Shown here: one piece after another, positions 1 through 64,000 of the stretch
Position numbering within the stretch: position 1 is the stretch's first letter
Layout of the letters: every line of letters starts with the position of its first letter
IMG/VR virus record: IMGVR_UViG_3300009157_000018
Location: 27,462 to 91,461 of that record
Direction: 5' to 3' (one strand)
Length of the DNA: 64,000 nucleotides
From: a virus
The notes under the pieces: model-generated
Told to the model about the DNA's origin: nothing
Databases searched by the model: none
The model's input: only the letters and a program-made list of their open reading frames with translations
Made by a program: the position numbers and the translations under genes

Positions 1-1327
1 TGGCACTGCCCGATATTGTGGCTCTCTGGGTTGTGAAGTTCCGATAGTATGTTCCCTCGGCTTTCACCCAACTCCCGGTGTACCCAATTGATGGGTCATT
101 ATCCTTGATAGGACGGTATGAAGTTCGGTACTCCCCGGTGAAATAGTCAATCTGCGGGGTACCACTAACCTGTTCTACCTTCAGGGCATGAACATCAGAA
201 GTTAAGCCGGTAACCTCAAATCCTTTGACTTGATAGGTTCCGCTGGGGATAAAGGCTGTGCCCTGATCCACATTGTCAACATAAAACCGTGCTACGGCAT
301 CGCCGCCGCTCGTGCCCTGTGTAAAGTAAACGCTGTTACTGACGCCACGGAATCGGTGGATAGAAAATCCTACCGACGGCGTGCCTGAAAGCCTGGTAAC
401 GAGCGAGTTACCCAGAACTCCATCGCCATTGAACGCACCCTGCTCTCCAACAGAAGCCCAGGTTCCTCCTCGGATAACATTGCCGCTATCGTCATTCTCG
501 ATCCATGGTATGTCGTAGGTTGTGTCTGGCCCAATCTCAGCTGCCTTGTTATAGACAAGGACGGACGCTAAGCGGGCGATCTGGTCAGTGGAGTCCGAGA
601 CGATAACTCGGACAAACCGGGCATTGCCGCTGAAAACATAAATGTCTCCCTTGTCAGACTGAGGAAGAGTGTCGGTCTTGGAACCGCGACTGGTATACGA
701 CACATCATCGGTCGAGGTTTCCACGGTGTATTTGTACCAGCGCTGGTCCCACCAGGGCGGAACTACCCGAATCGCGTTAAGGGCTTGGGTTGACCCCAAA
801 TCGATGGTCACATAGTTCGAGCCGCTCAAGAAGGCCGCCCAATAGTTGTTCTCTAGCGGGTCGCCGGTAATAGCGTTTACCGCAGGGTGCATTGGATGGG
901 TGTCGCTCGCCCGAATGACTGCAAGCGGAGCCTTGCCGATGTTGTCGTAGAGGAACTCTTGGTACAGGTCGTCAATGGGCCAGCCATCAAAGTCTCGCCG
1001 TCCCACATTCTTGGTGCTAAGAAGGATTCCGCGCTGCGCGCCACCGAAACTGTAGGTGTTATCGGTGTTGATGGTCCTGGTCGTTTGGTCTACTACCCCA
1101 GCGAAAATGAGCTCATTGCCGTCGTAAAGGCGAAACCGACCTTCATTGGACCGATCGCTATTGGCGTCGGGAATGTACAAGATGGCCTCATCGTCCATCG
1201 GGATCGTTACATCGGCATCCCCTACAGTCCCAAGTTCGTCGGTGATCCGGGCTGAGATGACATTTGGAGAGGCGAAGAGTTTATTGAAGTTATAGTCACA
1301 AATCTCAAGGATTAGGTCTTGGTCCAT
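1..1327 (-). CDS. Baseplate hub / Tal-like tail protein with a discoidin (F5/8 type C)-like domain; partial, runs off the window
   Basis: Not in the ORF track because it has no stop in the window. ATG at 1327 overlaps the Dit stop (TAATG). Hand translation gives MDQDLILEICDYNFNKLF...; the segment NAITGDPLENNYW...VTIDLGS...YTVETSTD...ARFVRV is discoidin-like. Lies directly after Dit. Confidence 0.65.
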   Translation of the reverse strand, partial: MDQDLILEICDYNFNKLFASPNVISARITDELGTVGDADVTIPMDDEAILYIPDANSDRSNEGRFRLYDGNELIFAGVVDQTTRTINTDNTYSFGGAQRGILLSTKNVGRRDFDGWPIDDLYQEFLYDNIGKAPLAVIRASDTHPMHPAVNAITGDPLENNYWAAFLSGSNYVTIDLGSTQALNAIRVVPPWWDQRWYKYTVETSTDDVSYTSRGSKTDTLPQSDKGDIYVFSGNARFVRVIVSDSTDQIARLASVLVYNKAAEIGPDTTYDIPWIENDDSGNVIRGGTWASVGEQGAFNGDGVLGNSLVTRLSGTPSVGFSIHRFRGVSNSVYFTQGTSGGDAVARFYVDNVDQGTAFIPSGTYQVKGFEVTGLTSDVHALKVEQVSGTPQIDYFTGEYRTSYRPIKDNDPSIGYTGSWVKAEGTYYRNFTTQRATISGSA

Positions 1328-2106
1328 TAGCGTTCCAATCTAGGATTCATGTACACTCGGACATTACCTGTTCCTGTGACTTGAGAAATATTAGCGGTAA
1401 AGGACCCGCTGCCAACATGGTATATACCAAAGTCTGGACCACTCGTAAGCATGCTAAGATAGTTTGCGCCTGCGGTATCCTTGATGGTCAGGTTCGAACA
1501 ATTCACTGTGATCGTGTTGGCGTGTGATCCATTAAGTTGGAACACCTTGCCGCTGTTCGAATGTGAAACGCGAATGCCAGTAATGCCTGGTGGTATCTCG
1601 AAACTGGGATAGGTCTTTCTGGTATCAGGCATATTCAAAACGATGGTATCGTCCCCGCTGATAGCGTCGGTGGTTGTTACCTCGGGTCCCAAGAACCAAG
1701 GAAAGGCGTTGAATACCATGTTGAACGCAATGCGCCGGTGATCGGGTGCTATGAGAGGGTTAGAAGCTGTTCTGAACTTGGCCAACATCCAATGATCAGA
1801 AGGACCAAAGAACAATGTCGATGCGCTCGCAACTCGGGCCACCATTCTGAGTGAATCACGATACTGATCTAAGCAATCTCCAAGATGCGCTAAGCCAGTG
1901 ACATGATCTAAGCGAGACAACACGATGAACGAGAGGTTAACTTCTCGGAAGCCCGCACCCTGATCGTTCATAAATCCACCATCTCTACCGATCACATCTG
2001 TTTGGGCTATTCGCATAAGGAACGGGTTGTCTTCGGATTGGAGATACCCTGGAAGATTTTGCCCGTCATATTTCACACGGTACTTGGGGGTGGGGTTAAC
2101 AGGCAT
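1327..2106 (-). CDS. Distal tail protein (Dit)-like
   Basis: 259 aa, directly downstream of the tape measure gene; FNAFPWFLG motif resembles the Dit F..dPf.y pattern. Confidence 0.7.
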   Translation of the reverse strand: MPVNPTPKYRVKYDGQNLPGYLQSEDNPFLMRIAQTDVIGRDGGFMNDQGAGFREVNLSFIVLSRLDHVTGLAHLGDCLDQYRDSLRMVARVASASTLFFGPSDHWMLAKFRTASNPLIAPDHRRIAFNMVFNAFPWFLGPEVTTTDAISGDDTIVLNMPDTRKTYPSFEIPPGITGIRVSHSNSGKVFQLNGSHANTITVNCSNLTIKDTAGANYLSMLTSGPDFGIYHVGSGSFTANISQVTGTGNVRVYMNPRLER

Positions 2107-2108
2107 GG

Positions 2109-5100
2109 CTACACTCTCAACGCATCTCTGATGGCTTGACTGATAATGTTATAGATCATTTGTTGTAGTAGAGCAGGCTCCAAACCATTAAGTTCTACCG
2201 GAACATTGATGACGAAGTTACCTTGAGTTGGATCAAAGTTCAGACCACTTCCACTGGATAATTGGCCACCTAATCCGAACAGCGTTGGCTGAGATATCAA
2301 GGCTGAGAGTGGCCCAGCATTGACTACCAAGTTGCTGAGTAAGGCTTCCTGTTGCAGTCTGGCAGCCTCAAGACGGTTCGCCTCATCCATCTGTTGGGTA
2401 AGTTCTTCGATGGCGATCCTCAGAAGATTCTCGTCAAGACCACGAACTTCTCTCAGGAATGCGGCGTCTTTGATGATCGTGATAATGTCATCTGAAGCTT
2501 CTTTTGTCGCGCCTGGAATCTTGCTTTGGAGTTGTAGGGCTATTTGAATTGCTTGTTGCAATTGGGCACTAGACAAGTCCCCGATGTCTAGGATAGACTG
2601 GTCAGGCCCATTCGCGGCGCCAGTAGGCGTGCTACTAACTCCACCACCACCAGTAAAGGTCCCACCTATATTTGGGGTGCGGAATGCAGAAAGTAGTCGG
2701 CTAAACAGTGCTTGAATTTGCGCGCTAAGGTTGGTCATGACTGATCCAACATTGCTTGTCGTGAAATTCCTTGCTCTCTGGGTGGATGATTCAGGGTCGT
2801 CTCCCTCGAAGAATCCTCCTCGAAGGTCTCGCCGTTCAGTAGTAATGATTGTCCGTATGATAATCGGATTCGCAGCGACAGTGGCGGCAACGCCCGCTTG
2901 GGCACCCGCCAGCGTTACTAGGGCAGCAATCAATGTGCCCACAGCTCCAGAACTGGTACCAGATTGCAGAATAACGCCCAGCAGCGTTTCAGCCAAGGCA
3001 ACATTTCCCTGTCCAGCCGAAGCCAGTTCGGGAATCAGCGTTCGCAATTGATCACCGTAAGCCGCCACGAGTTGAGATGCTTGGCCAGCAGCCTCAGTAA
3101 TACGAGCCTCACCAGCGGTGAACTCATCCATTGAGATTGCGCCTTCCTTCATTCTGTCGAACAGTTTAATCAACTGGTCGCCCTGTTCTTCAGCAAGTCC
3201 ATCAAGAATCAATGTTGCGTCGGCCGCTATTCGTTGTGCAGCAGTAAGTTGTTGAGTAGCATCAGTTGCACCCAAGAGTTGTGCCATGAGTTCTTCGGCA
3301 GATAACGCTTCTCCATCCATACCCTCAGTAACTTCTATTACAGATGCAAACAATTCATCTGAGCTTCTTCCGACTGCTGATATGGCACCATTACTAGCAG
3401 TCATCTCATCAACCAAAACTCCGAAGGTTTCTTCCGTAAGAAGATTGGCCTCTCCTAGCATTTTGATGGTTTCTACCATGGCTCGAAGATTATCTAACTG
3501 AGTTTCGTTTTCGGTACCGGTAATTCTGATTCCAATACTCGACAAATCAGGAAGTTCAATACCGCTCCCAATGCCTGGGATTTCAATTAGTCCTTTTGCT
3601 TGAATGTTCCGAAGTCGCCCCTCAACATGAACAATGGTTTCAGCTATATCATTTGTAACACCAGCTTGTTCTTTCAATGAGGTAATAGCACTAGCCTGAT
3701 CCGCAAGCTGAGTGCCAAGTTCGATGGCGGCGAAGGCAATAAGCAAAGGAAGGAATCGAGCCATGAGCGCCACGGCTCCAGCCAAGGCAGTTCTTAAGCC
3801 ACCAACAACACCGGCCATGACTCCTAGGCTCCTGCTTGCAACTAGTGCTTGCGCCGACAAAGTTGTCATTCCCAACCCAGCTGCCCTTGTAGATACTGCT
3901 AAGAAGTGAGTTGATCGGGCAGCTAAGGTAGCTTCAACTGTAAAGAGTTTTAGGCTGGCTGATCCACTAATGAGCAAAGAGGTTCTAAAGGCCGCGAAAC
4001 TAGTGCTAAGTCCCAATAATCCAGCACCGAACCGCTCCAATATGGCAATGGCTACTAAGGCACCACCAGTGAAAGCCAGGAATCGTGCAGAGAATGAAGT
4101 AAATTCTGGGCCAGCAGATTCCAAGAAGCCAAGGATCGAGTTTCCGAAATTCAGGAATCCCTTGGCTGCTGTTTCCATATCTTCATCAAGACCCAGCAGC
4201 AGAGTTTGTATGCGAGTGGTAAACGACTGGAATCTTCCCGGCAATGTATTGGCGATAATCAAACTGGCCGCCGATAGTTCCCCAGTGCCATCGGAAGCAT
4301 CACGAGCCATCTCTTGCAGGGCAGCTCCGATAGATGCAATAAGTTGATTGTTGAATCCAACAGCTCCAGGGTTCAACGGAGGGATAAGTTCTTGGAGGGC
4401 CAGCCGACCCTGTTCGGCGGTGACTGCACCTGATTGAACTGCTTGGAATAACTGAATAAGGATAGCGTCGGCATCCTTCAGATTGCCAACAGCATCCCGA
4501 GTCTCCACTGCACCTTCAACGATCTTCTCGAAACCCGCAAGTACCTCTGGGTCTGACAATTTAGAAAGGCTGGTCCGCAATAGAGTACCGATTTCTCGAC
4601 CAGACTGACCGGTACGGAAGATTAATTGGTCCATGATGGCGGTCAAGAAACGAAGATCGAAACCGGATACTTGTGCGTTCAATCCAGCTTCAGTCAGACC
4701 GTCTGCTAATTGGGTAATCTCAAAAGCAGAGCGATGGCCCAAGCTCACTACACTGTCTAGGAATGATCTGAATCGTTCCAAAGGAGTAAGATTGCCAAGA
4801 CTATCAATCTGTGCCAGGCCATCAGCCGTGATTCTAAATAACGATGTCAATTGGGCAGCGGCTTGCTGGGTATTTGTCCCAGGTCCAAGAACATTGGTAA
4901 ACTCACCAATGATTTGTTGGAATCCCTCTACATCACCTAGCAGTGCATCGGTGTCTAAAGTTCCAGTGCCTCCATCAGTTTGGATACTTCGTAGAGCACC
5001 GGCCACAAGGTCTGTGACAGCCAAGAGTTCTCGGAAGTCAGTAGCAGTTTCTATAGCAATATCTCCCAAGCTTCGCAGGAAACCATCGGCTTGGGTATCG

Positions 5101-6248
5101 GATAATCCTCCGAGTACCAACCCCAGTCTGGCGGTATCTCGATCAATGTCTCCGATAAGTTGGAATCCAGCACCAATGCCCTCTATGGCGCGGCTAAACG
5201 CGTTATAGATGACCAAGCCTTCAGCGATTCGCAAAGCATGGTGGCTAAAGGTCCTGGTTGCGGTGTCCCACTGAAGCGCATATTGCTTCTGCAGATTCGT
5301 TAGCCGGGTCATTTCGGCGTTCAGTCGTCTGACTCCGGGAGCACCAGCATCGATCTGCCGTTGTACATTTACGATTTGGGCAGCGACATTGCTTTGCTGT
5401 GGTATCTGCCCAGCCACTCCACGCCGCTGCTCACTTGCAAAGAGTCGCTCTTTCTCTTGGATGAGTTTCTGGACGGTGGGGGAAATCGTGGCTTCGAAGC
5501 GCTTTAGGGCAAACCCAGCATTCTGGAACTGGATTTCCAATTGCTTGATCTGAGTGGCTGCACCTGAGAATCGAAGATTCGGGATGGTGCGAGATAGTTC
5601 TTGAAGTTGTTTGTTGACATTAATCAGGTCTTGGATAGTCTTCTGACTACCAAAGCCCCCACCAACACCTAGTTTTTGTTGTGTCGCAAGTTGCCGCTCA
5701 AGATTTCTACGCTGAAGTAGAAGGTCACGACTAGTTTGTAACTGTTGCTGTTTTATCCCCGCAGCGATGCCAGCCAGGAGTGGTTGCAATGCTGCTTTCA
5801 GCCCAGCAGCACTTCCAAACTCTGTCTGCCCCATTAATCCTCGTTGAGCGAGAGTGGTAGAAGCCAGTTGAAGTTGCTTAATCTGAGCTGCTGTTGGAGC
5901 GAGTCCCGCCGCAGCTGATGTGAATACCGGACCTTTTCTGCTTACAATGTCGAACAACTTCTGAAGTTGTGCGAGTTCTCGGTTAAGAGACTTTACCGCA
6001 TCTCGGGCACCGTAAATTTGCTGCCGTCTTGCATTCCAAGCAGCAAGGGACTCATTCTTATCACGAGAAGCACTCAAGTTGCCAACTTGATTTAGTGCAT
6101 CAATGTCAGCTTGGATTTTGGCTGGAGTCCGGGTAGCACGCTGCGCTCTCTGCTCAGCCTGCTGAACTACGCGGAGAAGACTATTGATTTCGCGTTTGGC
6201 TTGGTCAGAGTTAACGCGAACATTTATGAGAATGTCGTCTCGGGGCAT
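2109..6248 (-). CDS. Tail tape measure protein
   Basis: 1379 aa, Ala/Leu/Gln-rich and helical, with a hydrophobic mid-section; sits between the tail chaperones and Dit. Confidence 0.9.
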   Translation of the reverse strand: MPRDDILINVRVNSDQAKREINSLLRVVQQAEQRAQRATRTPAKIQADIDALNQVGNLSASRDKNESLAAWNARRQQIYGARDAVKSLNRELAQLQKLFDIVSRKGPVFTSAAAGLAPTAAQIKQLQLASTTLAQRGLMGQTEFGSAAGLKAALQPLLAGIAAGIKQQQLQTSRDLLLQRRNLERQLATQQKLGVGGGFGSQKTIQDLINVNKQLQELSRTIPNLRFSGAATQIKQLEIQFQNAGFALKRFEATISPTVQKLIQEKERLFASEQRRGVAGQIPQQSNVAAQIVNVQRQIDAGAPGVRRLNAEMTRLTNLQKQYALQWDTATRTFSHHALRIAEGLVIYNAFSRAIEGIGAGFQLIGDIDRDTARLGLVLGGLSDTQADGFLRSLGDIAIETATDFRELLAVTDLVAGALRSIQTDGGTGTLDTDALLGDVEGFQQIIGEFTNVLGPGTNTQQAAAQLTSLFRITADGLAQIDSLGNLTPLERFRSFLDSVVSLGHRSAFEITQLADGLTEAGLNAQVSGFDLRFLTAIMDQLIFRTGQSGREIGTLLRTSLSKLSDPEVLAGFEKIVEGAVETRDAVGNLKDADAILIQLFQAVQSGAVTAEQGRLALQELIPPLNPGAVGFNNQLIASIGAALQEMARDASDGTGELSAASLIIANTLPGRFQSFTTRIQTLLLGLDEDMETAAKGFLNFGNSILGFLESAGPEFTSFSARFLAFTGGALVAIAILERFGAGLLGLSTSFAAFRTSLLISGSASLKLFTVEATLAARSTHFLAVSTRAAGLGMTTLSAQALVASRSLGVMAGVVGGLRTALAGAVALMARFLPLLIAFAAIELGTQLADQASAITSLKEQAGVTNDIAETIVHVEGRLRNIQAKGLIEIPGIGSGIELPDLSSIGIRITGTENETQLDNLRAMVETIKMLGEANLLTEETFGVLVDEMTASNGAISAVGRSSDELFASVIEVTEGMDGEALSAEELMAQLLGATDATQQLTAAQRIAADATLILDGLAEEQGDQLIKLFDRMKEGAISMDEFTAGEARITEAAGQASQLVAAYGDQLRTLIPELASAGQGNVALAETLLGVILQSGTSSGAVGTLIAALVTLAGAQAGVAATVAANPIIIRTIITTERRDLRGGFFEGDDPESSTQRARNFTTSNVGSVMTNLSAQIQALFSRLLSAFRTPNIGGTFTGGGGVSSTPTGAANGPDQSILDIGDLSSAQLQQAIQIALQLQSKIPGATKEASDDIITIIKDAAFLREVRGLDENLLRIAIEELTQQMDEANRLEAARLQQEALLSNLVVNAGPLSALISQPTLFGLGGQLSSGSGLNFDPTQGNFVINVPVELNGLEPALLQQMIYNIISQAIRDALRV

Positions 6249-6550
6249 TAAGTGCCTTCTATTTCGGAGTCACTGAACTCCAACATCATGGGTCGTTCGC
6301 CGGCGCCGGTCACGTCCATTGCTTTGCGAACAAAGTCAGCACACTTATCCGATGAGTGCCAAATAGCCTTGGGCGGCTGTGCCTTAGTAGGCAACTTGAA
6401 AAATTCCAGGATTCTCCGCGCCTCAGACACTACGATAGATAGAGTCCAAGGCCATTCCGTGGGGGATCGATATTCAGGGAAGAGGGGCTGATTAGTATGA
6501 TCGGCGGTCTGGACCAGCACCAAAACTTCCGGCCGCCGACCTAGTTTTTT
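6248..6550 (-). CDS. Tail assembly chaperone, C-terminal (T) part reached by -1 frameshift
   Basis: The -1 frame is open from the slippery A AAA AAC (6550-6544), reading K-L-G-R-R-P-E-V into ORF 6248..6523. Confidence 0.8.
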   Translation of the reverse strand, partial: KKLGRRPEVLVLVQTADHTNQPLFPEYRSPTEWPWTLSIVVSEARRILEFFKLPTKAQPPKAIWHSSDKCADFVRKAMDVTGAGERPMMLEFSDSEIEGT

Positions 6551-7308
6551 AGGGCCTCCGGTTCGACCATTAAGCCGTAATGGCTCGACGCCAATAAATC
6601 GAGCACAACCGAGCGCAGCTCGTTCACCTCGGAACTGGTCTTAAAGGCAGGCTTAGTACACTTTTCGTCCAAGAAAGTACCGCGACTGATCATCTGGCAG
6701 TTGAATTCCCTCATCCAAATGCCAGCTAGAATGTTTTCGATCAGGGCGGGTTCAGCCTCGACTCGGAGGTCTTCCAAGGAAATCTCCTTAACCTCTTCGT
6801 CCAGTTCCTTCTTGGCGCTCTTCACCGTAGCCCTTACGGATTCCTCGCGTTGCTCCTCGATCTCCTCAACTTCGAGCTCGTGCTGCTCAAGGTCAGCGTT
6901 CGTTATATCAGGGCCTTCAGGATCAGGAACAAAGGTTTGGTCCCGGTTCTCCAGGGATTCACGCTTAATCGCGGTTGTTCGTTCTGCCAATCGGTTATTA
7001 ATCCACAATACCGATAACTGGTCCCGGTTATATTCTTCTAGTTCTTCCATAACAAGAAGTTGCCGTTCGTTAGAATCCGGGTCCAAGAGCTTCTTTCGAA
7101 GTTCTCTAGAGACACGGCGTGCATAGGCTTGGCACATGTCCCGGTCGATTGGGTTCATGGACTTGATCCAAACCGTCATCTCGTTCTCAGTGTCTTTGTC
7201 TAAGACGACGGGCACAGGCTTTAAGAATAGTGTATCGAGTGTAGGTGTTTTCATAGTTCCTTCCAACAAGAAGGGGTGGGTCCCTGAGCGGGGGACCCAC
7301 CCCTTCAT
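6541..7308 (-). CDS. Tail assembly chaperone (G); alternative start at 7254
   Basis: Acidic helical protein ending GCC CTA AAA AAC TAG, upstream of the tape measure gene. Confidence 0.75.
   Translation of the reverse strand: MKGWVPRSGTHPFLLEGTMKTPTLDTLFLKPVPVVLDKDTENEMTVWIKSMNPIDRDMCQAYARRVSRELRKKLLDPDSNERQLLVMEELEEYNRDQLSVLWINNRLAERTTAIKRESLENRDQTFVPDPEGPDITNADLEQHELEVEEIEEQREESVRATVKSAKKELDEEVKEISLEDLRVEAEPALIENILAGIWMREFNCQMISRGTFLDEKCTKPAFKTSSEVNELRSVVLDLLASSHYGLMVEPEALKN
7270..7306. repeat. 15-bp perfect inverted repeat between the two possible chaperone starts
   Basis: GAAGGGGTGGGTCCC-tgagcgg-GGGACCCACCCCTTC. Confidence 0.7.
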
Positions 7309-7387
7309 TTAACGGCCTCCTAAGTGGCCATCATTTATCCGGTGGAGTAGATTGCATAGGCATCACCTCCCCTATTGGTTTGTTTCC

Positions 7388-7396
7388 ATTATACCA
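7388..7396 (-). promoter_or_regulatory. Extended -10 promoter (TGGTATAAT) restarting transcription for chaperone/TMP genes
   Basis: TGnTATAAT just downstream of the island terminator. Confidence 0.6.
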
Positions 7397-7402
7397 TAAC
7401 AC

Positions 7403-7443
7403 AAAAACACCGGGGTGGAGCCATTCATGCTCACACCCCGGTG
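7403..7443 (-). terminator. Intrinsic terminator at the end of the tRNA island
   Basis: CACCGGGGTG...CACCCCGGTG stem followed by TTTTT on the minus strand. Confidence 0.75.
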
Positions 7444-7472
7444 AATGTGTTTTCCATCCTAGGTTATAGGTT

Positions 7473-7546
7473 TGGAGCCGCAGCGAGGAATTGAACCCCG
7501 ATTCACCGCTTACAAGGCGGGTTTCTTGCCGTTAGAAGACGGCGGC
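7473..7546 (-). tRNA. tRNA-Thr(TGT)
   Basis: Cloverleaf, loop CT-TGT-AA, T loop TTCAATT, encoded CCA. Confidence 0.9.
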
Positions 7547-7559
7547 TCGCGTGTTAGAA

Positions 7560-7919
7560 CTAGGGCGCGGGCTCAGGCTCGGGCTCTGGCTCTGGCTCAG
7601 GTGCGGGAGCCGGGGAAACGGCTTCCGTGATCGCGTCAATGTCCGCGTCAGCCTCTTCGGCTGTGACAAGTAGAGCGTCGATCTGCTCCTGGGTGACGGC
7701 GCCTGCCATCAGTTCGTCAAGTTGTGCCTGTAGTTCGGCCAACTTTGCGCTTGCGTCGGCTGATGCAGCCATAACTGCATCAAATGCTGCCTGTGAGCTT
7801 GTCTTAAGGTCTTCTAGCTCTGCTGATAGTGCTGTAATATCTGCCATTATTGTCTCCGTGTTTTCAAGGATTTGTAACTGTAATCGGTTTTTCTGGGAAT
7901 TCCGTTTCCCACCCCACAA
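7560..7919 (-). CDS. Acidic coiled-coil protein with a C-terminal (PE)n tail; start uncertain
   Basis: ORF track; heptad pattern and PEPEPEPEPEP tail. Confidence 0.6.
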   Translation of the reverse strand: MWGGKRNSQKNRLQLQILENTETIMADITALSAELEDLKTSSQAAFDAVMAASADASAKLAELQAQLDELMAGAVTQEQIDALLVTAEEADADIDAITEAVSPAPAPEPEPEPEPEPAP

Positions 7920-8019
7920 TGAGTCCCAGAAATTCTCTGGTTGCCCACCACGGTCTTTATTTCTATCTACTTTACTCGTATCGGTCCCCCTTTCTCTGGA
8001 GGATAACTGCTCCTATAAC

Positions 8020-8047
8020 AGTATACCACATACCTCCATCCTGTCAA
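8020..8047 (-). promoter_or_regulatory. Sigma70-type promoter
   Basis: TTGACA-16 nt-TATACT with upstream TG (extended -10). Confidence 0.65.
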
Positions 8048-8053
8048 TAGATT

Positions 8054-8128
8054 TGGAGGACCAGTTGGGGGTCGAACCCAAGTCGTCGGTTTACGAAACC
8101 GGCATCCTAGCCACTAGACGACTGATCC
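8054..8128 (-). tRNA. tRNA-Thr(CGT)
   Basis: Cloverleaf, loop TT-CGT-AA, encoded CCA. Confidence 0.9.
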
Positions 8129-8668
8129 CCTGATAATTTTTCGCACCTGAGGCCATGAGGAGGCCCTAGGAAGCCCGCTAAGGTCCGTAGTGAGGTTGTG
8201 CGCCCTAGCAAATAAAATTGCCTTCCTGTCGGATTCCAGGAACTCTAGGCAATTTTGAGGCTTGTCATCAACAAGCAATTCTGCGTCAGTAAAATCGATC
8301 TTCCGATCTTTAGGCCCGACGATGGTGACTCTCTGGAATTGAGGGCGCCATTTGCCGAGCCACTTCCAAGTGTTGTACTCGGCCCATTGGGGCTTGGAGG
8401 TAACGCATTCTAGATAATGACCTTCCCGCCGTAATCGATCTAAGGTTCCGATTGCTCCGTCTACGGCAGGGAAGGTATGCCATAACCATTCTCGTTCTCG
8501 TAGCCATGTCCACCAGTTCTGTCCAATGATAGGATCAAGGATAGGATGTAGGTCCCACTGATAGATATCTTCTTCGGAAAGAACTACACCGTACTCCTTC
8601 TTAACAGAGTCGCGGAGTCCCCCCACAAAATCTAGAACAGTATCGTCTAGATCGATTGCCAAATGCAT
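8114..8668 (-). CDS. HAD-family 5'(3')-deoxyribonucleotidase (NT5C-like)
   Basis: N-terminal DLDDT (DxDxT), VTS motif, LVDDKPQN; its stop lies inside tRNA-Thr(CGT). Confidence 0.85.
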   Translation of the reverse strand: MHLAIDLDDTVLDFVGGLRDSVKKEYGVVLSEEDIYQWDLHPILDPIIGQNWWTWLREREWLWHTFPAVDGAIGTLDRLRREGHYLECVTSKPQWAEYNTWKWLGKWRPQFQRVTIVGPKDRKIDFTDAELLVDDKPQNCLEFLESDRKAILFARAHNLTTDLSGLPRASSWPQVRKIIRGSVV

Positions 8669-8850
8669 TACTTCGACTTGATTTCGACTATTTCAACGGC
8701 TTCTGTAGGATTGAAGTCCCAGATCGAAACATCATCTAATCCAAGTCCTGTTCCATTTTTCTCAATCAATTCCTTGAGCACGAGGGCTTCAATGCCTCCG
8801 TGGACCGCGATCTCGTAAGAGATCGTAGCCTTGACAACGGAATCTACCAC
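8668..8850 (-). CDS. Hypothetical protein
   Basis: 60-aa ORF abutting both neighbours. Confidence 0.55.
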   Translation of the reverse strand: MVDSVVKATISYEIAVHGGIEALVLKELIEKNGTGLGLDDVSIWDFNPTEAVEIVEIKSK

Positions 8851-9216
8851 TTACTTTCCTTCCTCTTCATCGTGAAGAATCTTCGAAGCCACGAATTCCC
8901 CAGCCATGATATTGAACATCACGGCAGCCGCGTGGTCTTCGTCTGTTTCCCCCGTCGCCCATTGTATCAGATGCCGCAAAGCCGACGAGCGATAGCGTGC
9001 TAGTTCTTCTTCTCCTCTCGCCATCTCCCAATTGCGAGCGTCGTATTTCTCAGCTCCCCTGGTCATCAGGTCTGCAAATCGCGTTAGCATCTGCTCATGA
9101 TACGGAACGCCGAGCGGAAATAAGAGATCGAATCTGGCTTTCCCATCCTCGGTATCGCGTACCATTCCGCTCTCGTACTCGCTACGCTTGCCAGAATCCT
9201 TGGTAATCCTTGTCAT
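8851..9216 (-). CDS. dATP/dGTP diphosphohydrolase N-terminal domain (DUF5664-like) protein
   Basis: K.RFDLL, GAEKYDARNWE, SALRHL..W..GE.DEDH motifs; start placed at ATG 9216 after an SD-like sequence. Confidence 0.8.
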   Translation of the reverse strand: MTRITKDSGKRSEYESGMVRDTEDGKARFDLLFPLGVPYHEQMLTRFADLMTRGAEKYDARNWEMARGEEELARYRSSALRHLIQWATGETDEDHAAAVMFNIMAGEFVASKILHDEEEGK

Positions 9217-9379
9217 ACCTTCCCTTATCATCGTAGAACTGTGGTTGCTGGTAATCCTTGTGGGTGTGACGATCCTTGGTGTTGTTGGTTCTAGAGCGAG
9301 AAGCATCACAGCATTTAATCCCACCAGGACAAGAGGGGAACATATAAGTCTTGGGCTTATGCCTCTTGAAATTAGCCAT
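9182..9379 (-). CDS. Hypothetical protein
   Basis: SD AAAGGTGA then ATG 9379; the longer track ORF overlaps a tRNA. Confidence 0.45.
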   Translation of the reverse strand: MANFKRHKPKTYMFPSCPGGIKCCDASRSRTNNTKDRHTHKDYQQPQFYDDKGRYDKDYQGFWQA

Positions 9380-9396
9380 CAACTCACCTTTAGTAT

Positions 9397-9472
9397 TGGT
9401 ACCGCCCCAGAGAATCGAACTCTGCTGCATCTATATGTAACATAGAGGCCCCCACCAGAAGGCAAGGGCGGT
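9397..9472 (-). tRNA. tRNA-Val(TAC)
   Basis: Cloverleaf, loop GT-TAC-AT, CCA. Confidence 0.9.
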
Positions 9473-9474
9473 AT

Positions 9475-9548
9475 TGGAGCCGGAGCTGGGAGTCGAACCC
9501 AAACTGAATCCTTACCAAGGATTTAGTCTACCGTTAACTTACACCGAC
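9475..9548 (-). tRNA. tRNA-Thr(GGT)
   Basis: Cloverleaf, loop TT-GGT-AA, CCA. Confidence 0.9.
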
Positions 9549-9727
9549 TTGTTGTTTTCTTCTTCCCTCTTTAGAATACGAAGACAGGATTCGCACGACT
9601 TCTCGTCGGCAGGCAGTTCCGCTGCAGTCTTCGAATCCATATATCCCCACTTACCACAATATGCTTTCGGAAGACCAATGCGGCTCTGAAACCGCTCGAC
9701 ATGCCAACTCTTAATAAGGAACCACAT
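9539..9727 (-). CDS. Small putative Zn-binding protein (WH...YCG...CESC)
   Basis: 62-aa ORF; stop TAA is positions 8-10 of tRNA-Thr(GGT). Confidence 0.6.
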   Translation of the reverse strand: MWFLIKSWHVERFQSRIGLPKAYCGKWGYMDSKTAAELPADEKSCESCLRILKREEENNKSV

Positions 9728-9729
9728 CT

Positions 9730-9909
9730 TTATTGAATCCCTGACTTACAATTCTTAGCTGCCGCGTGGCTGTTCTGGAACGCTCGTTCCTCGGAGTCAC
9801 CATTCGCAATCGTCTTGTTGAAGACGCGCATGAATACTTGCTGACAACGAGTAGTGGTATATTCCTTTTTTACAGCCTCGGGAAGCTCCTCTGTCTTAGA
9901 ATATGGCAC
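9730..9909 (-). CDS. ChaB-family protein (59 aa, below the ORF-track cutoff)
   Basis: Hand translation MPYSKTEELPEAVKKEYTTTRCQQVFMRVFNKTIANGDSEERAFQNSHAAAKNCKSGIQ fits the ChaB pattern MPY....LP..VK...F...FN...EE.A...A.AA.K. Confidence 0.75.
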   Translation of the reverse strand: MPYSKTEELPEAVKKEYTTTRCQQVFMRVFNKTIANGDSEERAFQNSHAAAKNCKSGIQ

Positions 9910-10104
9910 TTACTTTACCTTCCTGAAAGAATCTTCATAATTCGATCTCCATTTCCGTACCTCGCTAGGGCTTGGAAGTCCTGGTATATGCACAATCTCG
10001 CCAAAAGGTTCAGCGTAAGGATCGTAGTCTTCCTCTTCGCGCTTGCGTTCCCAAGCAAGTAGTCTCAGAAGAAACCACCGACCTATGCCTTTTATATCGC
10101 GCAT
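9910..10104 (-). CDS. Hypothetical protein
   Basis: SD GGAGG then ATG 10104. Confidence 0.55.
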   Translation of the reverse strand: MRDIKGIGRWFLLRLLAWERKREEEDYDPYAEPFGEIVHIPGLPSPSEVRKWRSNYEDSFRKVK

Positions 10105-10114
10105 GTCCTGCCTC

Positions 10115-10456
10115 CTAGGGTATTTGGGTCTTTTTATTAGTGTAGCCTCTAGTGTGTGTTCTGATGCGGTGACAGTTGGAGCAGACCACATCGCACTTGA
10201 CTATCTCCAATTGTAGGCGCTCAATAGACATAGAGGAGGCTCTGACTGACCCTATCGCGAATTCCTTGTCGCCCCTATGGTCGAAGTCCATGACATATGG
10301 TGGGTAACTTTCCCCGCAGTCGGCACATGGCTTGCTTTTCGCTGCATCGATATAAGCTCTAGTGCGTGCCCGTGCGCGAAGGTTGGAGTCAATGTATTTC
10401 TCCTTGTTCGCCTCATAATGAGCACGATAAGATTCCTGTGATGCCCAACCGCTCAT
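10115..10456 (-). CDS. HNH endonuclease
   Basis: CADC...DFDH...KCDVVCSNCHRIRT. Confidence 0.85.
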   Translation of the reverse strand: MSGWASQESYRAHYEANKEKYIDSNLRARARTRAYIDAAKSKPCADCGESYPPYVMDFDHRGDKEFAIGSVRASSMSIERLQLEIVKCDVVCSNCHRIRTHTRGYTNKKTQIP

Positions 10457-10474
10457 GGTCGCCTTCTATAAAGT

Positions 10475-10551
10475 TGGTCTGGGAGGCTGGGATCGAACCA
10501 GCGACCTTCTGCTCCCAAAGCAGACGCGCTACCTGGCTGCGCTACACCCAG
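10475..10551 (-). tRNA. tRNA-Pro(TGG)
   Basis: Cloverleaf, loop TT-TGG-GA, CCA. Confidence 0.92.
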
Positions 10552-10559
10552 ACGCTAAT

Positions 10560-10631
10560 TGGAGAGAGGGGGCACGATCCCCTGACGAGGGGCTATCACC
10601 CTCGCTTGGTCCCAACCAACATGGCTCTCCA
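10560..10631 (-). ncRNA. Non-canonical tRNA-like cloverleaf RNA
   Basis: Acceptor TGGAGAG/CTCTCCA, D-like TTGGT/ACCAA, arm GCGAGGG/CCCTCGT with loop TGATAGC, T-like AGGGG/CCCCT with loop ATCGTGC. Confidence 0.6.
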
Positions 10632-10767
10632 TTGAAATCCCGGCTACACGGCATTACGCCTTACCACTGCCCCAAACGAAGGAGCACCCACCTTCCTTAC
10701 CGGGTGCGCGTAGCAGCGGCCTCACGGCTCACACTCCACGCTACCGTGGGAGTCACCCACGAATTAT

Positions 10768-10843
10768 TGGTGCTACCGGACGGGATCGAACCGCCGACGC
10801 TCTGCTCTTCAAGCAGACGCTCTACCTACTGAGCTACAGTAGC
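10768..10843 (-). tRNA. tRNA-Phe(GAA)
   Basis: Cloverleaf, loop TT-GAA-GA, CCA. Confidence 0.92.
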
Positions 10844-10845
10844 AC

Positions 10846-10929
10846 TGGTGGTACTCCAGGGATTCGAACCCCGATAGCCAAGACGACTGCTTTACACGCA
10901 GTTGATTTCACCCACTTACCATGAGTACC
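10846..10929 (-). tRNA. tRNA-Tyr(GTA)
   Basis: Long variable arm, loop GT-GTA-AA, CCA. Confidence 0.88.
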
Positions 10930-10931
10930 AT

Positions 10932-11003
10932 TGGCGCCGCCAGAAGGACTCGAACCCTCAATAAAAGCTTAGAACACTTCGACCCATCCAATGGGATGGC
11001 GGC
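10932..11003 (-). tRNA. tRNA-Arg(TCT), shortened D arm
   Basis: Acceptor GCCGCCA/TGGCGGC, loop GT-TCT-AA, canonical T arm, CCA. Confidence 0.75.
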
Positions 11004-11011
11004 GTATTTTG

Positions 11012-11164
11012 TTACGGAGTGAGTGCGCTCAGTGCTAGAGCAACCAGCACTAGCCCAACCCATCCTAGTTTGATGGTGCTAGTTCCCAACTTGAAATCGA
11101 TAGCCTCTAGTCCAAATAGGATTGCGGCTATGATATACATAATTAGATCAGGAGTAACGTCCAT
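11012..11164 (-). CDS. Small membrane protein (50 aa, two hydrophobic segments)
   Basis: Hand translation MDVTPDLIMYIIAAILFGLEAIDFKLGTSTIKLGWVGLVLVALALSALTP. Confidence 0.6.
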   Translation of the reverse strand: MDVTPDLIMYIIAAILFGLEAIDFKLGTSTIKLGWVGLVLVALALSALTP

Positions 11165-11236
11165 TTATACCCTCTTTGCGAAGAAGATGATCGCTAAGAT
11201 CACCAATATGATAATCAGAATTGTTACTACGTCCAT
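11165..11236 (-). CDS. 23-aa hydrophobic peptide
   Basis: SD GAGGTGA; MDVVTILIIILVILAIIFFAKRV; its stop abuts the next ATG. Confidence 0.55.
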   Translation of the reverse strand: MDVVTILIIILVILAIIFFAKRV

Positions 11237-11399
11237 TTTCTCACCTCTGTTGTGCCGGTAACGAGACTTCCGGCTCGGAACCTACCGCCAGAGCGATGCC
11301 GACGAGGGCCTTCCCGAGATGGCTTCTGGCTTATACCTCGGTACACATGACCCAACCGCTTACGGGGACCACGTGGTAGTCCTTGGGAGCGGGGTTAAT

Positions 11400-11487
11400 T
11401 GGCGGAAGGCCAAGGAATCGAACCTTGGCTGGTGTTACCCAGGCTACTGTTCAGCAAACAGACACATTACCGCTCTGTCAACCTTCC
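11400..11487 (-). tRNA. tRNA-Ser(GCT)
   Basis: Long variable arm, anticodon GCT, G73, CCA. Confidence 0.9.
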
Positions 11488-11489
11488 GT

Positions 11490-11565
11490 TGGTGAGTCCG
11501 GCAGGGCTCGAACCTGCATACGCGGAGTTTAAAAGACTCCCGTTCATCCGTTGAACTACGGACCC
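11490..11565 (-). tRNA. tRNA-Lys(TTT)
   Basis: Loop CT-TTT-AA, CCA. Confidence 0.92.
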
Positions 11566-11568
11566 ATT

Positions 11569-11642
11569 TGGAGGACTCTGCCAGATTCGAACTGGCGTAA
11601 GCGGGTTTGCAATCCGCCCCCTCGCCGCTCGGGCAAGAGTCC
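11569..11642 (-). tRNA. tRNA-Cys(GCA)
   Basis: Loop TT-GCA-AA, U73, CCA. Confidence 0.92.
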
Positions 11643-11781
11643 TTGTTAACCTCTGGCGACTGCGGTGACCACAAACACACCCTACTTACGCTGGGGCCTA
11701 CGATGATCGCAAGCGATCTTGGGCGCCTGGGCAGTCCGCCGATCAGACGCGCATGTGGTCTCTTCCTCAGAGGCTAATTAT

Positions 11782-11894
11782 TGGAAGAAAGGCTTACACA
11801 CCGCGCATTTATTTCTGATTCACGCGGCCCTTATCTAGTCCGGCTAAGCAGTACAGAAACACTGCTTTCGCCCCCCACTCCTGGGCCTTCCTTC
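11782..11894 (-). ncRNA. Candidate ~113-nt structured RNA ending in CCA
   Basis: 10-bp closing stem GAAGGAAGGC/GCCTTTCTTC, internal hairpins AAGCAGTG/TACTGCTT and CCGCGTG/TGCGCGG; no ORF. Confidence 0.5.
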
Positions 11895-11902
11895 GCATCT
11901 AT

Positions 11903-11978
11903 TGGTGGGCAGCATAGGGATCGAACCTATGACCTACTGTATGTCATACAGACGCTCTTACCGCTGAGCTAGCCGCCC
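11903..11978 (-). tRNA. tRNA-Val(GAC)
   Basis: Loop AT-GAC-AT, CCA. Confidence 0.9.
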
Positions 11979-12151
11979 GCTTGTTCTTTTGCTCGTTCTA
12001 ATATCGACTTGCGCTCTTCCTCAGGGTCTACTAAAACTACTCTGGGAGAAGGTGATAAAGGAACAACTTCTTCTTCCTTATCCTCCTTCGGTCGGTCCGG
12101 CATACGCTCCTCGGGTCGGAACTGCGTATAAGTTCGCTTTCGTTTAGCCAT
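11969..12151 (-). CDS. Hypothetical charged protein
   Basis: 60 aa, SD GGGGTGA; stop TAG is positions 8-10 of tRNA-Val(GAC). Confidence 0.55.
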   Translation of the reverse strand: MAKRKRTYTQFRPEERMPDRPKEDKEEEVVPLSPSPRVVLVDPEEERKSILERAKEQAGG

Positions 12152-12329
12152 GATTCACCCCATCGTCTTCGATAGTAATGTTGGATTCTTTGAAGGGGAC
12201 TGCTCCACCTTCATTCTCCCAATCGGATGCTGGCTGATCTTCTACTGATTCGTAGATGCGCCGCAATCGATCCGATTCGGTCCTGCCTCCAAAGGCAGGT
12301 TGGCGAGTAATTATTCCTATATCGTTCAT
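12144..12329 (-). CDS. Hypothetical protein (WENEGG motif)
   Basis: SD AAGGAG then ATG 12329. Confidence 0.55.
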   Translation of the reverse strand: MNDIGIITRQPAFGGRTESDRLRRIYESVEDQPASDWENEGGAVPFKESNITIEDDGVNHG

Positions 12330-12495
12330 ATTCTCCTTAGATCGTAGTTTCGCCATCTGTCCCTATATACTCCATCATCATCGGGGACTTGCATGGCCGA
12401 TCCGACCACCAAGTGCCAATCATTGATCGTAATGTGGAGTCGTATACCTTCAAGACCACAACTCCATCGTGTGCATAGATGTATTTTCATAGTTT

Positions 12496-12571
12496 TGGTA
12501 GCCCCCCTGAGATTCGAACTCAGACTGGAACGCTTTTGAGACGTTTGCCTCTGCCGTTGGGCTAGAGGGCC
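12496..12571 (-). tRNA. tRNA-Leu(CAA), short variable loop
   Basis: Loop CT-CAA-AA, A73, CCA. Confidence 0.88.
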
Positions 12572-12573
12572 AT

Positions 12574-12649
12574 TGGTACCCTCGGTCAGATTCGAACTGA
12601 CACTGGACCGGGCTTAAACCGGACGCCTCTGCCGTTGGGCTACGAGGGC
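12574..12649 (-). tRNA. tRNA-Leu(TAA), short variable loop
   Basis: Loop TT-TAA-GC, A73, CCA. Confidence 0.88.
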
Positions 12650-13881
12650 TCTCTTAGCCGGAACCCGGCCTGTACCTGTTCGGGTTCGGCACGAATAGCC
12701 GACCCCTTAGATTGATCAAACAACTCTGCTATTGTATGCGATCTTTTCTCAATTGTCAAGTCATGCTCGGCAGCCCATTGTGCGGACTCAGTTGCATTTA
12801 ACTCACTGAATCGGATGCTGGCTGAAATTCGACCAGGACGAGCCACCGCTGGATGGAATCTACCGATATCTTCATTGGTAGTAATCAGTACAAGGATGCG
12901 AAGCCCTTGACCAATCAATCCATCTACGAGGTTCAGTAGACGACTTAAACCCTGGCCTGATCGCTCTTTAGCATCTGCGCTTAAGAGCTCGCCTGTATCT
13001 TCGAAGATCAGGGTGCGCCAGCGTTTGTCTGGCTCACTCTCGCCCTCGTCATCATCAAGCGGAGAATATCTCTCACTACCGATGATAACATTCATCAGAT
13101 AGGATGCTTCTGCACCGAAGAATTTCTCAGGGTCAACGACATACTCGAAATCACACCAATCTCGCCATTCGTTAGCCAGTGCCCGAATTGCATAGGTTTT
13201 CCCGGTTCCTGGAGGGCCATACCACAAGAGCAATTGTCCTGTGACTAAAGATTCGGGCCGGAAATCCTTGGCCAACATCTTCGATAGACCTGTGTAGGTC
13301 TCATAAGAATAGTTGGGTGCGATTTCGTCCCATTTTGGAACTGCAATCTTCCGACGAATCAGATTCGGGCCGTTGGATGCCAGCGACCAGAAGTGCAGAT
13401 CAATGATGTGTTCGTCGCCTTCGGCTGTGATCGGCTTATACACATCATGTAGGCCGATCAGCCACTTCACACCTATGTCATAGTCATCTGTGTAACAAGT
13501 GAAGGTAGAAGCTCCGGCATCGCGAGATACAATGTCAATGATAATCTCGTCATTGATCCAAGTAAAACGCTCCCAGCGCTTGCTGCTATTCTTGAAAGTT
13601 TTGGGGTCCATGTAGCTGCGCCGATAAAACAACGGCACGCCCATGTCCGCAAGGTGAGACTCTTCTACGACTACATCCGTCTCCCAATTGGCAGACACAC
13701 AATAACGAAGACCTCGGGCCGCGATCTCGCGCATCGCGATATCGTGTCCCAGACTGTCATCGCTGGTTTCCAAGGCCAATCCAATTTGCTTCGCATCAGT
13801 CTCGACTAATACCCCTGTACTTGCCGGTAGACCAATTTCAGCCCTGGAGAAATCCTTGCCCTTGTCGTATGATCTTCCCAT
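12640..13881 (-). CDS. AAA+ ATPase (DUF5925-associated type)
   Basis: Walker A YGPPGTGKT, Walker B LIFED, LSRLLNLVDGL, ITTN, RPGR arginine finger; stop TAG is positions 8-10 of tRNA-Leu(TAA). Confidence 0.85.
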   Translation of the reverse strand: MGRSYDKGKDFSRAEIGLPASTGVLVETDAKQIGLALETSDDSLGHDIAMREIAARGLRYCVSANWETDVVVEESHLADMGVPLFYRRSYMDPKTFKNSSKRWERFTWINDEIIIDIVSRDAGASTFTCYTDDYDIGVKWLIGLHDVYKPITAEGDEHIIDLHFWSLASNGPNLIRRKIAVPKWDEIAPNYSYETYTGLSKMLAKDFRPESLVTGQLLLWYGPPGTGKTYAIRALANEWRDWCDFEYVVDPEKFFGAEASYLMNVIIGSERYSPLDDDEGESEPDKRWRTLIFEDTGELLSADAKERSGQGLSRLLNLVDGLIGQGLRILVLITTNEDIGRFHPAVARPGRISASIRFSELNATESAQWAAEHDLTIEKRSHTIAELFDQSKGSAIRAEPEQVQAGFRLREPS

Positions 13882-13898
13882 GTTCCTCCCGAAATATT

Positions 13899-13975
13899 TG
13901 GGGTGACCGCAGAGGCTCGAACTCTGTTACCTCGGTCCACAACCGAGTGCCTCAGCCGGTTTGGCTTCGGCCACC
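13899..13975 (-). tRNA. tRNA-His(GTG)
   Basis: Loop TT-GTG-GA, encoded G-1 opposite C73, CCA. Confidence 0.92.
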
Positions 13976-13980
13976 ATGGT

Positions 13981-14052
13981 TGGCGGGAACGGTAGGAATC
14001 GAACCCACTGCGTTCTGCTTTGGAGGCAGTCGCCTTACCTTAAGTCGAACCC
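13981..14052 (-). tRNA. tRNA-Trp(CCA), short D arm and two U-U acceptor mismatches
   Basis: Loop CT-CCA-AA, canonical T arm, G73, CCA. Confidence 0.75.
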
Positions 14053-14112
14053 GCGCTAATGGGAGTGCCAGGCCAAACGCTCAACTCGACCCCTGTTGCT
14101 CCCTTGTCGGGG

Positions 14113-14142
14113 ATTCTACTACACCCCGATAGCGCTTGTCAA
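14113..14142 (-). promoter_or_regulatory. Sigma70-type promoter with an inverted repeat around the -10
   Basis: TTGACA-18-TAGAAT; TCGGGG...CCCCGA brackets the -10. Confidence 0.6.
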
Positions 14143-14144
14143 GT

Positions 14145-14435
14145 TTATCCTTGAGGCTGTTCGCCTGAAGGCGGATCGCCCAGAGCAGCGCTTCCAGAAG
14201 AAGCCGCCTCAGCAACGAGGGCCTTGGTGGTCTTCGCTGAGAAGACGAGCTGACGGATAATTTCTGTAGCGATGGCAGCGGCAGCAAGGCCAACAGCCAC
14301 AACAAACTCAGACGAGAACTCTAGCCCTAACTGGCCAGCAATAAACAGCGTAGCAGCAGTAGCAGCGGCAGAAGAGTAAGCGACAATACGAGCAGCTTCT
14401 CGTTCTAGTAAACCTTTAATCCAATCTGGTAGCAT
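14145..14435 (-). CDS. Holin (putative)
   Basis: 96 aa, two hydrophobic helices, directly downstream of the endolysin. Confidence 0.65.
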   Translation of the reverse strand: MLPDWIKGLLEREAARIVAYSSAAATAATLFIAGQLGLEFSSEFVVAVGLAAAAIATEIIRQLVFSAKTTKALVAEAASSGSAALGDPPSGEQPQG

Positions 14436-14459
14436 ATCTAAATTCCTTACTATATAGTA

Positions 14460-15365
14460 TTATCCCAACGCGACCTTCGCGTTGTTAATCTTCTGGTTCT
14501 GCGCCGTGAGAATCACGGTCATGTCATCCAGTTGAGTCTTTAGAGGGGCAGTAGCAGCAGCAATCTCTGCGGCGCAATCCGATGGAGTAGAAACAGTCTC
14601 AGCAGAAATAAGAGGCGTTAGTGTAGAGATATGGAAATATCCGCGCTCTTGCTTGCTTCCTGTCCACAAAGCACCCGTATACCATGCGCTTGATCCATTG
14701 ATGTTGGCTCCACCGACTTGAAAATCTGGATAAAAGATAGTACCAGCCGGGAATTGAGCAAGAGCTGCGTTTGCAGTACTTGGATCACGCCGGAAGTTCG
14801 TGCCAGCATTTTTGGTTGATGCCTGCTTATTGATTAGCCGCTGAGGATTGCTTCCAAGTACCACTTCTGATGCTCCTGCCGTAAGAATGGTTTGATCTAA
14901 CAGGGGCCACAAATCCTTGGCCACACCATTAGGAAATTGACTAGTGTGCTGTTTACAATCTGCATGTAGATGTGGGCCACTGATTCCGTAACCAGTTGCA
15001 CCCAGGACACCAATCTGTTGCCCTTTAGACACGGTTGTATTCACAGCCACACTAAATGACTGAAGATGGGCGTATCCTGTAGACCAATACCCACCTGAGT
15101 CTAAGCGACCAGCATGTGTCACTCGCATGATCAGGGCTCCATGACCAACCTGGCCCGGTGTATTTTGAATATACCGACTGGTTACCTTACCAGAGGCCAT
15201 TGCATACACGGGAGCCCCCTGTCGTGCATTGCCAATGTCAAGAGCACATCCAACACCGGACCTTACATGCGCGGCACATCCACGAGTTACGACGAAATCA
15301 AGATTACCAGCTGGCCTAACCCAACCTTCTGGGTGGAGATAGCCAGGAACTGGAGTTGCAAACAT
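14460..15365 (-). CDS. Endolysin: M23 peptidase, SH3-like region and coiled-coil tail
   Basis: ALDI...G.PVYA...G.V, YAHL, V.KGQ.IG..G.TG...GPHLH. Confidence 0.85.
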   Translation of the reverse strand: MFATPVPGYLHPEGWVRPAGNLDFVVTRGCAAHVRSGVGCALDIGNARQGAPVYAMASGKVTSRYIQNTPGQVGHGALIMRVTHAGRLDSGGYWSTGYAHLQSFSVAVNTTVSKGQQIGVLGATGYGISGPHLHADCKQHTSQFPNGVAKDLWPLLDQTILTAGASEVVLGSNPQRLINKQASTKNAGTNFRRDPSTANAALAQFPAGTIFYPDFQVGGANINGSSAWYTGALWTGSKQERGYFHISTLTPLISAETVSTPSDCAAEIAAATAPLKTQLDDMTVILTAQNQKINNAKVALG

Positions 15366-15387
15366 ACCTTCTGTCCTTCCGGGCGCT

Positions 15388-15411
15388 AAAAAGCGCCCTT
15401 AGGAGGCGCTT
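15388..15411 (-). terminator. Intrinsic terminator upstream of the endolysin
   Basis: AAGCGCC-tcctaag-GGCGCTT-TTT. Confidence 0.6.
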
Positions 15412-15416
15412 AAGTT

Positions 15417-15499
15417 TGGTACTGACCGAGAGATTCGAACTCTCACCCCGAAGGACTTGTTCCTAAGACAAGCGCGTAAACCAATTCCGCCAGGCCAGC
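15417..15499 (-). tRNA. tRNA-Leu(TAG)
   Basis: Variable arm with CTTCGG, loop CT-TAG-GA, CCA. Confidence 0.92.
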
Positions 15500-15600
15500 A
15501 CACGATTAGTGCCGGTTACCGGGTCCGGCGCTGTTTCAGACGGGATACATTTTACAAGCCCCAAATTGGCTAACCGATTACCTCTCACAGCGGTAAGTAA

Positions 15601-15678
15601 TGGTGGAGGCGCGGAGAATCGAACTCCGATCTTTCGGGTGCAAACCGACTGTGTAGACGCCACTAGCACTACACCCCC
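15601..15678 (-). tRNA. tRNA-Ala(TGC)
   Basis: G3-U70, A73, loop TT-TGC-AC, CCA. Confidence 0.9.
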
Positions 15679-15686
15679 ACGACCAT

Positions 15687-15697
15687 ATTGTACCACA
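15687..15697 (-). promoter_or_regulatory. Extended -10 promoter TGTGGTACAAT
   Basis: 8 nt upstream of tRNA-Ala. Confidence 0.55.
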
Positions 15698-15701
15698 GTT
15701 A

Positions 15702-16187
15702 TTATGAAGACGCCAGACGAATGATGAGATTGATCGCCAGAGAACCGACCGTAGCCGCGATCCCGACGAGAAGACCGACCTTCCATTGGTTGCTTCGTAG
15801 ACGGTCGTTTTGGTCTTCACGATCTCTAGCCATCTGCTCCTTTGAAAGACGTTCGGTTTCAACCCGCTTGATTTCGGCAGTCTTCAGTTCTGCTAGCGTC
15901 ATAGAAATGGTCGCAATGTCAGCCTTCGTAGCAAAATTGCGCTCTCGGTCATTCATGGTCTCACGCCACTCATTGGCGTCAGCCTTGTTTTCTTTCGCTA
16001 GCAGGGCGGCAGTGTCGATCGCCGCCTGAGAGAATTGGTGTTCCCTAGCGTGAGCGGCTTCGTGTTGTAAATGTTCCCGTTCATGATTGGCCCAAATTAG
16101 GTCCAAACGGTCACGGAGGGCAACAAGTTCGCCATGAATGGTTGCATTTGTCGCCCGAGTTGAATTTTCAGTGTTGTCCTCAGGCAT
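15702..16187 (-). CDS. Coiled-coil protein with a C-terminal TM helix (possibly lysis-associated)
   Basis: 161 aa, single C-terminal TM; nearest CDS upstream of the endolysin. Confidence 0.6.
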   Translation of the reverse strand: MPEDNTENSTRATNATIHGELVALRDRLDLIWANHEREHLQHEAAHAREHQFSQAAIDTAALLAKENKADANEWRETMNDRERNFATKADIATISMTLAELKTAEIKRVETERLSKEQMARDREDQNDRLRSNQWKVGLLVGIAATVGSLAINLIIRLASS

Positions 16188-16225
16188 TACCCCTCCCCCT
16201 GTGCCACTAGCACATGGTATGCATG

Positions 16226-16444
16226 TTATACTTCAGGTTGATCGATAATTTCAGTTGCCTCTGGCATTTTCATGCCATCAGCATTGAAGTTCTTGGCTGC
16301 TTCCTTAGCAATAGCCTCGGCTGCTGGATCACGCATCGGCGTGAGCTTAGGAGGAAGAAGTAGTTCATCCTTCATAGCCTTAACGCGCTTCTCAGCCTCC
16401 TTGTCATCCTTGTATCTGCGACTATTACGCAAGTTCTTTAACAC
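16226..16444 (-). CDS. Hypothetical protein
   Basis: GTG start after tRNA-Asp; the track ORF wrongly extends through the tRNA. Confidence 0.55.
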   Translation of the reverse strand: MLKNLRNSRRYKDDKEAEKRVKAMKDELLLPPKLTPMRDPAAEAIAKEAAKNFNADGMKMPEATEIIDQPEV

Positions 16445-16456
16445 TCTACCCTCGTT

Positions 16457-16532
16457 TGGCGGCGCCCAAGAGACTCGAACTCTCTGACTTCTGGTTGACA
16501 ACCAGATACCGATACCCTTTGGCTTCGGCGCC
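16457..16532 (-). tRNA. tRNA-Asp(GTC)
   Basis: Loop TT-GTC-AA, G73, CCA. Confidence 0.88.
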
Positions 16533-16541
16533 ACGCTAATT

Positions 16542-16615
16542 TGGAGCGGCTACCCAGGATCGAACTGGGACTAACAGCTTGGAAGGCTGTTGTACTGCCG
16601 TTATACGACAGCCGC
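16542..16615 (-). tRNA. tRNA-Gly(TCC)
   Basis: Loop CT-TCC-AA, U73, CCA. Confidence 0.92.
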
Positions 16616-17253
16616 TAGTTCAATTGTTGATGCTGTCCTGACCGCCTACCCCATAGCCAACTACCGATCATCAACAGAAGCACAACACCTACTACGCTAA
16701 TCCCACCAGGAATTTCCGGTGTGGCTGTGTCCGTTAAGGGTCCAGGTAGAGATGGATACTCACCGCCGGTGCCAGGACCAGGTAGTGGAGGTGCAGGCGC
16801 TCCGGGTGAAACATCACACGGTCTACTGAAAAGGCTGACGAAGTATGTTCGTCCAGTAGAAGGCTGGAAATATGCAGCGGAACCGATTTCAGCCCAATTG
16901 CCAGTCATTACGGCAAGGTGAGACGGACTGCCGATCCATCCGATTACCGCCTGCGCCAAAGGATCAGCGTAACCCTTATTCCACGCAATGATCTCGCCCC
17001 ACGACCAACAACCTAACCGTTGGGTTAGATCGGTGTGTGCAAACTCTCCCGTCACTGTGATTTCTATTACTCGTTCTAGTGCAACTCTGGTTAGCAGTGC
17101 AGAGGTTGGTAGGTCCGATTCTCCTACCGACACACGATACGCATTAACGGCGTCATCGACTGGTGTGGCTGCGTAAACTGGAGTTGTAATCCCAAATACA
17201 AGTGCAAGAATGATAATAATTAACCTTCGCATCAGGTCCCCCCCCAACATCAT
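16615..17253 (-). CDS. Secreted CAP (SCP/PR-1) domain protein with Pro-rich linker and C-terminal membrane anchor
   Basis: Signal peptide; VNAYR, FAH, GEIIAW, W.GSPSHL motifs; C-terminal LTDTA + TM + RR. Confidence 0.8.
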   Translation of the reverse strand: MMLGGDLMRRLIIIILALVFGITTPVYAATPVDDAVNAYRVSVGESDLPTSALLTRVALERVIEITVTGEFAHTDLTQRLGCWSWGEIIAWNKGYADPLAQAVIGWIGSPSHLAVMTGNWAEIGSAAYFQPSTGRTYFVSLFSRPCDVSPGAPAPPLPGPGTGGEYPSLPGPLTDTATPEIPGGISVVGVVLLLMIGSWLWGRRSGQHQQLN

Positions 17254-17302
17254 ATAGTGCCAAATAGGTAGCTATCCGACCAGCCACACTATTTATATGT
17301 GT

Positions 17303-17378
17303 TGGAGCCCCTGACAGGAATCGAACCCGCATACGCTCTGCTTCGAAGGCAGACGTTCATCCGTTGAACTACAGAGGC
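17303..17378 (-). tRNA. tRNA-Arg(TCG)
   Basis: Loop CT-TCG-AA, CCA. Confidence 0.9.
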
Positions 17379-17380
17379 CC

Positions 17381-17454
17381 TGGTAGCGACTGCGGGACTC
17401 GAACCCGCTTCTCCGACTTGAAAGGCCGGATGCTCAGCCCTATGCTCAGCCGCC
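17381..17454 (-). tRNA. tRNA-Glu(TTC)
   Basis: Loop CT-TTC-AA, weak D arm, CCA. Confidence 0.82.
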
Positions 17455-17463
17455 GTGATAAAT

Positions 17464-17539
17464 TGGTACGGCCTACCAGATTCGAACTGGTGATCTTCTG
17501 ATTGAGAATCAGATGCCTTGTCCGCTTGGCCAAGGCCGC
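17464..17539 (-). tRNA. tRNA-Glu(CTC)
   Basis: Loop TT-CTC-AA, CCA. Confidence 0.9.
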
Positions 17540-17628
17540 ATAAGTAGCCCATCTCACCCCGTGACCGCAGCACTTGTTGGGACAGTTACTAGCGACACCC
17601 CAAGTGGGTCGAGAGATAGGCGTGTAAT

Positions 17629-17704
17629 TGGCGAGCCCCCCGAGATTCGAACTCGGAACCTTATGGGTAAGAACCATCTGCACCAGCCGTTGTGCTAGAG
17701 GCCC
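17629..17704 (-). tRNA. tRNA-Lys(CTT)
   Basis: Loop TT-CTT-AC, CCA. Confidence 0.9.
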
Positions 17705-17777
17705 GCTGATATTGCCGTGTAGGAGATACGGCGACGACCACCCCGCTCCCTACGAAGCGACGGGCTCTGACCCCCCT

Positions 17778-17851
17778 TGGCTGGCTCGCTAGGATTCGAA
17801 CCTAGATAGTGAGGACCAAAATCTCACGTCCTGCCGTTAGACGACAAGCCA
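17778..17851 (-). tRNA. tRNA-Gln(TTG)
   Basis: U1-A72, loop TT-TTG-GT, G73, CCA. Confidence 0.9.
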
Positions 17852-18113
17852 ACGCTATTGTGGCGGTAGTACTCCCCAGGCTATGGTGGGCCAAGGACCG
17901 CCGAATAAATGCGCTTACTAGCCTTGCGTCCAAGGCCACCCCGCCTCCAGGCTTTCTACTAAAGTGCCTATTCCCTCAGCGCGTAGTCCAAGGAGCAGAG
18001 GCCCGAAGGCATGCTCCCGGTTAAAATAAGGTCAGGATGGATCACTGCAGGTCTCATCAACGCACCGGTATCTACTTGCCGGAGGCTCTCTCTTGGCCTA
18101 CTGACCTTATAAA

Positions 18114-18198
18114 TGGTGGAGGCGCCGACGAGTTGCACATCGGGTCCGAAACCGTTCTCTTGCGAGGCTTACAGCTTCGTCGAACCTATCTCACCCCC
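18114..18198 (-). ncRNA. Mini-tmRNA: tRNA-like domain only, no tag reading frame
   Basis: GGGGGTG-AGATAGGTTCGAC-GAAGCTGT...ACGGTTTC-GGAC-CCGATG-TGCAACT-CGTCGG-CGCCTCC-ACCA. G3-U70, A73, stemless D loop ending TTCGAC, P2-like stem capped by a GCAA hairpin. Confidence 0.8.
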
Positions 18199-18202
18199 AG
18201 GT

Positions 18203-18277
18203 TGGCTGGCACGGAAGGGATCGAACCTTCGAATACACGGTTAACAGCCGCGCTCTTTACCGCTCAGACACATGCCA
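18203..18277 (-). tRNA. tRNA-Asn(GTT)
   Basis: Loop CT-GTT-AA, G73, CCA. Confidence 0.9.
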
Positions 18278-18284
18278 ACGCTAA

Positions 18285-19083
18285 TGGCGAACACGATCAA
18301 TGTTTCGGTGCGGTCCATATCACGATAGTACCTCAGGTGATCGACCCTTCGCTACGTTGAACCCTATCCTAGTTCGCCTAAGCCAGCGTTTGAACAGGGG
18401 CGACCCGTCAACCTCTGGCTGTATAAATGATGCTGCTAGATTATCTGGACCTAGGAATCGACCGTCGCCTTAGAGGTCGTCTAATGTCCCTAACCTGAAA
18501 TGCATTAAGCCTAGCCTTCGGATTGAATAATCCGATCTTAGGCTTATAAGAACGGGGAACTCTAAAAAATTTCCCAGGCATAATATCCCCTAATCTGTTG
18601 GTCAGCGTCATCCTCATATCTGACCTGTCAGCCCCTCTATACTCCATTCCGAGTGCCCTAGCACTTTAGGTATAGAACCTTGTGGCCGTTGCCACGCTGC
18701 TGACTTCCCGTCGTGGATTCTCCCAAGTCTGTGTCCTTTAATTTCCAGACTATATCCAGCTCGCGGGAAGCGATAATGGATAGTTGTGAAAGCCACAACA
18801 AGAGTCACCACTATAAAATACCTTTGGGGAGTTTATGGGAAGGTGTACACCACTACTCTTGCTCTTGCAAGTCCTGCTCCCCAAAGGCAGTTAAATTGGC
18901 TTCGCGGGTTTCTAGTAAGACCCCAAGCCAGTTACCTTCTGCCACAACTAGAACACGGCGGTAACGAATAAATGAGGTAAGGCTTGCCTGGATACGCTAC
19001 CCATGACCAAGGCGTCCGTCCAGGGCGATGGAATCCAAGCCATCGCCGTGCGTGGGGAGGAGGTACCCCACACCGTATTCGCC
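18285..19083 (-). ncRNA. Large (~799 nt) multi-hairpin ncRNA, GOLLD-like candidate
   Basis: 12-bp closing helix GGCGAATACGGT/ATCGTGTTCGCC ending in CCA; more than 12 internal helices and a pseudoknot; no credible ORF; inside a phage tRNA cluster. Confidence 0.65.
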
Positions 19084-19171
19084 AATTGTTAAAGTTGCTG
19101 TGACCCCGGCCGGGTTCTCCCTTGGTTCGCTACCAGAGCCACAGCAAATAATTGGTACGTCCTACAGGAAA

Positions 19172-19248
19172 TGGTAGGGACCCCGAGAGTCGAACTCGGC
19201 TAAACTACCTTATCAGAGTAGCGCTCACGACCGGCCTGCCCGATCCCT
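19172..19248 (-). tRNA. tRNA-Ile(GAT)
   Basis: Loop CT-GAT-AA, A73, CCA. Confidence 0.85.
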
Positions 19249-19249
19249 A

Positions 19250-19327
19250 TGGTAGCCTCTCATGGAATCGAACCATGCTCTGAGCCGCTTATAAGACGGA
19301 TTCCCTCTACCAGAGAGAACAGAGGCC
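19250..19327 (-). tRNA. tRNA-Ile(TAT)
   Basis: Loop CT-TAT-AA, A73, CCA. Confidence 0.82.
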
Positions 19328-19335
19328 ATTCTGAT

Positions 19336-19409
19336 TGGTTGCGGGTACGAGAATCGAACTCGTTATCCACAGGTTATGAGCCTGGGCAACCCACCAGGGT
19401 CTACCCGCG
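19336..19409 (-). tRNA. Initiator tRNA-fMet(CAT)
   Basis: C1-A72 mismatch, CGCGGG 5' end, loop CT-CAT-AA, CCA. Confidence 0.85.
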
Positions 19410-19417
19410 AAGATCAT

Positions 19418-19491
19418 TGGAGCAGATAGCCGGGTTCGAACCGACGATTCCTGCATGGCACGCAAGCGTGTTACCACTATACCATATCTGC
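19418..19491 (-). tRNA. tRNA-Gly(GCC)
   Basis: Loop GT-GCC-AT, U73, CCA. Confidence 0.9.
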
Positions 19492-19492
19492 T

Positions 19493-19567
19493 TGGCTGCG
19501 TCTCTTCGATTCGAACGAAGGGTACACGGGTTCAGAGCCCGCCGCCTTACCGCTTGGCTAAGACGCA
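19493..19567 (-). tRNA. tRNA-Gln(CTG)
   Basis: U1-A72, loop CT-CTG-AA, CCA. Confidence 0.9.
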
Positions 19568-19678
19568 AAGATGTGTACGGTCTTAAGGCAAGGAGACCAT
19601 CACAGGAGGTTTACCGCTCTGGCATTGCTGCCCTCTCGGTCTAACTCAGCACAGCTAGTACACAGACCCGTACTTAAT

Positions 19679-19765
19679 TGGCGGAAGTTGTAGGACTCGA
19701 ACCCACACGGGCTTTCACACCCATCACTCTTTTCAGGAGAGCTAAGTACACCAATACGAACTTCC
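19679..19765 (-). tRNA. tRNA-Ser(TGA)
   Basis: Long variable arm, loop CC-TGA-AA, short D arm, G73, CCA. Confidence 0.8.
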
Positions 19766-19873
19766 GCGTTTGTTAATTTTGACCCCGGTTACCTGACCAC
19801 CGAAGTGACCAACCAACCAATCCACCGACTCGCCGGGGGTCGTTCCAAGGCTGCACCAAGGAGGACAGTGCTA

Positions 19874-19902
19874 ACTGTAACACAGCTCTTTGGGCTTGTC
19901 AA
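19874..19902 (-). promoter_or_regulatory. Promoter at the head of the tRNA island
   Basis: CACTTGACA-17-TACAGT; the same motif recurs at 54964-54992 and 62310-62338. Confidence 0.7.
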
Positions 19903-19957
19903 GTGCGAATCGGCGCGAGGGACGCCCGGACTAAGCCGAGCGCCCCCCGCAGGCCAT

Positions 19958-21193
19958 CTAGACATGCTTAGTGATGTACCAAGTGAAGTTCTGCGAGTTG
20001 GTGAAGGTATATTGCTTCCCAACCTGAGCATCCACTGCTACATCTTTCACATCTCCTGTAATCGTCACACCAGACAACACATCGGTTCGAAGAACCTGGT
20101 GGGTGTCGGGATGCTTGAATTCCAACTTGATGGCAATGTCATTTCGGAATGCATCGACGGGGAAATCAGTATCAGTTGTAGCGGTGCTACCACCAATCAT
20201 GATCTTCTCTAGATCGAAGTCTTCCGCGAAGACAGTGAAGTTACCCGTTACATCGGCTGGAGTCTGACGCCATGATCCAACCTTTTGGCTACCCATTCCT
20301 TCTTCGCTCTGGGCGTTGAAGTTCATGGTTGCGTCAACGCTCTGCATACCTCTCACTTGCATGCCATTAGGGGCGTTTGCAGTGATGGTAACAGGGATAT
20401 GATAGTAACCACGAATAGCTGCAGGACTTACGGTGTCCTTGGCTTGGAACGGATCAGGAGTCGTGCCACCAGTACGCTGGTAAGACCACGCGAACTGAGT
20501 GCCGTTAGCGATCTGGGCAAGGATCGTCGCGTTGGTAATCGAAACAACCGTACCGCTACATACAAAGTCGTCATTTTCCAGAAGATAAGTGGTAGAACCT
20601 GATGGCTGAGCCATCTGGGCGCTAATCAAGAAGTTTCCAGAAGCCTGCCCACGCGTTAGCGCAATAGCAGTATTCGACAATGTATAGACGGCCTGGCTAG
20701 CACCTGATGCTGTCTGATTATCAACTTGAACAAATCGCTCAAATGCGGTCTTGTTGTCCGCAGTCAGATCGAAGGTCTCCGTTGCCGATGCATTGGTAGC
20801 CGCTTGAATACGGTAACTACCGACTGTTGCCTGCCGAACGTAAACGCTCTGCAACCATGCAGTACGAGCAGTGTTTCTCTGCATCATTAGAACGTCAACA
20901 TCAGCGTTGCCAAGCATATCCTGAACAGTCTTATTTGACCAGGTATGCGAAGGATCGAAGTTCGCAAACATCGAAATCAATCGAGCATTGACTAAGTTGG
21001 CGTCAATAGGTAGCGTGACATCAGGAGAATCGAAGCTGATACCTACAACGGTTTCGTTTCCGATTTCCTTTTCCACGGTATTTGGCCGCTGAGCATTCGT
21101 GTTAGCAGACTGTACACGGCGAGCCTGTGAACTAGCTGCTGGAGTGACAATAAACGGCGCTAAGTTTGCTGGGTCTTGTGATAGACGGCCCAT
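19958..21193 (-). CDS. Major tail (tube) protein
   Basis: 411 aa, Thr/Ala/Val-rich and beta-type; follows the putative tail terminator. Confidence 0.75.
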   Translation of the reverse strand: MGRLSQDPANLAPFIVTPAASSQARRVQSANTNAQRPNTVEKEIGNETVVGISFDSPDVTLPIDANLVNARLISMFANFDPSHTWSNKTVQDMLGNADVDVLMMQRNTARTAWLQSVYVRQATVGSYRIQAATNASATETFDLTADNKTAFERFVQVDNQTASGASQAVYTLSNTAIALTRGQASGNFLISAQMAQPSGSTTYLLENDDFVCSGTVVSITNATILAQIANGTQFAWSYQRTGGTTPDPFQAKDTVSPAAIRGYYHIPVTITANAPNGMQVRGMQSVDATMNFNAQSEEGMGSQKVGSWRQTPADVTGNFTVFAEDFDLEKIMIGGSTATTDTDFPVDAFRNDIAIKLEFKHPDTHQVLRTDVLSGVTITGDVKDVAVDAQVGKQYTFTNSQNFTWYITKHV

Positions 21194-21214
21194 AGAAATA
21201 TTCCTCCGATGGAA

Positions 21215-21697
21215 TTACGCCTCCACAACTCTACGAAGAGTTGAGAAGACTTGAGCTCTGAATCTTGACTTTTCTGGCAAGATTGACAGAGTAGGAATCT
21301 TTTCCCACCCAACATCATCGGTCACGAAGTAGTCATTAATCGTAGGACTAGTCTCGTTCCCGGTGGTGAAGTTGTAGATTGGAATGATGTCACGAATCAT
21401 GTTCTCAATCGTTTCAGCCAACCGGACTCTCTGTGCATCATTCGCCCCATAAATGTGACAAAAGATGATTCGCTCTTTCGCGTGATTTCCGAGCTCATAC
21501 CCCGTAGGCGTACTACTTCGAAGTTCGATGTAGACGCTGGGCACAGAGATTTCCTCATATACCGGCCAACCATCACGCACCTGAGATACTGTTACAGTAT
21601 CCCAGCCTAAAGCGCTCAGGCCACTCTGGATAAAATAGGTTGCGGAGTACTGGTCAATCTCAGCATCCGACAATGTAGTAGGTGTTGGGTTCGGCAT
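21215..21697 (-). CDS. Tail terminator-like protein
   Basis: Size, position, and P.V.I...G.ELG...HIYG pattern. Confidence 0.6.
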   Translation of the reverse strand: MPNPTPTTLSDAEIDQYSATYFIQSGLSALGWDTVTVSQVRDGWPVYEEISVPSVYIELRSSTPTGYELGNHAKERIIFCHIYGANDAQRVRLAETIENMIRDIIPIYNFTTGNETSPTINDYFVTDDVGWEKIPTLSILPEKSRFRAQVFSTLRRVVEA

Positions 21698-21700
21698 CGC

Positions 21701-22384
21701 TTAGTTACCAAACGGAGTCTTGCGATAGTTCCTTGAAGCAGGACGCTTGGCAAAGCGACCATCTGGAGAGCGGAACACACTCTGCATGTTTTCTTGCACT
21801 CTGTTTCTAACTGTATCCCTTGCAACATGAGTAGCTTTCGCAATAAAGTTACTCGGCGTGCTTTCGACAACGAACGAAGTTGGTTCAACGCCTGCTATTG
21901 AAGGCATATCGCCCAAGACAGCTGAGAACCCGGCGTTAAGAAATACCCATTGAGGAGTCTTCTCGCCCCAATAGTCCAGCCGACCTTCTGTAACTTGTTC
22001 TCGACGTGCTGCACTAGCGAGGACTCTGGCTCTAAAGAGATCGAAGCGGCCAGTTCCTCCGTGCCATAAACCAGGAACACCGAATATTTCCTCGATATCC
22101 CCTTCGTCACCTACGATATCAGTATCAAAGATACCGAAGGCATGTCTTCCCCCTGTTCGGAAAGTCCGGCTGATATTCTCAGCAAACTGTCTAATGCTAA
22201 AACCAACTTGTGCATATGTTTCCGGGTTGGCTGCAACAGAATTGATGATTGTATCTTTAGCCTTATCTAATCCGAATCTAATCCCATCATCAATTGCCCC
22301 GCTATCGTTCTCGATAGCGTCAACTATATTGGTGATGCGTTGTGTGAAATTTTTAGAGTCAATTAGTACCGGCACGGGATTCAA
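21701..22384 (-). CDS. Neck / tail completion protein (putative)
   Basis: Position in the head-tail joining block. Confidence 0.5.
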   Translation of the reverse strand: MNPVPVLIDSKNFTQRITNIVDAIENDSGAIDDGIRFGLDKAKDTIINSVAANPETYAQVGFSIRQFAENISRTFRTGGRHAFGIFDTDIVGDEGDIEEIFGVPGLWHGGTGRFDLFRARVLASAARREQVTEGRLDYWGEKTPQWVFLNAGFSAVLGDMPSIAGVEPTSFVVESTPSNFIAKATHVARDTVRNRVQENMQSVFRSPDGRFAKRPASRNYRKTPFGN

Positions 22385-22580
22385 CCTCGGTGTTGGTGAT
22401 TCGCGTATACATGATCCGCTTGGACGCGTTCATCGTATCTTTCACGATACGACTGATCCGCTCGTCCTTACCACCAAGATGAGCTTCGATATCCGATAGC
22501 AGCGCCGCAATACCACGATTGGTGTGCTGTTGAAGCGCTTCTGCAATAAACTGTTCAGTGACTAAATCCAGTTTTGCCAT
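22359..22580 (-). CDS. Hypothetical protein
   Basis: 73-aa ORF within the operon. Confidence 0.55.
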   Translation of the reverse strand: MAKLDLVTEQFIAEALQQHTNRGIAALLSDIEAHLGGKDERISRIVKDTMNASKRIMYTRITNTEVESRAGTN

Positions 22581-22581
22581 C

Positions 22582-22989
22582 CTAATCCTTCCGTGTCAAT
22601 GCTAATATCAATCGCGACTGGCCCATCGCTTCTCCTGGGTCCTCGTTAAAGAGGAAATTCCATTGAACCCCATCCATCTCAACATAGTCACAGTTGTTCA
22701 AGGTGCTTCGGTAGCGGGCATCCACCTTGACAGAACACTGTCCCAAGAAGGTAAGGCCACCAGCCACCGGGTTCCATCGCTTCACTGCACCAGGCTGGTA
22801 ATAACTTGTTATGTAGATTGGAGTCCACTTATTGTCATAGCCTGTCCCATCGCAATGATCACACTCAATGTTGACAGCTACATTGCCGAGGGCGTTGAGG
22901 CCGCCGCAGACCGCGCAGAAGACGAGTTCCTCTTCCGGGGTTCTTGCATAGGCGATGATTGTTTTTGGTCGCTTAAAACTGGTTGGCAT
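22582..22989 (-). CDS. Head closure / neck protein with CxxC...CxxCxGTG Zn finger (putative)
   Basis: Start ATG 22989 after GAGG; CAVC...CDHCDGTG; position. Confidence 0.55.
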   Translation of the reverse strand: MPTSFKRPKTIIAYARTPEEELVFCAVCGGLNALGNVAVNIECDHCDGTGYDNKWTPIYITSYYQPGAVKRWNPVAGGLTFLGQCSVKVDARYRSTLNNCDYVEMDGVQWNFLFNEDPGEAMGQSRLILALTRKD

Positions 22990-24227
22990 GTCGCCTCGAT
23001 GATCTTCTGTAATTCCTGAGCTTTGGATTCCCATGTATGCGGAATAGCCCACTTGTGTGCCCGCTCAACCGTTTCGGCTACATGCTCAGGATGCGTATAC
23101 ACAAATTCCAGTTGCTCTGCTAGCGAGCGCCAAGAAGGCTTCGCGAAGAAGGAATACGCTGCCATGTTGCCAGGTTCATAATCCTGTACATCAATGAAAT
23201 ACCCTCGCCCGCGTTCGTGGAGCTCAACCTGAGGCCCAAATTTAGTCGCGATCACTGGCGTCTTGGTAATCATGGCTTCTAGGCTTGGAAGGCCGAAGCC
23301 TTCGCCACGTGTTGGGAAAGCCAACACATCAGCCGCGTTATAGAAGATGTTCATCTCTTCGTCGGTAAAGATGTTGGCGTTCTGCATCAGAACCGCATCA
23401 ACCAACCCGTAAATGTCCCGGAGGTTAAATAGCGACCACCCACCGTGGGTCGGACTCATCGGATTAGCCGAAGTATGAGGGATAAGGAACATTTCCTTAT
23501 CAGGATGGAGTTTTCGAAACTCCATATAGCCCTTAAACAGAGTAGGAATGTCCTTACGCCATTGATTCGTGCCAACGAAGTAAACTAGGAACTTGTCTCT
23601 GAAATCAGGGATTACTGATCCCCGATTGTACTTACGGAACACATCGCTGAGTTCCTTCTTGGCCTGTTCCTTAGGAATCGGGAAGTAAACTTTCGGATCG
23701 TATCCGTGATACAGGACCGGCATCTTCTCGAAGTCCGGGGAAGTCCGGGCCATCATTGCCTTTTGCCAGTAGGAATACGAAATCACTTCATCGAAGTTGG
23801 CCGCGATATCAGCGAACGCTGGAGGAAATGGCTCCGAATCCATAGGCGAGTAAATGATCTTCTTAGCCCGATGCTTACCCAGAGGAGTAAGTTCTTTCGT
23901 TTCCCGGTCGCCCAAATAACGCATTACCACAGGGAAGTCGTTATTGATAAAGATTACATCTGGATCAAAGGTGCGAACCCACGCATTGGACTTGGTGTAA
24001 CCAAACGGGTCCATCGCGTTATACATACCTGTCGGATCGGGAGAATAGAATCCAGCTGGGACCAACTTCCACGGAGTAGTTACCGGCTCCAGGTCATTGT
24101 AGTTAATGCCCAAGTGCAGAATCTCGTATTTCCCTGTCTTATACAGGTTTGTAAGTAAGCCCTTGGCAACTATGCCAAACCCAGTGCGTCCATGGTCACC
24201 GATGTACATCAATTTCAGTTTTTCCAA
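22878..24227 (-). CDS. Glycosyltransferase, GT-B fold (GT4-like)
   Basis: TGFG N-terminal motif, VGTNQWRKD, YNAADV..FPTRGEGFGLPSLEAM...PVI. Confidence 0.9.
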   Translation of the reverse strand: MEKLKLMYIGDHGRTGFGIVAKGLLTNLYKTGKYEILHLGINYNDLEPVTTPWKLVPAGFYSPDPTGMYNAMDPFGYTKSNAWVRTFDPDVIFINNDFPVVMRYLGDRETKELTPLGKHRAKKIIYSPMDSEPFPPAFADIAANFDEVISYSYWQKAMMARTSPDFEKMPVLYHGYDPKVYFPIPKEQAKKELSDVFRKYNRGSVIPDFRDKFLVYFVGTNQWRKDIPTLFKGYMEFRKLHPDKEMFLIPHTSANPMSPTHGGWSLFNLRDIYGLVDAVLMQNANIFTDEEMNIFYNAADVLAFPTRGEGFGLPSLEAMITKTPVIATKFGPQVELHERGRGYFIDVQDYEPGNMAAYSFFAKPSWRSLAEQLEFVYTHPEHVAETVERAHKWAIPHTWESKAQELQKIIEATCQPVLSDQKQSSPMQEPRKRNSSSARSAAASTPSAM

Positions 24228-24283
24228 CCGTCCATCCTCTTAGTAGTTCAGCAGTTAGTTCAGCAGTTCCGTAGCCTATATAA

Positions 24284-24294
24284 ATTATACCACA
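24284..24294 (-). promoter_or_regulatory. Extended -10 promoter TGTGGTATAAT, followed by a 12-bp tandem repeat (24244-24267)
   Basis: Consensus TGnTATAAT; TAGTTCAGCAGT x2 between the promoter and the GT start. Confidence 0.6.
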
Positions 24295-24295
24295 C

Positions 24296-25078
24296 TTATA
24301 CAGGTATTTCGGTAATGGGTTCTGGATCACCTGAGTCTCTGTGCCAATATGTAGCCGAGTCCCATTTGATTCCAGGATAATATACCTTGTCACGGTTGTA
24401 CATTGTGCCGTCTCCGGCTGTGTCAAACCACTCCTCAGCACTCTTATCAGCAATGAAGTCATCCAGCGATTTCCACTCCATCTCGAATGGGGTGCCGTTG
24501 AATGACATTTCAGCATCATGCCAGTTACCTTTGCCTGCCCACCATGCGCTACGCGCCATGAGCGAGGCTACATTGGCGATAAACTCCATGTCAGCTGCCG
24601 TTGCAGTGGGCGTAACAGCTCCAAGCACGCTGGTATATCCAAAGTCAGGTAGGCGTCTCGAAATCCATGCTGTGGCCTGATCAATCCACTCCCGAGCTGC
24701 GTCATCATCTACATGGTCATCGTCAATTGACGAGTCGATAACCTTAGCCCGCCACCGCTCCAAGATCAAATACGAAGTCTTGTTGAAGACGTTGTAATAG
24801 ACCTCCTCGGTCTGCAAGTTGCCGGTCTCGATCAAAACACTGATGTATCCAACATAACGACCCGCATTTGTTGTTGCTGGAGAGGACTGCGGGATCACAT
24901 ACGAAGCGAGTCCAGACTGAACGAAGCAAGTACCGTCATCAACGATCAGGGTACCTGTATCCATGTTGATAATGTCGATGGTCGCGGAGACTGGTAGCAC
25001 AGGAGTGACTCCATCCGCAGCGAATACATCGACACTCAGCGGGCCACCGTAATCTCCAATGTAGAATTTCTGAGCCAT
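24296..25078 (-). CDS. Head-tail adaptor with N-terminal Ig/BppU-like domain (putative)
   Basis: Beta-rich N-terminal half (AGRYVG), helical adaptor-like C-terminal half; position. Confidence 0.5.
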   Translation of the reverse strand: MAQKFYIGDYGGPLSVDVFAADGVTPVLPVSATIDIINMDTGTLIVDDGTCFVQSGLASYVIPQSSPATTNAGRYVGYISVLIETGNLQTEEVYYNVFNKTSYLILERWRAKVIDSSIDDDHVDDDAAREWIDQATAWISRRLPDFGYTSVLGAVTPTATAADMEFIANVASLMARSAWWAGKGNWHDAEMSFNGTPFEMEWKSLDDFIADKSAEEWFDTAGDGTMYNRDKVYYPGIKWDSATYWHRDSGDPEPITEIPV

Positions 25079-25086
25079 AATCGCCT

Positions 25087-28000
25087 CTATCTTCTTCTTC
25101 GTCCAGTTATTGCCGTCCGAAGTCGATTGCCAGTTTGACTTCCACGCAACCTAGCTATTCCATCGCCCACGACCCGAGAGCGACTTACCGAAGTTTCCAA
25201 GATTGATCCCAGCGTAGTGATGTTCTCACCAGATCGGAATACCAATCTGAGCACCGTATCCGTAATAGAAAACGATTCAAGGGTTTCTCTAAACAGAGAA
25301 ACCTGGCGCTCTGCACTTTCCACAAACGCAAGGGTCTCGGTCGCAAATCTCTGGATCGCAAGAGGGAAGCCCTCAACGAATTCACTGAACGAGATAGCGT
25401 CTACGGCATCTCGGGCAAAGCCCGCGAATCGCACTATTGAATCTGTTAGGCCGAGCGCATCCGTAGTTGAGCGTACCAAAGTAGAAACACGTTCGGCAGT
25501 GTCAGCCAGGCTGAGTGAATCCGAAATGGCTCTAAGCAGAGTCACTGATCGAGAAACAGTATCGCTAAGCCCCAGGGCATCTGATACAGATCGGAGAATA
25601 ACCCGGAAACCATCGACCGATTCTGAGAAGGAGATAGAATCGACCGTCGTTCTCATAGCGGTCAATGCTCTGGCAACGATATCTACAAGAGACACCGTAT
25701 CAGTCGTAGTTCTGACCAGACTCACAAGCCGAGTTACCGAATCAGCCAAGGCCAAAGCATCGGTCGCGAATCTCTGAACAACAGCGAGTGCTGCTTCGAC
25801 TACTTCAGAGAAGGAGATAGCATCAGATACATCCCTAAAGAATGATCCCACTCTGGTTGCTGCATCAGCGAATGAAAGACTGTCAATCGTTGAGCGTACC
25901 GAAGTCAGAACTCTGACAGACATATCAGCCAAAGTCAGCGAATCTGTGGTTATTCGGAACAGTGAGGCTATTCTGGTCGAAACATCAGCCAAGCCAAGAG
26001 CGTCGGCTACTGTTCTCACAGCCGTCTTAATCTGTGTTGCTACATCGGCCAGTGACAGTGTGTCGATTGTAGATCGAACAAAGTTGCTTACTCTGGTCGC
26101 AGTATCGGTCAGGTTGAGAGCATCAACGGTAGACCGCAAAATAACCCGGAGACCTATCGCAACATCCGCAAATGTAATCGAGTCAGCTACAGTACGGAAT
26201 AGGCTAACAGTTCGCGTAACTACATCTGCAAGTCCAAGCGCGTCCGAAGCACTCCGCAGGAAGGTACCCGTTCGCGTGACCACATCGGCCAAAGTCAGCG
26301 CGTCAGTAATGCTGCGGATAAATGTGCCTGTTCGGGTTGCTGTATCCGAGAAGGTTATGGAGTCAATCGCCGCTCGAACTTTAGCCTCGATATCCGAGAC
26401 AACTTCCGAGAAGGTAAGTTGATCGGAAATATCACGAAGGAAGGTACCCGTCCTGGTAGCAGCGTCAATTGAGCTCAGTGCATCAGCAGCAGATCGCAAG
26501 ATAGCTCGAATAGCCTCTGCCGTATCTGCCAGTGAGAGTGAATCAGTGGTCGTTCGAATTGCTGTAAGAACTCGCACTGCTGCATCGGAAAGCGTAAGAC
26601 TGTCCGCAACACTTCTTATAAAGGTGCCAACTCTGGTTGCTGCATCAGTGAGCGTAAGGGAAGCTACTGTCGTCCGTACAACACTTTTGATTCGATTGGC
26701 AACATCTGCCAGCGTCAGGCTGTCAGACACAGCTCTCAGGAAAGTACCTGTTCGAGTAACAACATCCGAGAATGACAATGCGTCGGTGGTTGTTCGAACT
26801 GCTGCCTTGATCCTGGTAACTGCGTCCGCTAAAGTCAGCGAATCTGTGGTTGCCCTGATAAATGTTCCTACTCTAGCCGCAGCGTCAGAAAGAAACAAGG
26901 CATCAACCGTTGATCTGATAAGAATCCGAGTTCCAGTTGCAACATCGGCCAGATTCAAGGAATCTGAAACAGCCCGAATAAAGGTGCCGGTTCTAGTAAC
27001 AGCATCGGCTAGTGCAATGGCATCAATCGCGGTTCTCACCGCACTCCTGATCCGAGTTGCTACATCCGTCAGAGTTAGTCCATCGGCTATTGATCGAAGG
27101 AATGTCCCAGTTCGCGTAACAGTATCATTAAGTGATAATGCGTCAGTGACAGAGCGAACTGCGCCTTTCGAGCGAGTGGCCACATCGGCTAGGGTAAGTC
27201 CCTGTGTAATACTTCGTAAGAATGTACCGGTGCGGCTGGCCACATCGCTCAGAGTCAGAGCATCAGTGACTATTCGGGCTAAAATCTTTGTACTCGTCGC
27301 AGCGTCGCCCAAGGTCAACCCTTGTGCGATTGCCCGGATAAAGGTGCCAACACGCGCTGCGACTTCAGCCAGATTAAGCGTATCAGTAATACTACGAACA
27401 AACCCGCCGGAACGGGATGCCCCAGCAGATGGACCTGTGAAGCCTGTGTTGTAATGTTCTAGTATCTGGGTCGGGGTCAGGACGGTATCGTAGATCGCTA
27501 TTTCATCGAGAGAGCCGGGGAACCACGAGGTTCCACCGGTCCCCGTGTTGCCGATAGCGAGTTGGGCACCCGCAGCGTCGGCAAGCGTCTGGTCCCCGAT
27601 GTAGGCTGTGACGTCGGTACCGTCTTTGTAGATCAGCGTATTGCCGCTGCCAGTTCCGTTGTAAGTGGCAACAAAGTGGTGCCAGTTTCCGGTATCGGTG
27701 GTCGTGCCCGATTCGGTGGCGATCTGGGCCACGCCCGCCTTGGCGAAGAAGAACTTGTCGCCAGTCCCGAAGCCGACCGCGTAGGCGTTGGTGCCCCGGT
27801 AAAGGATAAACCGGAGGGCGGCGGTGTCTGCAGAGAGGTTGGCCCAGCACTCAACGCTCAACGGCCCGTTGCCGAAGTCCATCGAAGCGTGGCCGGTAAT
27901 TCGGAACTGCTCCGTCGATCCGTCGAATGCGATGGCCGTGTCCGCGTCGCCCGCTAAAGCTCCAGTCTGACTATAGGTGGGCGTCCCATCCGTGAACGCC

Positions 28001-28230
28001 GCGTGGTTGGTGCCCGCCGAGTCCTGGGGAAGCCCGGATGCTTCGCCCATGCGCCAGTAGGAGACGGGTGAGTCGGCTATAACCACAGCACTATATGAAC
28101 CACTTGCCCCATCATTGAGCGTGAGGGCATCAATAGCCGTGCGGATAATTGCCTCAACACCATTGGCGGCAGGATAAACAGAGGGCCGACGCTGTTGCGG
28201 TTGTGGAGGTCTACGAAATAGGCCAGGCAT
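25087..28230 (-). CDS. LamG/concanavalin-A-like domain plus ~38 x 19-aa repeats; probable virion fibre or decoration
   Basis: PVSYWRMGE...WHHFVATY...GSLDEIAIY (LamG), then repeats RxxxDxLxLxDxxxRxxxx. Confidence 0.8.
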   Translation of the reverse strand: MPGLFRRPPQPQQRRPSVYPAANGVEAIIRTAIDALTLNDGASGSYSAVVIADSPVSYWRMGEASGLPQDSAGTNHAAFTDGTPTYSQTGALAGDADTAIAFDGSTEQFRITGHASMDFGNGPLSVECWANLSADTAALRFILYRGTNAYAVGFGTGDKFFFAKAGVAQIATESGTTTDTGNWHHFVATYNGTGSGNTLIYKDGTDVTAYIGDQTLADAAGAQLAIGNTGTGGTSWFPGSLDEIAIYDTVLTPTQILEHYNTGFTGPSAGASRSGGFVRSITDTLNLAEVAARVGTFIRAIAQGLTLGDAATSTKILARIVTDALTLSDVASRTGTFLRSITQGLTLADVATRSKGAVRSVTDALSLNDTVTRTGTFLRSIADGLTLTDVATRIRSAVRTAIDAIALADAVTRTGTFIRAVSDSLNLADVATGTRILIRSTVDALFLSDAAARVGTFIRATTDSLTLADAVTRIKAAVRTTTDALSFSDVVTRTGTFLRAVSDSLTLADVANRIKSVVRTTVASLTLTDAATRVGTFIRSVADSLTLSDAAVRVLTAIRTTTDSLSLADTAEAIRAILRSAADALSSIDAATRTGTFLRDISDQLTFSEVVSDIEAKVRAAIDSITFSDTATRTGTFIRSITDALTLADVVTRTGTFLRSASDALGLADVVTRTVSLFRTVADSITFADVAIGLRVILRSTVDALNLTDTATRVSNFVRSTIDTLSLADVATQIKTAVRTVADALGLADVSTRIASLFRITTDSLTLADMSVRVLTSVRSTIDSLSFADAATRVGSFFRDVSDAISFSEVVEAALAVVQRFATDALALADSVTRLVSLVRTTTDTVSLVDIVARALTAMRTTVDSISFSESVDGFRVILRSVSDALGLSDTVSRSVTLLRAISDSLSLADTAERVSTLVRSTTDALGLTDSIVRFAGFARDAVDAISFSEFVEGFPLAIQRFATETLAFVESAERQVSLFRETLESFSITDTVLRLVFRSGENITTLGSILETSVSRSRVVGDGIARLRGSQTGNRLRTAITGRRRR
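25230..27410 (-). repeat. 57-bp / 19-aa degenerate tandem coding repeat
   Basis: For example RSITDALTLADVVTRTGTF and RAVSDSLTLADVANRIKSV. Confidence 0.85.
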
Positions 28231-28241
28231 GACCTAGCCTC

Positions 28242-28727
28242 TTAGTTCAGTTCGTGGTAGGTGATCCCAGCGGACCAGTTGGCCAACGCAGCTGGCGTAC
28301 CGACGATTTTTAGAACGATGGCTGTATCTGCCGGAAGGCGGATTCGTTCCTCCGGGGTAGGCACCCACAGCCAACCGTTCAGGTTATTAAAACCATCATA
28401 AATAATTGGAGTGACAGCACCGGCACCTTCTGCCGAAGCATCTGTACCAGCCGTACCTTCAGCACCAGCCGTACCACCGACAATACCGGAAGCACGGCCA
28501 CCAAGGAAGTGTCCGACCGGGGTCGTGCTGGTATAGGTCCCAAACGCGGTCACTTTGGTCCCGAGGATGATGCCAAGTTGATCACTGGTCACACTATCCT
28601 GTTGGCCGACCCATGCGCGTAGAATCTCGATGTTCGACCCGCCCGTGGCCAGCGTGGAATCGGTATGGATGATAACCAAGGTAGCATCCGCGACAATTGT
28701 TTGGTTTTGCATTGTAACTGAGTACAT
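28242..28727 (-). CDS. Virion-associated protein (putative)
   Basis: Gly/Thr-rich, in the structural block. Confidence 0.5.
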   Translation of the reverse strand: MYSVTMQNQTIVADATLVIIHTDSTLATGGSNIEILRAWVGQQDSVTSDQLGIILGTKVTAFGTYTSTTPVGHFLGGRASGIVGGTAGAEGTAGTDASAEGAGAVTPIIYDGFNNLNGWLWVPTPEERIRLPADTAIVLKIVGTPAALANWSAGITYHELN

Positions 28728-28736
28728 TAACGACTC

Positions 28737-29414
28737 CTAGTGGGCGAGGATTTGGGGATAGAGCGAGAAGCGTGGTACGCGTTCTGAGGCGACGACCACC
28801 GGAAGTACGGCCACCGTATATGCTCGCCATGCCAACGACTGATCGGTGTTGAACGCATCAGGGTCCGAGGAGAACACTCCCGTTCGATTCGCCGCAGCCA
28901 CCGAACTGTTGGTTGCGGGGGTCCCTCCGATTCCAGTCGTCTTTTGGACTAAGCCGCTGTATCCGCTGGGTGCAGCGTTGCACCAGGTGTCGTCATCGGC
29001 CTCCTCGCCAGCCTGATAGAATGTCGAGAAAAACCTACACTCCGATCCCCCAGCAGAAGGAACCAGATTCCCCGAATCAGGACCCGTGGATGTACCCGTT
29101 GTGACGGTGGCGAACTCGGGCGGGGTAGAAAAGTCTTGGAGGTTGTAGGCGATCGCACACGCCTTGGAAGACGTGATCGTTATAGCGACATTCCCACCCT
29201 CGGACCCAACTAGCTCCTTGTAGAGGATGTGGAAGTTGGCGTTGATGTTTGTCAAGTTAACGAAGCTGTCACCGGGCGAGATTGTGCCAGCCACCGATAG
29301 CGATAGGAAGATGAGGACCAGATCGCCCGTGGTCTGGGTGAACGTCGGGGTGGCCGTTGTTCCCGCCGTGGTCAGGGCGTATTCCGTGGTGGCCACGATA
29401 GACGGGGCAGCCAT
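28737..29414 (-). CDS. Virion-associated beta-rich protein (putative)
   Basis: Thr/Ser/Gly-rich, GDLVLIF motif. Confidence 0.5.
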   Translation of the reverse strand: MAAPSIVATTEYALTTAGTTATPTFTQTTGDLVLIFLSLSVAGTISPGDSFVNLTNINANFHILYKELVGSEGGNVAITITSSKACAIAYNLQDFSTPPEFATVTTGTSTGPDSGNLVPSAGGSECRFFSTFYQAGEEADDDTWCNAAPSGYSGLVQKTTGIGGTPATNSSVAAANRTGVFSSDPDAFNTDQSLAWRAYTVAVLPVVVASERVPRFSLYPQILAH

Positions 29415-29971
29415 CTACATCGTCCAGTCTTGCGGTGGGCACACTCCCTGAATCCAGGACGGTGATCCCGCACCATGCACGTCCACGCTGAACGCCACAT
29501 CTCGCGCATCGCGCCCAGTGTTGGTCAGCGTCACCGTCCATGTTCCGCTAGTTAAAATACCAGGAGCGTAGAGGCTTAATGGACGAAGAGCGCAGCGCCA
29601 GAATAGATCACGGCCCTGCCGATCCATTCGGAAGTAGGCTGGATATACTGTCCCGGCTGGTGAAGTTGCCGTCAGGAGCAGTGGGCCGCCTCGGTAGGCA
29701 TCGCTGTATAGGAAGCCTCCGGTACCCGGCGATCGTCCGTCAAGAGCGAGATCGCACCAGCGCAACATGACGCTGAACGATTCGCCAGGTGCTAGAGAAC
29801 CCTTCCACGTTCGATCGTGAATCCAGTCCTCGTGGTAACAGGTAGATAACCCACCGATGGGCTGAATCTTATGTTCATCGACAAGGAATAGGCCAGACTG
29901 GGGCTTGCCCGCCGCTACCGGGGCAGCCACAAGCAGGCCGACCAGCAGAGCCAAGATCAAGCGCTTAATCA
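29415..29971 (-). CDS. Secreted protein with signal peptide, inserted in the structural block
   Basis: MIKRLILALLVGLLVAAPVAA signal; C-terminal GTWTVTLTN. Confidence 0.55.
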
Positions 29972-30034
29972 TTTCATATATCTCCATTGTGGTGTTGGGG
30001 GGATAAATCCCCCCATTCACCACTTAGGCTACCC

Positions 30035-30838
30035 TTATGACAGGGTTACGGTGTCGGTTACCTGGAGAGTATCGCCGTTGATCACATTGGCGTCAGCGTT
30101 CAGCACGGTCTCGAAGACCATGATGCCCGTTGCGGTCAGCGTGCTCGCGGTGAACAGTCCCATCTTGTGGATGGCCGGGAAGGTAGCCGTAATTGAGTAC
30201 GACTTCTGCAATGTAAAGGTCGCAGTACCCGGCGTATGGGCATAGGTAGCTAACTGTCGGTTCGCACCGCCAGTCGTAATCTCGCCCGTAAGTGCCGTAT
30301 CCGTAGCGGATGCTGCACCAGCGTTTTCAGTCAGCGCCATGTAACGAGGACGAACGGTCGGATAGATCGCGTAGTTCGCGGTCGCACCCGGAGTCGTTCC
30401 AGCTGAGTCGTCAGCATTCTTCCAAGCATCAATGGTCAGAACCGTACCAGTGTTCGACCCAATGTTGCCATAGACCGGTGTGTTCGTAGTCTCTTCAGCA
30501 ATGACTGTCCAGCCCTTGAAGCGATCAGTCGTCCAAGCTTCGCCAGTATCGGTAAGGCTGGTTGCAGATGAACCGGTTGCCACATTAGCACCGTTGTTCA
30601 CACCTGCTGCCCCTAGGCCGTCCGCAACGAGGTCGCGACCGGTATTGGTAAGTAGGTTGTGGCTAATTCCCAAGTCGGTAAAGGTGTCATCAGCATGAAA
30701 GATGATGGCACTGACTTCATTGGGTCCTAACCGAAATGATTGTTCGACAGTTCGACCGCGAACAATAGAAAGCATAGCCGAATCCGACAGAGTTACCACC
30801 TCTAGTTGAGGCTTCGGCCGTGGCTTAAGAAAATTCAT
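30035..30838 (-). CDS. Virion structural protein (NLLTNTGR...ALTGE...MGLF type)
   Basis: Motif pattern common in fibre/baseplate-related phage proteins. Confidence 0.55.
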   Translation of the reverse strand: MNFLKPRPKPQLEVVTLSDSAMLSIVRGRTVEQSFRLGPNEVSAIIFHADDTFTDLGISHNLLTNTGRDLVADGLGAAGVNNGANVATGSSATSLTDTGEAWTTDRFKGWTVIAEETTNTPVYGNIGSNTGTVLTIDAWKNADDSAGTTPGATANYAIYPTVRPRYMALTENAGAASATDTALTGEITTGGANRQLATYAHTPGTATFTLQKSYSITATFPAIHKMGLFTASTLTATGIMVFETVLNADANVINGDTLQVTDTVTLS

Positions 30839-30884
30839 ATCCTTTTTTCTCCTGTACCATCACCAAAGGATGGACTCTGTAGAA

Positions 30885-30928
30885 ACAAAATAGAGGGGCC
30901 GACCCCGGAAGATCGGGACCGGCCCCTC
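30885..30928 (-). terminator. Terminator downstream of the major capsid gene
   Basis: GAGGGGCCG...CGGCCCCTC stem followed by TATTTTGT. Confidence 0.65.
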
Positions 30929-30954
30929 GGGGTAATCGCTAAGTCCTAATTGGT

Positions 30955-31983
30955 TTATGCAACCGTTAGGACAAACGACCAGTCTGGGTGGAAGATGCGA
31001 GGCAGAACAGCACAGGCAACTCGGATGTACTCGCGAGTTGGGTCTGGCATTGTCCAGTTCTCAGCACCAATTCCCTCAACTACTGTGCCGTCAGCAAGCA
31101 AGTGAGGAACAAAGGCCATCTCACCGTACTTCTCCCCGCCATCGGTAGCACCGACAACGAACAACACCTTGTTGTTCGGCAAGAAGTACTGGAAGGTCCC
31201 TGCCCAGTTCACGTCTTCCTTGTAACCCTCGTCATAATTAACAATACGAATATTGCTGATGACAGAGGTAACGTGCTCAGACTTGACTAGATCGTTCGCG
31301 CCTTCAACATATCGGAACTCCTGTCTTAGGAGATCGTGAGCATCAAGGAGATTGTGCGTATTGCTATTCATATACGCAACCTTGATTCGACGCCCAGTGT
31401 CTTCACGAACCTTCTTCAAGGCATTCGCGAAGTCAGCGCGAGCTGTAGCCGTAGTTGGAGCATCCCACTTTGCTGTGCTTGTAAGCGTTACAAACTGGGT
31501 AACTGGCACTCCGAAACTGATCTTGAAGGTCAAAAGCTGGCCATCAATAGTGTCAGAGTAGTTGATTTCACCGGTCAAGGCAGCATCCCACCGCATCTTT
31601 TCAAGACGCGTTTCAACATTGCCGCGCATGCGGGCTAGTTGACGAGTGATGCCAGCTCGGCCAATTCGGGCCTCTCGCTCGCCAGGCTGGCGAAGGAAGA
31701 GGATATCGGCCTCCGAAATAGCGTACTTCTGTCGGATATCGACAGCCTCGGCGCTCAGTCGATCAATCCCAGGATGCTTAACAAGCGGGGACTGAGCGTC
31801 ATAAGCAACGAGCGGTGCGATATTTCGGCCACCAAGCTCAACTTCCCACTGCACTTCGCGAGTAGGAGAAGAACCGTTTGGCAGAAGCTGATCACCAACC
31901 AAATCGCCAGTTGGGCGAAGGTTGCTAACCAGATCGGTTAGAACGACGCTTCGGAGGAAGGGGATTTCGTTATATAGACCCAT
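30955..31983 (-). CDS. Major capsid protein (lambda gpE / Phage_cap_E family)
   Basis: 342 aa; APLVAYD, RLEKMRWDAALTG, ISFGVP, KWD motifs; follows the decoration gene. Confidence 0.85.
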   Translation of the reverse strand: MGLYNEIPFLRSVVLTDLVSNLRPTGDLVGDQLLPNGSSPTREVQWEVELGGRNIAPLVAYDAQSPLVKHPGIDRLSAEAVDIRQKYAISEADILFLRQPGEREARIGRAGITRQLARMRGNVETRLEKMRWDAALTGEINYSDTIDGQLLTFKISFGVPVTQFVTLTSTAKWDAPTTATARADFANALKKVREDTGRRIKVAYMNSNTHNLLDAHDLLRQEFRYVEGANDLVKSEHVTSVISNIRIVNYDEGYKEDVNWAGTFQYFLPNNKVLFVVGATDGGEKYGEMAFVPHLLADGTVVEGIGAENWTMPDPTREYIRVACAVLPRIFHPDWSFVLTVA

Positions 31984-31998
31984 TTCTCATTCCTCCGA

Positions 31999-32349
31999 CT
32001 AAACGATCACGAAGTGTTCAGAAAGTTCCACTCGTGCAGCATCGTCGATGCCGATAAGTGAACCAGACCGTACCACTCCCATGACCTGCATTGATCCCAG
32101 ATGATCGCCATCTGAAGCATCAACGCGCTCAAATAGAATTCCTTTTGCCGTCTCAGTTCCGTCGCTAGCGCCACCGGCATAGATAGTGTACTTACCTGAG
32201 GCAGTTACCTTACCTAGAACAGTACCACCAGAAAGGACAGTGCTTGAGCTCACGATAGTTACCGAGAACAGCGAGTCCAATCCATGGTCGTTGACATAGT
32301 ACGGAAGCGCGGGACGAGCGGAATCTTCTAATGCAGCATTAATAGGCAT
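31999..32349 (-). CDS. Head decoration protein (gpD-like)
   Basis: GTVLGKVTASGKY...DGTETAKGIL. Confidence 0.85.
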   Translation of the reverse strand: MPINAALEDSARPALPYYVNDHGLDSLFSVTIVSSSTVLSGGTVLGKVTASGKYTIYAGGASDGTETAKGILFERVDASDGDHLGSMQVMGVVRSGSLIGIDDAARVELSEHFVIV

Positions 32350-32352
32350 AGA

Positions 32353-33507
32353 TTATTCCTTCTTGTCTACTGGTGGCGGAAATGCTTCCAAGGCTTCCTG
32401 CCGCCATTTTGGAAGATTGTCACGAACGACCGCCTCGTCCACATCAATTTCGTCTTCCGTTGGCTCCACCTCGGCATCAGAAGCGATTCCCTGTGCAGGG
32501 GTAACTGCGGAAAGGAGAATTTGCTTCATCGCCTGGTATGCATCATCATCGAGGTTGGACAGCATCTTGGTGTAAGCCTCGCGCTGGGTCTCGGTGGTTG
32601 GTGCAATTTTTTCTAGTTCCGAAAGTCGCTCGGAAACACGCTTATCTGATTCTAGTTGTGCTTTTTCAGCAGCAACCTGGGCAGAAAGCTCCTCGTACAT
32701 CGCCTTCCAGTCTTCCTGGCTGTCAGCGGGTTGCTTATCAGAAGCCTCTTCCGCAGACTCGGCAACAATTGGTATCGGCATATTTGCCTCCCCGTTGTCA
32801 GTATCATTCCGCGATACATCGGCTTCCGATGAACTCTCAAATGAGTTCCACAATAAACTATCACTTACAGTGCCATTAGTACTATCAGTAGTAGTTGTAA
32901 TGACAAAGTTTGTGACTGCATCGTTCGTCGTAGCCACGGTCATCGGCTGTATAGACGGCATGGCCGCGAGTGTTGCCACATCTTCGTCATACGCCTCTGC
33001 CAACGCGAGTACTCGATTGCGAGGATCAGCCCCCTTGGACACGATGCCCAATCCAGAAAACACACCATCCTTTGGAGTGATATGAACCCCTTCTTCGGAC
33101 TCCTCTTCATCGAAGTCATCAATCATGAGTTCGACAGAGGTTTCAAGGGCTCCATCACCGAACAGTTCGACAACTTTGCGAACAGCCTCGGGATAGTAAT
33201 GTCTCCACAATGCAGCGGTAGTCTGAATCTTCTCGGTTAATGGATCGAAATTGGCTGAAGTAATCGACCCAATCACATTTTTACTGTGACCAGAAGCTTT
33301 CCCATCCAATAGCAAGATGTTGACTGGTTTCCCAATCAACTCCTTTACATGCTTCGCCAAATATTCATTGGTGAAGTGGAGGATGTGACCCGTTGCTGTT
33401 TTATTGGTAACCCCGACACTCACCACATCAGCGACCATCGTGACCTCGGAAGGGTCCTTTGGATTCGCTAACGAGGCTTCGACGGGGAGGTTAAATCTTG
33501 TGTTCAC
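32353..33507 (-). CDS. Prohead protease / scaffold protein
   Basis: GH...IG.I, SVE, F.G.GIV..GADP, followed by an acidic coiled-coil tail. Confidence 0.75.
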   Translation of the reverse strand: MNTRFNLPVEASLANPKDPSEVTMVADVVSVGVTNKTATGHILHFTNEYLAKHVKELIGKPVNILLLDGKASGHSKNVIGSITSANFDPLTEKIQTTAALWRHYYPEAVRKVVELFGDGALETSVELMIDDFDEEESEEGVHITPKDGVFSGLGIVSKGADPRNRVLALAEAYDEDVATLAAMPSIQPMTVATTNDAVTNFVITTTTDSTNGTVSDSLLWNSFESSSEADVSRNDTDNGEANMPIPIVAESAEEASDKQPADSQEDWKAMYEELSAQVAAEKAQLESDKRVSERLSELEKIAPTTETQREAYTKMLSNLDDDAYQAMKQILLSAVTPAQGIASDAEVEPTEDEIDVDEAVVRDNLPKWRQEALEAFPPPVDKKE

Positions 33508-35195
33508 GATTGCTTCACCTTGGATTCTCGAATTTGACCGCCCCGTGAAGATCGGGACTTATCCTTTTGAGTATCAGGTCCCGTCCCAGACGACTTAGGC
33601 TTTTCAGCCCCAGCAGGAGGTCTTCCATCACCTGGCGTCCCCACTGTCTGTGAGAACGACGGTCGGATGGCAAAGACTTCCTCCAAACCGTCCTTCTTCT
33701 CGCGCTTGCGTCGAGAAAGTTCTCGTTCCGTGCTGGTGTTTGCCAGATCATGGAGAGTCTCGACCGAGAGAACACCACGATCGTACAAGCCCTGAGCGAA
33801 GGTTCGGAAGTTCGCGTCATCGTCAAGATCACGAGTCTGGAACAATGCGTACACATCGAAGTCCCAGCCATTTTCTTCAGCGATTCTTCTAAACCAGAAA
33901 TTATTCTGGTCTTCGACTATATCGCGCCAGTAACCAAGTCGAGCTCGGTTGGCTGATACATCGAGCGAGCCAGAGTCCAAGTCTCCGGCACCACGGCTCT
34001 TGCTGTTAAGCGGGAATCCGAAGTGACCATAGATTTCACTAACTGGCTGCCAGAATTTCTCAGACGAGTTCAGGATATCGGTCGGTGGAGTTACCACCTG
34101 AACCTTCACGCCGTCAGGAACAGCGTGGCTCTGGACTCGGCCACCTTCCATAAACTTCTGGACAATGGACCGCGACTTGCCTGGTGAGGTTCCTGGTGGG
34201 AATGTCCACACCAAGAGCAAATTCACCATGCCGTCTGCCACCGACCAGTCAGCCAAGGACAACTTTCGCTTCATCGCGATGGCCGAGAAGATCGGCACTA
34301 AGGTTGGTGTTGGCCAACGCTTATTCTGGCGTAGCCGTAAGCTCGCGATATACGCGTCTTCTTGCGGCAGCTCGATTGCGAAACTACTCTGCAAGCGAGG
34401 AGCGGCCTCGAATTGGTTATCCGTCATAGACGATGACAGGAAGCTCAGATCAGTGACCAATCGCTTCCGAACATCAGGAATGATTTCGGTAATCCCATTC
34501 TTCCGGCGCTTGGTTATCGCCTCGGCTTGCTTGGCAGATAATAAGTAATAATACTTTCGTTGCCCAGAAAACGGGTCAATGTAGGGAATAATCGCCTTTT
34601 GGTTCAGATTAACCAGGACGCGAGGCATCCGATACACTTTCCCATCGCACAAAACTGGTCCCCAGTTGGGAAGGGTATATGCAAAGCTGGTAAGAACCAA
34701 GTCCAACATCAATGAGCGATCATATTCTTGGAGACCACCAAAGATGCCGATAGATCGATTAACCTCGGTAACCCATTTATCTATCGCTTCGCGCTCAGAG
34801 ACGCTCTCCTCTGGCATCTGAATCTCTTGAGCCGTGATCGATTGCTCGATATCGCGGTTGATAAGGGAGTGAACGAGCGGCTCCTGCTCGTAGTAGTCCT
34901 CAGACCACTCGACCCTGGTGTAATAGTCCGAAGGGACTGTGAGTCTAGGAGTTCGGTATCCCTCGGGTAGCGCCGAAGGCGTGACAAGTTTTCCATCTTT
35001 CCAACCTGCTACGGTAAGCAGGGCGTTAAGGCCCGGAGCAACTGCATCCCACTCGGACAACAGGTCCTTGACCTTTTCTTTATTCCCATTAAGATGCTCT
35101 GGAACTTGACTTGTAACCTGTACAGTTCCGTCATCCCCAAGGGTCGTAATAAGTTGTGCGCTCGTAACGTCGTCTTCCACGGCACCTATGCTCAC
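33504..35195 (-). CDS. Portal protein
   Basis: 563 aa between terminase and protease; LYDRGVLSVET, GRP near the C-terminus. Confidence 0.75.
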   Translation of the reverse strand: MSIGAVEDDVTSAQLITTLGDDGTVQVTSQVPEHLNGNKEKVKDLLSEWDAVAPGLNALLTVAGWKDGKLVTPSALPEGYRTPRLTVPSDYYTRVEWSEDYYEQEPLVHSLINRDIEQSITAQEIQMPEESVSEREAIDKWVTEVNRSIGIFGGLQEYDRSLMLDLVLTSFAYTLPNWGPVLCDGKVYRMPRVLVNLNQKAIIPYIDPFSGQRKYYYLLSAKQAEAITKRRKNGITEIIPDVRKRLVTDLSFLSSSMTDNQFEAAPRLQSSFAIELPQEDAYIASLRLRQNKRWPTPTLVPIFSAIAMKRKLSLADWSVADGMVNLLLVWTFPPGTSPGKSRSIVQKFMEGGRVQSHAVPDGVKVQVVTPPTDILNSSEKFWQPVSEIYGHFGFPLNSKSRGAGDLDSGSLDVSANRARLGYWRDIVEDQNNFWFRRIAEENGWDFDVYALFQTRDLDDDANFRTFAQGLYDRGVLSVETLHDLANTSTERELSRRKREKKDGLEEVFAIRPSFSQTVGTPGDGRPPAGAEKPKSSGTGPDTQKDKSRSSRGGQIRESKVKQS

Positions 35196-35593
35196 TAATC
35201 GTTATGCCGGATATAGTAACAATCCGGGCAGTATAGATGCCGGTCGGTCCCAATCATCAATCTCTGATGGTCAACAGGGCATCGAGGCTGTAGTTCCAAG
35301 AAGATGCCCACAAACAACAACACAAATGCTGCTGCTGTAAATATGATCATTTCCATGGAAGGAACAACTGAACTGGAAGACACAGCACGCCGAACTTGAT
35401 ATCCCACACATACGCCATTTCTTGGTCTTGGTCAATATGCTTTAACTGAATGGGATATCCAGACGGAAGTCTCACACCAGATAAGTCTCGAAAGGCGCTT
35501 GCTTCATCAAGCTCTATCGGTCCTGCTGTCAACACAAATCTTCCCACATTGGAAAGAGTCGGCCATAGACTAGATGCTGCCATTATTCTCGGC

Positions 35594-35902
35594 TCACATA
35601 GCTTCGTCGGCTAATTTCTTAGCGTAATAGTAGTCTTCGTACCAGTCAGAAAGGTATTTATCCTTTGCTTTTCGATACTCTTTCCACTCTTCTTGGGTGA
35701 ACTTCCTCTTCTTGTTCTTTGGAACTCCACCAGACAAACCATCTCGGTCGCGTTTTCTCTTAGGAGGTTCCCCAATGCGATATCGCAACTCATCGTATTT
35801 CGAGTTGACCGGATACCGATCTTCTAGTTCGCCCCAATATTCAGGATTTTCATCTGCGGCAGCTTCGAAAAAGTCGTCAGCCGTCTGTCTTTTCTCAGGC
35901 AA
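35594..35902 (-). CDS. Hypothetical protein
   Basis: 102-aa charged ORF. Confidence 0.5.
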   Translation of the reverse strand: MPEKRQTADDFFEAAADENPEYWGELEDRYPVNSKYDELRYRIGEPPKRKRDRDGLSGGVPKNKKRKFTQEEWKEYRKAKDKYLSDWYEDYYYAKKLADEAM

Positions 35903-35930
35903 GGAGATACCCTACATGATTACTCTTCAC

Positions 35931-36350
35931 TTATCTCAACGACTTTCCATCGACATTTTTTGCGTTTTCCCGGATTATTTTGTCCCTTCGACGTTTAATT
36001 GTCGATCCGTGGCCCATTCCACGCCAATAAGCGACTTGTTCTAGCGACGATCCCTTGACCCAATCCAAGGCTTCTCGACTCGTGTTCCCGTTCTGTTTCA
36101 ATAGCCATTTATCAAGGTCGATAATGTCTGCGTGGGCCGATCCTCCGATCGCCAAAGTCCCATGATTATTGTCTTCATAACATCTCCCAGGAACCAATAA
36201 TCGACTCCTAAAATAGGCATAAGCACTGATAATGTACCTTGTATAGTCCGACGGATTCACTTCAATCTGGCCGGTCATTTGAGCCACATAGTTGTCGTAT
36301 TCCCGACGGTCATCGATAGGAATACGGTGATCCGGTTTTCTACCAGCCAA
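35931..36350 (-). CDS. Hypothetical protein with possible C-terminal HTH (sigma region 4-like)
   Basis: GSSLEQVAYWRGMGHGSTIKRRRDKII. Confidence 0.45.
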   Translation of the reverse strand: MAGRKPDHRIPIDDRREYDNYVAQMTGQIEVNPSDYTRYIISAYAYFRSRLLVPGRCYEDNNHGTLAIGGSAHADIIDLDKWLLKQNGNTSREALDWVKGSSLEQVAYWRGMGHGSTIKRRRDKIIRENAKNVDGKSLR

Positions 36351-37971
36351 CGTCGTACTCCTCTATCCACATATCAGGCTCTTCTTGGGCGACTGTTGCC
36401 TCAGCCTGGCTCAGCAACATGGCTCCAAAAGTTTCGAATGAAGACAGATCGTGGTTGTAATGCGGATTCCCGTCGTGGCTGTAATCCGTTTCATAGATGC
36501 GATATTTCCCCGTCTTGTCTTCGTGATCGATAGTCGAACCGAGCTGCTTCCATAACTCTTCTTGACCAACGACCCGGATCGATCCGTTATACAGATTGGG
36601 GATCAGGATTTGCGGGATGGAAACTTGGCGCAGAGGCATTTCGACGGGGACAAGCTGGCGGTGTTCAGATGAATACGGTTCTTTGGTTAGGCGCTCCACA
36701 AACTCTTCGTCTGTTTCCAAGCGATCACTGAATTTGACCTTTTCGGACACATTAGCCCAAACCACCTGGTGACCGAAATTCTCGATAGCAGAGGAGACAG
36801 CTTGTCCACCTTGTCCAGTAGTGTCAAAACCGATCAGTGGGTTAATGGCGTACATGCGTTTGAGCTCGTTAGCCACAAAATGGAAGACCTCAGCCTGCTG
36901 GTCGGCCTGCATCCCATACAGAAGGAAGCGCATGTACTGACGCCAGCACTTCTCCCGAACATCGAAGAAATGAATGTATGCCGTTGTTGGCGAAGCCGTC
37001 TGCCCATAGTCCGCTGCGATGTAGATTCGATCAGCTTTCGGCATGTCCTCTCGGAAAGCAAACTGCATCGGCAAGTCGGCTTGGTCATATGTACGCGCAT
37101 CAATCGAAACGCTGTGATAATACGACGGGACTCGGCCAACTTCGCCCTCGACACGTGGCAGGTCATGGGTGATTCGCTCTAAATCGAAGGTCATGCGGGC
37201 GTCCGCACCCCACAAGCCCAGCACTTTTTGCTGGTACATATTGCTGGTTTCGCCGCCATAAGCTCGTTTCAACGACTCTAGGAACTCCGGCGTCATACGC
37301 GGGTCCTCTAATCGAGTCATGGGACCACCGGCAAAACCTTCATTGGGATCGGTGTCAATGCGATATGCCCATGAAGTTCGCACTCCATTAGGCACGCCTG
37401 AGGCAAAGACGGGGAGCCTAGCGTTAATCATGCCGTAGAACTCACCAATCGCACTATCATCTAGCAACTGACCCTCATCAAGCCACGCACAGATATTGGG
37501 GTGGACGGTGTTGAAGCCCTGACCGTCTTTACCTTGGATACGCCCTTTGATAATTGCGTTATTGGCCAAGCGAATTTCGAAGTGTTTACGGTCGATAGCC
37601 CGTTCTCCACCCTGTAACCAGAACTTCATCAGATGATTACGCTGAAATAACGATACCATCTTCTCAAAGATAGGCTGTAAGTTGGGGTCGGCCCTGGCAC
37701 CAACCAAGGCTACGCCGTCCTCCGCACCGTCATATTGCATTACCAAGGAGTTGACTTCATCCATGACGGTAATGGTCTTACCTAAGTCACGAGCCTGGAA
37801 TCGTTTCTTATGTAAATCTTCTCGGTTCACTTCATGAACTTGTTTAGGCCACCACAAGGTAAACTTCTCTCTCTCCGAGCTACGAACAAACTCGGAAAAA
37901 ATAGCAGGCGTTGATACTAAGCGGTATAACGCCCAATCCTCGTCGGTTAATGGTTCCTTGATATCGACCAT
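36340..37971 (-). CDS. terL: Terminase large subunit
   Basis: Walker A ARDLGKT, Walker B WLDE, coupling motif SGVP, RNase H-like IAADYG. Confidence 0.85.
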   Translation of the reverse strand: MVDIKEPLTDEDWALYRLVSTPAIFSEFVRSSEREKFTLWWPKQVHEVNREDLHKKRFQARDLGKTITVMDEVNSLVMQYDGAEDGVALVGARADPNLQPIFEKMVSLFQRNHLMKFWLQGGERAIDRKHFEIRLANNAIIKGRIQGKDGQGFNTVHPNICAWLDEGQLLDDSAIGEFYGMINARLPVFASGVPNGVRTSWAYRIDTDPNEGFAGGPMTRLEDPRMTPEFLESLKRAYGGETSNMYQQKVLGLWGADARMTFDLERITHDLPRVEGEVGRVPSYYHSVSIDARTYDQADLPMQFAFREDMPKADRIYIAADYGQTASPTTAYIHFFDVREKCWRQYMRFLLYGMQADQQAEVFHFVANELKRMYAINPLIGFDTTGQGGQAVSSAIENFGHQVVWANVSEKVKFSDRLETDEEFVERLTKEPYSSEHRQLVPVEMPLRQVSIPQILIPNLYNGSIRVVGQEELWKQLGSTIDHEDKTGKYRIYETDYSHDGNPHYNHDLSSFETFGAMLLSQAEATVAQEEPDMWIEEYDVGW

Positions 37972-37977
37972 ATTTCT

Positions 37978-37986
37978 ATTATAGCA
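37978..37986 (-). promoter_or_regulatory. Extended -10 (TGCTATAAT) giving a leaderless terL mRNA
   Basis: TATAAT-agaaat-ATG with no SD. Confidence 0.6.
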
Positions 37987-37987
37987 T

Positions 37988-38028
37988 ATAAATAGACTAG
38001 CCCCCCGGAAAATTCCGGGGGGCTAGTC
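37988..38028 (-). terminator. Terminator, 16-bp perfect inverted repeat
   Basis: GACTAGCCCCCCGGAA-aa-TTCCGGGGGGCTAGTC followed by TATTTAT. Confidence 0.75.
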
Positions 38029-38041
38029 GGCTTCGCCAGCG

Positions 38042-38368
38042 TTATTCTGTCTTTATCGGTGAAGGTACTCTATCTTCTAAAGGAGTATAGTAGGCATTGG
38101 GGCCTGACCCAGTAAAATCATCTGCATGTAGGAATTCTTCCTCGGTCATTCCCAAATTCTGTCTGTCACGCTCACTGAGCATTGCCCACTGTTGTCGTCT
38201 GAAGCTCAGATTCCTAATGTCTAAGCCAATATCCTGGTTTTTCTCATAGATATCAACTGGAGGACTTTGGGGGGCGACCTCTTCGCTTGGGGGTGGGGTT
38301 GTCTCCGTTGGCGGCTTCGCCTTCGGTGGTCTTCCCCGTCCTCGCTTTACTGGCTGCTGATCCACCAT
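38042..38368 (-). CDS. AT-hook-containing protein
   Basis: KRGRGRPPK. Confidence 0.6.
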   Translation of the reverse strand: MVDQQPVKRGRGRPPKAKPPTETTPPPSEEVAPQSPPVDIYEKNQDIGLDIRNLSFRRQQWAMLSERDRQNLGMTEEEFLHADDFTGSGPNAYYTPLEDRVPSPIKTE

Positions 38369-38419
38369 ATTTCTTTTCCCTCATTTCTCTAAGCCAATCT
38401 GCTTTAGCGGTTGACTTCT

Positions 38420-39172
38420 TCATTCAACTTCTACCTTTGGGTCCATACCCAAAACTCGTCTGTGTTCTCCTAGTATAACATCAACTAGGCCATCGAAGGG
38501 GACGCCCAGGTGATATTTCATCGCGTCCCGCAATTCCGATTCTGTCTTCGCGGATCGAGCCCTCTCGGGAAAATTAGCCTTAATATTATCCATGTGGTCT
38601 TTTGCTCTTCGCTTGATAGAGGTCCATTCCTCCATCTGACCAGTTACTTCTTTCTTCTTCTCCCTGGTAACACGATCAATCCCAGCTGCAGAAAGTAGTT
38701 TAGCGTGAAGTTCGACCAATTTCGAGTGGCGATCCATGAGACGGTCGCGATCTACGGTGCTGATTGCTGTATTTCTGAGCTTGGTATCAATCTCATAGAT
38801 GGAACACTCAGTATCCAAGATATGGATCAAAGAGGTCTCGTCGTTGGCGGTGTTCCACTCGTAGAGGTCGCGGTAGTTTCCTTCCTGCGCCTCTCTAAAC
38901 GACTGAATCTGCATAGACAGATCAAGACTATCCTCGGCGCGGCCGGTGAAAGCCTTCATTCGATCATCAATGATCTTATCGGCCTTCTCGTAAGCCAAAT
39001 TCCACAAGTCTTCCTCGGTCATGTCGCCAGACGCGAGTTTCTCGCGATACTGACGCATGACCTTGTACATTTTCTGATACCCCTTTGCGAGGGTATCTCT
39101 GTCTTTAGGTTCCTTGGACGGCAATATCTGCTCTTTCTTTGATCTTCCAGCCCTCAGGTATCGGCTGTTCAA
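38420..39172 (-). CDS. Helical protein, candidate terminase small subunit
   Basis: 250 aa, helical, two genes upstream of terL; positional inference only. Confidence 0.4.
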   Translation of the reverse strand: MNSRYLRAGRSKKEQILPSKEPKDRDTLAKGYQKMYKVMRQYREKLASGDMTEEDLWNLAYEKADKIIDDRMKAFTGRAEDSLDLSMQIQSFREAQEGNYRDLYEWNTANDETSLIHILDTECSIYEIDTKLRNTAISTVDRDRLMDRHSKLVELHAKLLSAAGIDRVTREKKKEVTGQMEEWTSIKRRAKDHMDNIKANFPERARSAKTESELRDAMKYHLGVPFDGLVDVILGEHRRVLGMDPKVEVE

Positions 39173-39300
39173 GCATAATTTCTACATGCTCGTCACAATA
39201 CTGACTGAAGACTTTCATCCGTTTCTTGGTTACTGTAAACCGGACAGTAGCCTTTTCTCTGCACTGTCCAAATAGATCGTAATCGCAACTAACTTTCGGT

Positions 39301-40812
39301 CTACCCAATAGTGAATTCCTCCAATGCCGCATACGATATGGGCATCTTTTCTTTTAGTATACCAGAAATGGCCTCCGCGTACACGCGAATCTCGTATTGA
39401 GCGTCTGGAGTATTTCGTAATTCCAGAAAGTGCATCCAGTTACGGAAGTTGCCCGTCACAATGAATTCAGTATACAACGAGAGCGGGAGGACCATTCTGG
39501 CCATTTCGCGCGCTACACCGTAGGCCAATAGTTTTTCATAGACTTCGAACGAATGATTATAGGCAGCATCGAGCGCCCACTGAGTGCCTTGGTGTAAATA
39601 AGCCATATCATTTGACGGAGCCATGGAGGATTGCTTGTTATTTGGGTCTTGCACTCTGGCTTGGTCGGGAATGTAGAATTCGGGCTCGAATTCCTTGTAT
39701 CGTCCGCTACGCTCGTTATAACTGTTGTGAACAATCAATCCGTTGGCAATAAAGTTGTGATGAGGAGCGGACATCTCGATATCAAATGTCTCTTCCTCTC
39801 CTACTAGATAGGGGGTCTGAACCATCTTCGAGAACATGGACCCGCCTTGGTTGCGCCTGATCGCCAACTTCTGCTCGCCATTGGACTTATGATGATGGCA
39901 ATCGCTACAGACTGGCTTTAGATTATCTCGCACAAGCGCCTTGGTAATATCCGATGCTACTGGGATTACATGGTCTAGGCCGAGAAGGGCATAGGGAAGT
40001 TCAGCGCCACATAGATAGCACCTGTCGATCTCTTGGACCAGAAAAGGCTTCTGTTGATTGGTCCATACCTGTATGCCTGATCTCAGTGATGGTGGAATCT
40101 TATCCCTACTGGTGAGAGTATTCCTAACACCGTGCCTGGCAATGTAATCACCAGTTCGCAACGACCCTGCCTTGGCCCACCCTTCCGGGGTAAGGAAGAC
40201 ATGATCTACCGAAGCCTTCACCCCATGGCCGCTTTCGGTTTCGACAAAAACCAACTCCTTTGTCCCAGATTTCCAAACCTGAGCCATCTTACTGGATTCA
40301 AGAAGTTGAGTACTTTCATTTAGCACTCGGGTCGAAAGGTTTCGGCAAGATGGTAACAGGCGGGTTCGCCCCATAGAGTCGGGTACACCTTCATGCCAAT
40401 TGCGCCAAATCTCTCTGATTGATCTCTTGTGGTTATTCTGGCCAGTTCCCAAGGAAATAAGAGTGTCGCCCGAAAGACAGAAGGTTCGGTGCCGCTGCCA
40501 CTCTCTCGCAACAAAGATCGGACATTTAACATAAAACTGGAACACGACATGTTCGAACGGACTCATATGCTTGTTCATTGCCAGGAATCGGATAAGTCGC
40601 TCGTCAGCGGCTCCTCGCCAGGCGGGAAGAGCTGCACCATTACTAATACGAGCTGCCCGGACTACGGATAGGTCCGACCCCATGGAATCGACTAATTCGA
40701 GTCTCCCCTTGTCTAAGACGCCAGTGCGCGCTTCGTATTCCGGGGTTCCCGGAACTTGCTCTAAGAGTAACCGTTCCAGAGTTGCCGGATCATGGTCTGT
40801 GGGATTGGCCAT
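39301..40812 (-). CDS. thyX: Flavin-dependent thymidylate synthase ThyX, intein-containing
   Basis: H.SPFEH, RHRTF|SYNERSGRY, AREMARMVLP, AQYEIR. Confidence 0.92.
   Translation of the reverse strand: MANPTDHDPATLERLLLEQVPGTPEYEARTGVLDKGRLELVDSMGSDLSVVRAARISNGAALPAWRGAADERLIRFLAMNKHMSPFEHVVFQFYVKCPIFVAREWQRHRTFCLSGDTLISLGTGQNNHKRSIREIWRNWHEGVPDSMGRTRLLPSCRNLSTRVLNESTQLLESSKMAQVWKSGTKELVFVETESGHGVKASVDHVFLTPEGWAKAGSLRTGDYIARHGVRNTLTSRDKIPPSLRSGIQVWTNQQKPFLVQEIDRCYLCGAELPYALLGLDHVIPVASDITKALVRDNLKPVCSDCHHHKSNGEQKLAIRRNQGGSMFSKMVQTPYLVGEEETFDIEMSAPHHNFIANGLIVHNSYNERSGRYKEFEPEFYIPDQARVQDPNNKQSSMAPSNDMAYLHQGTQWALDAAYNHSFEVYEKLLAYGVAREMARMVLPLSLYTEFIVTGNFRNWMHFLELRNTPDAQYEIRVYAEAISGILKEKMPISYAALEEFTIG
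39724..40479 (-). mobile_element. 252-aa intein with an HNH homing endonuclease
   Basis: Begins CLSGDT, block B ASVDHVF, HNH CYLC...DHVIP...NLKPVCSDCH, ends FIANGLIVHN before Ser. Confidence 0.92.
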
Positions 40813-40816
40813 CTTT

Positions 40817-41731
40817 CTACTGAATCACATCGTTCGGGCTGTTGCCGCTGGCGGTGACGTTTATCCCGCGCTGGTTGTCCATGTTGATCGTGTTGCCGCT
40901 GAAGGTGTTGCCGTTCATGGCGACACCATTGGCGTTGGAGCCGATGACGACGCCCCAGTATCCGTTCCGCATGGTGTTGCCCTCAATCAAGACGTTCGAC
41001 GGGCCGGGGTCGTGGAACAGATGAACCGCCGCTCCGGGCGTGCCGTCCATCAAGCTATTGCGAATGGTGATGTTCGCGCAACCCGAGTTGATGTAGATGT
41101 GATGGTCGGACTGGAACTGCGCCCCGTTGTCGGTCAGGGTCATGTTCTGGATCAGGATGTTCGAGGCGTTGAGCAGCAGGATCGCCGCGTCACCGCTCGT
41201 GCCCATGCCGAATCCGGTGAAGGCCAACCCGTCGATCACGACGTGGCTGTAGCCCGACACGATGATGCCGTGACTCCAGTTCGCCCCGCTGAACAGCGGG
41301 GACTCGCCAGGGTAGTTGCGGATGGTGACCGGGTTGCCAGCCACCCCGGATGACTTCCAGTTGTAGCCGCCTTGTCCGGTGTAAGTGCCACCTCGAACGA
41401 GCAGAATGTCACCCGGCCCGAGTTGAGCGCTAGCGTCGAGGATGGTTCGGCAAGGAAGCGCGAGGGTGCAGGGATTCGAGTCGCTGCCGGTCGGGGCGAT
41501 GTAGAGCGTGGTGCCTGTTGGCGGCGTGGGGGTTGGGGTAGGCGCAGGCGTAGCGGTCGGCGCCGGGGTTGGTGTAGTGGTGGGAGCGGGTGTCGGAGTC
41601 GCCGTCTGGCACTGTGGATGATTGGGTTTCCTGATGCAATCCGGTGGACGCGCCTCGCTAGGAGTAGCGAAAACCATTCCCGTAAAAAGAACGACACTTA
41701 ATAGTGACGCGGTAAGGCGTAGTTTACTCAT
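40817..41731 (-). CDS. Secreted right-handed beta-helix (pectate-lyase-like) protein with Pro/Thr linker
   Basis: Signal peptide, (TP)n linker, YIAPTGSDSNPCT...PGD, Asn-rich beta-helix repeats. Confidence 0.8.
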   Translation of the reverse strand: MSKLRLTASLLSVVLFTGMVFATPSEARPPDCIRKPNHPQCQTATPTPAPTTTPTPAPTATPAPTPTPTPPTGTTLYIAPTGSDSNPCTLALPCRTILDASAQLGPGDILLVRGGTYTGQGGYNWKSSGVAGNPVTIRNYPGESPLFSGANWSHGIIVSGYSHVVIDGLAFTGFGMGTSGDAAILLLNASNILIQNMTLTDNGAQFQSDHHIYINSGCANITIRNSLMDGTPGAAVHLFHDPGPSNVLIEGNTMRNGYWGVVIGSNANGVAMNGNTFSGNTINMDNQRGINVTASGNSPNDVIQ

Positions 41732-41951
41732 TTCAACCTCTCTGATTTCTGTTCGACACCCGGAACAGGTCGGGAAGCCTCATCGATGAGGCTCGGAAGA
41801 TGAACGTCAGCCCACTCTCGTTCGTCGCGGCTCGTTGGGAATGGCGGGACCAGTTCGCGTTCGTAGGCGTCCTGATCGCCCCGACAATGCGGACACAGAC
41901 CTTCGTAGTTAGGCAGCCCGCAACCAGGGCATGACGGCCCATCCTTGAGAC

Positions 41952-44582
41952 TCACCGTTTCCCCTTCAGCGCGGCACGGAGGGTGTTCCATGCCTCGTGC
42001 CATCTGATGAACTTATCGTCATCATCAGTGGTGAATAGCCCGTCTTTCACAACCTCATCCAGCGCCTCCGCTGCCTCCGCCACGCGCAGGAGGTAGGCGA
42101 TGTCGTCGGGACTCAGCCTGCCTTCACCGCCGACCGTTCGGGCGCGGATGGCGTCGAGCGGGATCACCGCTGCCCACCTTCGCGCTTTGCGGTCCCGCTC
42201 CTGCTTTTCCTTTCGGCAGTAGATGCAACCCGGCTCGAACTTGCGAGCCGATGCGTGCGCGGTGTGCAGTAGGTGCATCACTCCGACGGCCCACCTTCGC
42301 GCAGGAAGGCGACTAGGCGTTCGGCTTCCTCGCGGAAGGTGCCGTGCCCGTCATCTTGCGATAGGAAGGCTTCCACCTGACCTACCGCCGTGTCGTCATC
42401 GGGGAGGAGGGGCGGCTTCTGATGAATTGGCTCCTGATGTGCGTGCGGGTAGTCCAACGTGCAATACGCCAGCCAACAGCTATAGGTCACTTCCCCTCCT
42501 CCCGCAATCCTCCACGGTCCCGGTTATCTCGATCAGGTCATCGGGGTCGAACAGCAGAATCTTCATTGAGTGGTAGTACGAAGTGGGCATCAGTTTCTTG
42601 AGGTCCTTGAGATAGAACTGATGCGGCAGACGAGCGTACCCAACGGCCTTGTAGCCTCCGCCGTCGCTCACGACGACGATGCCGAGGCGTTCACCTTCCT
42701 TCGGCCGCACGGCGAGCCAATCCCCGAAATGCCCGGACTTCACGCCAACCGTCACTTCCCCTCCTCCCGCCGCAGCAGGGCGCGGGCTTCGTCCTTCCGG
42801 CGTGCAAACTCGGCTGCTCGTTCCTCGCGGGTCAGCCCCGGCATCCGGTCCACGGTCAGCCGTTTCAGCGCCTTGCGGTATTCATCGCGTTGTCTCGCAG
42901 CCTCCGCGTAGCCGTCAAGTTGGTCGGCCACTTGACGAGCGAGGGACTGGCTGATGCTCGTCGTGCCAGAGTGGTAGACCCTCTCGCGGAAGGCTGCCCG
43001 CACTTCAGCGGGCCAGAGCGCCGCCGTGAGCGGGTCAGTCATGGCTGACTTTTCTGCCACATCTCGCTCCTGAGCCAACATGTAGGCGTAGCATGCAAGG
43101 CAGACATCAGGTTCCGCAGGCTCGTAGTCGCAGTTTCCTGCGAAGTCGTACATTTGCTCGACCGACATGGCCTCTACAGCCGCGCGAGACTGAGGGTAAT
43201 CAGGGTTTTCAGGCTCGTTCCAAAGATGGACCCCGCTGCTCATCGCTCCCGCCCCGGACCCGCGAAGTAGAGTGCGACGAACATCGTCACAAACCAGCAC
43301 AGGAGCAGGATGCCTTCGCGCTCGGTCATCGCTCGGCCTCGGTCAGGCGGTCGTACTCGGCGGGATCGATGTCGAGTTCCTTCGGGTCCGTAGGCTGGTT
43401 GGGGTCCAGCCCGGTGTCGGGCAGGGCGGCGAAGAAGGCGGCAGCAAAGTCCTCGCCATGATGGTCATCGAAGTCGCAGACTTGCGACGGCCCCATCATC
43501 GCAATCAGTGCCGCCGCCGCCTGCGCCTCGGTGATGGTCTTGGTGGTCACGGTCGTACCCCGATCAGCCATAGCACGGCGGTCACGGCCAGCATGCCCGC
43601 GAATGTCCCGAACAGGATCGCGGCGATGCCCAACGCAAAGGTCACCGCTGCCCGCCTGCGCGAAGGCGCTCGATGATGGCAGCGGTGACCTTGCGCCAAT
43701 CAATCTGCCAGCCGTCGAGAGCCGAGCGATAGGTCCAGAAGTCAGTCATGTGTCCGTCCGTCGAATGCACTTGAAACATGACTTGTTCCACGACAGGAGC
43801 CAGCCGCTCTACCGCCGTGTCGTCATCGGGGAGGAGGGGCGGTGGGACATCGTTCCACGGCTCGACCATGACGAACGGGTTGGCTTCTCGGAACTGATCG
43901 AGAACGCAGACAGGATCACAGGCAGTCGTGTGGGCGTGGTAAAACTGAACGGTCACTCCCCCACCTCCCGCCGTAGATCATTCCGAAGATCAGGGTCGTC
44001 AGGCCAGTTAGATGGCGGCACGATGTACGACTCGCCCGACTTGACCGGCGTACCCTCCCGCCGCAGCAGGGCGGCGTCATGCTCCTGCCAATCCTTCTCT
44101 GTCACGTCCATCCGCTGCTTGCGAATCTCCCACACGATCGCGTGATAGATCGGATCGTTGTGGTACCGCTCTGAGTCGATGCTCTCGTCGGTGTAGCCCG
44201 CTTCGATAGCGCGGGCTAGGGCTGTACGCAAGGCATCGGGCTCTGCCGACCCTGCCGCCAGCAGGGCGCGGGCTTCGTCTAGGTCAGCACGGGCCTTTAC
44301 GCACCGATCATCGGTACAGACTTGGAACGAGTCGTGGTGCTTGCTGAACACGCCGTGCCGGTTCAGGTGCGCCATCGCGCCGCCAGTCCCGGCCAGCGAT
44401 GTCATCTTTTCCAGCGCCTTGCGGTAGGGGGCGGCTTCGTCGCCAGCCCAAGCGAGCGCAACCGTCAGCAGACGATCTCGCTCATCGAGCAACCAGCGGG
44501 TGTCTTCCCTGGACGTGGCGTAGTAGTTGCCCCAATCAGTCTCGATGCGGGCATGGCGGTTCGCGTTCGACTCGCTCATCAT
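41952..44582 (-). other. Array of small, translationally coupled hypothetical genes sharing sequence modules
   Basis: ORFs 41952-42281, 42278-42490, 42480-42755, 42752-43243, 43326-43550, 43642-43956, 43953-44582; ATGA/GTGA overlaps; GC-rich. Confidence 0.7.
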
Positions 44583-45085
44583 CAGAATTTCATCCAGTGC
44601 GGCGCTATGGGCGCTCGCATGCTCGTATCGGTCAGGACCGGATCAACCGGCCACTCCACGGTCACTGTATACAGGCCACGCGCGGGATCAAGGCCAAGTG
44701 CGGCCACCACACCAAGTTGCAGGTCAATGATCCTCACTTGGGGGGTTCCGACATAACATTGGCAGTAATCTATGACTGGAGCCACGGTGGAGAGCCCCGT
44801 AGCTTGTGCAGTGATCAGGACATACCCACAGCCCCCCGGCGTTGTGTTTCGGTAGGTCCAAGTACAAAAGGGCATAGCCACTCCGCTACCAGGTCCGTAC
44901 CAAGAAGCCGTGCCAGTAACCGGGGCAGTAGCCCCTACCGGAGTAGCAAACAGAACCAAGAGGATCAGGGCTGTTACGACAGCTTTAATTGGGTGGCTCT
45001 TCTTCTTTGGAGGGAATGAGCCAGGAGGACGATCCCCCTTTTTGGATTTCTTCCACATTGGGAAAATGCGGTTAGATTTAGTCAC
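44582..45085 (-). CDS. RlpA/expansin-like double-psi beta-barrel protein, exported
   Basis: Hydrophobic N-terminal helix, TGTASWYG, V...VID.C.C, RIIDL. Confidence 0.75.
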   Translation of the reverse strand: MTKSNRIFPMWKKSKKGDRPPGSFPPKKKSHPIKAVVTALILLVLFATPVGATAPVTGTASWYGPGSGVAMPFCTWTYRNTTPGGCGYVLITAQATGLSTVAPVIDYCQCYVGTPQVRIIDLQLGVVAALGLDPARGLYTVTVEWPVDPVLTDTSMRAPIAPHWMKF

Positions 45086-45186
45086 TTTAACTCCATGCTA
45101 TAAAAACTAGGATGCCAATGCCAACAGCGAGAAATGTAATCGTTCCAAAGATAAAGAACAGAATAAGCAATGCGATTTCAGAGGCA

Positions 45187-45450
45187 TCATTCAAAGTAAT
45201 CTTGGTACGCTCTACCTACAGGTTTCAGAAACACAACTGGTGGATGAGAATTCTCATGGCGAGTCCTCTTCCACCGTGTTGGAAACGGTTTCTCACAACG
45301 AGGACAAAGGAATACCTTTCGTAATCTAGTCGGTCTTTTCTTATCGTGTCTTCTGGCCGGACAGTAAAGCTCATGCCATCGGAACCCAACCGCAGGTTTC
45401 AGCTCGTGGCAATGTTTACAAACAAAAGGTTTATGCAAGTTGATCCTCAA
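45187..45450 (-). CDS. C2H2-like Zn-finger protein
   Basis: FVCKHC...H and FLCPRCEKPF.T...R.RHE..H. Confidence 0.6.
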   Translation of the reverse strand: MRINLHKPFVCKHCHELKPAVGFRWHELYCPARRHDKKRPTRLRKVFLCPRCEKPFPTRWKRTRHENSHPPVVFLKPVGRAYQDYFE

Positions 45451-46720
45451 TAACCATCCTCAGCCGAGTGCCCAACCACTCTGCTACCGGAGCAACTACA
45501 CCGTTGCCGCAGAGACGATACCGATGAGAATCTAATCCGTTTGGTAACAATGGGTCGTCTTCTGGTTGTGATCCTACGATTAATTCTGTAGCTCTACTAT
45601 CTCCACTATCAAAAGCATTTAAGGTGTTGAATTCTTCGTCTGGGACCCAAGTTTCAACATCTTCGCTAGTTTGAGCTCTCCTGGACTTGCGGAAGTGCGT
45701 CTGGCCTTCCAAGTTCTGGCTATTGTGTGGCCGTCCGGCCACCCCATCAGCCTCTCCGCTTCCAGCGGAGTGATCCTGCGGACCAGTTGTGATGATGACA
45801 TGTCCAACCATTGCTTCTCGTCCGCTTGGCTGGATTCCTGCATGTTTGGTTCCTGCAGTGAGTGATCCAACGGGGTCAATAAGGAGGTTGTGGAATTCGT
45901 TCCCGCTTGGTCCTGAGGTTCCACGCCACCATTTGGAGTTGACAGTTTGAGTAAGGATACCTGCCTTTCCAATACCATCCTCAAAGCGGTCGGTAGTGAC
46001 CTTCCCCTCCGGTTCGCCCTCCGTAGAATACCCTCTGCTGCTCGCGCTGTCAAATAGAACCTCAGCGGCGCGGTCGGTTCCAAGACTTCCGACAATGTAG
46101 ACTCTACGACGACGTTGGGGGACTCCGAAATAGCGTGCATCCAATATCCGGTAGGCCCACCCGTACCCGAGTTGGCCCATTTGACTGAGGAGAGCCCCAA
46201 AGTCTCGACCTGAGTTGGAGGAGAGGAGTCCCGGTACATTTTCCAAGAGAATCCAGGTTGGCTTATATCTGGCCACAAGGTCAAGGAAGGAGAAGGCGAG
46301 GACGCTCCGCTCTCCAGCGAATCCGGCTCGCTTACCTGCAATACTGAGGTCTTGGCAGGGGAATCCTCCTGACCATAATGTTGCGGATCGCCAGTCATCA
46401 CTGACCAACCCGGACGGCTCGGAAGACTCCCCGTTTCGTTCTCCCCCATCGCTGTCCCCGTGTTCAGATAATCGATAGCTATCACCAATGGGGTGTTCAA
46501 GTCCGTTGTTCTCTGCCCCGCCCCCGGCGTACCGCCTAGCAATGGTGGTGATATCTCCAAGGTTGGGAATACCCGGCCATCTTTCGGCAAGGACTGCGTT
46601 AGCGTAGGGTTCGATCTCTGAGAAAGAGACGGTTCGCCATCCGGCTTGTTCGAGTCCGAGGTCGGTTCCCCCGGCTCCTGAGAAGAATGATGCGTGCGTG
46701 AGCTCATGGACCACTGCCAT
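45431..46720 (-). CDS. DNA (cytosine-5) methyltransferase, alpha-type polypeptide lacking motif IX
   Basis: Motif I FSGAGG, IV GFPCQD, VI ENV, VIII QRRRR, X RYRLCGNGV. Confidence 0.9.
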   Translation of the reverse strand: MAVVHELTHASFFSGAGGTDLGLEQAGWRTVSFSEIEPYANAVLAERWPGIPNLGDITTIARRYAGGGAENNGLEHPIGDSYRLSEHGDSDGGERNGESSEPSGLVSDDWRSATLWSGGFPCQDLSIAGKRAGFAGERSVLAFSFLDLVARYKPTWILLENVPGLLSSNSGRDFGALLSQMGQLGYGWAYRILDARYFGVPQRRRRVYIVGSLGTDRAAEVLFDSASSRGYSTEGEPEGKVTTDRFEDGIGKAGILTQTVNSKWWRGTSGPSGNEFHNLLIDPVGSLTAGTKHAGIQPSGREAMVGHVIITTGPQDHSAGSGEADGVAGRPHNSQNLEGQTHFRKSRRAQTSEDVETWVPDEEFNTLNAFDSGDSRATELIVGSQPEDDPLLPNGLDSHRYRLCGNGVVAPVAEWLGTRLRMVIEDQLA

Positions 46721-46725
46721 ACCAA
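45619..46725 (-). CDS. Overlapping-frame methyltransferase beta-type polypeptide carrying motif IX; true start uncertain
   Basis: 368-codon alternative frame containing LSEVLE...RFYLT..AAEGILRRA..RGR.LP and RRITPLEAERLMGWPDGHT. Confidence 0.75.
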   Translation of the reverse strand: MVWQWSMSSRTHHSSQEPGEPTSDSNKPDGEPSLSQRSNPTLTQSLPKDGRVFPTLEISPPLLGGTPGAGQRTTDLNTPLVIAIDYLNTGTAMGENETGSLPSRPGWSVMTGDPQHYGQEDSPAKTSVLQVSEPDSLESGASSPSPSLTLWPDISQPGFSWKMYRDSSPPTQVETLGLSSVKWANSGTGGPTGYWMHAISESPNVVVESTLSEVLEPTAPLRFYLTARAAEGILRRANRRGRSLPTALRMVLERQVSLLKLSTPNGGVEPQDQAGTNSTTSLLTPLDHSLQEPNMQESSQADEKQWLDMSSSQLVRRITPLEAERLMGWPDGHTIARTWKARRTSASPGELKLAKMLKLGSQTKNSTP

Positions 46726-47048
46726 GTTAGCGATTTACGCTCACGCCGTGCCTTCTTGTGAGTAGGGCACAAAGTCCTCATCCAAATAAAGTCAGCATCG
46801 GAATCTATTTCACCAGGCTTCCCACACTCTTCACACAACTGATAAGACTTATTCTCTACTCTCATGATGATGTTGTAATACTCTTCATTCCACGGCTCAA
46901 AGTAAACTCGTAATCCCCCAAACTTTTCTTTGACTTGGACGATATCGATCGTATCGGGCTTTCTGTCGTACACCTCCTCGATCAATGGAGTCCATCCAGG
47001 GCCCACTGAATCGATGGCTAGTTGTCTATTGACTACAGGCCAGCCCAT
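46704..47048 (-). CDS. Conserved phage hypothetical protein (QVKEKFGGLRVY, CEECG)
   Basis: Recognisable motif of a widespread phage family. Confidence 0.7.
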   Translation of the reverse strand: MGWPVVNRQLAIDSVGPGWTPLIEEVYDRKPDTIDIVQVKEKFGGLRVYFEPWNEEYYNIIMRVENKSYQLCEECGKPGEIDSDADFIWMRTLCPTHKKARRERKSLTWYGSGP

Positions 47049-47142
47049 TTCAATCCTACTCCGAACGCCCAGCCCGCTACCATAATCAAGCCAAGTAAGG
47101 CCAGAGTGCTAATAACCAGGGTTACAATACCTGCAAAAAACT

Positions 47143-49377
47143 TTAACATCTAGAATACCCACATACCGCGCAAGTTAAACATCCTTCCACATGATTAAGA
47201 CTAAACGATTGACATTCTGGACACGCTTCGCTTGTTCTGGCGGGCGCATCAACAGTGACTTCTATGGTTGGTTTTTCTGAGGGCGTAGCGTCGGACAAAG
47301 CCCACGCCACCGCCGATGGCAATGACTTGACCAGTTTACCATATCCTCCGACTCCAAGCAACTGATCTCGGATTTCCCTTGGTGGGATTCCATCTTGGAG
47401 AGCGACTGAAACAAGCCGCCCAATCGCCTCACTGAGCTCTTGGAGGTCGGTGCCAGCTTTCCCTACATTCAGGAAGACTTCGACAGGGGACCCTTCTTCA
47501 TCTCGATTGACCGTGACATATGCAGGACCGATATCGGTCTGAATCTTGCTGGTCTGACCAAGGAGAATGTTAGGGCGCTTAAAGATATGGCCATTGTGCG
47601 TGATCATGGGTGCTGGTTCTTCTTTCTTCTCTACACGGGTTAGTACTTGATCCCTACCGCACCCATCCCTGAAGTACGCAATCGATTTCAACCCCTTGTC
47701 ATACGCAAGGGTAAAGGCTTTTTCTACATCCTCAACCGTATGAGAGTTGGGAGCATTGAGCGTTTTGGATACTGAGGAGTCGATGTTTTTCTGGGCCGCC
47801 GCCTGCATAGCAATATGCTCTTCGACAGTTACCTCGTTAGCTGTCACGAAATAGGGTGGAAGATCGGAAAGATCACCCTTGTGCGAATAATCTCGATATT
47901 CCACAACGACGGGAGGACGAACAATATGCTTACCTGTCCGATCATTGCGTTCGTATTCGAATGCAAAGTACGGCTCTATTCCGCTATTCACGCCGGCCAC
48001 GATACTAGTTGTGCCAGTCGGAGCCTGGGTTAACAAGAAAAGGTTCCTCAAACCATAAGAATCCATCGATTCTCGGTCATAGTAATCTTTCAAGTATGGA
48101 CGGTCTGCCATTGCTGGTTTCCAACCCACTGCCGCACCCTTTTCCTTGGCTAGGTCGATAGAAGCAGAAATAGCCTCAAGCTTCATAACTAAGAACACAG
48201 AGTGTGTAAATCTTACGGCTTCTTCGCTACCGTAACGCATTTCTTGGAGAATAAGAGCATCAGCCAAGCCCATCACTGAAAGCCCGATCCGCCGAAGGTC
48301 TCCTTGAATTTCGGCAGTCTGCCTCATATCTCCGTAGAAATTCTTGTCAATGACATTATCTAGGAAGCGAACGGCGGTTCGAATGTCCTTCTTGAAGTTA
48401 TCCCAATCGAATAGTGTCCCGAATTCAACATAGGCTCCAAGATTCATAGCCCCGAGATTGCAAACAGAGTACGCGCCCAAGCCTTGCTCTCCGCAAGGAT
48501 TCACACTAATGATCTGTTCGATATCTCTTGCTGTAGACAGATTGTTGTAACGATCCAAGAAGATTACGCCAGGTTCTCCGTTATCCCAAGCCCCCTCAGC
48601 AATTGCATGCCACAGGTGACGGGCCTTCACGGTTTTATAGACCTTATTGGAGTGGCCAGCCGCTTCCCAACCGATAAGGTCGCCATCCCACTTCGAGTTG
48701 TAATCGGGATCAGTGGTATCGGGAAATACAAGCGCCCAATCCTCATCGTCTTTGACCGCTTGCATAAACTCTTCGGACACAGCTACGCTGATGTTAGCGT
48801 TGGTAATCTTCTTAAGGTCGCGCTTGGCATTGATAAAGAGCTCAACATCAGGATGCCAATCATTGAGCATAAACATAGCCGCGCCACGGCGCGAGCCACC
48901 CTGCATAACAGCCCCTACTGCCTTGGACGCCACATCCATCCATTCAATGGGTCCAGTGGTAGTTCCGTTGATTCGACTCAGGTACGCGCCGTTAGGCCGC
49001 AGCGTGGACCAATTAATCCCAACCCCGCCGCCTCGCGACATGATGTTGACCATCTCACTAATCGTGTCAAAGATGGCCTCTCGACTATCATTACCATTGA
49101 GTCGATTGCTGCGATTGCGAACAGGAATCACAAAGCAGTTATAGAAGGTAACTTCGGTACCTGTACCAGCACCGGCTAGAATTCTGCCCCCCGGCACAAA
49201 TTTAAAGTCTTCTAGAAGGTTGTAGAAGTCATCAGACTCCTCTGCGGTGTGGGCAATGCCCTTAGCAACGCGAGCCCACATCTGTTCTACGGTTTCAGTA
49301 GGGTTCCCATCTTTATCTTTGAGGGAATACCTGTCCAGGAATACGGCCTTCCTTTGTTCATTTAGTTGTACGGTCAC
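47143..49377 (-). CDS. nrdJ: Class II (B12-dependent) ribonucleotide reductase with C-terminal TSCPD-like/Zn-ribbon region
   Basis: PGGRIL, NCFV, RRGA, NPCGEQ, CNLG, APTGTTS; C-terminal EGCLTCAVCGYSRC. Confidence 0.9.
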   Translation of the reverse strand: MTVQLNEQRKAVFLDRYSLKDKDGNPTETVEQMWARVAKGIAHTAEESDDFYNLLEDFKFVPGGRILAGAGTGTEVTFYNCFVIPVRNRSNRLNGNDSREAIFDTISEMVNIMSRGGGVGINWSTLRPNGAYLSRINGTTTGPIEWMDVASKAVGAVMQGGSRRGAAMFMLNDWHPDVELFINAKRDLKKITNANISVAVSEEFMQAVKDDEDWALVFPDTTDPDYNSKWDGDLIGWEAAGHSNKVYKTVKARHLWHAIAEGAWDNGEPGVIFLDRYNNLSTARDIEQIISVNPCGEQGLGAYSVCNLGAMNLGAYVEFGTLFDWDNFKKDIRTAVRFLDNVIDKNFYGDMRQTAEIQGDLRRIGLSVMGLADALILQEMRYGSEEAVRFTHSVFLVMKLEAISASIDLAKEKGAAVGWKPAMADRPYLKDYYDRESMDSYGLRNLFLLTQAPTGTTSIVAGVNSGIEPYFAFEYERNDRTGKHIVRPPVVVEYRDYSHKGDLSDLPPYFVTANEVTVEEHIAMQAAAQKNIDSSVSKTLNAPNSHTVEDVEKAFTLAYDKGLKSIAYFRDGCGRDQVLTRVEKKEEPAPMITHNGHIFKRPNILLGQTSKIQTDIGPAYVTVNRDEEGSPVEVFLNVGKAGTDLQELSEAIGRLVSVALQDGIPPREIRDQLLGVGGYGKLVKSLPSAVAWALSDATPSEKPTIEVTVDAPARTSEACPECQSFSLNHVEGCLTCAVCGYSRC

Positions 49378-49697
49378 TTTCTACCACCTCTATCGTCAAT
49401 AATCTTGTCAAACCATCCGTCTGCCAGCAGATCATTGTCAACTAGAACGCCGTACAGAGTATTGCTTATTCGGGTCACATATTCTTCATTTTTGGGAGTA
49501 TTGGCACCATGCGGCTCCCCGTCTAGCATAACATGTAACAGTTCGTGCCAAAATGTCTGTTCTTGCTTCGCGGGAGGCATATCCTCTCTGATATGTATAA
49601 CGCAATCTCCAATAAGGGTTTCCCCATTCAAGTCACTCGATAATAAGGCCCGAACGATGCGGACCATGTATGGTACAGCAGCCACCTTGACTGACAA
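49374..49697 (-). CDS. Zn metallopeptidase-like protein (HExxH)
   Basis: QTFWHELLH...EE. Confidence 0.65.
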   Translation of the reverse strand: MSVKVAAVPYMVRIVRALLSSDLNGETLIGDCVIHIREDMPPAKQEQTFWHELLHVMLDGEPHGANTPKNEEYVTRISNTLYGVLVDNDLLADGWFDKIIDDRGGRK

Positions 49698-49701
49698 TCA
49701 A

Positions 49702-50019
49702 CTAATCCTTCCTTTTGTATGGTGGTTTTCGGTGTGGTTTATATGATGCCTTCGCCAGCTTGCTTCTTGTTACCCTCTGGTCATCAAAACGACGAGAAGA
49801 CCATACCTGGTACTCGTTGAGCCACCACGCTACTTGTGTCCTTGAAAAATAGATGGTGTTCCCGAATCTGATATAAGGCAATATCGGGGCTGTCCCCGTC
49901 GCCTGCGTTCTTCCAAACCTGTATGGCATCAACGAGGACTTGGCGATTTTTAGGGCAGACGCGATCTCGTCCGGCGTTGCCAAATCATCCAAGTCTGGAA
50001 TTGGCGGACACTCACTCAC
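49702..50019 (-). CDS. Excisionase/MerR-like winged HTH protein
   Basis: TPDEIASALKI...LPYIRFG..IYF...V..WL. Confidence 0.65.
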   Translation of the reverse strand: MSECPPIPDLDDLATPDEIASALKIAKSSLMPYRFGRTQATGTAPILPYIRFGNTIYFSRTQVAWWLNEYQVWSSRRFDDQRVTRSKLAKASYKPHRKPPYKRKD

Positions 50020-50964
50020 CTCGCAGCGCGGCGATGACCGCCTTCTCCCACTCCAGCCCTACGATTCCCGGCTCCAGGTCAGGATGCTGGACCTCAACCT
50101 GCGTGACCGCATCAGACAATACCTGTGGTGCCGTATCGTCGTCGGGGAGGAGGCAGGGATCAGGTTCGCCCCAGTCGCGCCAGCGGCTCACTCCCCCACC
50201 TCTCGCCGCTGGTACTGGACCCGAAGGATGAAATCGCGCACCCGGAACGAGATGCCGCCATCGTTTTCCCATGCCCCGAGCCGCCCATACTTGCGCCGGA
50301 CTCCGGGCCACTCCCACGAAGGAACGCGGCATAGATACAACCGCTGCCATCCCACCTGATGGAATCGCCTAGCCATTCCCCACCTCCCGCCGCAGCAGGT
50401 CAGCCGGGATTAGGGCAAGCAGGTCGTTCAGATACTCCTGCTTCCGCAGGTTCGTGCTAGTCGGTACCGGGATCGCCCGCAGCCGGGTCAGTTCCTTGAC
50501 CATATGGGCTTCCAGCCGTTCCAGCGCCTTGCGGTACGGCGCGGCGGCCTCGGAGGGGAGGAAGTCCCAGATGGTATCCAAAGCCTCGCGGTCGATGCGG
50601 CCTCCAACGCCCTCCTCATCTCCCAGAATCCACATCCCCTCAGCCGCTTTCCGCAGATCGTCGCGGGTGATCGCCTTAATGGTCATCGCTCGGCCTCGGC
50701 GTCGAGGATGCGGGTCGTCTCGCCGTGCGTCGGCAGATGCCCGCTTCTGTAGATGGGCAGTAGTGCTTCCCGTATTCGCTCCCGTTCCTCGTCAGCCCCG
50801 GCGCGGCGCTCGGCGGCGAGGGCTTCGTCTACGTCACGGTTGAACGCGATGGGTTCAATACCTCTGGCGTACACCCATCCGCGCAGCCGCTTGGCAGCGT
50901 CAAACATCGGTCCAGACCTCATCCTCTCCCACCGTTTCCGGCTCTCCTCGTTCCACGCGCGCAT
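50012..50964 (-). other. Second array of small coupled genes sharing modules with 41.9-44.6 kb
   Basis: LLPDDDTA, APYRKALE, RREVG and EAER modules recur. Confidence 0.65.
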
Positions 50965-51369
50965 ACGGCGTATTCAATGGATCGACGGGTTTACAAGTCC
51001 CCCTTATCATCTGAGACAACTGAAACGGAAGATTACAATCATCACACACATTTTTCAGCAATTCTTCGGGATGTTCGTTTTTAAACCACACCGAAGCTCT
51101 CCAAAGCTCGATATACTCCTGCCACTCCTGATCGGTGTAACAGTCCGGCTTATTCACAATCAATGGTGTCTTCTCCAAACTCAAGTGTTGCTTGAATAGT
51201 ACGCGGAGGAGCCTGGACACGCTTGATCAAATTCTTATTCCTCCGACGAACAACAATCCTATCATGGGCGTGATCGTGAGGAAACTTCGCATTCTTGCAG
51301 TATTGGCAATCGAGTGGATCGCCATGCCATACCAAGCGATACATGTAGACCTCCAGTATAACATGATTC

Positions 51370-51780
51370 TCAATTAGTAACAAGTGGATCGATTATCGAT
51401 CCATCTATCAATTTCTTCACTAAATCCTGATCCTCTTCGGACGCTGAGCGTGGAAGATGCTCAGCCATCATCTTTACTCGTAACTTCACATCAACATCTG
51501 CGGTGCGCCCGTATCTTTTTGGTCTAGGCTCCCAACCATTGGCTGATCGTCTTTTTCGGCGCTGTGCTTCGCGAGCCGAGGTACAAAGAGCTCCCCACGG
51601 CACTTGCTCTGGAAGCGCGACCTCGATGGTAGTGAACAGAGTCCGACAACTATAACACCTTCTGCGCCGGTACCGCTTGCCCGTATCCCCGAACCCGGAA
51701 ATCTTCACCGGAGTCCTGGGGTCCCCGCACTCAGGACACTCTACACCATTGGACCGAGCCTCGTAATCAGCCATTCCCAT
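51370..51780 (-). CDS. NrdR-like N-terminal Zn-ribbon protein, no ATP cone
   Basis: CPECG...RRRRCYSCRTLFTTIE. Confidence 0.7.
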   Translation of the reverse strand: MGMADYEARSNGVECPECGDPRTPVKISGFGDTGKRYRRRRCYSCRTLFTTIEVALPEQVPWGALCTSAREAQRRKRRSANGWEPRPKRYGRTADVDVKLRVKMMAEHLPRSASEEDQDLVKKLIDGSIIDPLVTN

Positions 51781-54700
51781 ACGCTGTTAAAGTGCCATTC
51801 CCATTCAACTTCAGTGTGATACCATCATCCCAACCAAGCCAATGATATACTCGGTATTTTCCTTTATCATCATCTAGGTAGCCAACAAATCTATATGTCC
51901 CTTTTCTAGGTCGATGCGACGCATCGGGAATATATATCTCTGGATACGAAGGCCAATCTTTCCATTGACAATCTAGCGGGCCTCCCATACACCAACTGCG
52001 CTCAATAGTACCCGGATTCGTAACAGTATTGTTGGACCACGCGGGCGCTGTAAAAACTGTATTGGTTGCAATCATAGCTGCATCCAACTTCTTCATTGCA
52101 TCTATTACCTTGTCGTAGTCGATTATTGCATCTATGTTTATTTTTATCTCAGGCATCTTAGCCATCAAACTTCATCTCCGGTGCTTTAACAACGATTGAT
52201 TTATCAGCACCATCCCAATCACCAACCCAGTCCCACTTCAACTCCATGGAGCTGCCCTGCACCCAGTTTCCTTGGAAATCAATCCTAACTACCTGCATCA
52301 TGCCCTTCGTGTTGTTGATTTGGAAGAAGGCAGGCTCTGCGCCTTTATACTTCCACGAAAAAACAACATTGACGGTGGACTGTGAGGTTGAGATGATAAC
52401 AGAATCAGGAGCACCCAATTCTATTGAATCTGCGTCTACAGTGGTAACTCGACCACTAATATCCTGGACGAGGACTGGCATGCCTGCGCGGGCAAGCAAT
52501 ACACCGTTCAGGATGATAATGAGTGTGATTGTCAGTGCGATAAAAACACTCAGTAGAATAGCGAGAAGATTCTCCAAGCCAGTCAAGGATATGTTACCGG
52601 TGCGAACGGCACGGAATCATCTATCGATTCCAGCTTGAGTTCGGGGTCAGGGGAGCCAGAAATCAATTTGGCCAACTTATCAACACTAGGACCGAGATTC
52701 TTTTGCCCTTCCGGCGTGCTATAAGCTGCAATGACATCAAAAGCCGCGTAGGTGATTTCTCGTTCACGCTTGGCAAACTGATCCCAGCTATCAATGCCGT
52801 CGGGAAGGCTCACCCTCACCATCGGCAAGCTGATATCGCGTACTTCTGTTACATCTGGGAACACTGCCAGTTGGTTTTCCTTGTTGGCCCCCTCGTAGAT
52901 GCGAAGCCCAAACTCCGCATGCCGAGCGCTCCCAGGCGCTATGGGACCAAAGGTAAATCGCTGTGTTTCGTTGATTTCTACTCGGTAGCGCCCACCGCGC
53001 TGGAAAAACTCAATGATTCTCTTACCTGAAGTTGGCTTATCTGGATGAAACGCTCCGTTAGTCGATGCCTTCTTAGACGGCATAAATATTCACCTTTCCA
53101 CCCCCCGCAAATCGAACTTGCATTGTATCCCCCGCCATTAAGTGCGCTCGCTGTAGTTTTTGGCCATTGGGTGTAATCACATCGATTGCACCGGCTGGAG
53201 TTGTGGTATCTGCAGAACCAGCGCCAATAAGGAACTGGTCTGCCATCATGTACAGGTAATACCACTCACCATTCCCATGTTCAGTTTCCAACATCCCACA
53301 TTTCTCATATCTGGCGCAATACCCCCGGCGCAATACCCCCAAGGAACAAAACCCCCAAGGAACAAAGTAAAGCACTTGATCTGCATCCCAATCTGTCCAT
53401 TGAGCACTTTTGGGTCCACCCATACACCATGCTTTTGAGGTAATGAGTCTCGCACACCATCGATCGAATGTTTTACTCCAGCCGTTGAACACAGTAGTTC
53501 CTGCTGCCTCAGTCATACCCCCCACCATTGAAGACAACCCACTTTGGCTCATCCAGCTCTACGATGCGAGGCTTACGATCTAGAGCCGTATCAGTGCCAT
53601 CGAAATACTCACTTGCATAAAAGGTCGGCATCGACTTCATCACGGCTATACCTTCTGTCGTCTTCCAGAAATCTAGAAGAGTCCCCTCAAACTTCGAAAA
53701 TGCCTTGTCGCGCTTGACCATCCACGCAGCCTTTTTCTTTTCTCGTTCTGATTGTCCTCGGCGTACAACAAGCCGAGCTTCCTCTGGATCATGAGCCAGC
53801 ACCACCAAGGTACCATCATCATGGTACGCACTCGAAATACCGTTGCCTTCCCAGATAAAGAGGCGTAGTCGATCAGTCATTTATATATCCTTTCTCCTGT
53901 CTGCGTATCATATTCTCCGTGTGCCTTCTGTAATGTTGGCCTTATTGTGTGTCGTTGGTTAAGCAGGACACTCCAAAGGCTACTCCATCGAGGACACTCA
54001 ACATACCACTCGTCCATGAAACCAATTACACGCACTGTAGGTCGTCCGCACCATTCGCAAAACTTTGGATAGTTCATGGCAACTTCCACGCAATCGCAAG
54101 CAGGATGCCGGAAATAAATCCCAGCATCGAGATGACTACTAGTGGACTGACATCGTTATCTTTCATCGGTCCCTCCTGTTGCCGTAGATGGCCCATGCTA
54201 TCAACACCGCAAGAGTGATACACAGCATCGCCGCGACAATGTATTCATAGAAATCACTCATCCCCATTTATCCATTCCCCACTGTGCTCCTGCTACAAAA
54301 GCTCCAACAATCACAACCAAGCTCAGGATTGCGATCAAACCCAATTGAAATAATGTCGGGTTATCCAACATCCACAGTACTCCCCAGCCCACTAACACGG
54401 CGGCGATGGCCAGTCCAACAAACACTCCAAGCAAGAGTACCACATTCAGGATTCCTCCTGCCAGCGCTGCCAACACCTTCCTCATCTAACAGGCCGTTCC
54501 CGGATCGCCTTCGCTAAGTCCACGATAGCCTCTGCAATAGCCAACTGGCCATAGATTGCTCCCATCGCAGCATGAATCTCCCATCCCATTGTATGGTGGT
54601 TTTTGTATCCGTTCAAAGCAGCCGCTTCTTTACGAGCCAAGTCTGCATTCTCACTCACCACTCGTCCGGCTCACTCCGATGGCGACACGGTGCCATTCTC

Positions 54701-54957
54701 CTGAGATCAGCTAACGACAGCGTGGCTGCCTGGTGAACGTCACCGGCGGAATGATGGTGATCGATCATGACCCCACCCAGGCTCAAAACCAAATGATCAT
54801 CATGCTCGTTGCCGAGGTGCTGCCCAATCTCCACCATTCTTTCTATCGCTTCAGCGAGCGAGAGATAGTCCCCGATCATATTGCCCGAGTCCGTATCCCA
54901 CAGCTCCCACCACAGTAGGTCGGAGTTTGACTCCATCTCGAACTGTTCTTCAGTCAT
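51767..54957 (-). other. Run of small hypothetical genes
   Basis: ORFs 51767-52168 and 53073-53552 (both WCMGGP), 52158-52586 (N-terminal TM), 52583-53083, 53509-53880, 53877-54089, 54258-54485 (2 TM), 54655-54957. Confidence 0.6.
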
Positions 54958-54963
54958 GCCAGC

Positions 54964-54992
54964 ACTGTACTCCCCGGCGAGCTCGTTGTCAA
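54964..54992 (-). promoter_or_regulatory. Leftward promoter, leaderless for ATG 54957
   Basis: CACTTGACA-17-TACAGT-gctggc-ATG. Confidence 0.7.
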
Positions 54993-55696
54993 GTGCAACT
55001 TTCTGCCTGGCGGCTCCACGGCAAGTCGATTTTTGCAAAAGAGCCCCCTAGTTATCCATTAGCATGCAATTCCTTACCTGGCATCCTCAATTTCCGTTAA
55101 CAAGCATCCTAAACCTTCCTAGACCCTTATTTTCCTCTCTATGCAGACTTAGTACTAATAAGTTACCCACTATACTAATCAAACAACACTATTATCCCAC
55201 CTTACCCCAAAAAGCTCGGATTAGCACGGTTTCCACTCCAAGGCATAGCCGATTCCGTGGAAAGCGACCGGTGCGTGTCCGCGAGCGTGGACCGAGCGGG
55301 AACCGCTCGGAGCGGAGGGCGTGGAAAAACCTGGCGCGCCCAGGAAAGGTACGGGAGGCCGGCGCCGCAGGCGCCGAGCTCCCCGGAAACGGTATCCGGG
55401 GGGTCACAGGACGGCCGCTAGCGGCCGTCCGGGACCGAAAGGGTACCTAGGGACCAGCTGCCGCATTGCCGAGCTGCCTGGCGGCATCATGGCGTGGAAT
55501 TGGCGTACCGCGCCATCTTGCGGCGGTCGGTGGGCGGCTCGATGATGGGTACCTCACGGCCGCCCAGACACAGGGCGACCGCCATATACCGGACACACGG
55601 AGCACCAAGTAGATACCGGGCGAGAGCCGCAGCCATGATAGGCAGCCGCCGATGTGGGCGCAGGGTCTAGTACGGGACCGACCGGGGACATACAGG

Positions 55697-55940
55697 GACT
55701 AGGGCGGATCGGCTCAGCCGATCCTGCGACGCGCACCATAGGCGCGCCTATATGCCTACCGCGACCGCGATACACCGATACGCCACTCCTACCTATACCG
55801 CTCCGACGCAAGGACGGACCGGACGGGCTCTTAGAGCCGATGGTACGGGTCACACGGCGCACCGATCACGGACTAACTGCGGCAGGGTTGGGCGCATCCT
55901 ATGGCCGGACCCGGATCGGCTGCGCCGATCCGCCCTAGTC
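55697..55940. repeat. 28-bp inverted repeat (1 mismatch) bounding a ~245-bp imperfect palindrome
   Basis: GACTAGGGCGGATCGGC(T/G)CAGCCGATCC at 55697-55724 and inverted at 55913-55940. Confidence 0.85.
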
Positions 55941-55941
55941 A

Positions 55942-56420
55942 CCGGGCACCGATCCTAGTCGGATCGGTGCCCGCTACCCTAGAACGGAGCGATACATACC
56001 ATGACCGCTAACAGCACTCCCCCTGTCGTTGTGGAGTCTCAGGACGCCGATGATGACCGGATGGTGTCAGTACGATTGTCGCGTGAGGAGCAGTCGTACA
56101 TTACGGGCCTAGTCCGCGCCGACCTTTCTAACGCGCCGACGATGCCCAGTATCCCCAAAGACGGTACCGATGCTGTCAAACTCCATTCGGAGTTTCAGGC
56201 TTACATCGAAGCCGAAGCCCATTGGCGCACGGTTGAAGCGCCGAAGATTGGCCTAGCAGATCGGATCGAGGCGGCACAGCCACGGACCCGGATCACCAAG
56301 CCAAAGACGGGCGCCGCCGATGATGGCGCCAAAGAGTCTACCGGCGCCGATGATGGCGCCGAAGCCACCAAGTAATTAGTAAGGGTAGCGGGCACCGATG
56401 CGATTAGGATCGGTGCCCGG
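55942..56420. repeat. 39-bp inverted repeat (2 mismatches) flanking gene 56001-56375
   Basis: CCGGGCACCGATCCTA(G/A)TCG(G/C)ATCGGTGCCCGCTACCCT at 55942-55980 and inverted at 56382-56420. Confidence 0.85.
56001..56375 (+). CDS. Hypothetical protein, first rightward gene
   Basis: SD GGAG, ATG; ADDGA repeated twice at the C-terminus. Confidence 0.65.
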   Translation: MTANSTPPVVVESQDADDDRMVSVRLSREEQSYITGLVRADLSNAPTMPSIPKDGTDAVKLHSEFQAYIEAEAHWRTVEAPKIGLADRIEAAQPRTRITKPKTGAADDGAKESTGADDGAEATK

Positions 56421-56480
56421 ATTAGTGCTGCCACAGCTCCAGGTTTAGCCGGCCAGGGCCGGCTAGAATAGGAGAATATT

Positions 56481-59400
56481 GTGGAATATCCTCGTAAGGT
56501 TGTTCGTTCTACTGATTGTGGTTCGTTCGTTGTTCTCACTGGTGTAGTTCCTAATCCTTACCCGAATACGGAAGGAAAGAATACTGCACTAGTGGTTACT
56601 GGTTCTCTCTATGATGAGAACGGTGACTTTATCAAGAAGGTCCAGGGCGATAACTTTGACGCTATTGTGCGTATCGGTACCGTTTGGCTCCACGAGTTGG
56701 CCGTTGCTGATGCTAGGCGCGATAACGATAAAGCGCGACTATTCGCGCTGGAAGCTCAGCCGTGGACTTTCTAAGGAAACACGGTACGGAAACTTGGATT
56801 CTCTCCAAAGGTCCGGCCAGGGAAGATATCAAACTGGTTAGTAAGCGGCTACTGTTGAATAGCCCGCGACTAACTATGGTTGATTCCCATAATCGGGTAT
56901 GGTTGAGAATCAAGTAGGTATTAGGTACGCTGGGCAGCACTAATCCGGGACACTTTCAACCCGGAAGGTAGTAAAGGAGAGAACAATGTTAGGATTTAGG
57001 TATCCTAGCAAGAAGGCTCTCCGCGAGGCTATAGCAGCTGGCAAACTAGTTAGGTTTAGTTCCCATGTCCAGGATAGTTCGGTCGTTCGGCCGGAATATA
57101 CTGGTGATGATGGTAACTACCCTGTTGTAGGTCCAGATGCCTATAACTCGCGGAAGTGGTACGCTACTCTGGAAGTGAAGGACAACCTGGTTGTTCGTAT
57201 TCTAGAGTAACGAAAGTCCACTCCTAAACGAAAATGGTGGTAGGTAAAGGAAAACGCTTTACCCTAACTACGCCGTCTTATCCCAGGGTTGGCAGAATGT
57301 CGGACTACGGGTGCCGATCGAGCCTGTAATACCTTTTAGGGTACGGTAGAGCCACCATTCCAAACTAAAAGGAGAATACTAATGCCTAGGTCAAAGCGAC
57401 CAAAGGAATACTATTGGAAGATTCGTGTTCCTTCTCGCCATTCTAGCGCGGTGTTCGATATGCTGCGATATGATGGCGGAAAGGTCGTCGATTATTCCCA
57501 TAGTACTATTGAGGAAGATGATAGTATCTTTTATGACAACTCCCAGGGCTTCGATAACTTGATTATCAGCTCGGATCGGCCGCCTACGATTGCTAGGTGG
57601 AAGAGTTTCGGAATAGATGTTATGGTTGGCGATAGGCCCTGGCCGGAAGATATATTCCACGACGGCTATGGTGATCCCTATTTCCAAACTGATCGCTACT
57701 CCGTTAGGTAGTAGCGTCGATCATAGCCGATTAGGAAAAACTAGTCGGCTATGATCGGCGTTTGTGCCGAAAGTGTATTAGGAGAAACGAAAAGGAGAAC
57801 AGTAGTGATTACTGTAAACCTCAAGCGAAACCCTAATGGCAACTTCGTTATCCAGGATGAGAACGAAACCAAAGTTGCCGAGTGTCTTTCTTGGAAAGAT
57901 GCTAAAGTCCATGTCCAGGTTAGAAAGCCTGATGTTGTTCGGCTAAAGTTCTTCCCTGGCTGCGCGGCTACTATTTCTTTGGCTACTTTGCTAAAGAGTA
58001 GAAGCCCACTCTTATAGGTGTGGGCTGCGCGGTACTGGTGTTTTACGGAATACTGTTTATCCTGGTAATAGTATTCCTGACAAGTATAGTCTAGTAGTCT
58101 GACACTATGGCCGGATATTCTGAGGGGTTATCCGGCCATAGTGCTAGTTTACTAGGAGTAAACTAGATTCTTGGTTCGGCTAGTAACAGGAAGCATAGTC
58201 CCCGCATCAGCGGTAGGAATGCTTTTAGGATGTCGCCCGCCGAAGTAATGATAGGCTAGGTAGCAGGTGATAGCACGCCAAGTAACCAACCCAATAGGAG
58301 AATCGTTATGGAAACGGAAAGGCCGTTTATTGTGGAAGTCAAGGATTCCGATAGTGAAAACTATGTTCGGAATCAGCTGACTTTCATTAGTGCCGAATCC
58401 GCAGATAACTGGGGATTCAACTTTCTGTTCCGAGACTTTCGGGCAGAAGATTATCGCGTTGTTGATATTCGCACCGGCGATATTGTTATCGAAGGGACGA
58501 ATCCATGAAAGCAAAGCGTACACCAGTACATCTAAAGGGTAAGAGTTACCCTGGACAGTTTCCGAATAATCCTACTAAGCCTAAAAAGCCTAGTGGCTTT
58601 AGGAAGAAGCCATAATGACTCTACAATCACCAACTATGGGCCAGCTTCGTGATCAATGGGAACACGATAATCCTGGTTCAGTAGCCGATACGGCTATTCC
58701 ACAAACTTGGGCAGATAAAGTATTCGAAGCTGTAAAGGAATGGCCTTTCGGTTTCGTATGGGGTTATCTTCCAGGTTCTGTATTCGGTAGTCCAGTACCG
58801 CTTACCGATTCGGCTAAAGCGATATACGAAAGACTACCGGCCAATCTCCGATAACAATACTTGGTGCGATCATGCGAAAGATCGTAAATCGGTAAGTGGG
58901 ACGGTCCGAAACGACCGCTAGGCAGGGAACCCCTGCTGGCAAGATTACCAGCCAAGAAAACCAGGTAGTTGGAACTAAACGGTTGGCGCAGACCTAACAA
59001 TGAGATTAGGTTAGGGAGCTTTCCTAGGAGTTTCGGACTAAATCAGGCCGAAAGCCAACCGCGAATGGGGGAATGGGATACAAATTGCGTTACGGCGTTG
59101 ATCTATTCGGCAAAAGAACGACAATAGGTAAGCCCTATAGGTCGCTCCGTTCGGCCAGGCAAGTTGCCCGTTCGTTTGCTGGTATTAGGCGCGGTTATCG
59201 GGCCAGGATATTCTATGGTCCTGATCGTAAAACAAGAGTGTACTACTGGCATGATATGTACGGAGTACATTCGGTAGAGTTTCCAATACACAAAAGACCT
59301 CGGCTCTCCTAGGGTAGGGGAACCGAGGTTTTTTTTCGTTTTAAATTAGAAACGAAAGGATAGATAACTATGAAAGATGGAGAGTTACGAGCTGCTGTCC

Positions 59401-60701
59401 TCGCAATGGAAGAAAGCAGCTGGTTAGACTCCACGGATGGTATTCCTATTCCTGATGAATTCGAGAAAATAGCTCGAAAAGCATTTCGAATGGGATATCA
59501 GAAATCATTGCTCGATGTTTCACAGAGCGGTGGTTTCGATAAGTTTATCAAGCGTGGTATCGAAAAAGTGATAGAACAGTATGAATAACAGTAAGCGTAG
59601 ACGGGAAGCGAAAGCTGCCCAAAAGGTTGTTGGTAATAATGCGATGGCACCAACAACTAAGAATCTTACTCGGTTGATGAAGCAGAAAGGTACTAATCGA
59701 GCTCAGCGCCGACATCACCCTAAGATTACCGTAGCGCAAATGCTGGATGAAATTGAGAGATTCGAAATGCTTTGGAACAATGGCAAAACCGACTAAACCG
59801 AAGAGCAAGTCTGCGCGGAATAAGAATGGTGGTAGGATGACTCCTCTTCCGCGAGGACGAAAGCCTACTCCTTCTTTCCTAACGAAAATCCGTTCAGAAC
59901 GAAAAACCGATATCTACCAGTTCTATCGTGGAGTAGATTGCGAATGAAAAGCGAAGTTGCTGCTTCGTTTGTAATCGCATTTCTGTTCGCAGTGATTCTG
60001 TTGACACCACTACTCTTAGTGAAGTAAACACCCCGATGTTAGCGGGTTAGGAAACTAGCCCGCTACGATCGGCGTGCTTGCGCCGAAAAGCAAGAATCAA
60101 ATGGAATGGAGGAAGCCAAAATGGGAATCGACGAAATAGCCGAGTCGGTAGGTATGTGCACCTCCCATTGTGAGCATGGTGGGGTCTGTATATTAGATGC
60201 TGGGCATGAGAGTACCCACGACTCAGAGTATTGTCGCTGGACAAACAAGGAAGCTATCTCAAAGGAGGAAGCCGACAAGCGGACAGCACAAATGCCTGGT
60301 GGTGAGTCAGTTCTCGCCATCGAGCGATTGATCTATGGAGACGATTGAAATGTTGGGCGGAGGGCCCGCCTATTCGGCAGAGGAAATCGAAGATTTCGTT
60401 GATCGAATGGGAATAGAGATTGGCCATGATGAGACTTGTTCTTATGGGTTGAAAGCGACTACGCTAGAAATCCTGGAACATTTCATTACTCGTGACCCAG
60501 AATGTGAGTACTTTGACTAAGTATGTTGTGCTTGACGCGACTAACTCTGATCCTGTCTACGGATTACTCGACGACGCTATTGTCGTCGAGATTCCCGATG
60601 GCGTGGAGCCAGACGAGTTTGTCAAGTCTGGTAACTACGAGCCTACTGGGCGAGTAGAACAAATGCCTATTCACGAAAGTTGGATTACTGATGGAGATTG
60701 A
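56481..60701 (+). other. Cluster of small hypothetical genes, probably early / host takeover
   Basis: ORFs 56481-56774, 56986-57210, 57382-57711, 57805-58017, 58308-58508, 58615-58854, 59073-59312, 59370-59588, 59581-59796, 60121-60348, 60335-60520, 60492-60701; many have strong AGGAG SDs and long spacers. Confidence 0.7.
59297..59336 (+). terminator. Intrinsic terminator
   Basis: ACCTCGG...CCGAGGT followed by a T run. Confidence 0.8.
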
Positions 60702-60947
60702 TCCGATTCGGTTTATTCCAGGATTGTGCTTATGGCTGGGCATCCTTCTTCTAAGAACGAATGAAGTGGTGTGGAGCTGGGTATGGTTCTTGGATAAGTT
60801 TATGGGCGTATTCTTTATTGTGACTGGAAGCCTAATGGCAATCCAGTTCGTCCTGAACTAGAACCCCGATGTGTGGGCAGAATCTTACAGATTGGATTCT
60901 GCCCACCGATCGGCGCTTTAGCCGAAACTAAAACTAAGGAGACAACA

Positions 60948-61751
60948 ATGCGGTGTTATTCCGATTTCGAGCGATGGCTCGCGCAAGGAAAAACTAAGCG
61001 TTCCAGAATTACTAGGAAGTATAACTACCGTATCAGGATCAGGGAGCAGGACGGTGATATTGGAGTCGAACTCTATAACACCACTGTTCTGACTTTCCAT
61101 CCTGACGGTAGTATTACTTTGGATAATGGTAACTGGACTTCTGCCTCTACTAGAAATGTAATGAACTGGTTCCTACCGTATCCGGTAATGGTGTTTATTG
61201 CTGATGGTATGTGGGGCATTAGGCTAGAATCAGGTTCGAGTTGGCATGATGATCTTGTCTACCATAATCCGGTAACGGTATCTTACTCACATAGCAAAGG
61301 TGCTGCTCAGCGCAGTATTTGGAAGATGGATAAGCCTTACGAGAACTTCGGTGAGAAGTACAAAGAACGGAAACAGATAAAGGGCCGAATCTATCGCTAT
61401 GCAAAAAGGTATATGGCGTTACTACAAACCGGCCAACTTCCTGTTCCGAGCTCTACTGATTGTTGGGCTTGTCTCCAGGAATCTGTGATGATCCCTGATT
61501 CAGGATACTGGTACTCGGTTTTCAACGATAATACAAGGAAACTTCCTTCACAACATTTAAAGGAGCATGTAGAAGATAAACAGTTCGTACCGTCGATGCT
61601 TATCAATGCCCTCGGACAATCCAACTGGTCTAAGAGTAATATTGATAAAGCCTTGACAAACGAATTTGGCAAGATGAAACATACCCATCAGATATACCAG
61701 AATCTCAACTACTATTTGAGTAGGTGGTTGAGAGATAGAATCCTCGGGTAG
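60948..61751 (+). CDS. Hypothetical protein
   Basis: SD AAGGAG; LYNTTVLTFHPDGSITLDNGNW...T motif; DCWAC. Confidence 0.65.
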   Translation: MRCYSDFERWLAQGKTKRSRITRKYNYRIRIREQDGDIGVELYNTTVLTFHPDGSITLDNGNWTSASTRNVMNWFLPYPVMVFIADGMWGIRLESGSSWHDDLVYHNPVTVSYSHSKGAAQRSIWKMDKPYENFGEKYKERKQIKGRIYRYAKRYMALLQTGQLPVPSSTDCWACLQESVMIPDSGYWYSVFNDNTRKLPSQHLKEHVEDKQFVPSMLINALGQSNWSKSNIDKALTNEFGKMKHTHQIYQNLNYYLSRWLRDRILG

Positions 61752-62309
61752 GTTATCCCGACGAGAGTGGCTGAACTAATCGGCCACTCCGGTCGGCATA
61801 AATTGCCGAAGAAAAGGAAGAAGAATGCCATATCCATATAGCGATGATGGTGATCCGTTCATTCGAAAGAATTGGGTGGCTCTTATCGCTCTAGGCATTG
61901 CAATTCTTGCTTTGCTGGTAAAGTAATGGCTGAAAGCGTATCGTTCGTTTGCACGAAATGCGACCAGGCGATAAAGCCTGATGAAGCCAGGGAATTTATA
62001 TCCGATCCTGGTGATAGAGTATGGCAGTACGATCATGTTGGCGAATGCCCAATAAAACGTGCCCATAAGTATAACTATGGATCAGACTATACCGGGCCTG
62101 TGGATGCCATCCGCAAGCACGCCAAAGAAAGTTACGGCAAATCCGAATGACAATTCGAGAAGCCCTAGACAAAGTTTGTATAGGCTGGAGCATTCAAGCT
62201 CCAGAGAATCAAGGACTCCATAGTTGGCGCTGTCAGTATCCTGACCGATACGGCAAATGCCAGCATTACCAAGAGTTCCTAGACGATTTGGTGATGGCTG
62301 TTGCCTCAC

Positions 62310-62338
62310 TTGACAAAGATGACACCCAATGATACAGT
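62310..62338 (+). promoter_or_regulatory. Rightward promoter
   Basis: CACTTGACA-17-TACAGT. Confidence 0.7.
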
Positions 62339-62391
62339 ACCCGAAACTGAGCAAGGATGCTCTATCTCAGAGGAAAGGAGGTACCTAGTCT

Positions 62392-62709
62392 TTGACTAAC
62401 ACAACTAGTTCGTCTGCGCGTAAGCGTGGCCGACCTCGGCGGGAGTCAAACCCTGCCAACCACGGTTATTCCGTGGTTAGTGAACTGCGTAACGACCTTC
62501 AGGATATGATTGGTGCGTGCCGGACTTGTGGCAAGCCTGTTCATTCTGTTGCTGGTCTTGCGAAGCAGATCGGAATTTCTTCGATTACGCTGAGCAACTT
62601 CCTCAAGGATAAGCGTGGCCTGAGCCAGCCTATTCTTGATAAGGTGTACGCTTATGTCTGGGCACAGAAGAATGCGCCCGCAGTTACCGATACGCCTGTC
62701 GAGGCGTAA
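62392..62709 (+). CDS. XRE-like HTH DNA-binding protein with AT-hook
   Basis: RKRGRPRR, CRTC, SVAGLAKQIGISSITLSNFL. Confidence 0.7.
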   Translation: MTNTTSSSARKRGRPRRESNPANHGYSVVSELRNDLQDMIGACRTCGKPVHSVAGLAKQIGISSITLSNFLKDKRGLSQPILDKVYAYVWAQKNAPAVTDTPVEA

Positions 62710-62834
62710 GTCGAAAACCGTGCCCCGGCGGTATATCCGGGGCTAATAAAAATCTCCCGATGAGTGCGGCGGATATGTGTCTATCCGCCGCACCGATCGG
62801 CAGGTTTGACTGTCGAACCGTAGAAAGGAAAGAT

Positions 62835-63881
62835 ATGCTCGAAGGGTATATCGGTCAAGCCGATAGGCTAGGAGCTCTTGTAGCGACTATTCAATCGGCC
62901 AAAAAGACTGGCAAGCCCTTACCGAATATGCTCTTTCTTGGTAAAAGCGGTCATGGTAAGACACGGCTTGCCCAACTCGTTGCTAAAGAGATGGGTAAGC
63001 CGTTGTCTGTTCTCCATGGCCCGAGTGTTATTGATAGATCGGATGTTGCTAAGGCTGTATTAGATGCCAAAGACGGCATTCTGTTTATTGATGAAACTCA
63101 TGCTCTGAGTAAGAGACTGTGCGAGGATTTGTATACTGTCATTGACAGTGGTACAATCACCGTCCAGGAATCTACTCCATCCTACTACGATACCTATATC
63201 CAAGTATGGTATCAAGAGGATTTGCCTGAGGACCGCCGTTCAGAATGGACCGGGCCAGGGAAGTATCTTATGCCTAGTGTTGTAGGTCATGAGTATACTG
63301 ACAAAATCCTGGACCTGAACCTAACTGTAATCGGTGCTACAACGGATGAAGGTTTGTTGCCATCACCGTTCCTACGCCGATTGAGTGGCTTGAAGGTATA
63401 TCTTCGAACATACCGACTTGAAGAAATGGTAGAGATTGGTAGGATGCGAGCTGCCGAGGATGGTGTTCGGATTGGCAACCCGGCCATGATAGAATTGGCT
63501 ATCCGATCCCGATTCAATCCGAGACGAATGAAGCAAACAGTTGACATTGCTGCTGCGTTTGCCATCCGTGATGGTAAAAAGACAGTAACGAAGGCTATTG
63601 CTTCTGAGTCTTTGAAGTTATCGGGAGTTGACGGATGGGGACTCGAACCTCCGCACCGCTCGATCCTAGATGTATTGTATGCTTCTGGCGGATTGAGTAG
63701 GGCGAGTTTGAGTCAAAGACTCGGGATTCCTTCTAGGAATCTTGATCTTCATTGGTCTGAGTTGCTAGAACAAGGACTTGTTCAAATCGACACTAGACAC
63801 AGACTTACCACCAAGGGTAAAGTTATTTGGGAAACCCTGAGTTCTCAGGCGTGGTCCCTACTAGTAAGGAAAGGAAATTAG
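62835..63881 (+). CDS. RuvB-like Holliday junction branch-migration AAA+ ATPase
   Basis: LEGYIGQ, Walker A GKSGHGKT, ILFIDETH, TVIGATT..GLL, RSR.NPR, GVD..GL winged helix. Confidence 0.8.
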   Translation: MLEGYIGQADRLGALVATIQSAKKTGKPLPNMLFLGKSGHGKTRLAQLVAKEMGKPLSVLHGPSVIDRSDVAKAVLDAKDGILFIDETHALSKRLCEDLYTVIDSGTITVQESTPSYYDTYIQVWYQEDLPEDRRSEWTGPGKYLMPSVVGHEYTDKILDLNLTVIGATTDEGLLPSPFLRRLSGLKVYLRTYRLEEMVEIGRMRAAEDGVRIGNPAMIELAIRSRFNPRRMKQTVDIAAAFAIRDGKKTVTKAIASESLKLSGVDGWGLEPPHRSILDVLYASGGLSRASLSQRLGIPSRNLDLHWSELLEQGLVQIDTRHRLTTKGKVIWETLSSQAWSLLVRKGN

Positions 63882-64000
63882 GCATTGAGTCTCGTTTACA
63901 CGAACTCTGATATGCCAGCTCCACCGGGACTGATTCCTAGGCTGGATAATTATCTCAAGGCTCTTAGCCTTGAGAATGATCCGGCTGCCAGGATTGCAGT

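Follow-up and report, generated by a model that had tools for sequence, protein, structure and literature searches.

In an uncultured phage of 91 kb, the tRNA cluster, analyzed here in a window of 64,000 nt, raises the question whether protein genes can end inside the neighboring tRNA genes and, if so, whether this arrangement regulates their expression. A preliminary description had claimed that five protein genes take their stop codons from the downstream tRNA, and that tRNA maturation would leave them with non-stop mRNAs and so act as an off-switch or timer.

Stop codons inside tRNA genes

We read the junctions from the list of open reading frames and the printed sequence, and confirmed stop sharing at all five. 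In five minus-strand protein genes, the stop codon is supplied by the 5' end of the tRNA that follows: the stop is formed by nucleotides 13–15 of the tRNA in one gene and 8–10 in three, while in the last one TA is completed by G1 (Table 1). The tRNA 5' ends (8128, 9548, 11978, 12649, and 16615) are the same according to ARAGORN and Rfam/Infernal. The overlapped tRNAs score 49–60.6 bits, with the Rfam gathering score being 29, and are undamaged, as their mean score is 53.9 bits compared to 51.1 bits for the other tRNAs. The fraction given earlier, five of about eight genes directly upstream of a tRNA, also holds, since three further such genes keep their own stops.

Table 1. Genes, tRNAs, and other elements discussed in the text
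Feature	Position	Strand	Details
Gene, control junction	7560..7919	-	own TAG 13 nt before tRNA-Thr(UGU) 7473-7546
tRNA-Thr(CGU)	8054..8128	-	ARAGORN; Rfam 51.5 bits; T13-A14-G15 = stop of NT5C gene
NT5C-type 5'(3')-deoxyribonucleotidase gene	8114..8668	-	184 aa; Pfam PF06941, 1.3e-17
tRNA-Thr(GGU)	9475..9548	-	ARAGORN; Rfam 51.4 bits; T8-A9-A10 = shared stop
Small gene, CxxC-type motif	9539..9727	-	62 aa; TAA = nt 8-10 of tRNA-Thr(GGU)
HNH endonuclease gene	10115..10456	-	inside the tRNA island; phrog_3106, 2.2e-29
Hydrophobic ORF, control junction	11012..11164	-	50 aa; own TAA 8 nt before tRNA-Arg(UCU) 10932-11003
tRNA-Val(GAC)	11903..11978	-	ARAGORN; Rfam 60.6 bits; T8-A9-G10 = shared stop
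Small ORF	11969..12151	-	60 aa; TAG = nt 8-10 of tRNA-Val(GAC)
tRNA-Leu(UAA)	12574..12649	-	ARAGORN; Rfam 49 bits; T8-A9-G10 = shared stop
DUF5925/AAA+ ATPase gene	12640..13881	-	413 aa; Pfam AAA, 4.9e-10; phrog_33861, 1.2e-52
Sigma-70-like promoter motif	12731..12759	-	TTGACA-17-TACAAT; 11/12 matches; in the 3' end of the AAA gene
Gene, control junction	15702..16187	-	161 aa; own TAA 23 nt before tRNA-Ala(UGC) 15601-15678; codon score 48.5
tRNA-Gly(UCC)	16542..16615	-	ARAGORN; Rfam 57.1 bits; G1 completes upstream TAG
CAP/SCP-like secreted protein gene	16615..17253	-	212 aa; G of TAG = G1 of tRNA-Gly(UCC)
tmRNA look-alike, tRNA-like domain only	18114..18198	-	85 nt; G3:U70, A73, CCA; outside the overlaps
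Stand-alone GGQ/RF-1-domain protein gene	G000:C1:3670-4029		119 aa; PF00472, 69.7 bits; phrog_3122, 3e-38

Four of the five genes have homology support. Residues 3–179 of NT5C align to positions 4–174 of the 180-position PF06941 model, and its last four codons (G-S-V-V) together with the stop make up nucleotides 1–15 of the tRNA. Similarly, nucleotides 1–10 of tRNA-Leu(UAA) encode the last three residues (E-P-S) and the stop of the AAA ATPase. The CAP-like gene likely starts at 17232, yielding a protein of 205 aa; its match to Pfam CAP is below the cut-off (E 0.0046), and it has 299 homologues at E ≤ 0.001. In their alignment (A3), the H/GE/W/SP-H core is conserved, and the C-terminus has an LPxTA-like motif, then a hydrophobic stretch, and finally a basic tail. 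The 62-aa gene begins 2 nt past the stop of gene 9730–9909 and has one homologue, P0122 (46% identity, database-wide E 1.9e-4), which is about 4 aa shorter at the C-terminus; its codon score, 5.5 per 60 codons, is ambiguous. The weakest of the five is the 60-aa ORF, where the evidence consists of codon usage typical of the genome (11.2 bits per 60 codons vs. 13.5 ± 5.6 for true genes) and of a coupled start overlapping the stop of gene 12144–12356 by 8 nt (ATGGCTAA). A homologue search for this ORF yielded none other than the 44-aa gene called in the record itself, whose C-terminus is the same. The five genes have no functional theme in common, comprising a nucleotidase, an ATPase, a secreted CAP-like protein, and two small proteins without assigned function.

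We also considered that there might be no real sharing, with the ORFs not being genes or the tRNA 5' ends being misplaced. It is not unusual for an open frame of 60 codons to run into a tRNA by chance, and we saw several spurious ones; the lack of a homologue for one small ORF and the ambiguous codon score of the other fit this reading as well. Against it, all five 5' ends are placed identically by two independent tRNA finders, the NT5C, AAA ATPase, and CAP-like proteins are strongly supported by their families or homologues up to the C-termini, the 62-aa ORF has a homologue, and both small ORFs lie in tightly coupled gene arrays. An artefact is thus highly improbable, and even at worst three to four of the five junctions stand.

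Frequency and conservation of shared stops

Two of the three frames meet a TAG or TAA in tRNA genes, at the conserved bases U8-A9-R10 and Y13-A14-R15. Counting stops that start at or before nucleotide 13, we found that 9 of the 24 tRNA-by-frame combinations at the eight junction tRNAs hit a stop (24/93 for all 31 tRNAs). The observed frequency is not above this random-frame null (P for at least five of eight = 0.14), a result that the preliminary description held to speak against its reading. Nor does it differ from the packing of genes in the same genome, as 32 of 58 CDS-to-CDS junctions (55%) overlap, mostly by 1, 4, 8, or 11 nt (Fisher p = 1.0).

In six comparator phage tRNA regions, unrelated to this one, 13 of 43 junctions overlap (30%; G001 4/15, G003 2/5, G002 1/4, Myrna 2/5, XacN1 1/8, T5 3/6), compared to 5/8 here (p = 0.11). 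The latter is the top of the observed range, the samples being small, and has P = 0.06 when the comparator rate is assumed to be the true one; there may thus be a modest real enrichment. The modal site of shared stops is tRNA nucleotide 8 (9/18). Examples supported by protein domains in other genomes are an endolysin-like gene, whose TAG ends on G1 of tRNA-Thr, and a zinc-ribbon gene, whose TAG is at nucleotides 8–10 of tRNA-Ala (L041); HNH endonuclease genes overlap tRNAs in L042 and Myrna.

A search for a close relative of this phage returned none. The available homologues of the AAA ATPase, all distant, end at the same protein position, 3–6 aa past an invariant GF compared to 6 aa in our phage (alignment A1), and carry their own stops, as the preliminary description had expected if its reading were wrong. 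This includes the homologue in L041, which also lies directly upstream of a tRNA (tRNA-Gly) and yet has its own TAG at positions −9 to −7.

Similar arrangements in other systems

The closest counterpart is coliphage T5 (RefSeq NC_005859), where hegC, hegD, T5.057, and T5.069 are annotated as ending 6–24 nt inside tRNA genes (four annotated overlaps, three of six junctions by our ORF count). As in our phage, co-oriented genes, HNH endonuclease genes among them, are interspersed with tRNAs and stable RNAs, upstream stops fall inside the next tRNA, and the gaps at the remaining junctions are very short. On the other hand, the T5 overlaps are deeper (nucleotides 4–24) and involve mostly endonuclease genes, whereas here three of five stops are at nucleotides 8–10 and the overlapped genes are of other kinds.

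In E. coli arfA, RNase III cuts at a dedicated hairpin and removes the stop, tying the fate of the product to trans-translation; arfA encodes a rescue factor, and the truncated form is the active one. It is a precedent for regulation via a deliberately non-stop mRNA and, like the proposed phage case, links the product to trans-translation by endonucleolytic processing. Still, the phage encodes no ArfA-like protein, and none of the affected genes has to do with ribosome rescue. In mitochondria, coding regions also abut tRNAs directly, stop codons may be incomplete, and tRNA excision sets the mRNA 3' end; by contrast, the phage stops are complete in the DNA, lie inside the tRNA, and occur in only some genes. 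By analogy, the cut would leave the CAP-like mRNA with a terminal UA, which A-addition could complete to UAA. In E. coli, PAP I does act on the cut secG mRNA (PMC2241853).

For bacteria, the idea has already been published that an upstream CDS should be left as a non-stop mRNA when the t(m)RNA overlapping its 3' end matures, with Carsonella smpB-ssrA as the lead example (Hudson, Lau and Williams, 2014; PMC4131195). In that survey of 2031 bacterial genome projects, which did not screen phage tRNA islands for overlaps, such cases were rare (250, or 0.2%, of 115,660 t(m)RNA genes judged valid), compared to 5 of 31 tRNA genes here, or 2 of 31 if only Pfam-positive proteins are counted. In the E. 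coli secG-leuU transcript, also a protein gene followed by a tRNA, the RNase P cut separates the mRNA from the tRNA and the secG mRNA is gone in less than 30 s, being degraded 3'-to-5' via PNPase and PAP I (Mohanty and Kushner; PMC2241853). Unlike the five phage genes, secG ends on a stop of its own, located 14 nt before leuU, so any switching effect stems from the downstream tRNA and not from a shared stop.

Regulation, rescue, or compaction

Could the shared stops have been selected as a switch? In this reading, tRNA maturation would create five non-stop mRNAs whose products are tagged and destroyed by the host tmRNA-SmpB system, limiting or timing expression; in addition, ribosomes terminating in the 5' strand of the tRNA might delay its maturation. 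The physical premise is sound, as the geometry is real, while RNase P cleavage at nucleotide 1 and the use of non-stop messages as tmRNA substrates are established (PMC4131195); arfA is a precedent, and 5/8 is nominally above the 30% in comparators. However, a dedicated device is hard to reconcile with a frequency matching both the overlap rate of the genome and the random-frame null, with AAA homologues carrying their own stops, with the unrelated functions of the five genes, and with three neighboring island genes keeping their stops. Moreover, T5 shares this layout, for which no role is known there, and the loss of secG mRNA wherever the stop lies means that stop sharing adds little switching power. 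We therefore consider a selected off-switch or timer quite unlikely.

The shared stops could also be part of a co-adapted rescue module. Here, a tmRNA consisting only of the tRNA-like domain would titrate SmpB and block host tagging, while the GGQ protein would free peptides at message ends, so that stop-less messages still give untagged, almost full-length proteins; the cost of shared stops would be removed and more of them allowed. The genome indeed encodes a tmRNA look-alike, as the preliminary description had indicated, with a predicted 7-bp acceptor stem, a long P2-like helix, and a T-arm, although the Rfam tmRNA model does not match it at E ≤ 5. With the stand-alone GGQ protein, it provides the parts wanted for non-stop ribosomes, and the products would be short of only 0–4 C-terminal residues. 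A tmRNA of this type is known in mycobacteriophage DS6A, and a similar molecule strongly inhibits tmRNA (PMC4131195). Comparator G003, too, combines a tRNA island with a full tmRNA (99.8 bits) and an RF-1-domain gene; yet it has only 2/5 overlaps, whereas T5 and XacN1 have overlaps while lacking an RF-1-domain gene, and thus there is no association between overlap and tmRNA or GGQ genes among the six comparators. Action of the GGQ protein on non-stop 70S ribosomes is only putative, since it matches release-factor domain 3 and the ArfB model covers only residues 8–41, with no match to an ArfB-type tail; a search for ArfA and SmpB genes in the phage genome found neither. The tRNA, tmRNA, and GGQ modules may plausibly serve elsewhere, e.g., in countering host defenses that cleave tRNA or mRNA. 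The tmRNA look-alike and the GGQ protein may point to a link with rescue, but we regard such a module as unlikely.

The explanation that we consider probable is the one mentioned as a caveat in the preliminary description, compaction exploiting U8-A9-R10: the shared stops would have arisen from extreme packing of genes and turnover of cassettes in the tRNA island, as a by-product that is tolerated. An overlap rate equal to that of tightly packed genes, along with recurrence in T5 and other tRNA-rich phages, makes them look like a by-product rather than a built-in timer. Because tRNAs provide a stop for two frames out of three, the loss of a gene's own stop, or its recombination next to a tRNA, adds only 0–4 junk residues. 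In phage tRNA regions, co-conversion is driven by homing endonucleases with cut sites in tRNA genes, and T4 SegB cleaves within tRNA genes (PMC2330249), a precedent for the HNH endonuclease of this island, which is a likely agent of cassette turnover.

If packing is indeed the cause, the genes and tRNAs would be co-transcribed, and ribosomes would stop normally on the nascent, unprocessed transcript, with RNase P excising the tRNA afterwards. A sigma-70-like motif about 80 nt upstream of tRNA-Leu is only a lead, as the total count of such motifs shows no excess over shuffles. The upstream message would then be degraded 3'-to-5' within seconds of the cut whether or not it has a stop, as in secG-leuU, and run-off, limited to the ribosomes present on the message when RNase P cuts, would be cleared by host trans-translation or the phage GGQ protein. 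Since only these ribosomes run off, a shared stop would add little cost, and selection would leave it in place. The phage handles the 5' end of a tRNA no differently from the start of a gene: about half of the close junctions overlap.

Stop codons at the gene-to-tRNA junctions

According to the preliminary description, five protein genes take their stop codons from the tRNA genes that follow them. The printed junctions and the ORF table confirm this, as do the 5' ends of the five tRNAs, which were identical by ARAGORN and Rfam/Infernal (scores of 49-60.6 bits; gathering score, 29): all five stops lie within or touch the tRNA 5' ends. The proportion, given as five of about eight, also held, as five of the eight gene-to-tRNA junctions share the stop and the other three have their own stops 8-23 nt upstream. 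As the eighth junction we took a 50-aa ORF, which is more credible than an 80-aa ORF ending before tRNA-Ser(UGA). The latter did not pass the codon filter and overlaps, in another frame, a 411-aa gene; it was rejected as a junction. The mechanical junction tally counts it. No terminator-like site was found between gene and tRNA at the eight junctions, and where the stop lies inside the tRNA gene there is no space for one.

Coordinates of the genes, RNAs and motifs discussed (window positions unless another record is named)
Feature	Position	Strand	Details
NT5C gene	8114-8668	-	ends ...GGA TCA GTC GTC TAG = nt 1-15 of tRNA-Thr(CGU); stop at nt 13-15
62-aa ORF	9539-9727	-	stop = T8-A9-A10 of tRNA-Thr(GGU)
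60-aa ORF	11969-12151	-	stop = T8-A9-G10 of tRNA-Val(GAC)
AAA gene	12640-13881	-	stop = T8-A9-G10 of tRNA-Leu(UAA)
CAP-like gene	16615-17253	-	ends ta|G, G = G1 of tRNA-Gly(UCC); stop at -2..+1
Own-stop gene directly before tRNA	15702-16187	-	gap 23 nt
Own-stop gene directly before tRNA (50-aa ORF)	11012-11164	-	gap 8 nt
Own-stop gene directly before tRNA	7560-7919	-	gap 13 nt
Rejected 80-aa ORF	19789-20031		ends 23 nt before tRNA-Ser(UGA)
tRNA-like gene, Rfam-scored, no ARAGORN call	16460-16532	-	43 bits
tRNA-like gene, Rfam-scored, no ARAGORN call	17384-17454	-	43.3 bits
tRNA-like gene, Rfam-scored, no ARAGORN call	13984-14052	-	28.2 bits
Sigma-70-like motifs with perfect TTGACA	12731-12759, 14113-14142, 8020-8047, 19874-19902	-	near-consensus
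Thymidylate synthase ORF	39301-40812	-	503 aa
85-nt tRNA-like RNA	18114-18198	-	G3:U70, A73, CCA (alanine identity marks); 5' segment tmRNA-like; T-arm
119-aa stand-alone GGQ protein	G000:C1:3670-4029 = L033:1483-1842 (phage's own record, outside the window)	+	PF00472 69.7 bits; phrog_3122 'RF-1 domain peptide chain release factor' 3e-38
tmRNA and RF-1-domain ORF of G003	G003:C1:59700-60064 and 68527-68712 (L055, L052)
106-nt tmRNA match in tRNA region of XacN1	W02 (AP018399) 37188-37293		sub-threshold, 33 bits, spanning model ends 1-374
Unannotated 101-aa HNH endonuclease ORF	L044:3819-4124 = Mycobacterium phage Myrna NC_011273 93819-94124		phrog_3106 9.5e-24; TAA at nt 13-15 of tRNA-Gly (MYRNA_157)

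The IMG/VR record is linear, 91,461 bp long, with a GC content of 51% and a CheckV completeness of 73%; the window covers bases 27462-91461 and includes genes for terminase, major head protein, ribonucleotide reductase, thymidylate synthase and DNA methyltransferase. The junctions belong to a 12-kb tRNA island at ~7.4-19.8 kb with 29 ARAGORN tRNAs and two tRNA-like genes found by Rfam only. All island tRNAs are on the minus strand, the genes are co-oriented with them, and CCA is encoded in every tRNA called by ARAGORN. One of the tRNA-like genes (16460-16532) has no proper CCA end; in phage T5, similar 'tRNA-like stable RNAs of unknown function' are annotated among the tRNAs. The island also contains an HNH endonuclease gene. 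Elsewhere in the window, the thymidylate synthase ORF has an HNH endonuclease-like segment at approximately residues 236-327, flanked by synthase-matching parts; this segment is a candidate intein or endonuclease insertion. Four near-consensus sigma-70-like promoter motifs were seen, one of them ~80 nt upstream of tRNA-Leu, within the 3' end of the AAA gene, and another immediately ahead of the island's first tRNA. The promoter scan gave 14 motifs in total against 12.8 in shuffled sequences, i.e., no excess, and the embedded promoters are leads only.

Judged by their family matches, NT5C (Pfam 1.3e-17, above the cut-off, with the alignment reaching within 5 residues of the protein end) and the DUF5925/AAA ATPase (above the Pfam cut-off; phrog_33861, 1e-52) are certain genes. 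The CAP-like protein (212 aa) has a sub-threshold Pfam CAP match and 299 homologues in a library of 1.8 billion proteins, with which it shares a conserved core and, at the C-terminus, an LPxTA-like motif, then a hydrophobic stretch and a basic tail; a signal peptide and a Pro-rich linker are also seen in this CAP/SCP-like family. The C-terminus is similar to sortase-type signals for cell-wall sorting and may point to a Gram-positive, possibly actinobacterial, host, which would fit the occurrence of AAA homologues in Solirubrobacterales and mycobacteriophages. A single homologue (P0122, 46% identity) was found for the 62-aa ORF, whose product extends about four residues further at the C-terminus. 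For the 60-aa ORF no homologue was found; its codon score is typical of the genome's genes, and its start lies within an ATGGCTAA overlap with the preceding gene. A tblastn search of GenBank phages with the two small ORFs and the CAP-like protein gave zero matches. Given the Pfam and PHROG matches, the homologues, and the codon score and coupled start, considered ORF by ORF, it is solid that four or more of the five are genes.

Frequency and conservation of shared stops

An excess of shared stops over chance was not borne out. The genome packs its protein genes similarly, as 32 of 58 close same-strand gene-to-gene junctions, defined by a simple gene caller based on codon usage and Shine-Dalgarno sites, overlap by 1, 4, 8 or 11 nt, compared to five of eight gene-to-tRNA junctions (Fisher p = 1.0). 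The conserved tRNA bases U8-A9-R10 and Y13-A14-R15 form TAG or TAA in two frames. Under a random-frame null, a stop starting at or before nt 13 occurs in 9 of 24 combinations of frame and junction tRNA (eight tRNAs, three frames), and the probability of at least five such junctions in eight is 0.14. We also counted ORFs of at least 60 aa ending within -60..+30 of a same-strand tRNA in six phage tRNA regions. Overlapping junctions comprised 4/15 in the IMG/VR contig G001 (L041), 2/5 in contig G003 (L042), 1/4 in contig G002 (L043), 2/5 in Mycobacteriophage Myrna, 1/8 in Xanthomonas phage XacN1, and 3/6 in Coliphage T5, or 13/43 (30%) when pooled. The window does not stand above this (Fisher p = 0.11; with ORFs of at least 100 aa, 3/5 vs. 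10/30, p = 0.34). Overall, the most frequent position of the shared stop is nt 8 (9/18). The original caveat, that compaction together with U8-A9-R10 could yield such overlaps, is the better account.

Conservation of the shared stop in homologous loci had also been proposed as a test, and for the AAA ATPase the outcome was negative, as the distant homologues have their own stops at all readable loci. The closest homologue, P0002, is 52% identical. Distant homologues end 3-6 residues past an invariant GF, and the window protein ends six residues past it, the last three coming from tRNA bases. In G001, the AAA homologue is also located directly before a tRNA, but this is Gly-GCC, and its own TAG is at -9..-7. 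The adjacency of the AAA gene and a tRNA recurs; the shared stop does not.

Close relatives were searched for in viral contigs with the AAA protein, NT5C, the CAP-like alignment and the major capsid protein; the only find was a 6.8-kb fragment, which has a capsid gene of 83% identity and lacks the island. A metagenome scan gave short or distant loci only, a capsid-protein scan of genome contigs found no relative, and megablast of the island against GenBank phages matched only a tRNA-Pro and gave no close relative.

Compaction, tRNA maturation and ribosome rescue

The shared stops are probably tolerated compaction, with conserved tRNA bases serving as stops. The genes and tRNAs would be co-transcribed, and in the nascent transcript the 5' strand of the tRNA would stay unpaired until the 3' acceptor strand is made ~65 nt later, so that ribosomes could terminate at the shared stop. 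In the E. coli secG-leuU transcript, RNase P cuts at tRNA nt 1, leaving 14 nt beyond the secG stop; the co-transcript lives less than 30 s, and the freed secG mRNA is degraded in less than 30 s by 3' exonucleolytic decay that depends on PNPase and PAP I (PMC2241853). At the window junctions, too, a tRNA comes after a CDS on the same strand and no terminator intervenes, co-transcription here being presumed; secG has its own upstream stop, as do the genes at the three control junctions, unlike the five shared-stop genes. By analogy, the life of an upstream message would already be limited by the downstream tRNA, and 3' exonucleases would degrade through own stops as well; thus, a stop inside the tRNA would cost little more. 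Run-off at the message end would concern only those ribosomes that are on the message when the cut occurs. The layout itself may have arisen by deletion-biased compaction and cassette turnover by homing endonucleases, as suggested by the HNH endonuclease gene in the island and the precedent of T4 SegB, which cleaves within tRNA genes and causes co-conversion of the tRNA region (PMC2330249).

The proposal that tRNA maturation acts through the shared stops as an off-switch or timer is not supported, since the overlap rate is that of chance and packing and the AAA homologues have their own stops. Nor is this a device of the arfA type. A device of that type would have as its product a rescue factor active when truncated, and its stop-removing site would be conserved. 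In the window, the genes concerned encode NT5C, an AAA ATPase, the CAP-like protein and two small proteins without known function, none related to ribosome rescue, and the shared stop is not conserved among the AAA homologues. No ArfA (PF03889, E<=1) or SmpB family match was found in the phage genome, and the small ORFs were rejected as ArfA-like for lack of a match to the ArfA family. Mitochondrial tRNA punctuation, with its incomplete stops, differs too, as each of the five window stops is fully encoded in the DNA; only for the CAP-like gene would the cut leave a partial stop, UA, that A-addition could in principle complete.

A different reading is that the phage makes stop-less messages productive: the 85-nt RNA would soak up SmpB and so turn host tagging off, and the GGQ protein would free peptides at message ends. 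The phage does have candidates for both components. The 85-nt RNA, whose long P2-like helix ends in a short hairpin, looks like a tmRNA reduced to the tRNA-like domain, although the Rfam tmRNA model did not match it at E<=5. An RNA of this kind is on record in mycobacteriophage DS6A, and a molecule comprised of the tRNA-like domain only is a strong inhibitor of tmRNA (PMC4131195). The GGQ protein aligns best to release-factor domain 3 (prfB 223-325), and the ArfB model matched at residues 8-41 only. Moreover, G003 (IMG/VR 3300015608_001197), a phage of 148 kb with 38 tRNAs, has a full-length tmRNA (99.8 bits) within its island and, immediately downstream, an RF-1-domain ORF (57.6 bits); therefore, the combination of a tRNA island with tmRNA and GGQ protein recurs. 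On the other hand, the RF-1-domain gene is absent from T5 and from XacN1, both of which have overlaps, so that a co-occurrence of shared stops with rescue genes was not seen in this small comparator sample. We consider this reading improbable. If true, it would explain why the island tolerates shared stops at five of eight junctions: genes losing their stop on tRNA excision would still yield stable, near full-length proteins by a phage-encoded termination route independent of stop codons. In the tRNA region of XacN1, the 106-nt tmRNA match may be another short tmRNA-like RNA.

Shared stops in phage tRNA regions

Tolerated compaction agrees with what is seen in other genomes, where the layout is already known. 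The RefSeq annotation of T5 has four overlaps (hegC, hegD, T5.057 and T5.069), and one (ORF095) is annotated in XacN1. Several of the overlapping genes in the comparators are supported by domain matches. Among them, a VanY and PG-binding endolysin-like gene ends with the last base of its TAG at G1 of tRNA-Thr, and a double-zinc-ribbon gene has its stop at nt 8-10 of tRNA-Ala. HNH endonuclease genes overlap tRNAs in G003 and, unannotated, in Myrna. In bacteria, Hudson et al. (2014) found 250 overlaps with an upstream CDS in the same orientation among 115,660 valid t(m)RNA genes, or ~0.2%, and described Carsonella smpB-ssrA as a case (PMC4131195). The window has the same arrangement as these and the T5 overlaps, i.e., a valid tRNA, a same-strand upstream CDS, and a stop wholly or partly in the tRNA gene, and it is denser, with 5 of 31 tRNAs affected. 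What the locus adds is this density and a view of the favored sites at nt 8-10 and nt 13-15.

The island offers a clear and dense case of an arrangement that bacteria very seldom show (~0.2% of t(m)RNA genes; PMC4131195), and it does not attest a new regulatory system. In the seven phage tRNA regions covered, about one in three gene-to-tRNA junctions is affected, and both this commonness and the preference for nt 8-10 and nt 13-15 follow from the conserved tRNA bases, which offer free stops in two frames. For annotation, this means that running a few bases into a tRNA is no ground to discard a phage gene; an example is the HNH endonuclease ORF of Myrna, which is probably missing from the annotation because of its tRNA overlap.

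What the first reader, a model, noticed from the sequence alone, without database searches (positions are those of the whole stretch)
18114..18198. Tag-less mini-tmRNA: an 85-nt tRNA-like domain with no mRNA domain
Seen: the acceptor stem is identical to the phage tRNA-Ala (GGGGGTG/CGCCTCC, G3-U70, A73, CCA). It is followed by a stemless D loop ending GGTTCGAC, an 8-bp helix GAAGCTGT/ACGGTTTC, a GGAC linker and a T arm. Where tmRNA has several hundred nt of pseudoknots and tag ORF, there is only AAGC-CTC-GCAA-GAG-A. Known: these are the AlaRS, EF-Tu and SmpB determinants of tmRNA, and tag-less forms are known from some protist mitochondria. The gene is in normal order, so it is not a two-piece permuted tmRNA. 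Inference: the neat GNRA cap suggests a selected RNA rather than a deletion scar. It could titrate SmpB to inhibit trans-translation, or rescue stalled ribosomes by adding Ala without a degradation tag. Either would fit the non-stop mRNAs predicted in the same island.
Basis: partly seen in the sequence, partly recalled or inferred. Interest (0 to 1): 0.9.

Follow-up and report, generated by a model that had tools for sequence, protein, structure and literature searches.

The report
Tag-less mini-tmRNA in phage tRNA array
An 85-base gene in a phage's tRNA cluster encodes only the tRNA-like half of the bacterial ribosome-rescue RNA (tmRNA); this kind of RNA is already known from mycobacteriophage DS6A, recurs in well over a hundred viral contigs, and probably blocks or bypasses the host's tagging of unfinished proteins.

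Summary
It has a 7-bp acceptor stem with G3:U70, A73 and CCA, a stemless D loop ending UUCGAC, an 8-bp P2 helix capped by 15 nt, a GGAC linker and a T arm.

A covariance model built from 30 other viral mini-tmRNAs, with this one left out, finds it end to end (53 bits, E 2e-10). The same model finds the published 'TLD-only' tmRNA of mycobacteriophage DS6A (59.9 bits). The kind is therefore known, and a similar molecule was reported to inhibit tmRNA in E. coli.

New here is the breadth. About 140 IMG/VR contigs carry one, and so do unannotated cultured Streptomyces phages. Helices covary strongly. G1:C72, G3:U70 and A73 are invariant in 93 of 93 unbiased hits. The cap motif is conserved, and no SmpB gene was found in 38 carrier records, this contig included.

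The window's copy is the most divergent member. Its D loop is 1 nt shorter, its T stem has 6 bp, and its T loop is UGCAACU. It scores below Rfam's tmRNA threshold, and ARAGORN misses it.

The most likely mechanism is that host AlaRS charges it and it takes host SmpB and stalled ribosomes from host tmRNA, which suppresses ssrA tagging. Verdict: a new member of a known kind, of moderate interest.

The parts
18114..18198 (-). 85-nt TLD-only (tag-less) tmRNA gene with encoded CCA
   Evidence: Sequence and fold. R1 gives 53 bits, E 2e-10, full length. RF00023 gives 28.5 bits with both termini aligned.
18192..18198 (-). Acceptor stem, 5' strand GGGGGUG (RNA nt 1-7); G3 pairs with U70
   Evidence: G1:C72, G2:C71 and G3:U70 are invariant in 97 of 97 family members.
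18179..18191 (-). D loop without a stem, ending GGUUCGAC (nt 8-20); 1 nt shorter than the family norm
   Evidence: UCGAC is present in all 97 family members and the preceding U in 96. In E. coli, U17 and G19 of this motif contact SmpB (PMC8363625).
18171..18178 (-). P2 helix, 5' strand GAAGCUGU (nt 21-28)
   Evidence: All 7 modelled P2 pairs show changes on both sides across the family.
18156..18170 (-). 15-nt cap in place of pseudoknots and tag ORF: AAGC, then the hairpin CUC-GCAA-GAG, then A (nt 29-43)
   Evidence: It fits the family cap consensus AAA-n-CC..gcA..G-n-A. There is no room for a resume codon, tag ORF or stop.
18148..18155 (-). P2 helix, 3' strand ACGGUUUC (nt 44-51)
18144..18147 (-). 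GGAC linker (nt 52-55); its A corresponds to E. coli A334 in the SmpB Trp122 pocket
   Evidence: 99-100% conserved in the family. PMC8363625.
18125..18143 (-). T arm (nt 56-74): 6-bp stem CCGAUG/CGUCGG and 7-nt loop UGCAACU. No fetched relative has a 6-bp T stem or this T loop.
   Evidence: Every other hit of the patterns that allowed 19-24 nt here had a 5-bp stem. No relative with this T arm was found in viral or metagenome contigs.
18114..18124 (-). Acceptor stem 3' strand CGCCUCC, discriminator A73 and encoded CCA (nt 75-85)
   Evidence: A73 is present in 93 of 93 unbiased family hits.
18203..18277 (-). tRNA-Asn(GUU) immediately upstream, 4-nt spacer. This implies co-transcription and tRNA-type end processing.
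15601..15678 (-). Phage tRNA-Ala(UGC) with an identical acceptor stem, A73 and CCA
   Evidence: alignment
19874..19902 (-). Sigma-70-like promoter match (TTGACA-17-TACAGT with TG) upstream of the tRNA array. No terminator-like site lies between it and the mini-tmRNA.
   Evidence: consensus match only
8114..8128 (-). Context: the NT5C gene (8114-8668) has its stop codon at nt 13-15 of tRNA-Thr(CGU). The AAA-ATPase gene (12640-13881) stops at nt 8-10 of tRNA-Leu(UAA). The stop of the CAP-domain gene (16615-17253) ends on G1 of tRNA-Gly(UCC).
   Evidence: Coordinates; Pfam domains

Best explanation
This is a phage-encoded TLD-only tmRNA of the same kind as the DS6A 'TLD only' tmRNA.

Proposed mechanism, all inferred:
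1. It is transcribed with the tRNA array and trimmed like a tRNA.
2. Host AlaRS charges it with alanine through G3:U70 and A73.
3. Its UUCGAC and GGAC elbow binds host SmpB. No SmpB gene was found in this contig.
4. With EF-Tu it competes with host tmRNA for SmpB and for ribosomes stalled at mRNA 3' ends.
5. It has no resume codon or tag ORF, so nascent chains do not receive the ssrA degradation tag.

The net effect is that trans-translation tagging is suppressed during infection. This may protect phage proteins made from truncated messages, including the messages this phage would itself create when tRNAs that overlap gene ends are excised.

What is shown: the structure, family membership, covariation, invariant identity elements, and absence of an SmpB gene from the carrier records searched. 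How the ribosome is released after peptidyl transfer is unknown.
For: Family membership:
- R1, built without this sequence, gives 53 bits, E 2e-10, full length.
- The same model finds DS6A's published TLD-only tmRNA at JN698994 28478-28560 with 59.9 bits.
- It also finds an unannotated copy in Streptomyces phage LuckySocke at 62.5 bits.

Selection on the structure:
- In 97 distinct members, 93.3% of cells are paired and 18 of 21 pairs change on both sides. The covariation score is 0.728, against 0.06-0.10 for slid controls.

Charging is under selection:
- A pattern that left the acceptor stem and discriminator free gave 101 unique sequences.
- Of these, 93 have a perfect 7-bp acceptor stem. 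All 93 have G1:C72, G3:U70 and A73.

The SmpB platform is conserved:
- UCGAC is invariant in all 97 family members, the U before it is present in 96, and GGAC is 99-100% conserved.
- U17, G19 and A334 are SmpB contacts in E. coli (PMC8363625).
- No SmpB gene was found in this contig or in 37 other carrier records, 15 of which are at least 90% complete.

Published behaviour of such molecules:
- A similar TLD-only RNA strongly inhibits tmRNA in E. coli (Mao 2009, as cited in PMC4131195 and PMC11915505).
- A truncated tmRNA with SmpB and EF-Tu binds the ribosome (PMC8363625).
- A TLD-only RNA accepts the peptide in vitro (Shimizu and Ueda 2006, as cited in PMC3895274).

Context:
- The gene sits inside the tRNA array, 4 nt after tRNA-Asn.
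- The stop codons of two Pfam-supported genes lie inside the next tRNA, and a third ends on its first base.
Against: - Nothing was measured for this RNA or for any phage infection.
- The window's copy is the lowest-scoring family member. It has a 6-bp T stem (a 13-bp acceptor/T stack), G at the psi55 position and a shorter D loop. It scores 28.5 bits on RF00023, which is no better than the phage tRNA-Ala at 28.8 bits. It might therefore bind EF-Tu or the ribosome poorly.
- No close relative was found, so its odd T arm has no covariation support.
- As cited in PMC4131195, the Mao 2009 inhibition did not depend on chargeability. That fits a plain SmpB sponge better than ribosome entry.
- A peptidyl-TLD with no stop codon could trap ribosomes, which would also hurt the phage.
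- The host is unknown.
Confidence: 0.6

Rival explanations
1. Productive tag-less rescue is the selected function. Ala-TLD with SmpB enters stalled ribosomes and takes the nascent chain. A host factor such as ArfB, ArfA/RF2 or Pth then releases the chain untagged. Ribosomes are recycled and phage proteins from non-stop mRNAs survive.
For: Alanine identity elements and the CCA end are invariant across the family. A TLD-only RNA accepts the peptide in vitro (PMC3895274). The stop codons of two Pfam-supported genes lie inside downstream tRNAs and a third ends on the tRNA's first base. Mitochondrial tmRNAs without a tag frame are conserved together with SmpB (PMC11915505).
Against: No release step is known for a peptidyl-TLD. 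The reported in vivo effect of a similar RNA is inhibition of tmRNA. No release factor was looked for in the phage. The overlap of stop codons with U8-A9-G10 of tRNAs may be incidental.
Confidence: 0.25
2. Pure SmpB sponge. The RNA only sequesters SmpB off the ribosome. Charging and ribosome entry are irrelevant.
For: As cited in PMC4131195, inhibition of tmRNA by a similar RNA occurred whether or not it was chargeable, 'perhaps acting by titrating SmpB'. The SmpB-contact motifs are nearly invariant.
Against: A sponge does not need G3:U70, A73, a perfect acceptor stem or a canonical T arm, yet these are invariant or covarying in 93-97 members.
Confidence: 0.1
3. This particular copy is a decaying or non-functional derivative: a pseudogene of the family or a deletion scar of a full-length phage tmRNA.
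For: It scores lowest in the family and has an aberrant T loop, T-stem length and D loop. No relative shares the variant. A true deletion-type tmRNA exists in a Pseudescherichia MAG (102 nt; L142).
Against: All four helices pair perfectly (7, 8, 3 and 6 bp). The cap fits the family motif. U54, C56, A58 and the G53-C61 closing pair are retained. It sits in register in the tRNA array with an encoded CCA.
Confidence: 0.05
4. Decoy or trigger in a defence and counter-defence contest. The TLD-only RNA would be aimed at host systems that read tmRNA-like RNAs, such as proteins with SmpB-like OB folds or TerY-P modules, rather than at trans-translation itself.
For: Victivallales MAGs carry 81-nt mini-tmRNAs inside conserved VWA/kinase-like/PP2C (TerY-P-like) cassettes, alongside a normal tmRNA and SmpB. 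TerY-P-like modules act as anti-phage systems and co-occur with SmpB-like domains (PMC10542128).
Against: The evidence is association only and comes from a different lineage. The host of this phage is unknown and nothing here links it to such a system.
Confidence: 0.05

Closest known systems
Mycobacteriophage DS6A 'TLD only' tmRNA (tmRNA Website; Hudson, Lau and Williams 2014, PMC4131195; Mao et al. 2009)
   Same: Phage-encoded, about 83 nt, normal gene order. Acceptor stem with G3:U70, a D loop ending UCGAC, a P2 helix closed by a short cap with the AAA-n-CC motif, and a T arm. The same covariance model hits both (53 and 59.9 bits).
   Different: DS6A has a canonical 5-bp T stem with a UUCGAUU loop, GCAC in place of GGAC, and no encoded CCA. 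It stands alone rather than in a tRNA array, in a temperate 60-kb phage that also encodes RtcB. The window's copy has a 6-bp T stem, a UGCAACU loop and an encoded CCA, and it sits in a 29-tRNA array.
Standard one-piece bacterial tmRNA (SsrA, Rfam RF00023)
   Same: Both TLD halves align to model positions 1-29 and about 334-374. These carry the AlaRS identity elements and the U17, G19 and A334 equivalents that contact SmpB.
   Different: There is no mRNA-like domain, resume codon, tag ORF or pseudoknots; 13 nt replace 304 model positions. The score is below the gathering threshold (28.5 against 47).
CDS-less organellar tmRNAs (jakobid and other mitochondrial tmRNAs, RF02544; ~65-bp Mallomonadaceae plastid forms)
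   Same: A tmRNA reduced to the tRNA-like part with no tag reading frame, presumed to work with SmpB (PMC11915505).
   Different: The mitochondrial genes are usually permuted into two pieces. The window's gene is in normal order, is viral, and shows no specific sequence relationship to them.
Engineered TLD fragments used in structural and kinetic work (Neubauer 2012 and Shimizu and Ueda 2006, as cited in PMC8363625 and PMC3895274)
   Same: TLD closed at P2 by a short loop. These fragments bind SmpB, EF-Tu and the stalled ribosome, and accept the peptide.
   Different: They are laboratory constructs. The viral family keeps a conserved asymmetric cap rather than an arbitrary loop.
Two-piece (permuted) tmRNA, Rfam RF04321
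   Same: The 3' 65 nt align to the acceptor-piece part of the model (27.8 bits).
   Different: The 5' acceptor strand and D loop lie upstream in normal order, and no coding piece follows. It is not permuted.

Membership tests
TLD-only (CDS-less, standard-order) phage tmRNA, DS6A type | Both TLD halves in normal order, joined by a P2 hairpin, total length about 73-90 nt | tested here: met
   85 nt; see the parts list. The family length range is 73-90 nt.
TLD-only (CDS-less, standard-order) phage tmRNA, DS6A type | Recognised full length by a covariance model built from other members | tested here: met
   R1, built from 30 viral sequences without the window, gives 53 bits and E 2e-10. DS6A scores 59.9 bits. 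This is the lowest of 97 members.
TLD-only (CDS-less, standard-order) phage tmRNA, DS6A type | Conserved cap motif (AAA-n-CC .. gcA .. G-n-A) between the P2 strands | tested here: met
   The window has UAAGCC..GCA..G-A-A in the aligned columns.
TLD-only (CDS-less, standard-order) phage tmRNA, DS6A type | Inhibits host tmRNA, binds SmpB, or is alanylated | not testable with these tools
   Only literature on a similar molecule is available (PMC4131195, PMC11915505).
tmRNA (Rfam RF00023, standard form) | Acceptor stem with G3:U70, A73 and CCA | tested here: met
tmRNA (Rfam RF00023, standard form) | D loop without a stem carrying GG and UUCGAC, and GGAC 3' of P2 (the SmpB platform) | tested here: met
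   The D loop is 1 nt shorter than usual.
tmRNA (Rfam RF00023, standard form) | Canonical T arm (5 bp, loop UUCRANY) | tested here: not met
   6-bp stem and loop UGCAACU. U54, C56 and A58 are retained.
tmRNA (Rfam RF00023, standard form) | mRNA-like domain with resume codon, tag ORF and stop; pseudoknots | tested here: not met
   Only 15 nt lie between the P2 strands. RF00023 aligns 13 nt against 304 model positions.
tmRNA (Rfam RF00023, standard form) | Score at or above the Rfam gathering threshold (47 bits) | tested here: not met
   28.5 bits. In contrast, 36 of 37 other carrier records scored over the threshold; their mini-tmRNAs gave 51-81 bits.
Two-piece permuted tmRNA (RF04321) | Acceptor piece upstream of the coding piece in the gene | tested here: not met
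   Normal gene order. The match is partial at 27.8 bits, below the threshold of 47.
tRNA-Ala | Cloverleaf with a D stem and an anticodon arm bearing an Ala anticodon | tested here: not met
   ARAGORN does not call it. It has no D stem, and an 8-bp helix with a 15-nt cap stands in place of the anticodon arm. Rfam's best match in the tRNA/tmRNA clan is tmRNA.

The most novel reading that the evidence does not exclude
TLD-only tmRNAs may be pieces in a contest over the SmpB/tmRNA axis. Phages would deploy them, charged with Ala, to switch off tagging or to decoy host sensors that carry SmpB-like folds. Some bacteria (Victivallales) would carry the same RNA inside TerY-P-type cassettes as part of a defence or regulatory module. 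On this reading, the window's variant, with its 13-bp acceptor/T stack and G at position 55, is a specialised form rather than a decaying one.
Probability: 0.12. Interest if true: 0.85.

Novelty: new member of a known kind. Interest (0 to 1): 0.5.

Why it matters
Trans-translation is the main ribosome-rescue and quality-control pathway of bacteria. A phage RNA that disarms or bypasses it would be a compact, RNA-only host-takeover device. The literature names one phage example, DS6A. The 2025 tmRNA database lists only 9 'standard, no CDS' sequences in total.

- About 140 IMG/VR contigs match a strict pattern.
- Cultured Streptomyces phages carry unannotated copies.
- The alanine identity elements are invariant.
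- The cap motif is conserved.
- No SmpB gene was found in the carrier records searched.

The function can therefore be tested in tractable phage-host pairs. The window adds a divergent variant inside a tRNA array where two genes have their stop codon inside the next tRNA and a third ends on its first base. That suggests a concrete reason for a phage to avoid ssrA tagging. It also matters for annotation, because ARAGORN misses these genes or extends them wrongly.

Tried and rejected
- **ARAGORN:** no call at the site. In L011 it extends a mini-tmRNA into a false 324-nt tmRNA with 'Tag not identified'.
- **Rfam at gathering threshold:** nothing at the site over the whole window. In a 601-nt scan only a weak permuted-tmRNA hit appeared. 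RF00023 run on the whole contig picked tRNA-Ala, not the candidate.
- **Close relatives of this phage or this variant:** BLAST of the region against phages found only tRNA-Asn. A search for relatives of the neighbouring 411-aa protein gave none. A pattern for the 6-bp T arm gave 0 viral hits. It gave 2 metagenome hits that look like chance matches: R1 does not hit them and ARAGORN calls nothing there. The capsid protein has no close cultured relative, so the host remains unknown.
- **Void result:** the first genome contigs pattern (0 hits) had one N too many between the T loop and CTCCACCA. That zero means nothing. The second pattern gave 14 loci.
- **Phage-encoded SmpB:** no match in this contig or in 37 carrier records.
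- **Association with RtcB (seen in DS6A):** found in only 3 of 38 records, so rejected.
- **Acceptor stem always copied from the phage's own tRNA-Ala:** true for only 2 of 8 arrays, so rejected as a rule.
- **A tiny tag frame in the cap:** none. A frame starting at the cap's GCA runs to the 3' end of the RNA without a stop (reading of the sequence).
- **Downstream 262-nt spacer (17852-18113) as a separate mRNA-like piece:** no tmRNA-family match. The TLD is already closed by its own cap.
- **Mao et al. 2009:** not held in the library. It is cited only through PMC4131195 and PMC11915505.

Full report
**1. What is there**

Window 18114-18198, read on the minus strand, is an 85-nt sequence. Its minimum-energy fold contains four helices:
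- a 7-bp acceptor stem, GGGGGUG/CGCCUCC, with G3:U70, followed by A73 and CCA;
- an 8-bp helix, GAAGCUGU/ACGGUUUC;
- a 3-bp hairpin, CUC-GCAA-GAG, inside a 15-nt cap;
- a 6-bp T stem with the loop UGCAACU.

Between the acceptor stem and the 8-bp helix lies a 13-nt D loop without a stem, ending GGUUCGAC. Between the helix and the T arm lies GGAC.

The gene starts 4 nt after tRNA-Asn (18203-18277). It lies on the same strand as all 29 tRNAs that ARAGORN finds between 7473 and 19765. A promoter-like site lies upstream of the array at 19874-19902, and no terminator-like site intervenes. The phage tRNA-Ala at 15601-15678 has the same acceptor stem, discriminator and CCA.

The window is part of a 91-kb IMG/VR virus contig, estimated 73% complete. 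The contig encodes a terminase, a major head protein, a weak tail-tube match and nucleotide-metabolism genes. It has no close cultured relative.

**2. Standard detectors**

- ARAGORN does not call the candidate.
- Rfam at gathering threshold reports only tRNAs in the window.
- When only the short stretch is given, RF00023 (tmRNA) aligns it end to end, model positions 1-374. The 5' 29 nt and the 3' 43 nt match, and 13 nt stand in for 304 model positions. The score is 28.5 bits against a gathering score of 47.
The score alone does not separate it from the phage tRNA-Ala, which scores 28.8 bits.
- The permuted-tmRNA model matches only the 3' part, at 27.8 bits.

**3. It belongs to a family**

A pattern for short tmRNA-like genes found 32 viral contigs, and a variant of that pattern found 6 more. 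Each carries a 79-86-nt gene of the same architecture.

On 30 distinct sequences, 16 of 22 proposed pairs show changes on both sides. From these 30, with the window left out, I built covariance model R1. R1 behaves as follows:
- It finds the window's candidate as its top hit: 53 bits, E 2e-10, full length. tRNA-Ala is next at 32.9 bits.
- The candidate is the only copy in the contig.

A second pattern left the acceptor stem and discriminator free.
- A partition scan suggests about 140 contigs in total. It returned 41 contigs, of which 35 had already been fetched.
- Of 101 unique sequences, 93 have a perfect 7-bp acceptor stem.
- All 93 have G1:C72, G3:U70 and A73.

In a 97-member model alignment:
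- 93.3% of cells are paired, and 18 of 21 pairs change on both sides.
- The covariation score is 0.728, against 0.06-0.10 when partners are slid.
- UCGAC is invariant, the U before it is present in 96 of 97, and GGAC is 99-100% conserved.
- The cap carries a conserved asymmetric motif, AAA-n-CC .. gcA .. G-n-A, which the window's copy fits.

The 'neat GNRA cap' is therefore one version of a selected element. The RNA is neither a deletion scar nor a chance resemblance.

**4. The kind is already known**

- Hudson, Lau and Williams 2014 list 'Mycobacterium phage DS6A (TLD only)'. [quoted passage not shown] 2009 (PMC4131195).
- The 2025 tmRNA database paper repeats this. It counts only 9 'standard, no CDS' sequences among 97,179, and 79 phage tmRNAs in all (PMC11915505).
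- R1 finds the DS6A gene at JN698994 28478-28560 with 59.9 bits and the same cap motif.
- The current RF00023 model scored over its threshold in 36 of 37 other carrier records; their mini-tmRNAs gave 51-81 bits. The form is therefore within reach of Rfam-based annotation.
- DS6A (43.2 bits) and the window (28.5 bits) fall below the threshold.
- I found no paper that surveys the phage family or tests it during infection.

**5. Breadth and context**

- About a third of the first 38 loci have tRNA genes in the fetched flank, in several cases directly adjacent. The rest have none in the flank.
- Carrier genomes range from 32 to 194 kb.
- No SmpB gene was found in this contig or in 37 other carrier records, 15 of which are at least 90% complete.
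- One complete 124-kb phage has both a full-length tmRNA-like gene and a mini-tmRNA.
- Cultured Streptomyces phages carry unannotated members. LuckySocke has one at OR725497.1 17977-18057 (62.5 bits), between tRNA-Val and tRNA-Ser. GiJojo, pSt2308 and Alone3 match by BLAST.
- Among species-representative bacterial genomes, the 14 hits are all MAG contigs. Two Christensenella contigs carry the same RNA as viral locus L008, next to a similar tRNA array. One Hydrogenophaga contig holds a 17-tRNA array. One Pseudescherichia contig has an E. coli-type tmRNA with a large internal deletion. Ten are Victivallales or Lentisphaeria contigs (see section 8).

**6. How this copy differs**

- Its D loop is 1 nt shorter than in most members.
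- Its T stem has 6 bp, so the acceptor/T stack is 13 bp.
- Its T loop is UGCAACU. U54, C56, A58 and the G53-C61 closing pair are kept, but G replaces the usual U/psi55.
- Every other hit of the patterns that allowed this spacing had a 5-bp stem.
- No relative with this T arm exists in the viral or metagenome collections.
- All its helices pair perfectly, which argues against decay. Its unusual T arm has no comparative support.

**7. Mechanism**

Established knowledge:
- SmpB binds the TLD elbow. In E. coli, Trp122 sits in a pocket formed by A15, U17 and A334, and a G19-to-C change abolishes binding. A truncated tmRNA with SmpB and EF-Tu was crystallised on the ribosome (PMC8363625).
- Peptidyl transfer to a TLD-only RNA occurs in vitro (PMC3895274).
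- A TLD-only RNA inhibits tmRNA in vivo (PMC4131195).

The window's RNA keeps the U17, G19 and A334 equivalents and all the alanine identity elements.

The best-supported reading is that host AlaRS charges it and that it captures host SmpB. It would then compete with host tmRNA for stalled ribosomes, so that nascent chains are not ssrA-tagged.

The invariance of G3:U70, A73 and the acceptor and T helices across the family argues that charging and delivery are selected. A pure off-ribosome sponge would not need them. The reported chargeability-independent inhibition points the other way.

What happens after peptidyl transfer is open. Release by an alternative rescue factor would make this tag-less rescue. 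Failure to release would make it a trap.

One local motive is plausible but unproven. The NT5C gene has its stop at nt 13-15 of tRNA-Thr. The AAA-ATPase gene has its stop at nt 8-10 of tRNA-Leu. The stop of a CAP-domain gene ends on G1 of tRNA-Gly. Excising those tRNAs would leave non-stop messages.

**8. Seen in passing**

In Victivallales and Lentisphaeria MAGs, 81-nt mini-tmRNAs score 75-82 bits on R1. Their T loop is AUCGUUA, which looks like a swap of the U54-A58 pair to A54-U58.

They lie, often in two copies, inside a conserved same-strand cassette. In L136 the order is: VWA plus NYN-RNase protein, kinase-like protein, mini-tmRNA, glycine-zipper ORF, mini-tmRNA, VWA protein, PP2C phosphatase. 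The cassette proteins are conserved down to 45-50% identity.

These genomes also have a normal tmRNA (150-171 bits in four of the five searched) and SmpB. The cassette resembles the TerY-P triad. TerY-P-like modules can act as anti-phage systems and co-occur with SmpB-like domains (PMC10542128). This is association only.

**9. Verdict**

The element is a new, divergent member of a known but little-studied kind. The family-level facts gathered here go beyond what I found in the searchable literature. They are its size, the invariant alanine identity, the conserved cap, the absence of SmpB genes from the carriers searched, and the cultured carriers. They make the function testable. Interest is moderate.

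Noticed in passing
L136:205-5728 (Lentisphaeria MAG DPDG01000045.1); also L132-L135, L137, L138, L140, L143, L145: Victivallales and Lentisphaeria MAGs carry 1-5 mini-tmRNAs of 81 nt with the T loop AUCGUUA, apparently an A54-U58 swap. They lie inside a conserved same-strand cassette: VWA plus NYN RNase, kinase-like protein, mini-tmRNA, Gly-zipper ORF, mini-tmRNA, VWA, PP2C (TerY-P-like). The same genomes also have a normal tmRNA (in four of the five searched) and SmpB. This may be a bacterial system that uses a TLD-only RNA.
   Followed up: partly
window 8114-8128, 9539-9548, 11969-11978, 12640-12649, 16615: Five minus-strand ORFs end inside, or on the first base of, the next tRNA gene. Three have Pfam support: NT5C, an AAA ATPase and a weak CAP-domain match. 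tRNA 5' processing would therefore remove their stop codons. I checked coordinates only, and U8-A9-G10 of tRNAs often reads as a stop.
   Followed up: partly
G023 (record of L050): C1:77588-77979 and C1:46486-46567 (L160, L161): One complete 124-kb phage contig carries both a 392-nt full-length tmRNA-like gene (94 bits; ARAGORN finds no recognised tag) and a mini-tmRNA. The two share the same T stem.
   Followed up: partly
L148:1491-1571 (Streptomyces phage LuckySocke OR725497.1 17977-18057): An unannotated TLD-only tmRNA (R1 62.5 bits; no encoded CCA) lies between tRNA-Val and tRNA-Ser in a cultured phage. GiJojo, pSt2308 and Alone3 match by BLAST. These would make a tractable model.
   Followed up: partly
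L142:4791-4892 (Pseudescherichia MAG DAMBQR010000027.1): An E. coli-type tmRNA reduced to 102 nt by a large internal deletion (5' about 51 nt joined to 3' about 51 nt). It is a deletion-type contrast to the capped viral family, and it could be an assembly artefact.
   Followed up: no
window 17852-18113 and 18285-19083 (minus strand): Long ORF-poor spacers in the tRNA array flank the mini-tmRNA. They have stable-looking hairpins, and no Rfam family matched in 17850-18450. Rfam also finds tRNAs that ARAGORN missed at 17384-17454 and 16460-16532.
   Followed up: no
L149:1456-1534 (Pseudomonas phage SM1 NC_041877.1, unannotated): A tmRNA-like 3' half (GGAC, T arm, CAGCUCCACCA) without a matching 5' acceptor strand. 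It may be the acceptor piece of a permuted tmRNA or a fragment.
   Followed up: no
window 8851-9324: A dATP/dGTP diphosphohydrolase N-terminal domain protein sits inside the tRNA island, next to the NT5C gene. It hints at modified-nucleotide metabolism.
   Followed up: no

Follow-up and report, generated by a model that had tools for sequence, protein, structure and literature searches.

Bacteriophage T4 provides, by analogy, the closest precedent for the locus described here. Two small stable RNAs of this phage, RNAC and RNAD (species 1 and 2), arise from the same precursors as its tRNAs. They are encoded in the T4 tRNA region, and their function is yet unknown (PMC9697503). Two much larger RNAs, GOLLD and ROOL, often adjoin the tRNA islands of phages and prophages; GOLLD has a variable 5' part, and tRNAs are sometimes found within its linker (bioRxiv 10.1101/2024.12.08.627333).

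We have analyzed an 894-nt gap between two tRNA genes of an uncultured soil phage. We consider it probable that this gap consists of a series of small structured RNAs, about six separate cassettes designated H, D, C, B, A2 and A, and not of one giant RNA. As in the case of RNAC and RNAD, these would be small structured RNAs inside a tRNA cluster, on the tRNA strand and without an ORF of their own. Unlike the situation in T4, six cassettes are found in a single gap from tRNA to tRNA, and they are shuffled among close relatives. They appear to be RNAs of the same kind as RNAC and RNAD, not of the same family: A blastn search of 50,697 GenBank phage records, using as queries the spacer, module D and the gap of a distant relative (L004) which contains a similar element, gave no match, T4 included. 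A cassette mosaic of this type is a fairly ordinary trait of phage tRNA islands.

The phage is represented in IMG/VR by a 91 kb contig (IMGVR_UViG_3300009157_000018), which carries genes for a major head protein, the large terminase subunit, ribonucleotide reductase and thymidylate synthase. The window, to which all coordinates refer, is the whole stretch of 64,000 nucleotides of this contig that was analyzed (positions 27,462 to 91,461 of the record). ARAGORN detects 29 tRNA genes between 7.4 and 19.8 kb, every one of them on the minus strand. Two further tRNAs missed by ARAGORN (17384-17454 and 16460-16532, minus strand, about 43 bits each) are found by Rfam at the gathering score, which gives an array of 30-plus tRNAs. 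A probable additional tRNA without an ARAGORN call lies at 13984-14052 (minus strand): It scores 28.2 bits, compared with an Rfam threshold of 29, has a CCA (Trp) anticodon by eye and is kept in another distant relative, L009 (79% identity over 84 nt). The tRNA-Ala(UGC) gene at 15601-15678 (minus strand) is also matched by the tmRNA model, with 28.8 bits, owing to the alanine tRNA-like domain; this probably reflects only a shared acceptor identity. Outside the array, the thymidylate synthase ORF (39301-40812, minus strand) has an HNH endonuclease domain in its middle, and islands with 61-64% GC are found at 41-45 kb, 50-51 kb and 55-56 kb in a genome of about 50% GC. Both the HNH insert and the GC-rich islands may be mobile insertions (inteins, introns or homing genes).

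The spacer studied here occupies positions 18278-19171 of the minus strand. Its upstream boundary is tRNA-Ile(GAU), at 19172-19248 (minus strand, detected by ARAGORN), where 82 nt are identical in a close relative, X8. Its downstream boundary is tRNA-Asn(GUU), at 18203-18277 (minus strand, detected by ARAGORN and Rfam). The 8-nt linker at 18278-18285 remains with tRNA-Asn in the joints found in relatives. A sigma-70-like promoter sequence, with TTGACA, a 17-nt spacer, TG and TACAGT (10 of 12 matches in a consensus scan), precedes the first tRNA of the array on the minus strand, running from 19902 to 19874; it is a putative promoter. No terminator-like site has been found between this sequence and position 18200, a stretch which includes the spacer. 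A transcript that carries both the tRNAs and the spacer would probably begin at this promoter-like site.

The spacer does not appear to code for proteins. The preliminary description of this DNA had noted only short ORFs without a recognizable product, and this holds in all the genetic codes and databases that we have tried. With translation table 11 there is no ORF above about 85 amino acids, and no frame spanning the spacer is opened by reassignment of TGA, TAG or TAA. The nine short ORFs have no match in Pfam or PHROG, and no small-protein homologues of the spacer ORFs are found in metagenome protein sets. An ORF of 65 amino acids on the minus strand has no homologue among 5.8 billion proteins. 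The longest one, with 83 amino acids on the plus strand, has only two matches, formed by multiple short stretches of proteins of 411 and 492 amino acids. Finally, module B shows about ten single-base indels among near-identical relatives, which excludes a reading frame there. The existence of several ORFs of 44 to 83 amino acids would agree with a coding function of the spacer, for one small protein or several and perhaps with an alternative genetic code. Against it stand the closed frames, the lack of Pfam, PHROG and protein homologues, the patchy matches of the 83 amino acid ORF and the indels in module B, and we regard it as the least probable of all the explanations considered here.

The spacer does not belong to any catalogued RNA family. 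It had been described as a GOLLD-like member or a new family, and a comparison with the Rfam models of GOLLD, ROOL, RNase P and group I and II introns had been proposed. We have searched all 4227 models of Rfam 15 with cmscan. No family is found in the spacer at the gathering score, nor at E<=10 with permissive filters (positions 17840-19180), nor at E<=1 in a scan of the whole tRNA array. The best match within the spacer, OmrA-B with E=0.26, is at chance level. The covariance models of GOLLD (RF01998, which represents its conserved 3' domain) and ROOL (RF03087) do not match in any of these three scans. Nor is there a match above chance level inside 18278-19171 to the models for group I and II introns, RNase P RNA, tmRNA and tRNA, and ARAGORN finds neither a tRNA nor a tmRNA there. 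Within the reach of these models, the spacer is therefore none of GOLLD, ROOL, a group I or II intron, RNase P RNA or tmRNA. The spacer is like GOLLD in being encoded by a phage, beside tRNAs, with about 800 nt of ORF-free and hairpin-rich sequence. It differs from GOLLD in the lack of a match to the model at E<=10, in the lack of a conserved 3' core and in having pieces which are placed independently in relatives. It shares with ROOL the proximity to a phage tRNA island; in contrast to ROOL, it neither matches the model nor gives evidence of a single fold of about 600 nt. No RNA sequencing run containing this stretch was listed among the runs found.

On the other hand, the spacer is clearly rich in hairpins, as the preliminary description had stated when it presented this part of the tRNA cluster as non-coding sequence of RNA type. 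Nine perfect local stems of at least 7 bp are found, compared with 2.1 +/- 1.4 in 200 dinucleotide shuffles, none of which reaches nine; windows of 894 nt from coding regions of the same phage have a mean of 3.0 and a maximum of 6. For stems of at least 6 bp the figures are 25 in the spacer and 8.9 +/- 2.9 in shuffles. Short perfect hairpins are thus enriched 3-4 times over both shuffles and the coding DNA of the phage itself. All twelve pairs of complementary segments previously listed as internal helices are found in their places. Folding energy is less informative. For the whole region z is about -5, whichever strand is folded. Six coding windows of the same phage and of the same length, used as controls, have values from -0.7 to -4.25. 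Folding energy alone is therefore weak evidence, and the spacer is only modestly beyond the controls. The values for individual modules are also modest, from -1.1 to -2.9.

The main question is whether these hairpins belong to one RNA. The region had been proposed to be a single RNA of about 800 nt, closed by its ends. A new class of ornate RNA with 800-890 nt would be closed by this end helix and by other helices between A and D/C, with C, A2 and H as variable elements of its periphery. The end helix is present: Positions 19072-19084 may pair with 18285-18297 over 13 bp, which include two G-U pairs. However, it is within chance expectation: Shuffles have a longest long-range stem of 12.0 +/- 1.3 bp on average, and one of at least 13 bp occurs in 18 of 60. 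A full-length partition function predicts that pairing takes place mostly inside modules, with summed pair probabilities of 61 for B, 49 for A2, 35 for C, 27 for D, 24 for A and 21 for H, and with negligible pairing between D and B. It also predicts about 40 bp of pairing from A to D/C in this phage at p>0.5, namely the 13-bp end helix and about 28 further pairs, which would favor the giant RNA. The same may be said of the D-A duplex energy (z -2.9 compared with shuffles, uncorrected for 15 comparisons), of the z of about -5 for the whole region, of the neighboring tRNAs, which are often found next to GOLLD and ROOL (bioRxiv 10.1101/2024.12.08.627333), of the lack of an internal terminator and of the variable 5' region which GOLLD likewise has.

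The close relatives of the phage give a different picture. We have compared positions 17852-19330 with Logan contigs from four metagenome runs of soil or sediment. Three of them, from different studies (X2, X7 and X8), contain close relatives, which are 91-99% identical where they can be aligned. Our comparative set consists of these three near-identical relatives, rebuilt from difference tables, and one distant homologue of module D. The contiguous order in the relatives is tRNA-Ile, D, B, tRNA-Asn. Their joints skip 19088-19168 (H), 18820-18972 (C) and 18286-18598 (A and A2); the H skip is seen in X8 only, as its contig is the sole one that reaches tRNA-Ile. The runs lack cover at 18452-18551 and 19102-19151, which is not evidence of absence. 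Breakpoints coincide with short AU-rich linkers at module boundaries, and a linker of the AUUUAU type is found at the D/C, C/B and A2/A boundaries. The presence of modules C, A2 and H varies independently. Module A is found in all three relatives, on separate contigs and between two other tRNAs. A and D are thus in different transcription units, separated by tRNAs, and the end helix is therefore unable to form in cis in these phages.

These results argue against a single RNA. Besides the frequency of similar stems in shuffles and the separation of A from D, the substitutions found in relatives at 18331, 18351 and 18354 would break long-range pairs between A and D/C. The negligible pairing of D with B, the lack of an Rfam match and the absence of the element from two distant relatives, L008 and L009, point in the same direction. 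A contiguous RNA of about 800 nt with domains that occur together, as in GOLLD, is not what the relatives contain: They have A away from D and B, and they lack C, A2 and H. A pseudoknot had also been proposed. Its segments are present, but it joins module B to module C, which is absent from close relatives. We find it quite improbable that the spacer is one giant RNA; the relatives split the region which the preliminary description had taken as a unit.

The separate cassettes, which remain the preferred explanation, have 78 to 221 nt each. All are on the strand of the tRNAs, and none has its own promoter or terminator. The first one in the direction of transcription is module H (19094-19171, minus strand), which contains a relic of a tRNA 3' end and a 16-bp hairpin (19095-19147). 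The relic, with 16 nt at 19150-19165, is identical in 15 positions to the 3' end of tRNA-Glu(CUC); its score is 27, while the null maximum is 26. X8 skips this module, with a joint from 19087 to 19169. We have also considered the modules as decayed tRNAs and have rejected this idea: Only the relic in H is marginally above the null, and the tRNA model finds nothing.

Module D (18973-19093, minus strand) has three hairpins, a GGCAA tail and an AUUUAUU linker. The hairpins are formed by GUGUGGGG/CCCCACGC, with UACCUCCU as its loop, by GGCGAUGG/CCAUCGCC and by CUGGA/UCCAG. The module is 98-99% identical in X2, X7 and X8. An ACCUCCU sequence, which resembles an anti-Shine-Dalgarno, appears twice in spacers of the array (19058-19065 and 19604-19610, minus strand), and the loop of module D which contains it is unchanged in close relatives; CCUCC is about twice as frequent in the array as expected from composition (20 compared with 9.4). 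A role of this loop as a regulator was rejected: Hairpin 1 is not conserved in L004, and a search for an extended target in the window found none. Module C (18820-18972, minus strand) is a variable insert with a perfect 11-bp hairpin (18821-18831 with 18877-18887) and smaller stems. It is skipped in X2, X7 and X8, where 18819 is joined to 18973 or 18980, and a C-like piece of 24 nt is found at a different position of the array in X8.

Module B (18599-18819, minus strand) is a multi-hairpin RNA of 221 nt, which comes directly after D in X2, X7 and X8. Its 3'-terminal hairpin (18599-18635, minus strand), ending in CUGACCA, is identical in 33 of 41 positions to the 3' half of tRNA-His of L004 (L004:16113-16152), with z 3.3; this likeness is probably due to chance, although the hairpin may be a tRNA-derived piece. 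Module A2 (18425-18598, minus strand) has been seen in this phage alone. Nested hairpins, TAAGCCTA/TAGGCTTA and TCGGATT/AATCCGA, are accompanied by further stems, and the module has perfect stems of 8 and 7 bp. None of the four runs covers its core, at 18452-18551, and X2 and X8 join 18285/18286 to 18599.

Module A (18283-18424, minus strand) has 142 nt, with one hairpin and a domain that GGCGAAC/GUUCGCC closes locally. The strand proposed to pair with the far end of the region is the 3' strand of this module, and it has a local partner of its own. In the relatives, a tRNA 3' end (T-arm, acceptor and CCA) followed by AUA is found upstream of module A; downstream, UAACAU precedes a tRNA that differs from tRNA-Lys(UUU) of this phage at one of its first 24 nt. 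In the window, tRNA-Lys(UUU) is 7 kb away from module A. A paralogous origin of module D and the inner domain of A was also considered and rejected: Their local alignment is no better than those of shuffles, and only GGCGAA and CGTGTTC are common to both.

The substitutions found in the relatives indicate which strand is folded. We have mapped them on the predicted structures of both strands. Every substitution at a paired site of D and B keeps the pair on the minus strand, as changes from C-G to U-G or from G-U to A-U. Only the change at 18669 also keeps its pair on the plus strand, where those at 19054 and 18670 break theirs. Module D has only two changes, 19051 and 19054, both in hairpin 1: On the minus strand they correspond to G-U to A-U and C-G to U-G, and on the plus strand the one at 19054 gives an A-C mismatch. 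In module B, the substitutions at 18710 and 18669/18670 give G-U pairs on the minus strand only, and the fold of the hairpin at 18637-18675 is kept through a double change from C-G to U-A and matched insertions on both sides of its inner stem. Module A has eight variable sites: Five of them are in a single hairpin loop of 13 nt, and two others break weakly predicted pairs. Few as they are, these substitutions all indicate an RNA fold on the tRNA strand and within single modules, as judged from predicted structures. They also bear on the proposal that the spacer acts as DNA, serving as an origin, as a packaging site or as a recombination hotspot made of inverted repeats. In favor of such an element, the folding energy of these repeats is equally good for either strand, but the substitutions preserve pairing only when G-U pairs are counted and only on the tRNA strand, and the spacer sits inside a tRNA operon with a single direction. 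We consider a DNA element very improbable.

We have also searched for more distant relatives. For the tail-type protein whose gene (19958-21193) immediately precedes the array, 84 homologues are found in metagenomes, the close ones with 64-94% identity; the alignment search with this protein gives only relatives with 51-59% identity. Three of those distant relatives, L004, L008 and L009, have the same kind of tRNA array. Searches with single proteins (tail protein, an ORF of 212 amino acids, terminase and capsid) gave nothing else, or a single capsid contig of 6.8 kb. The gap between tRNA-Ile(GAU) and tRNA-Asn is 82 nt in L004, 129 nt in L008 and 90 nt in L009. No part of the spacer is detected by blastn in these three phages, whose own long spacers are unrelated to one another. 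Three ORF-free elements of other spacers (11166-11249, 17710-17775 and 19569-19606) are conserved in L009 with 76-97% identity. Other spacer units of the array, at least in part, therefore predate the modules of the spacer studied here. An element of about 86 nt (18114-18199, minus strand), in the interval between tRNA-Asn and tRNA-Gln(UUG), is present in X2, X7 and X8; it is also found in L009, with 75% identity over 87 nt, between its tRNA-Gln and tRNA-Lys. Near this element, cmscan shows only a chance-level match to tmRNA_permuted (E=8).

A probable distant homologue has been found for module D only. R1, a covariance model of D by itself, gives a single match outside the window, at L004:13211-13341, with 22.4 bits and an E of about 2e-4 to 5e-4 by rough calibration. 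The match has full length and is found on the tRNA strand, in the gap just before tRNA-Ile(GAU). It keeps hairpin 2 (GGCGRUGG/CCAUCGCY, with a different loop), the CUGGA/UCCAG base of hairpin 3 (with an interior of 26 nt, compared with 48 nt), the GGCAA tail and ACCU with the AUUUAUU linker after it. In place of hairpin 1, with its anti-Shine-Dalgarno-like loop, L004 has an unrelated and shorter hairpin. Standard pairs fill 96% of the pair cells of D and L004, compared with 35-46% in slid controls, although the alignment has been fitted to the model. The local alignment of D with the 567-nt gap of L004 has a score of 32, compared with 17.9 +/- 2.4 in shuffles, and none of 500 shuffles is as high. 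With the whole L004 array, excluding the linker, the local alignment is not significant. From the sequence and the model, the L004 element is a probable homologue of module D. This homologue is found in a phage whose tail protein is only about 54% identical, which argues that the function of at least one cassette is maintained.

Other searches did not extend these results. A second-round model of D (R2) found nothing more in the loci searched. A model of B (R3) gave no homologue in L004, L008 or L009, even with the filters off, and an Rfam scan of the region of the L004 homologue showed nothing relevant. Exact patterns for the core of D are absent from viral contigs, with 62 chance matches in bacterial genomes with a high GC; the core of B gives one chance match (L011) and the core of A none.

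The spacer might also be mostly non-functional, a hairpin-rich debris left by duplication, deletion and recombination in the tRNA array and carried as harmless. The presence or absence of modules varies among near-identical relatives, five of the six have no counterpart in more distant relatives and H contains a tRNA relic. The z of -4.25 reached by coding controls also fits this proposal, and rapid turnover suits neutral spacer DNA as well as it suits an accessory function. On the other hand, local stems are 3-4 times more abundant than in shuffles and coding DNA, the substitutions keep pairs in a strand-specific way, with a compensatory change in one hairpin, and D is conserved in L004. We consider neutral spacer DNA unlikely as an explanation of the whole spacer.

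The chain of small cassettes suggests the following mechanism. A promoter-like site near 19,900 would probably drive the transcription of the cassettes as part of the tRNA operon. Excision of tRNAs by RNase P and 3' tRNA-processing nucleases, known as tRNA punctuation, is established tRNA biology. When these enzymes cut the flanking tRNAs, the spacer would be freed. By analogy of mechanism only, this would be similar to the processing punctuated by tRNAs in mitochondrial polycistrons or in the release of mascRNA from MALAT1: The flanking tRNAs would set the RNA ends through RNase P and RNase Z. Linkers of the AUUUAU type at the boundaries may then allow enzymes of the RNase E type to cut the spacer further into stable small RNAs. 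Without such internal cleavage at AU-rich linkers, this phage could release all 894 nt as one molecule. The rearrangements seen in the relatives indicate that cassettes have been gained, lost and moved between tRNA junctions, and recombination at tRNA ends and linkers would be the probable route.

The cassettes turn over quickly among near-identical phages, which suggests that they are accessory, take part in an arms race or are neutral. A function as accessory RNAs, either trans-acting or decoys, for host takeover or counter-defence is a reasonable possibility, although somewhat short of probable. Processing or insulator modules for the tRNA precursor are more doubtful, to the same extent as cassettes which are largely neutral, and there is a small chance of something else. 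More speculatively, D and perhaps A and B might found undescribed families of small phage RNAs, mobile between tRNA junctions and acting in trans, or the cassettes of this phage might be fused into one RNA of about 0.9 kb by the pairing of about 40 bp between A and D/C; we would not expect this bolder reading to hold.

In summary, these results remove a false candidate for a new class of giant RNA. They also provide a lesson: Long-range helices and strong folding energy in a single sequence are insufficient to call a giant RNA. The tRNA island of this phage would be one more patchwork of exchangeable small structured RNAs which are absent from Rfam. Their study could best begin with module D, which two diverged phages probably share beside tRNA-Ile(GAU). 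If the cassettes are functional, the tRNA arrays of phages would contain a large store of small RNAs that has been poorly catalogued.

Follow-up and report, generated by a model that had tools for sequence, protein, structure and literature searches.

In the 91-kb record of an uncultured phage (IMGVR_UViG_3300009157_000018), a long RNA hairpin with compensating stems recurs in at least six copies among the rightward, probably early, genes. We analyzed a window of 64,000 nucleotides (record positions 27,462 to 91,461) together with the rest of the record. Five copies lie inside the window and one lies at the opposite record end (Table 1), all on the + strand and in intergenic gaps flanked by + strand ORFs. 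A Pfam search of 30 neighboring proteins left 26 without a match; the recognizable neighbors are an AAA/MoxR-type ATPase, a vWA protein, an RF-1-domain protein, and a recombinase. A wrap-around of the record was rejected: joining its two ends gives no continuous reading frame, and the record is a linear one, approximately 73% complete.

A sequence-only reading of the window had described five copies. We found all five in place, with a recurrence far beyond chance; the count of five is right for the window and one short for the record. The strict 3′ motif GATCGGC-N4-14-GYCGAA occurs four times against 0.07 expected, a number reached in 0 of 100 shuffles, and a looser form of the motif recovers the fifth window copy as well as the sixth at record 1235-1289, outside the window. 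No further copies were found in the record. In the covariance model and scan proposed in the same reading, model R1 scored the six copies at 61.5-74.5 bits, their reverse strands at 21-31 bits, and nothing above 15 bits in the rest of the record or at 14 other loci. All of this evidence comes from paralogous copies within one genome.

Table 1. Positions and structural features of the six copies (window coordinates unless the record is named; R1, covariance model score; MFE, minimum free energy).
Feature	Position	Strand	Details
Copy 1	57707-57771	+	R1 67.7 bits; MFE -45.1 kcal/mol; 26 pairs, 4 G-U
Copy 1 P0	starts 57707	+	spans double stop TAG TAG 57709-57714
Copy 1 lower stem	57717-57721 with 57754-57758	+	UCGAU with AUCGG
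Copy 1 upper stem		+	closes on GAAAAA loop; internal loop absent
Copy 1 GCCGAA	57766-57771	+	next gene GTG start 57805
Copy 2	60024-60087	+	R1 71.9 bits; MFE -35.8 kcal/mol
Copy 2 P0		+	GUAA-A-CAC with GUG-C-UUGC; spans stop TAA 60025-60027
Copy 2 lower stem	60033-60037 with 60068-60072	+	CCGAU with AUCGG, then 2x2 loop
Copy 2 upper stem		+	11 bp, GAAA tetraloop
Copy 2 GCCGAA	60082-60087	+	next gene ATG start 60121
Copy 3	60858-60926	+	R1 68.0 bits; inverted repeat I7; MFE -36.2 kcal/mol
Copy 3 P0		+	CUAGA.C with G.UUUAG; spans stop TAG 60859-60861
Copy 3 lower stem	60866-60870 with 60909-60913	+	CCGAU with AUCGG, then 2x2 loop
Copy 3 upper stem		+	12-13 bp
Copy 3 GCCGAA	60921-60926	+	next gene ATG start 60948
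Copy 4	61747-61810	+	R1 66.2 bits
Copy 4 P0		+	GGUAG-G-UUAU with AUAA-A-UUGCC; spans stop TAG 61749-61751; worth -9.2 kcal/mol
Copy 4 lower stem	61758-61762 with 61792-61796	+	covarying form CCGAC with GUCGG, then 2x2 loop
Copy 4 upper stem		+	10 bp including one U-G pair
Copy 4 GCCGAA	61805-61810	+	next gene ATG start 61826
Copy 5	62750-62817	+	R1 61.5 bits; inverted repeat I6; MFE -37.2 kcal/mol
Copy 5 P0		+	AAAUCU with AGGUUU
Copy 5 lower stem	62757-62761 with 62796-62800	+	CCGAU with AUCGG, then 2x2 loop
Copy 5 upper stem		+	12 bp
Copy 5 3′ motif	62812-62817	+	variant GUCGAA; alternative hairpin kept via G-U
Copy 5 surroundings			stop TAA 62707-62709; extra 7-bp hairpin 62721-62744; RuvB-like gene ATG 62835
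Copy 6	record 1235-1289	+	GAAA tetraloop; C-G form of lower stem

Every copy forms a 23-26-bp rod made up, in order, of an outer helix (P0), a C.C mismatch, a 5-bp lower stem (P1, CCGAY/RUCGG), a 2x2 internal loop in all copies except copy 1, and a variable upper stem of 10-13 bp (P2). When the lower stem, internal loop, and upper stem are aligned (alignment A2), 99% of cells are paired, compared with 22-48% in slid controls, and double-sided changes occur at 10 of 16 pairs, a level that none of 500 shuffles attained. Together with the R1 scores, these values strongly support the earlier proposal that structure rather than sequence is conserved. The covariation previously noted in the outer pair is also present, as the lower stem changes from U-A to C-G in two copies (at 61758 and in the sixth). 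For copy 1, however, the outer arm had been misplaced: the CCGAT at 57727 sits within the upper stem, and the true arm is UCGAU. P0 is a third helix whose sequence is different in every copy, and matching each 5′ flank with its own 3′ flank ranks sixth among 720 permutations. P1 keeps its sequence while its surroundings vary. The loops are unconserved; copies 2 and 6 have GAAA tetraloops.

The geometry of the rod is tied to the upstream stop codon, which P0 takes in in five of the six copies. The rod begins 1-2 nt ahead of the stop in four copies; in copy 1 this start falls 2 nt inside the last sense codon of the upstream ORF. The proximity to stop codons claimed in the sequence-only reading is thus real, although its count of four is too low: five of six copies sit 4-6 nt after a stop codon, and only copy 5 is removed from one, at a distance of 47 nt. 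In the same proportion of copies, CCGAY ends 12-14 nt from where the stop codon begins. On the downstream side, the Shine-Dalgarno sequence and start codon lie 8-25 nt beyond both of the folds described below and are covered by neither.

The copies had also been said to have no U tract. This holds in that there is no terminator tail, but the stretch after the stem is in fact U-rich (UUUGU, UUU, UUUUU). Because these residues pair with the stop-codon region as P0, they do not form such a tail, and what follows the full rod is A-rich. Each copy has the G+C-rich hairpin of an intrinsic terminator and lacks the directly following U tract. A terminator scan was blank at all copies, which speaks against ordinary terminators, one of the outcomes that the sequence-only reading had named as refuting it. 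Canonical terminators with a stem and U tract are present in the same blocks (59290-59340 and record 6759-6800, with 8-T and 7-T runs). No sigma-70 or other promoter-like site was found at any copy.

The core sequence recurs in the palindromes of the divergent control region. Those at 55943-55973 and 56389-56419 are built from CCGAT...ATCGG in the orientation that it has in the copies, in agreement with the earlier observation that this core is common to inverted repeats at 55.7-56.4 kb, and those at 55705-55724 and 55912-55931 are built from GATCGGC/GCCGATC. Separately, copy 5 and its extra hairpin are bracketed by a direct repeat, GTCGAA(AA)CCGT, at 62710-62723 and 62812-62823.

Two features of the 3′ region bear on a second fold. 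C55 is invariant yet mismatched within the rod in five copies, and GCCGA is invariant save for one change, which yields a G-U pair. The sole partner found for either is an alternative hairpin in which UCGGC pairs with GCCGA. This second fold, which the sequence-only reading had anticipated, is available in all six copies (in one with a G-U pair). It differs from the rod by 0.2-8 kcal/mol, and in copy 4 it is the MFE structure. Since an invariant C that is mismatched in most rods pairs in the alternative hairpin, both of these mutually exclusive folds seem to be under selection.

The six folds contain about 13 G-U pairs. Summed over the copies, the folding energy is -226.6 kcal/mol for the + strand versus -194.9 kcal/mol for the - strand, or approximately 32 kcal/mol better. 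That the + strand folds better through G-U pairs favors a function as RNA, and the GNRA loops likewise indicate RNA rather than DNA.

We looked for the element in relatives and databases. A distant relative, G001 (capsid 55% and RuvB 42% identical), does not carry it and has abutting genes, so the lineage can do without the element. A capsid search returned seven IMG/VR loci, of which only G001 includes the RuvB region, and this relative is also without the MoxR-like, vWA, and 267-aa genes. Closer relatives are apparent by protein (RuvB 93%, P0001, on 1.9 kb; vWA protein 85%, P0120, on 3.1 kb; capsid 96%, P0046). Searches with the RuvB-like protein found no relatives in the phage database, in IMG/VR, or with P0014, and in collections of metagenomes and genomes the RuvB matches were all either distant or cellular. 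Among the matches listed, an exact-pattern scan of IMG/VR gave single chance matches in G+C-rich contigs that were mostly hairpin-free. A stricter pattern scan gave 21 loci, 12 of which are one conserved 54-nt stretch; this was rejected as an instance of the element, as it codes for the N-terminus of an ORF that we take to be a TnpB/IS605-type gene. A link to cyanobacterial HIP1 was likewise rejected, as GCGATCGC occurs once in the record. An Rfam 15 scan of positions 54000-64000 on both strands, with E values up to 1, gave no matches, consistent with the earlier impression that this is not a described family. A search for a phage RNA polymerase or sigma factor gave no match; PF00940 was silent in control genomes too, so the negative for that family carries no weight.

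The analysis demonstrates the copies themselves, the two folds, the covariation, and the strand bias. In function, the repeated hairpins would most likely be signals for cutting or stabilizing multi-gene messages, a known kind of signal in a new form. In T7 early mRNA, several RNase III sites (R0.3 to R1.3) separate genes carried on a single polycistronic transcript. They are irregular hairpins, about two helical turns long, which contain an internal loop and lack a U tract. Around the loop the sites have sequence in common, whereas their stems differ, and once cut, the hairpin remains attached to the upstream message and stabilizes its 3′ end. The phage element resembles the T7 sites, as generally described, in being a repeated intercistronic hairpin with an internal loop, differing stems, and no U tract. 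It shares no sequence similarity with them, however, and it has a near-invariant 5-bp helix, an outer helix that takes in the stop codon, and a 3′ motif that gives a second, exclusive hairpin.

We tentatively favor a role in RNA processing and stability, as an intercistronic site of the T7/SP82 RNase III type at which the downstream 5′ end would refold after cleavage. The element would act at the RNA level, as part of the sense strand of a rightward multi-gene message made by host polymerase. The rod would be the substrate of a double-strand-specific endoribonuclease, most simply host RNase III, and would be cut in or close to the internal loop, like the T7 early sites. This would leave the upstream message with a protective 3′ hairpin directly behind its stop codon. 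The freed downstream 5′ end (RUCGGC...) could then pair with the invariant GCCGA to give a small 5′-terminal hairpin that may shield the downstream message from 5′-end-dependent decay. The net effect would be to divide a polycistronic RNA into separately stabilized cistron groups.

Several features are consistent with this proposal. As for RNase III sites, all six copies lie in the sense strand between co-directional cistrons, and their 23-26 pairs compare with stems of at least about 20 bp that frequently have an internal loop, here found in five of six. By this analogy, rod length and interrupted helix match classical phage RNase III sites, with no terminator tail. The start of the rod at the upstream stop codon is where a 3′ protective hairpin would be expected. 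Of the functions suggested in the sequence-only reading, T7-like processing is the best fit to the gene sense, G-U pairs, strand bias, and two GAAA tetraloops, with cleavage itself putative. RNase III sites of SP82 early mRNA, characterized as substrates of the Bacillus subtilis enzyme (PMC4838370, references 19 and 20), appear similar in the description given there, which is of repeated structured early-mRNA sites for a host RNase III of narrow specificity. Against the proposal, neither an RNase III nor a dsRBD protein is encoded in the 73% complete record, so the enzyme would have to come from the host; copy 1 is without the internal loop, and G001 is without the element.

The tie to the stop codon could also reflect a switch that senses translation. 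A ribosome whose A site holds the stop codon reaches approximately 12-14 nt downstream, the distance to the end of CCGAY in all copies but copy 5. A terminating ribosome would then melt P0 and P1 and release RUCGGC to GCCGA, so that the fold would report full translation of the upstream gene and set cleavage, decay, or translation of the next cistron. In favor of this reading, both folds are apparently conserved and close in energy, and in copy 4 the alternative fold is the MFE structure. The position of the next Shine-Dalgarno sequence and start codon outside both folds leaves no visible direct output, however, copy 5 does not have the spacing, and the constant distance elsewhere may simply come from tight genome packing; we consider such a switch unlikely. 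A version in which a bistable RNA reads upstream translation and so decides junction cutting and next-cistron stabilization at each cistron-group boundary is equally unlikely. A transcription attenuator or factor-dependent terminator, at which a stable hairpin pauses or stops host polymerase and partitions the block, likewise seems improbable. The hairpins are strong (about -36 to -45 kcal/mol), come straight after stop codons, and have short U runs 2-4 nt past P1. These runs are nevertheless paired in P0 with an A-rich tail behind the rod, the terminator scan misses every copy in blocks that do use canonical terminators, and the conserved P1 and GCCGAA are left unexplained. With no promoter after any copy and only 14 nt between GCCGAA and ATG in copy 4, a stop there would silence the downstream genes.

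RNase III normally needs no conserved 5-bp sequence, and P1 invariance may point instead to a sequence-specific protein of phage or host origin. The CCGAU/AUCGG duplex could be an antitermination or RNA-chaperone site, or a DNA operator in common with the control-region palindromes, which are built from the same core; we view this as rather doubtful. In duplex DNA a variable 30-40 bp separates the two halves of P1, which no dimeric DNA binder could span, so binding would need the folded strand. Pfam found no RNA-binding or HTH family in 26 neighboring proteins searched, the sole match being GP3_package, below threshold. Like lambda nut (boxA/boxB) and HK022 put, the element would be a cis-acting structured RNA of early transcripts, but those sites occur once per operon with sequence-conserved loops or stems, whereas here six or more copies occur with loops unconserved, unlike boxB. 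Antitermination, raised in the sequence-only reading, is accordingly possible and not favored. The remaining suggestion of that reading, an attC-like recombination site, found no support. As a DNA site, the element would serve as a folded strand for the phage tyrosine recombinase or in PeSL-like homologous shuffling of cassettes, and we regard both as very unlikely. A conserved base helix, mismatched center, variable top, structure kept over sequence, and sites at the 3′ ends of gene units that all point one way do recall attC; a tyrosine recombinase gene (record 4721-5533) lies 3.4 kb from copy 6 on its strand, and the direct repeat flanks copy 5 and its extra hairpin. This recombinase, the only one of its type, is nonetheless Xer-like, with best matches to XerA/C/D models and a score of 55.7 bits against an integron-integrase cutoff of 265 (TIGR02249). 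The R-box consensus (core RYYYAAC/GTTRRRY) and attI are also absent, the conserved base being CCGAY...RTCGGC, the units hold one to many genes, and the strand-specific G-U pairs, like the GNRA loops, fit RNA. The shared sequence of 5-7 nt is too short for homologous exchange. PeSLs of T4-type phages are similarly repeated stem-loops with a conserved base and variable stem between small variable non-structural genes, but they are defined by an adjoining sigma-70-type or Mot-type promoter (PMC2839356, PMC4122927), for which copy 4 has no room; the sigma-70 promoter that PeSLs require (PMC4122927) is absent. ESAS of Cluster K mycobacteriophages, whose arms have a 17-bp consensus and abut a 13-bp motif with the ribosome-binding site (PMC3203893), are also inverted repeats with a variable spacer, in one orientation upstream of some non-structural genes and with no assigned function. 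In the phage element, by contrast, the arms are variable, with compensating changes, and the 3′ motif comes ahead of the Shine-Dalgarno sequence, apart from which no shared motif was found between GYCGAA and the start codons.

Early operons of phages are usually described through their promoters and terminators, and to our knowledge message cutting and differential stabilization are little known outside T7 and a few model phages. The element described here is a cleanly defined, covariation-backed RNA motif from an uncultured phage lineage without a cultured relative, with a geometry linked to the upstream stop codon. Should cleavage and refolding prove true, it would offer synthetic operons a compact, portable insulator of cistrons and provide a marker of operon structure in metagenomic phages. 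If translation sensing were true, it would represent a new regulatory principle, a new kind of translation-coupled processing switch.

The element repeated between the rightward genes is a real, statistically solid, and previously undescribed structured repeat. All five window copies lie where the sequence-only reading placed them. A strict 3′ motif occurs 4 times against 0.07 expected, and a looser regular expression run over the whole record adds the fifth window copy and a sixth (copy 6) outside the window. A MAFFT alignment brings the six copies nearly into structural register, and pairs were counted on it for the lower stem (P1, CCGAY with RUCGG), a 2 × 2 internal loop, and an 11-pair upper stem (P2). 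Across the six copies, 99% of alignment cells are paired, both sides have changed in 10 of 16 pairs, and double changes occupy 23 cells. None of 500 shuffles matched any of these pairing measures, and slid registers gave 22–48% pairing. The covariation first noticed in the outer pair is borne out, as the closing pair of P1 changes from U–A to C–G in copies 4 and 6. The covariance model proposed at that stage was built from this alignment and run; it scores the six copies at 61.5–74.5 bits, reverse-strand matches at 21–31 bits, and unrelated sequence at <15 bits, and its scan of the whole record found no further copies.

Some earlier details required adjustment. The position of copy 1 stands, but its lower stem is corrected to UCGAU with AUCGG; this copy has no internal loop. 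Proximity to stop codons also holds, but record-wide it applies to five of six copies, with the stop 4–6 nt before CCGAY, so in these five the distance between the last base of CCGAY and the stop's first base is a constant 12–14 nt. Only copy 5 departs from this, lying 47 nt from its stop with an extra hairpin between. A direct repeat, GTCGAA(AA)CCGT, brackets copy 5 and this 7-bp hairpin (window 62707–62823); in both repeats the 3′ motif takes its rare form GTCGAA, and the arrangement looks like a local duplication or insertion scar.

The sequence-only reading missed a third, outer helix (P0). Between RUCGGC and GYCGAA lies a U-rich stretch whose pairing partner is the 5′ flank; in five of the six copies this flank takes in the stop codon upstream. 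P0 differs in sequence in each copy, and when the 5′ and 3′ flanks are permuted among copies, the native assignment comes 6th by folding energy among 720 permutations. With P0 added to the stems, each copy forms a rod of 23–26 pairs, ordered P0, C·C mismatch, P1, 2 × 2 loop, P2, and terminal loop. The full rod is the minimum-energy fold in five copies (−36 to −45 kcal/mol), and the alternative fold is that of copy 4.

The alternative hairpin, in which UCGGC pairs with downstream GCCGA, had been anticipated and can form in all six copies, with one G–U pair (copy 5). C55, the same in all copies, faces C in four rods and U in one, and GCCGA is invariant but for one change, giving G–U. Since the alternative hairpin is the sole partner found for these conserved residues, selection appears to act on both folds, which differ in energy by 0.2–8 kcal/mol. 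The ~13 G–U pairs across the six folds, the greater summed stability of the + strand (−226.6 versus −194.9 kcal/mol for the − strand, a difference of ~32), the terminal loops (GAAA tetraloops in copies 2 and 6, GAAAAA in copy 1), and the common orientation of the copies favor action as sense-strand RNA, with action as a folded + strand of DNA less likely. We consider it probable that the element is a structured sense-RNA element in which selection keeps two alternative folds.

No Rfam family matched, in agreement with the initial view that this is not a described family. The copies are not canonical terminators either: a terminator scan detected 0 copies, the U-rich stretch is base-paired, and the tail past the rod is A-rich. 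Textbook terminators do occur within the element-bearing blocks. PeSLs, whose definition requires a sigma-70-type or Mot-type promoter (PMC4122927), were ruled out, as no promoter is present at the element copies and an ATG follows copy 4 after just 14 nt. Cluster K ESAS were rejected on their sequence-conserved arms and abutting motif that holds the ribosome-binding site (PMC3203893).

The final 64,000 bases of the virus record make up the window; the record is a single contig of 91,461 bases, linear by IMG/VR class and 73% complete by CheckV. Its major head protein, terminase, ribonucleotide reductase, thymidylate synthase, and DNA methyltransferase identify a tailed phage, and the record holds 29 tRNA genes. 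The HNH endonuclease match in the thymidylate synthase ORF sits mid-ORF, as would be expected if a homing endonuclease or an intein-like element had been inserted there. Genes run leftward up to ~55.4 kb and rightward from 56.0 kb to the window end; a rightward block also spans the record's first 6.8 kb, with a canonical terminator at its end. The majority of rightward genes are tiny and unrecognizable, and the recognizable ones encode a RuvB-like ATPase, an AAA/MoxR-type ATPase, a vWA protein, an RF-1-domain protein, and an Xer-like tyrosine recombinase. The last window ORF (TTG at 63885) is out of frame with the 5′-open AAA ATPase ORF at record 1–927, and the record lacks a terminal repeat. 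It is a fragment, and the missing part may hold more element copies.

Coordinates of the element and associated features (window positions unless marked record)
Feature	Position	Strand	Details
Copies 1–5	57707–62817	+	
Copy 1, P1	57717–57721 / 57754–57758	+	
Copy 2, P0		+	GUAA-A-CAC with GUG-C-UUGC
Copy 4, P0		+	GGUAG-G-UUAU with AUAA-A-UUGCC
Copy 6	record 1235–1289	+	P0: GUAAAAG with UUUUUGC
Direct repeats at copy 5	62710–62723, 62812–62823		
Extra hairpin at copy 5	62721–62744		7 bp
Inverted repeat 1	55697–55724 with 55913–55940		28 nt, 96%
Inverted repeat 2	55942–55980 with 56382–56420		39 nt, 95%; encloses first rightward gene
Inverted repeat 3	56416–56432 with 56933–56949		17 nt, 100%; encloses second gene
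Structured long gaps	57211–57381, 58018–58307, 58855–59072		
Gap stems	58103–58143, 58144–58166		15 bp, then 10 bp
Closed domain	~57233–57360		AATGGTGG/CCACCATT
Textbook terminators	59290–59340, record 6759–6800		
Thymidylate synthase ORF	39301–40812	−	503 aa; HNH match at residues ~236–327
RF-1 (peptidyl-tRNA hydrolase, GGQ) domain protein	record 3670–4029	+	Stand-alone, 119 aa; E = 1e-19
Xer-like tyrosine recombinase	record 4721–5533	+	270 aa; best XerA/XerC/XerD, all under cut-offs; within rightward block

No cultured relative was found by megablast against a phage database; the terminase gave no match at E = 1e-5, and the head protein reached ~25% identity at most. Protein databases hold uncultured relatives (21 RuvB homologues at 43–93% identity, ~70 head proteins at 44–96%). 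Among seven IMG/VR capsid relatives, only the 69-kb G001 (capsid 55%, RuvB 42% identity) has the RuvB region. Neighboring genes there show start/stop overlaps, and the element is missing, as are several neighboring genes; this absence indicates an element specific to a narrower lineage than that shared with G001. The matches listed from IMG/VR pattern scans beyond the record comprised only chance occurrences and transposase coding sequence. In G001 a tyrosine recombinase (locus L244, 878–1708) lies upstream of the RuvB gene at a distance of ~1.1 kb, so the two phages each have a recombinase in this module.

Window positions 55697–56949 contain three adjoining units, each enclosed by its own long inverted repeat. 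The core reported as shared between these repeats and the element is present: the arms of repeats 1 and 2 are palindromes with CCGAT/ATCGG or GATCGGC/GCCGATC. Candidate roles for them are long-range RNA processing stems, operators, and recombination sites. In the rightward block, the three other long gaps are highly structured too, and the CCGAY/GCCGAA motif is absent from them.

The function of the element as a whole we infer. As the preferred mechanism, we tentatively propose an intercistronic processing and stability site resembling the RNase III sites of T7 or SP82. The rod would be an RNase III-type substrate cleaved at or close to the internal loop; the upstream message would retain a 3′ hairpin beginning at its own stop codon, and the new 5′ end, RUCGGC, would pair with GCCGA in a 5′-terminal hairpin. 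Such a site would explain where the element lies, how long the rod is, why it has an internal loop and no U tract, why C55 and GCCGA are invariant, and why the two folds exclude each other; alone, it leaves the sequence conservation of P1 unexplained. The 73%-complete record encodes no RNase III or dsRBD protein, and no phage RNA polymerase or sigma factor was found in it, PF00940 being silent on control genomes too and hence uninformative.

That the element is the target of a sequence-specific binder, perhaps one that also acts on the control-region palindromes with their identical CCGAT...ATCGG core, seems unlikely; a ribosome-operated switch and a factor-dependent attenuator both strike us as rather unlikely. 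DNA recombination, raised in the sequence-only reading as an attC-like site, is highly improbable. The element does not qualify as attC: the sole tyrosine recombinase resembles Xer proteins and reaches 55.7 bits where the integron-integrase cut-off is 265, and the R-box consensus is absent. As a processing site, the element would be a variation on a type of phage element that is already known.
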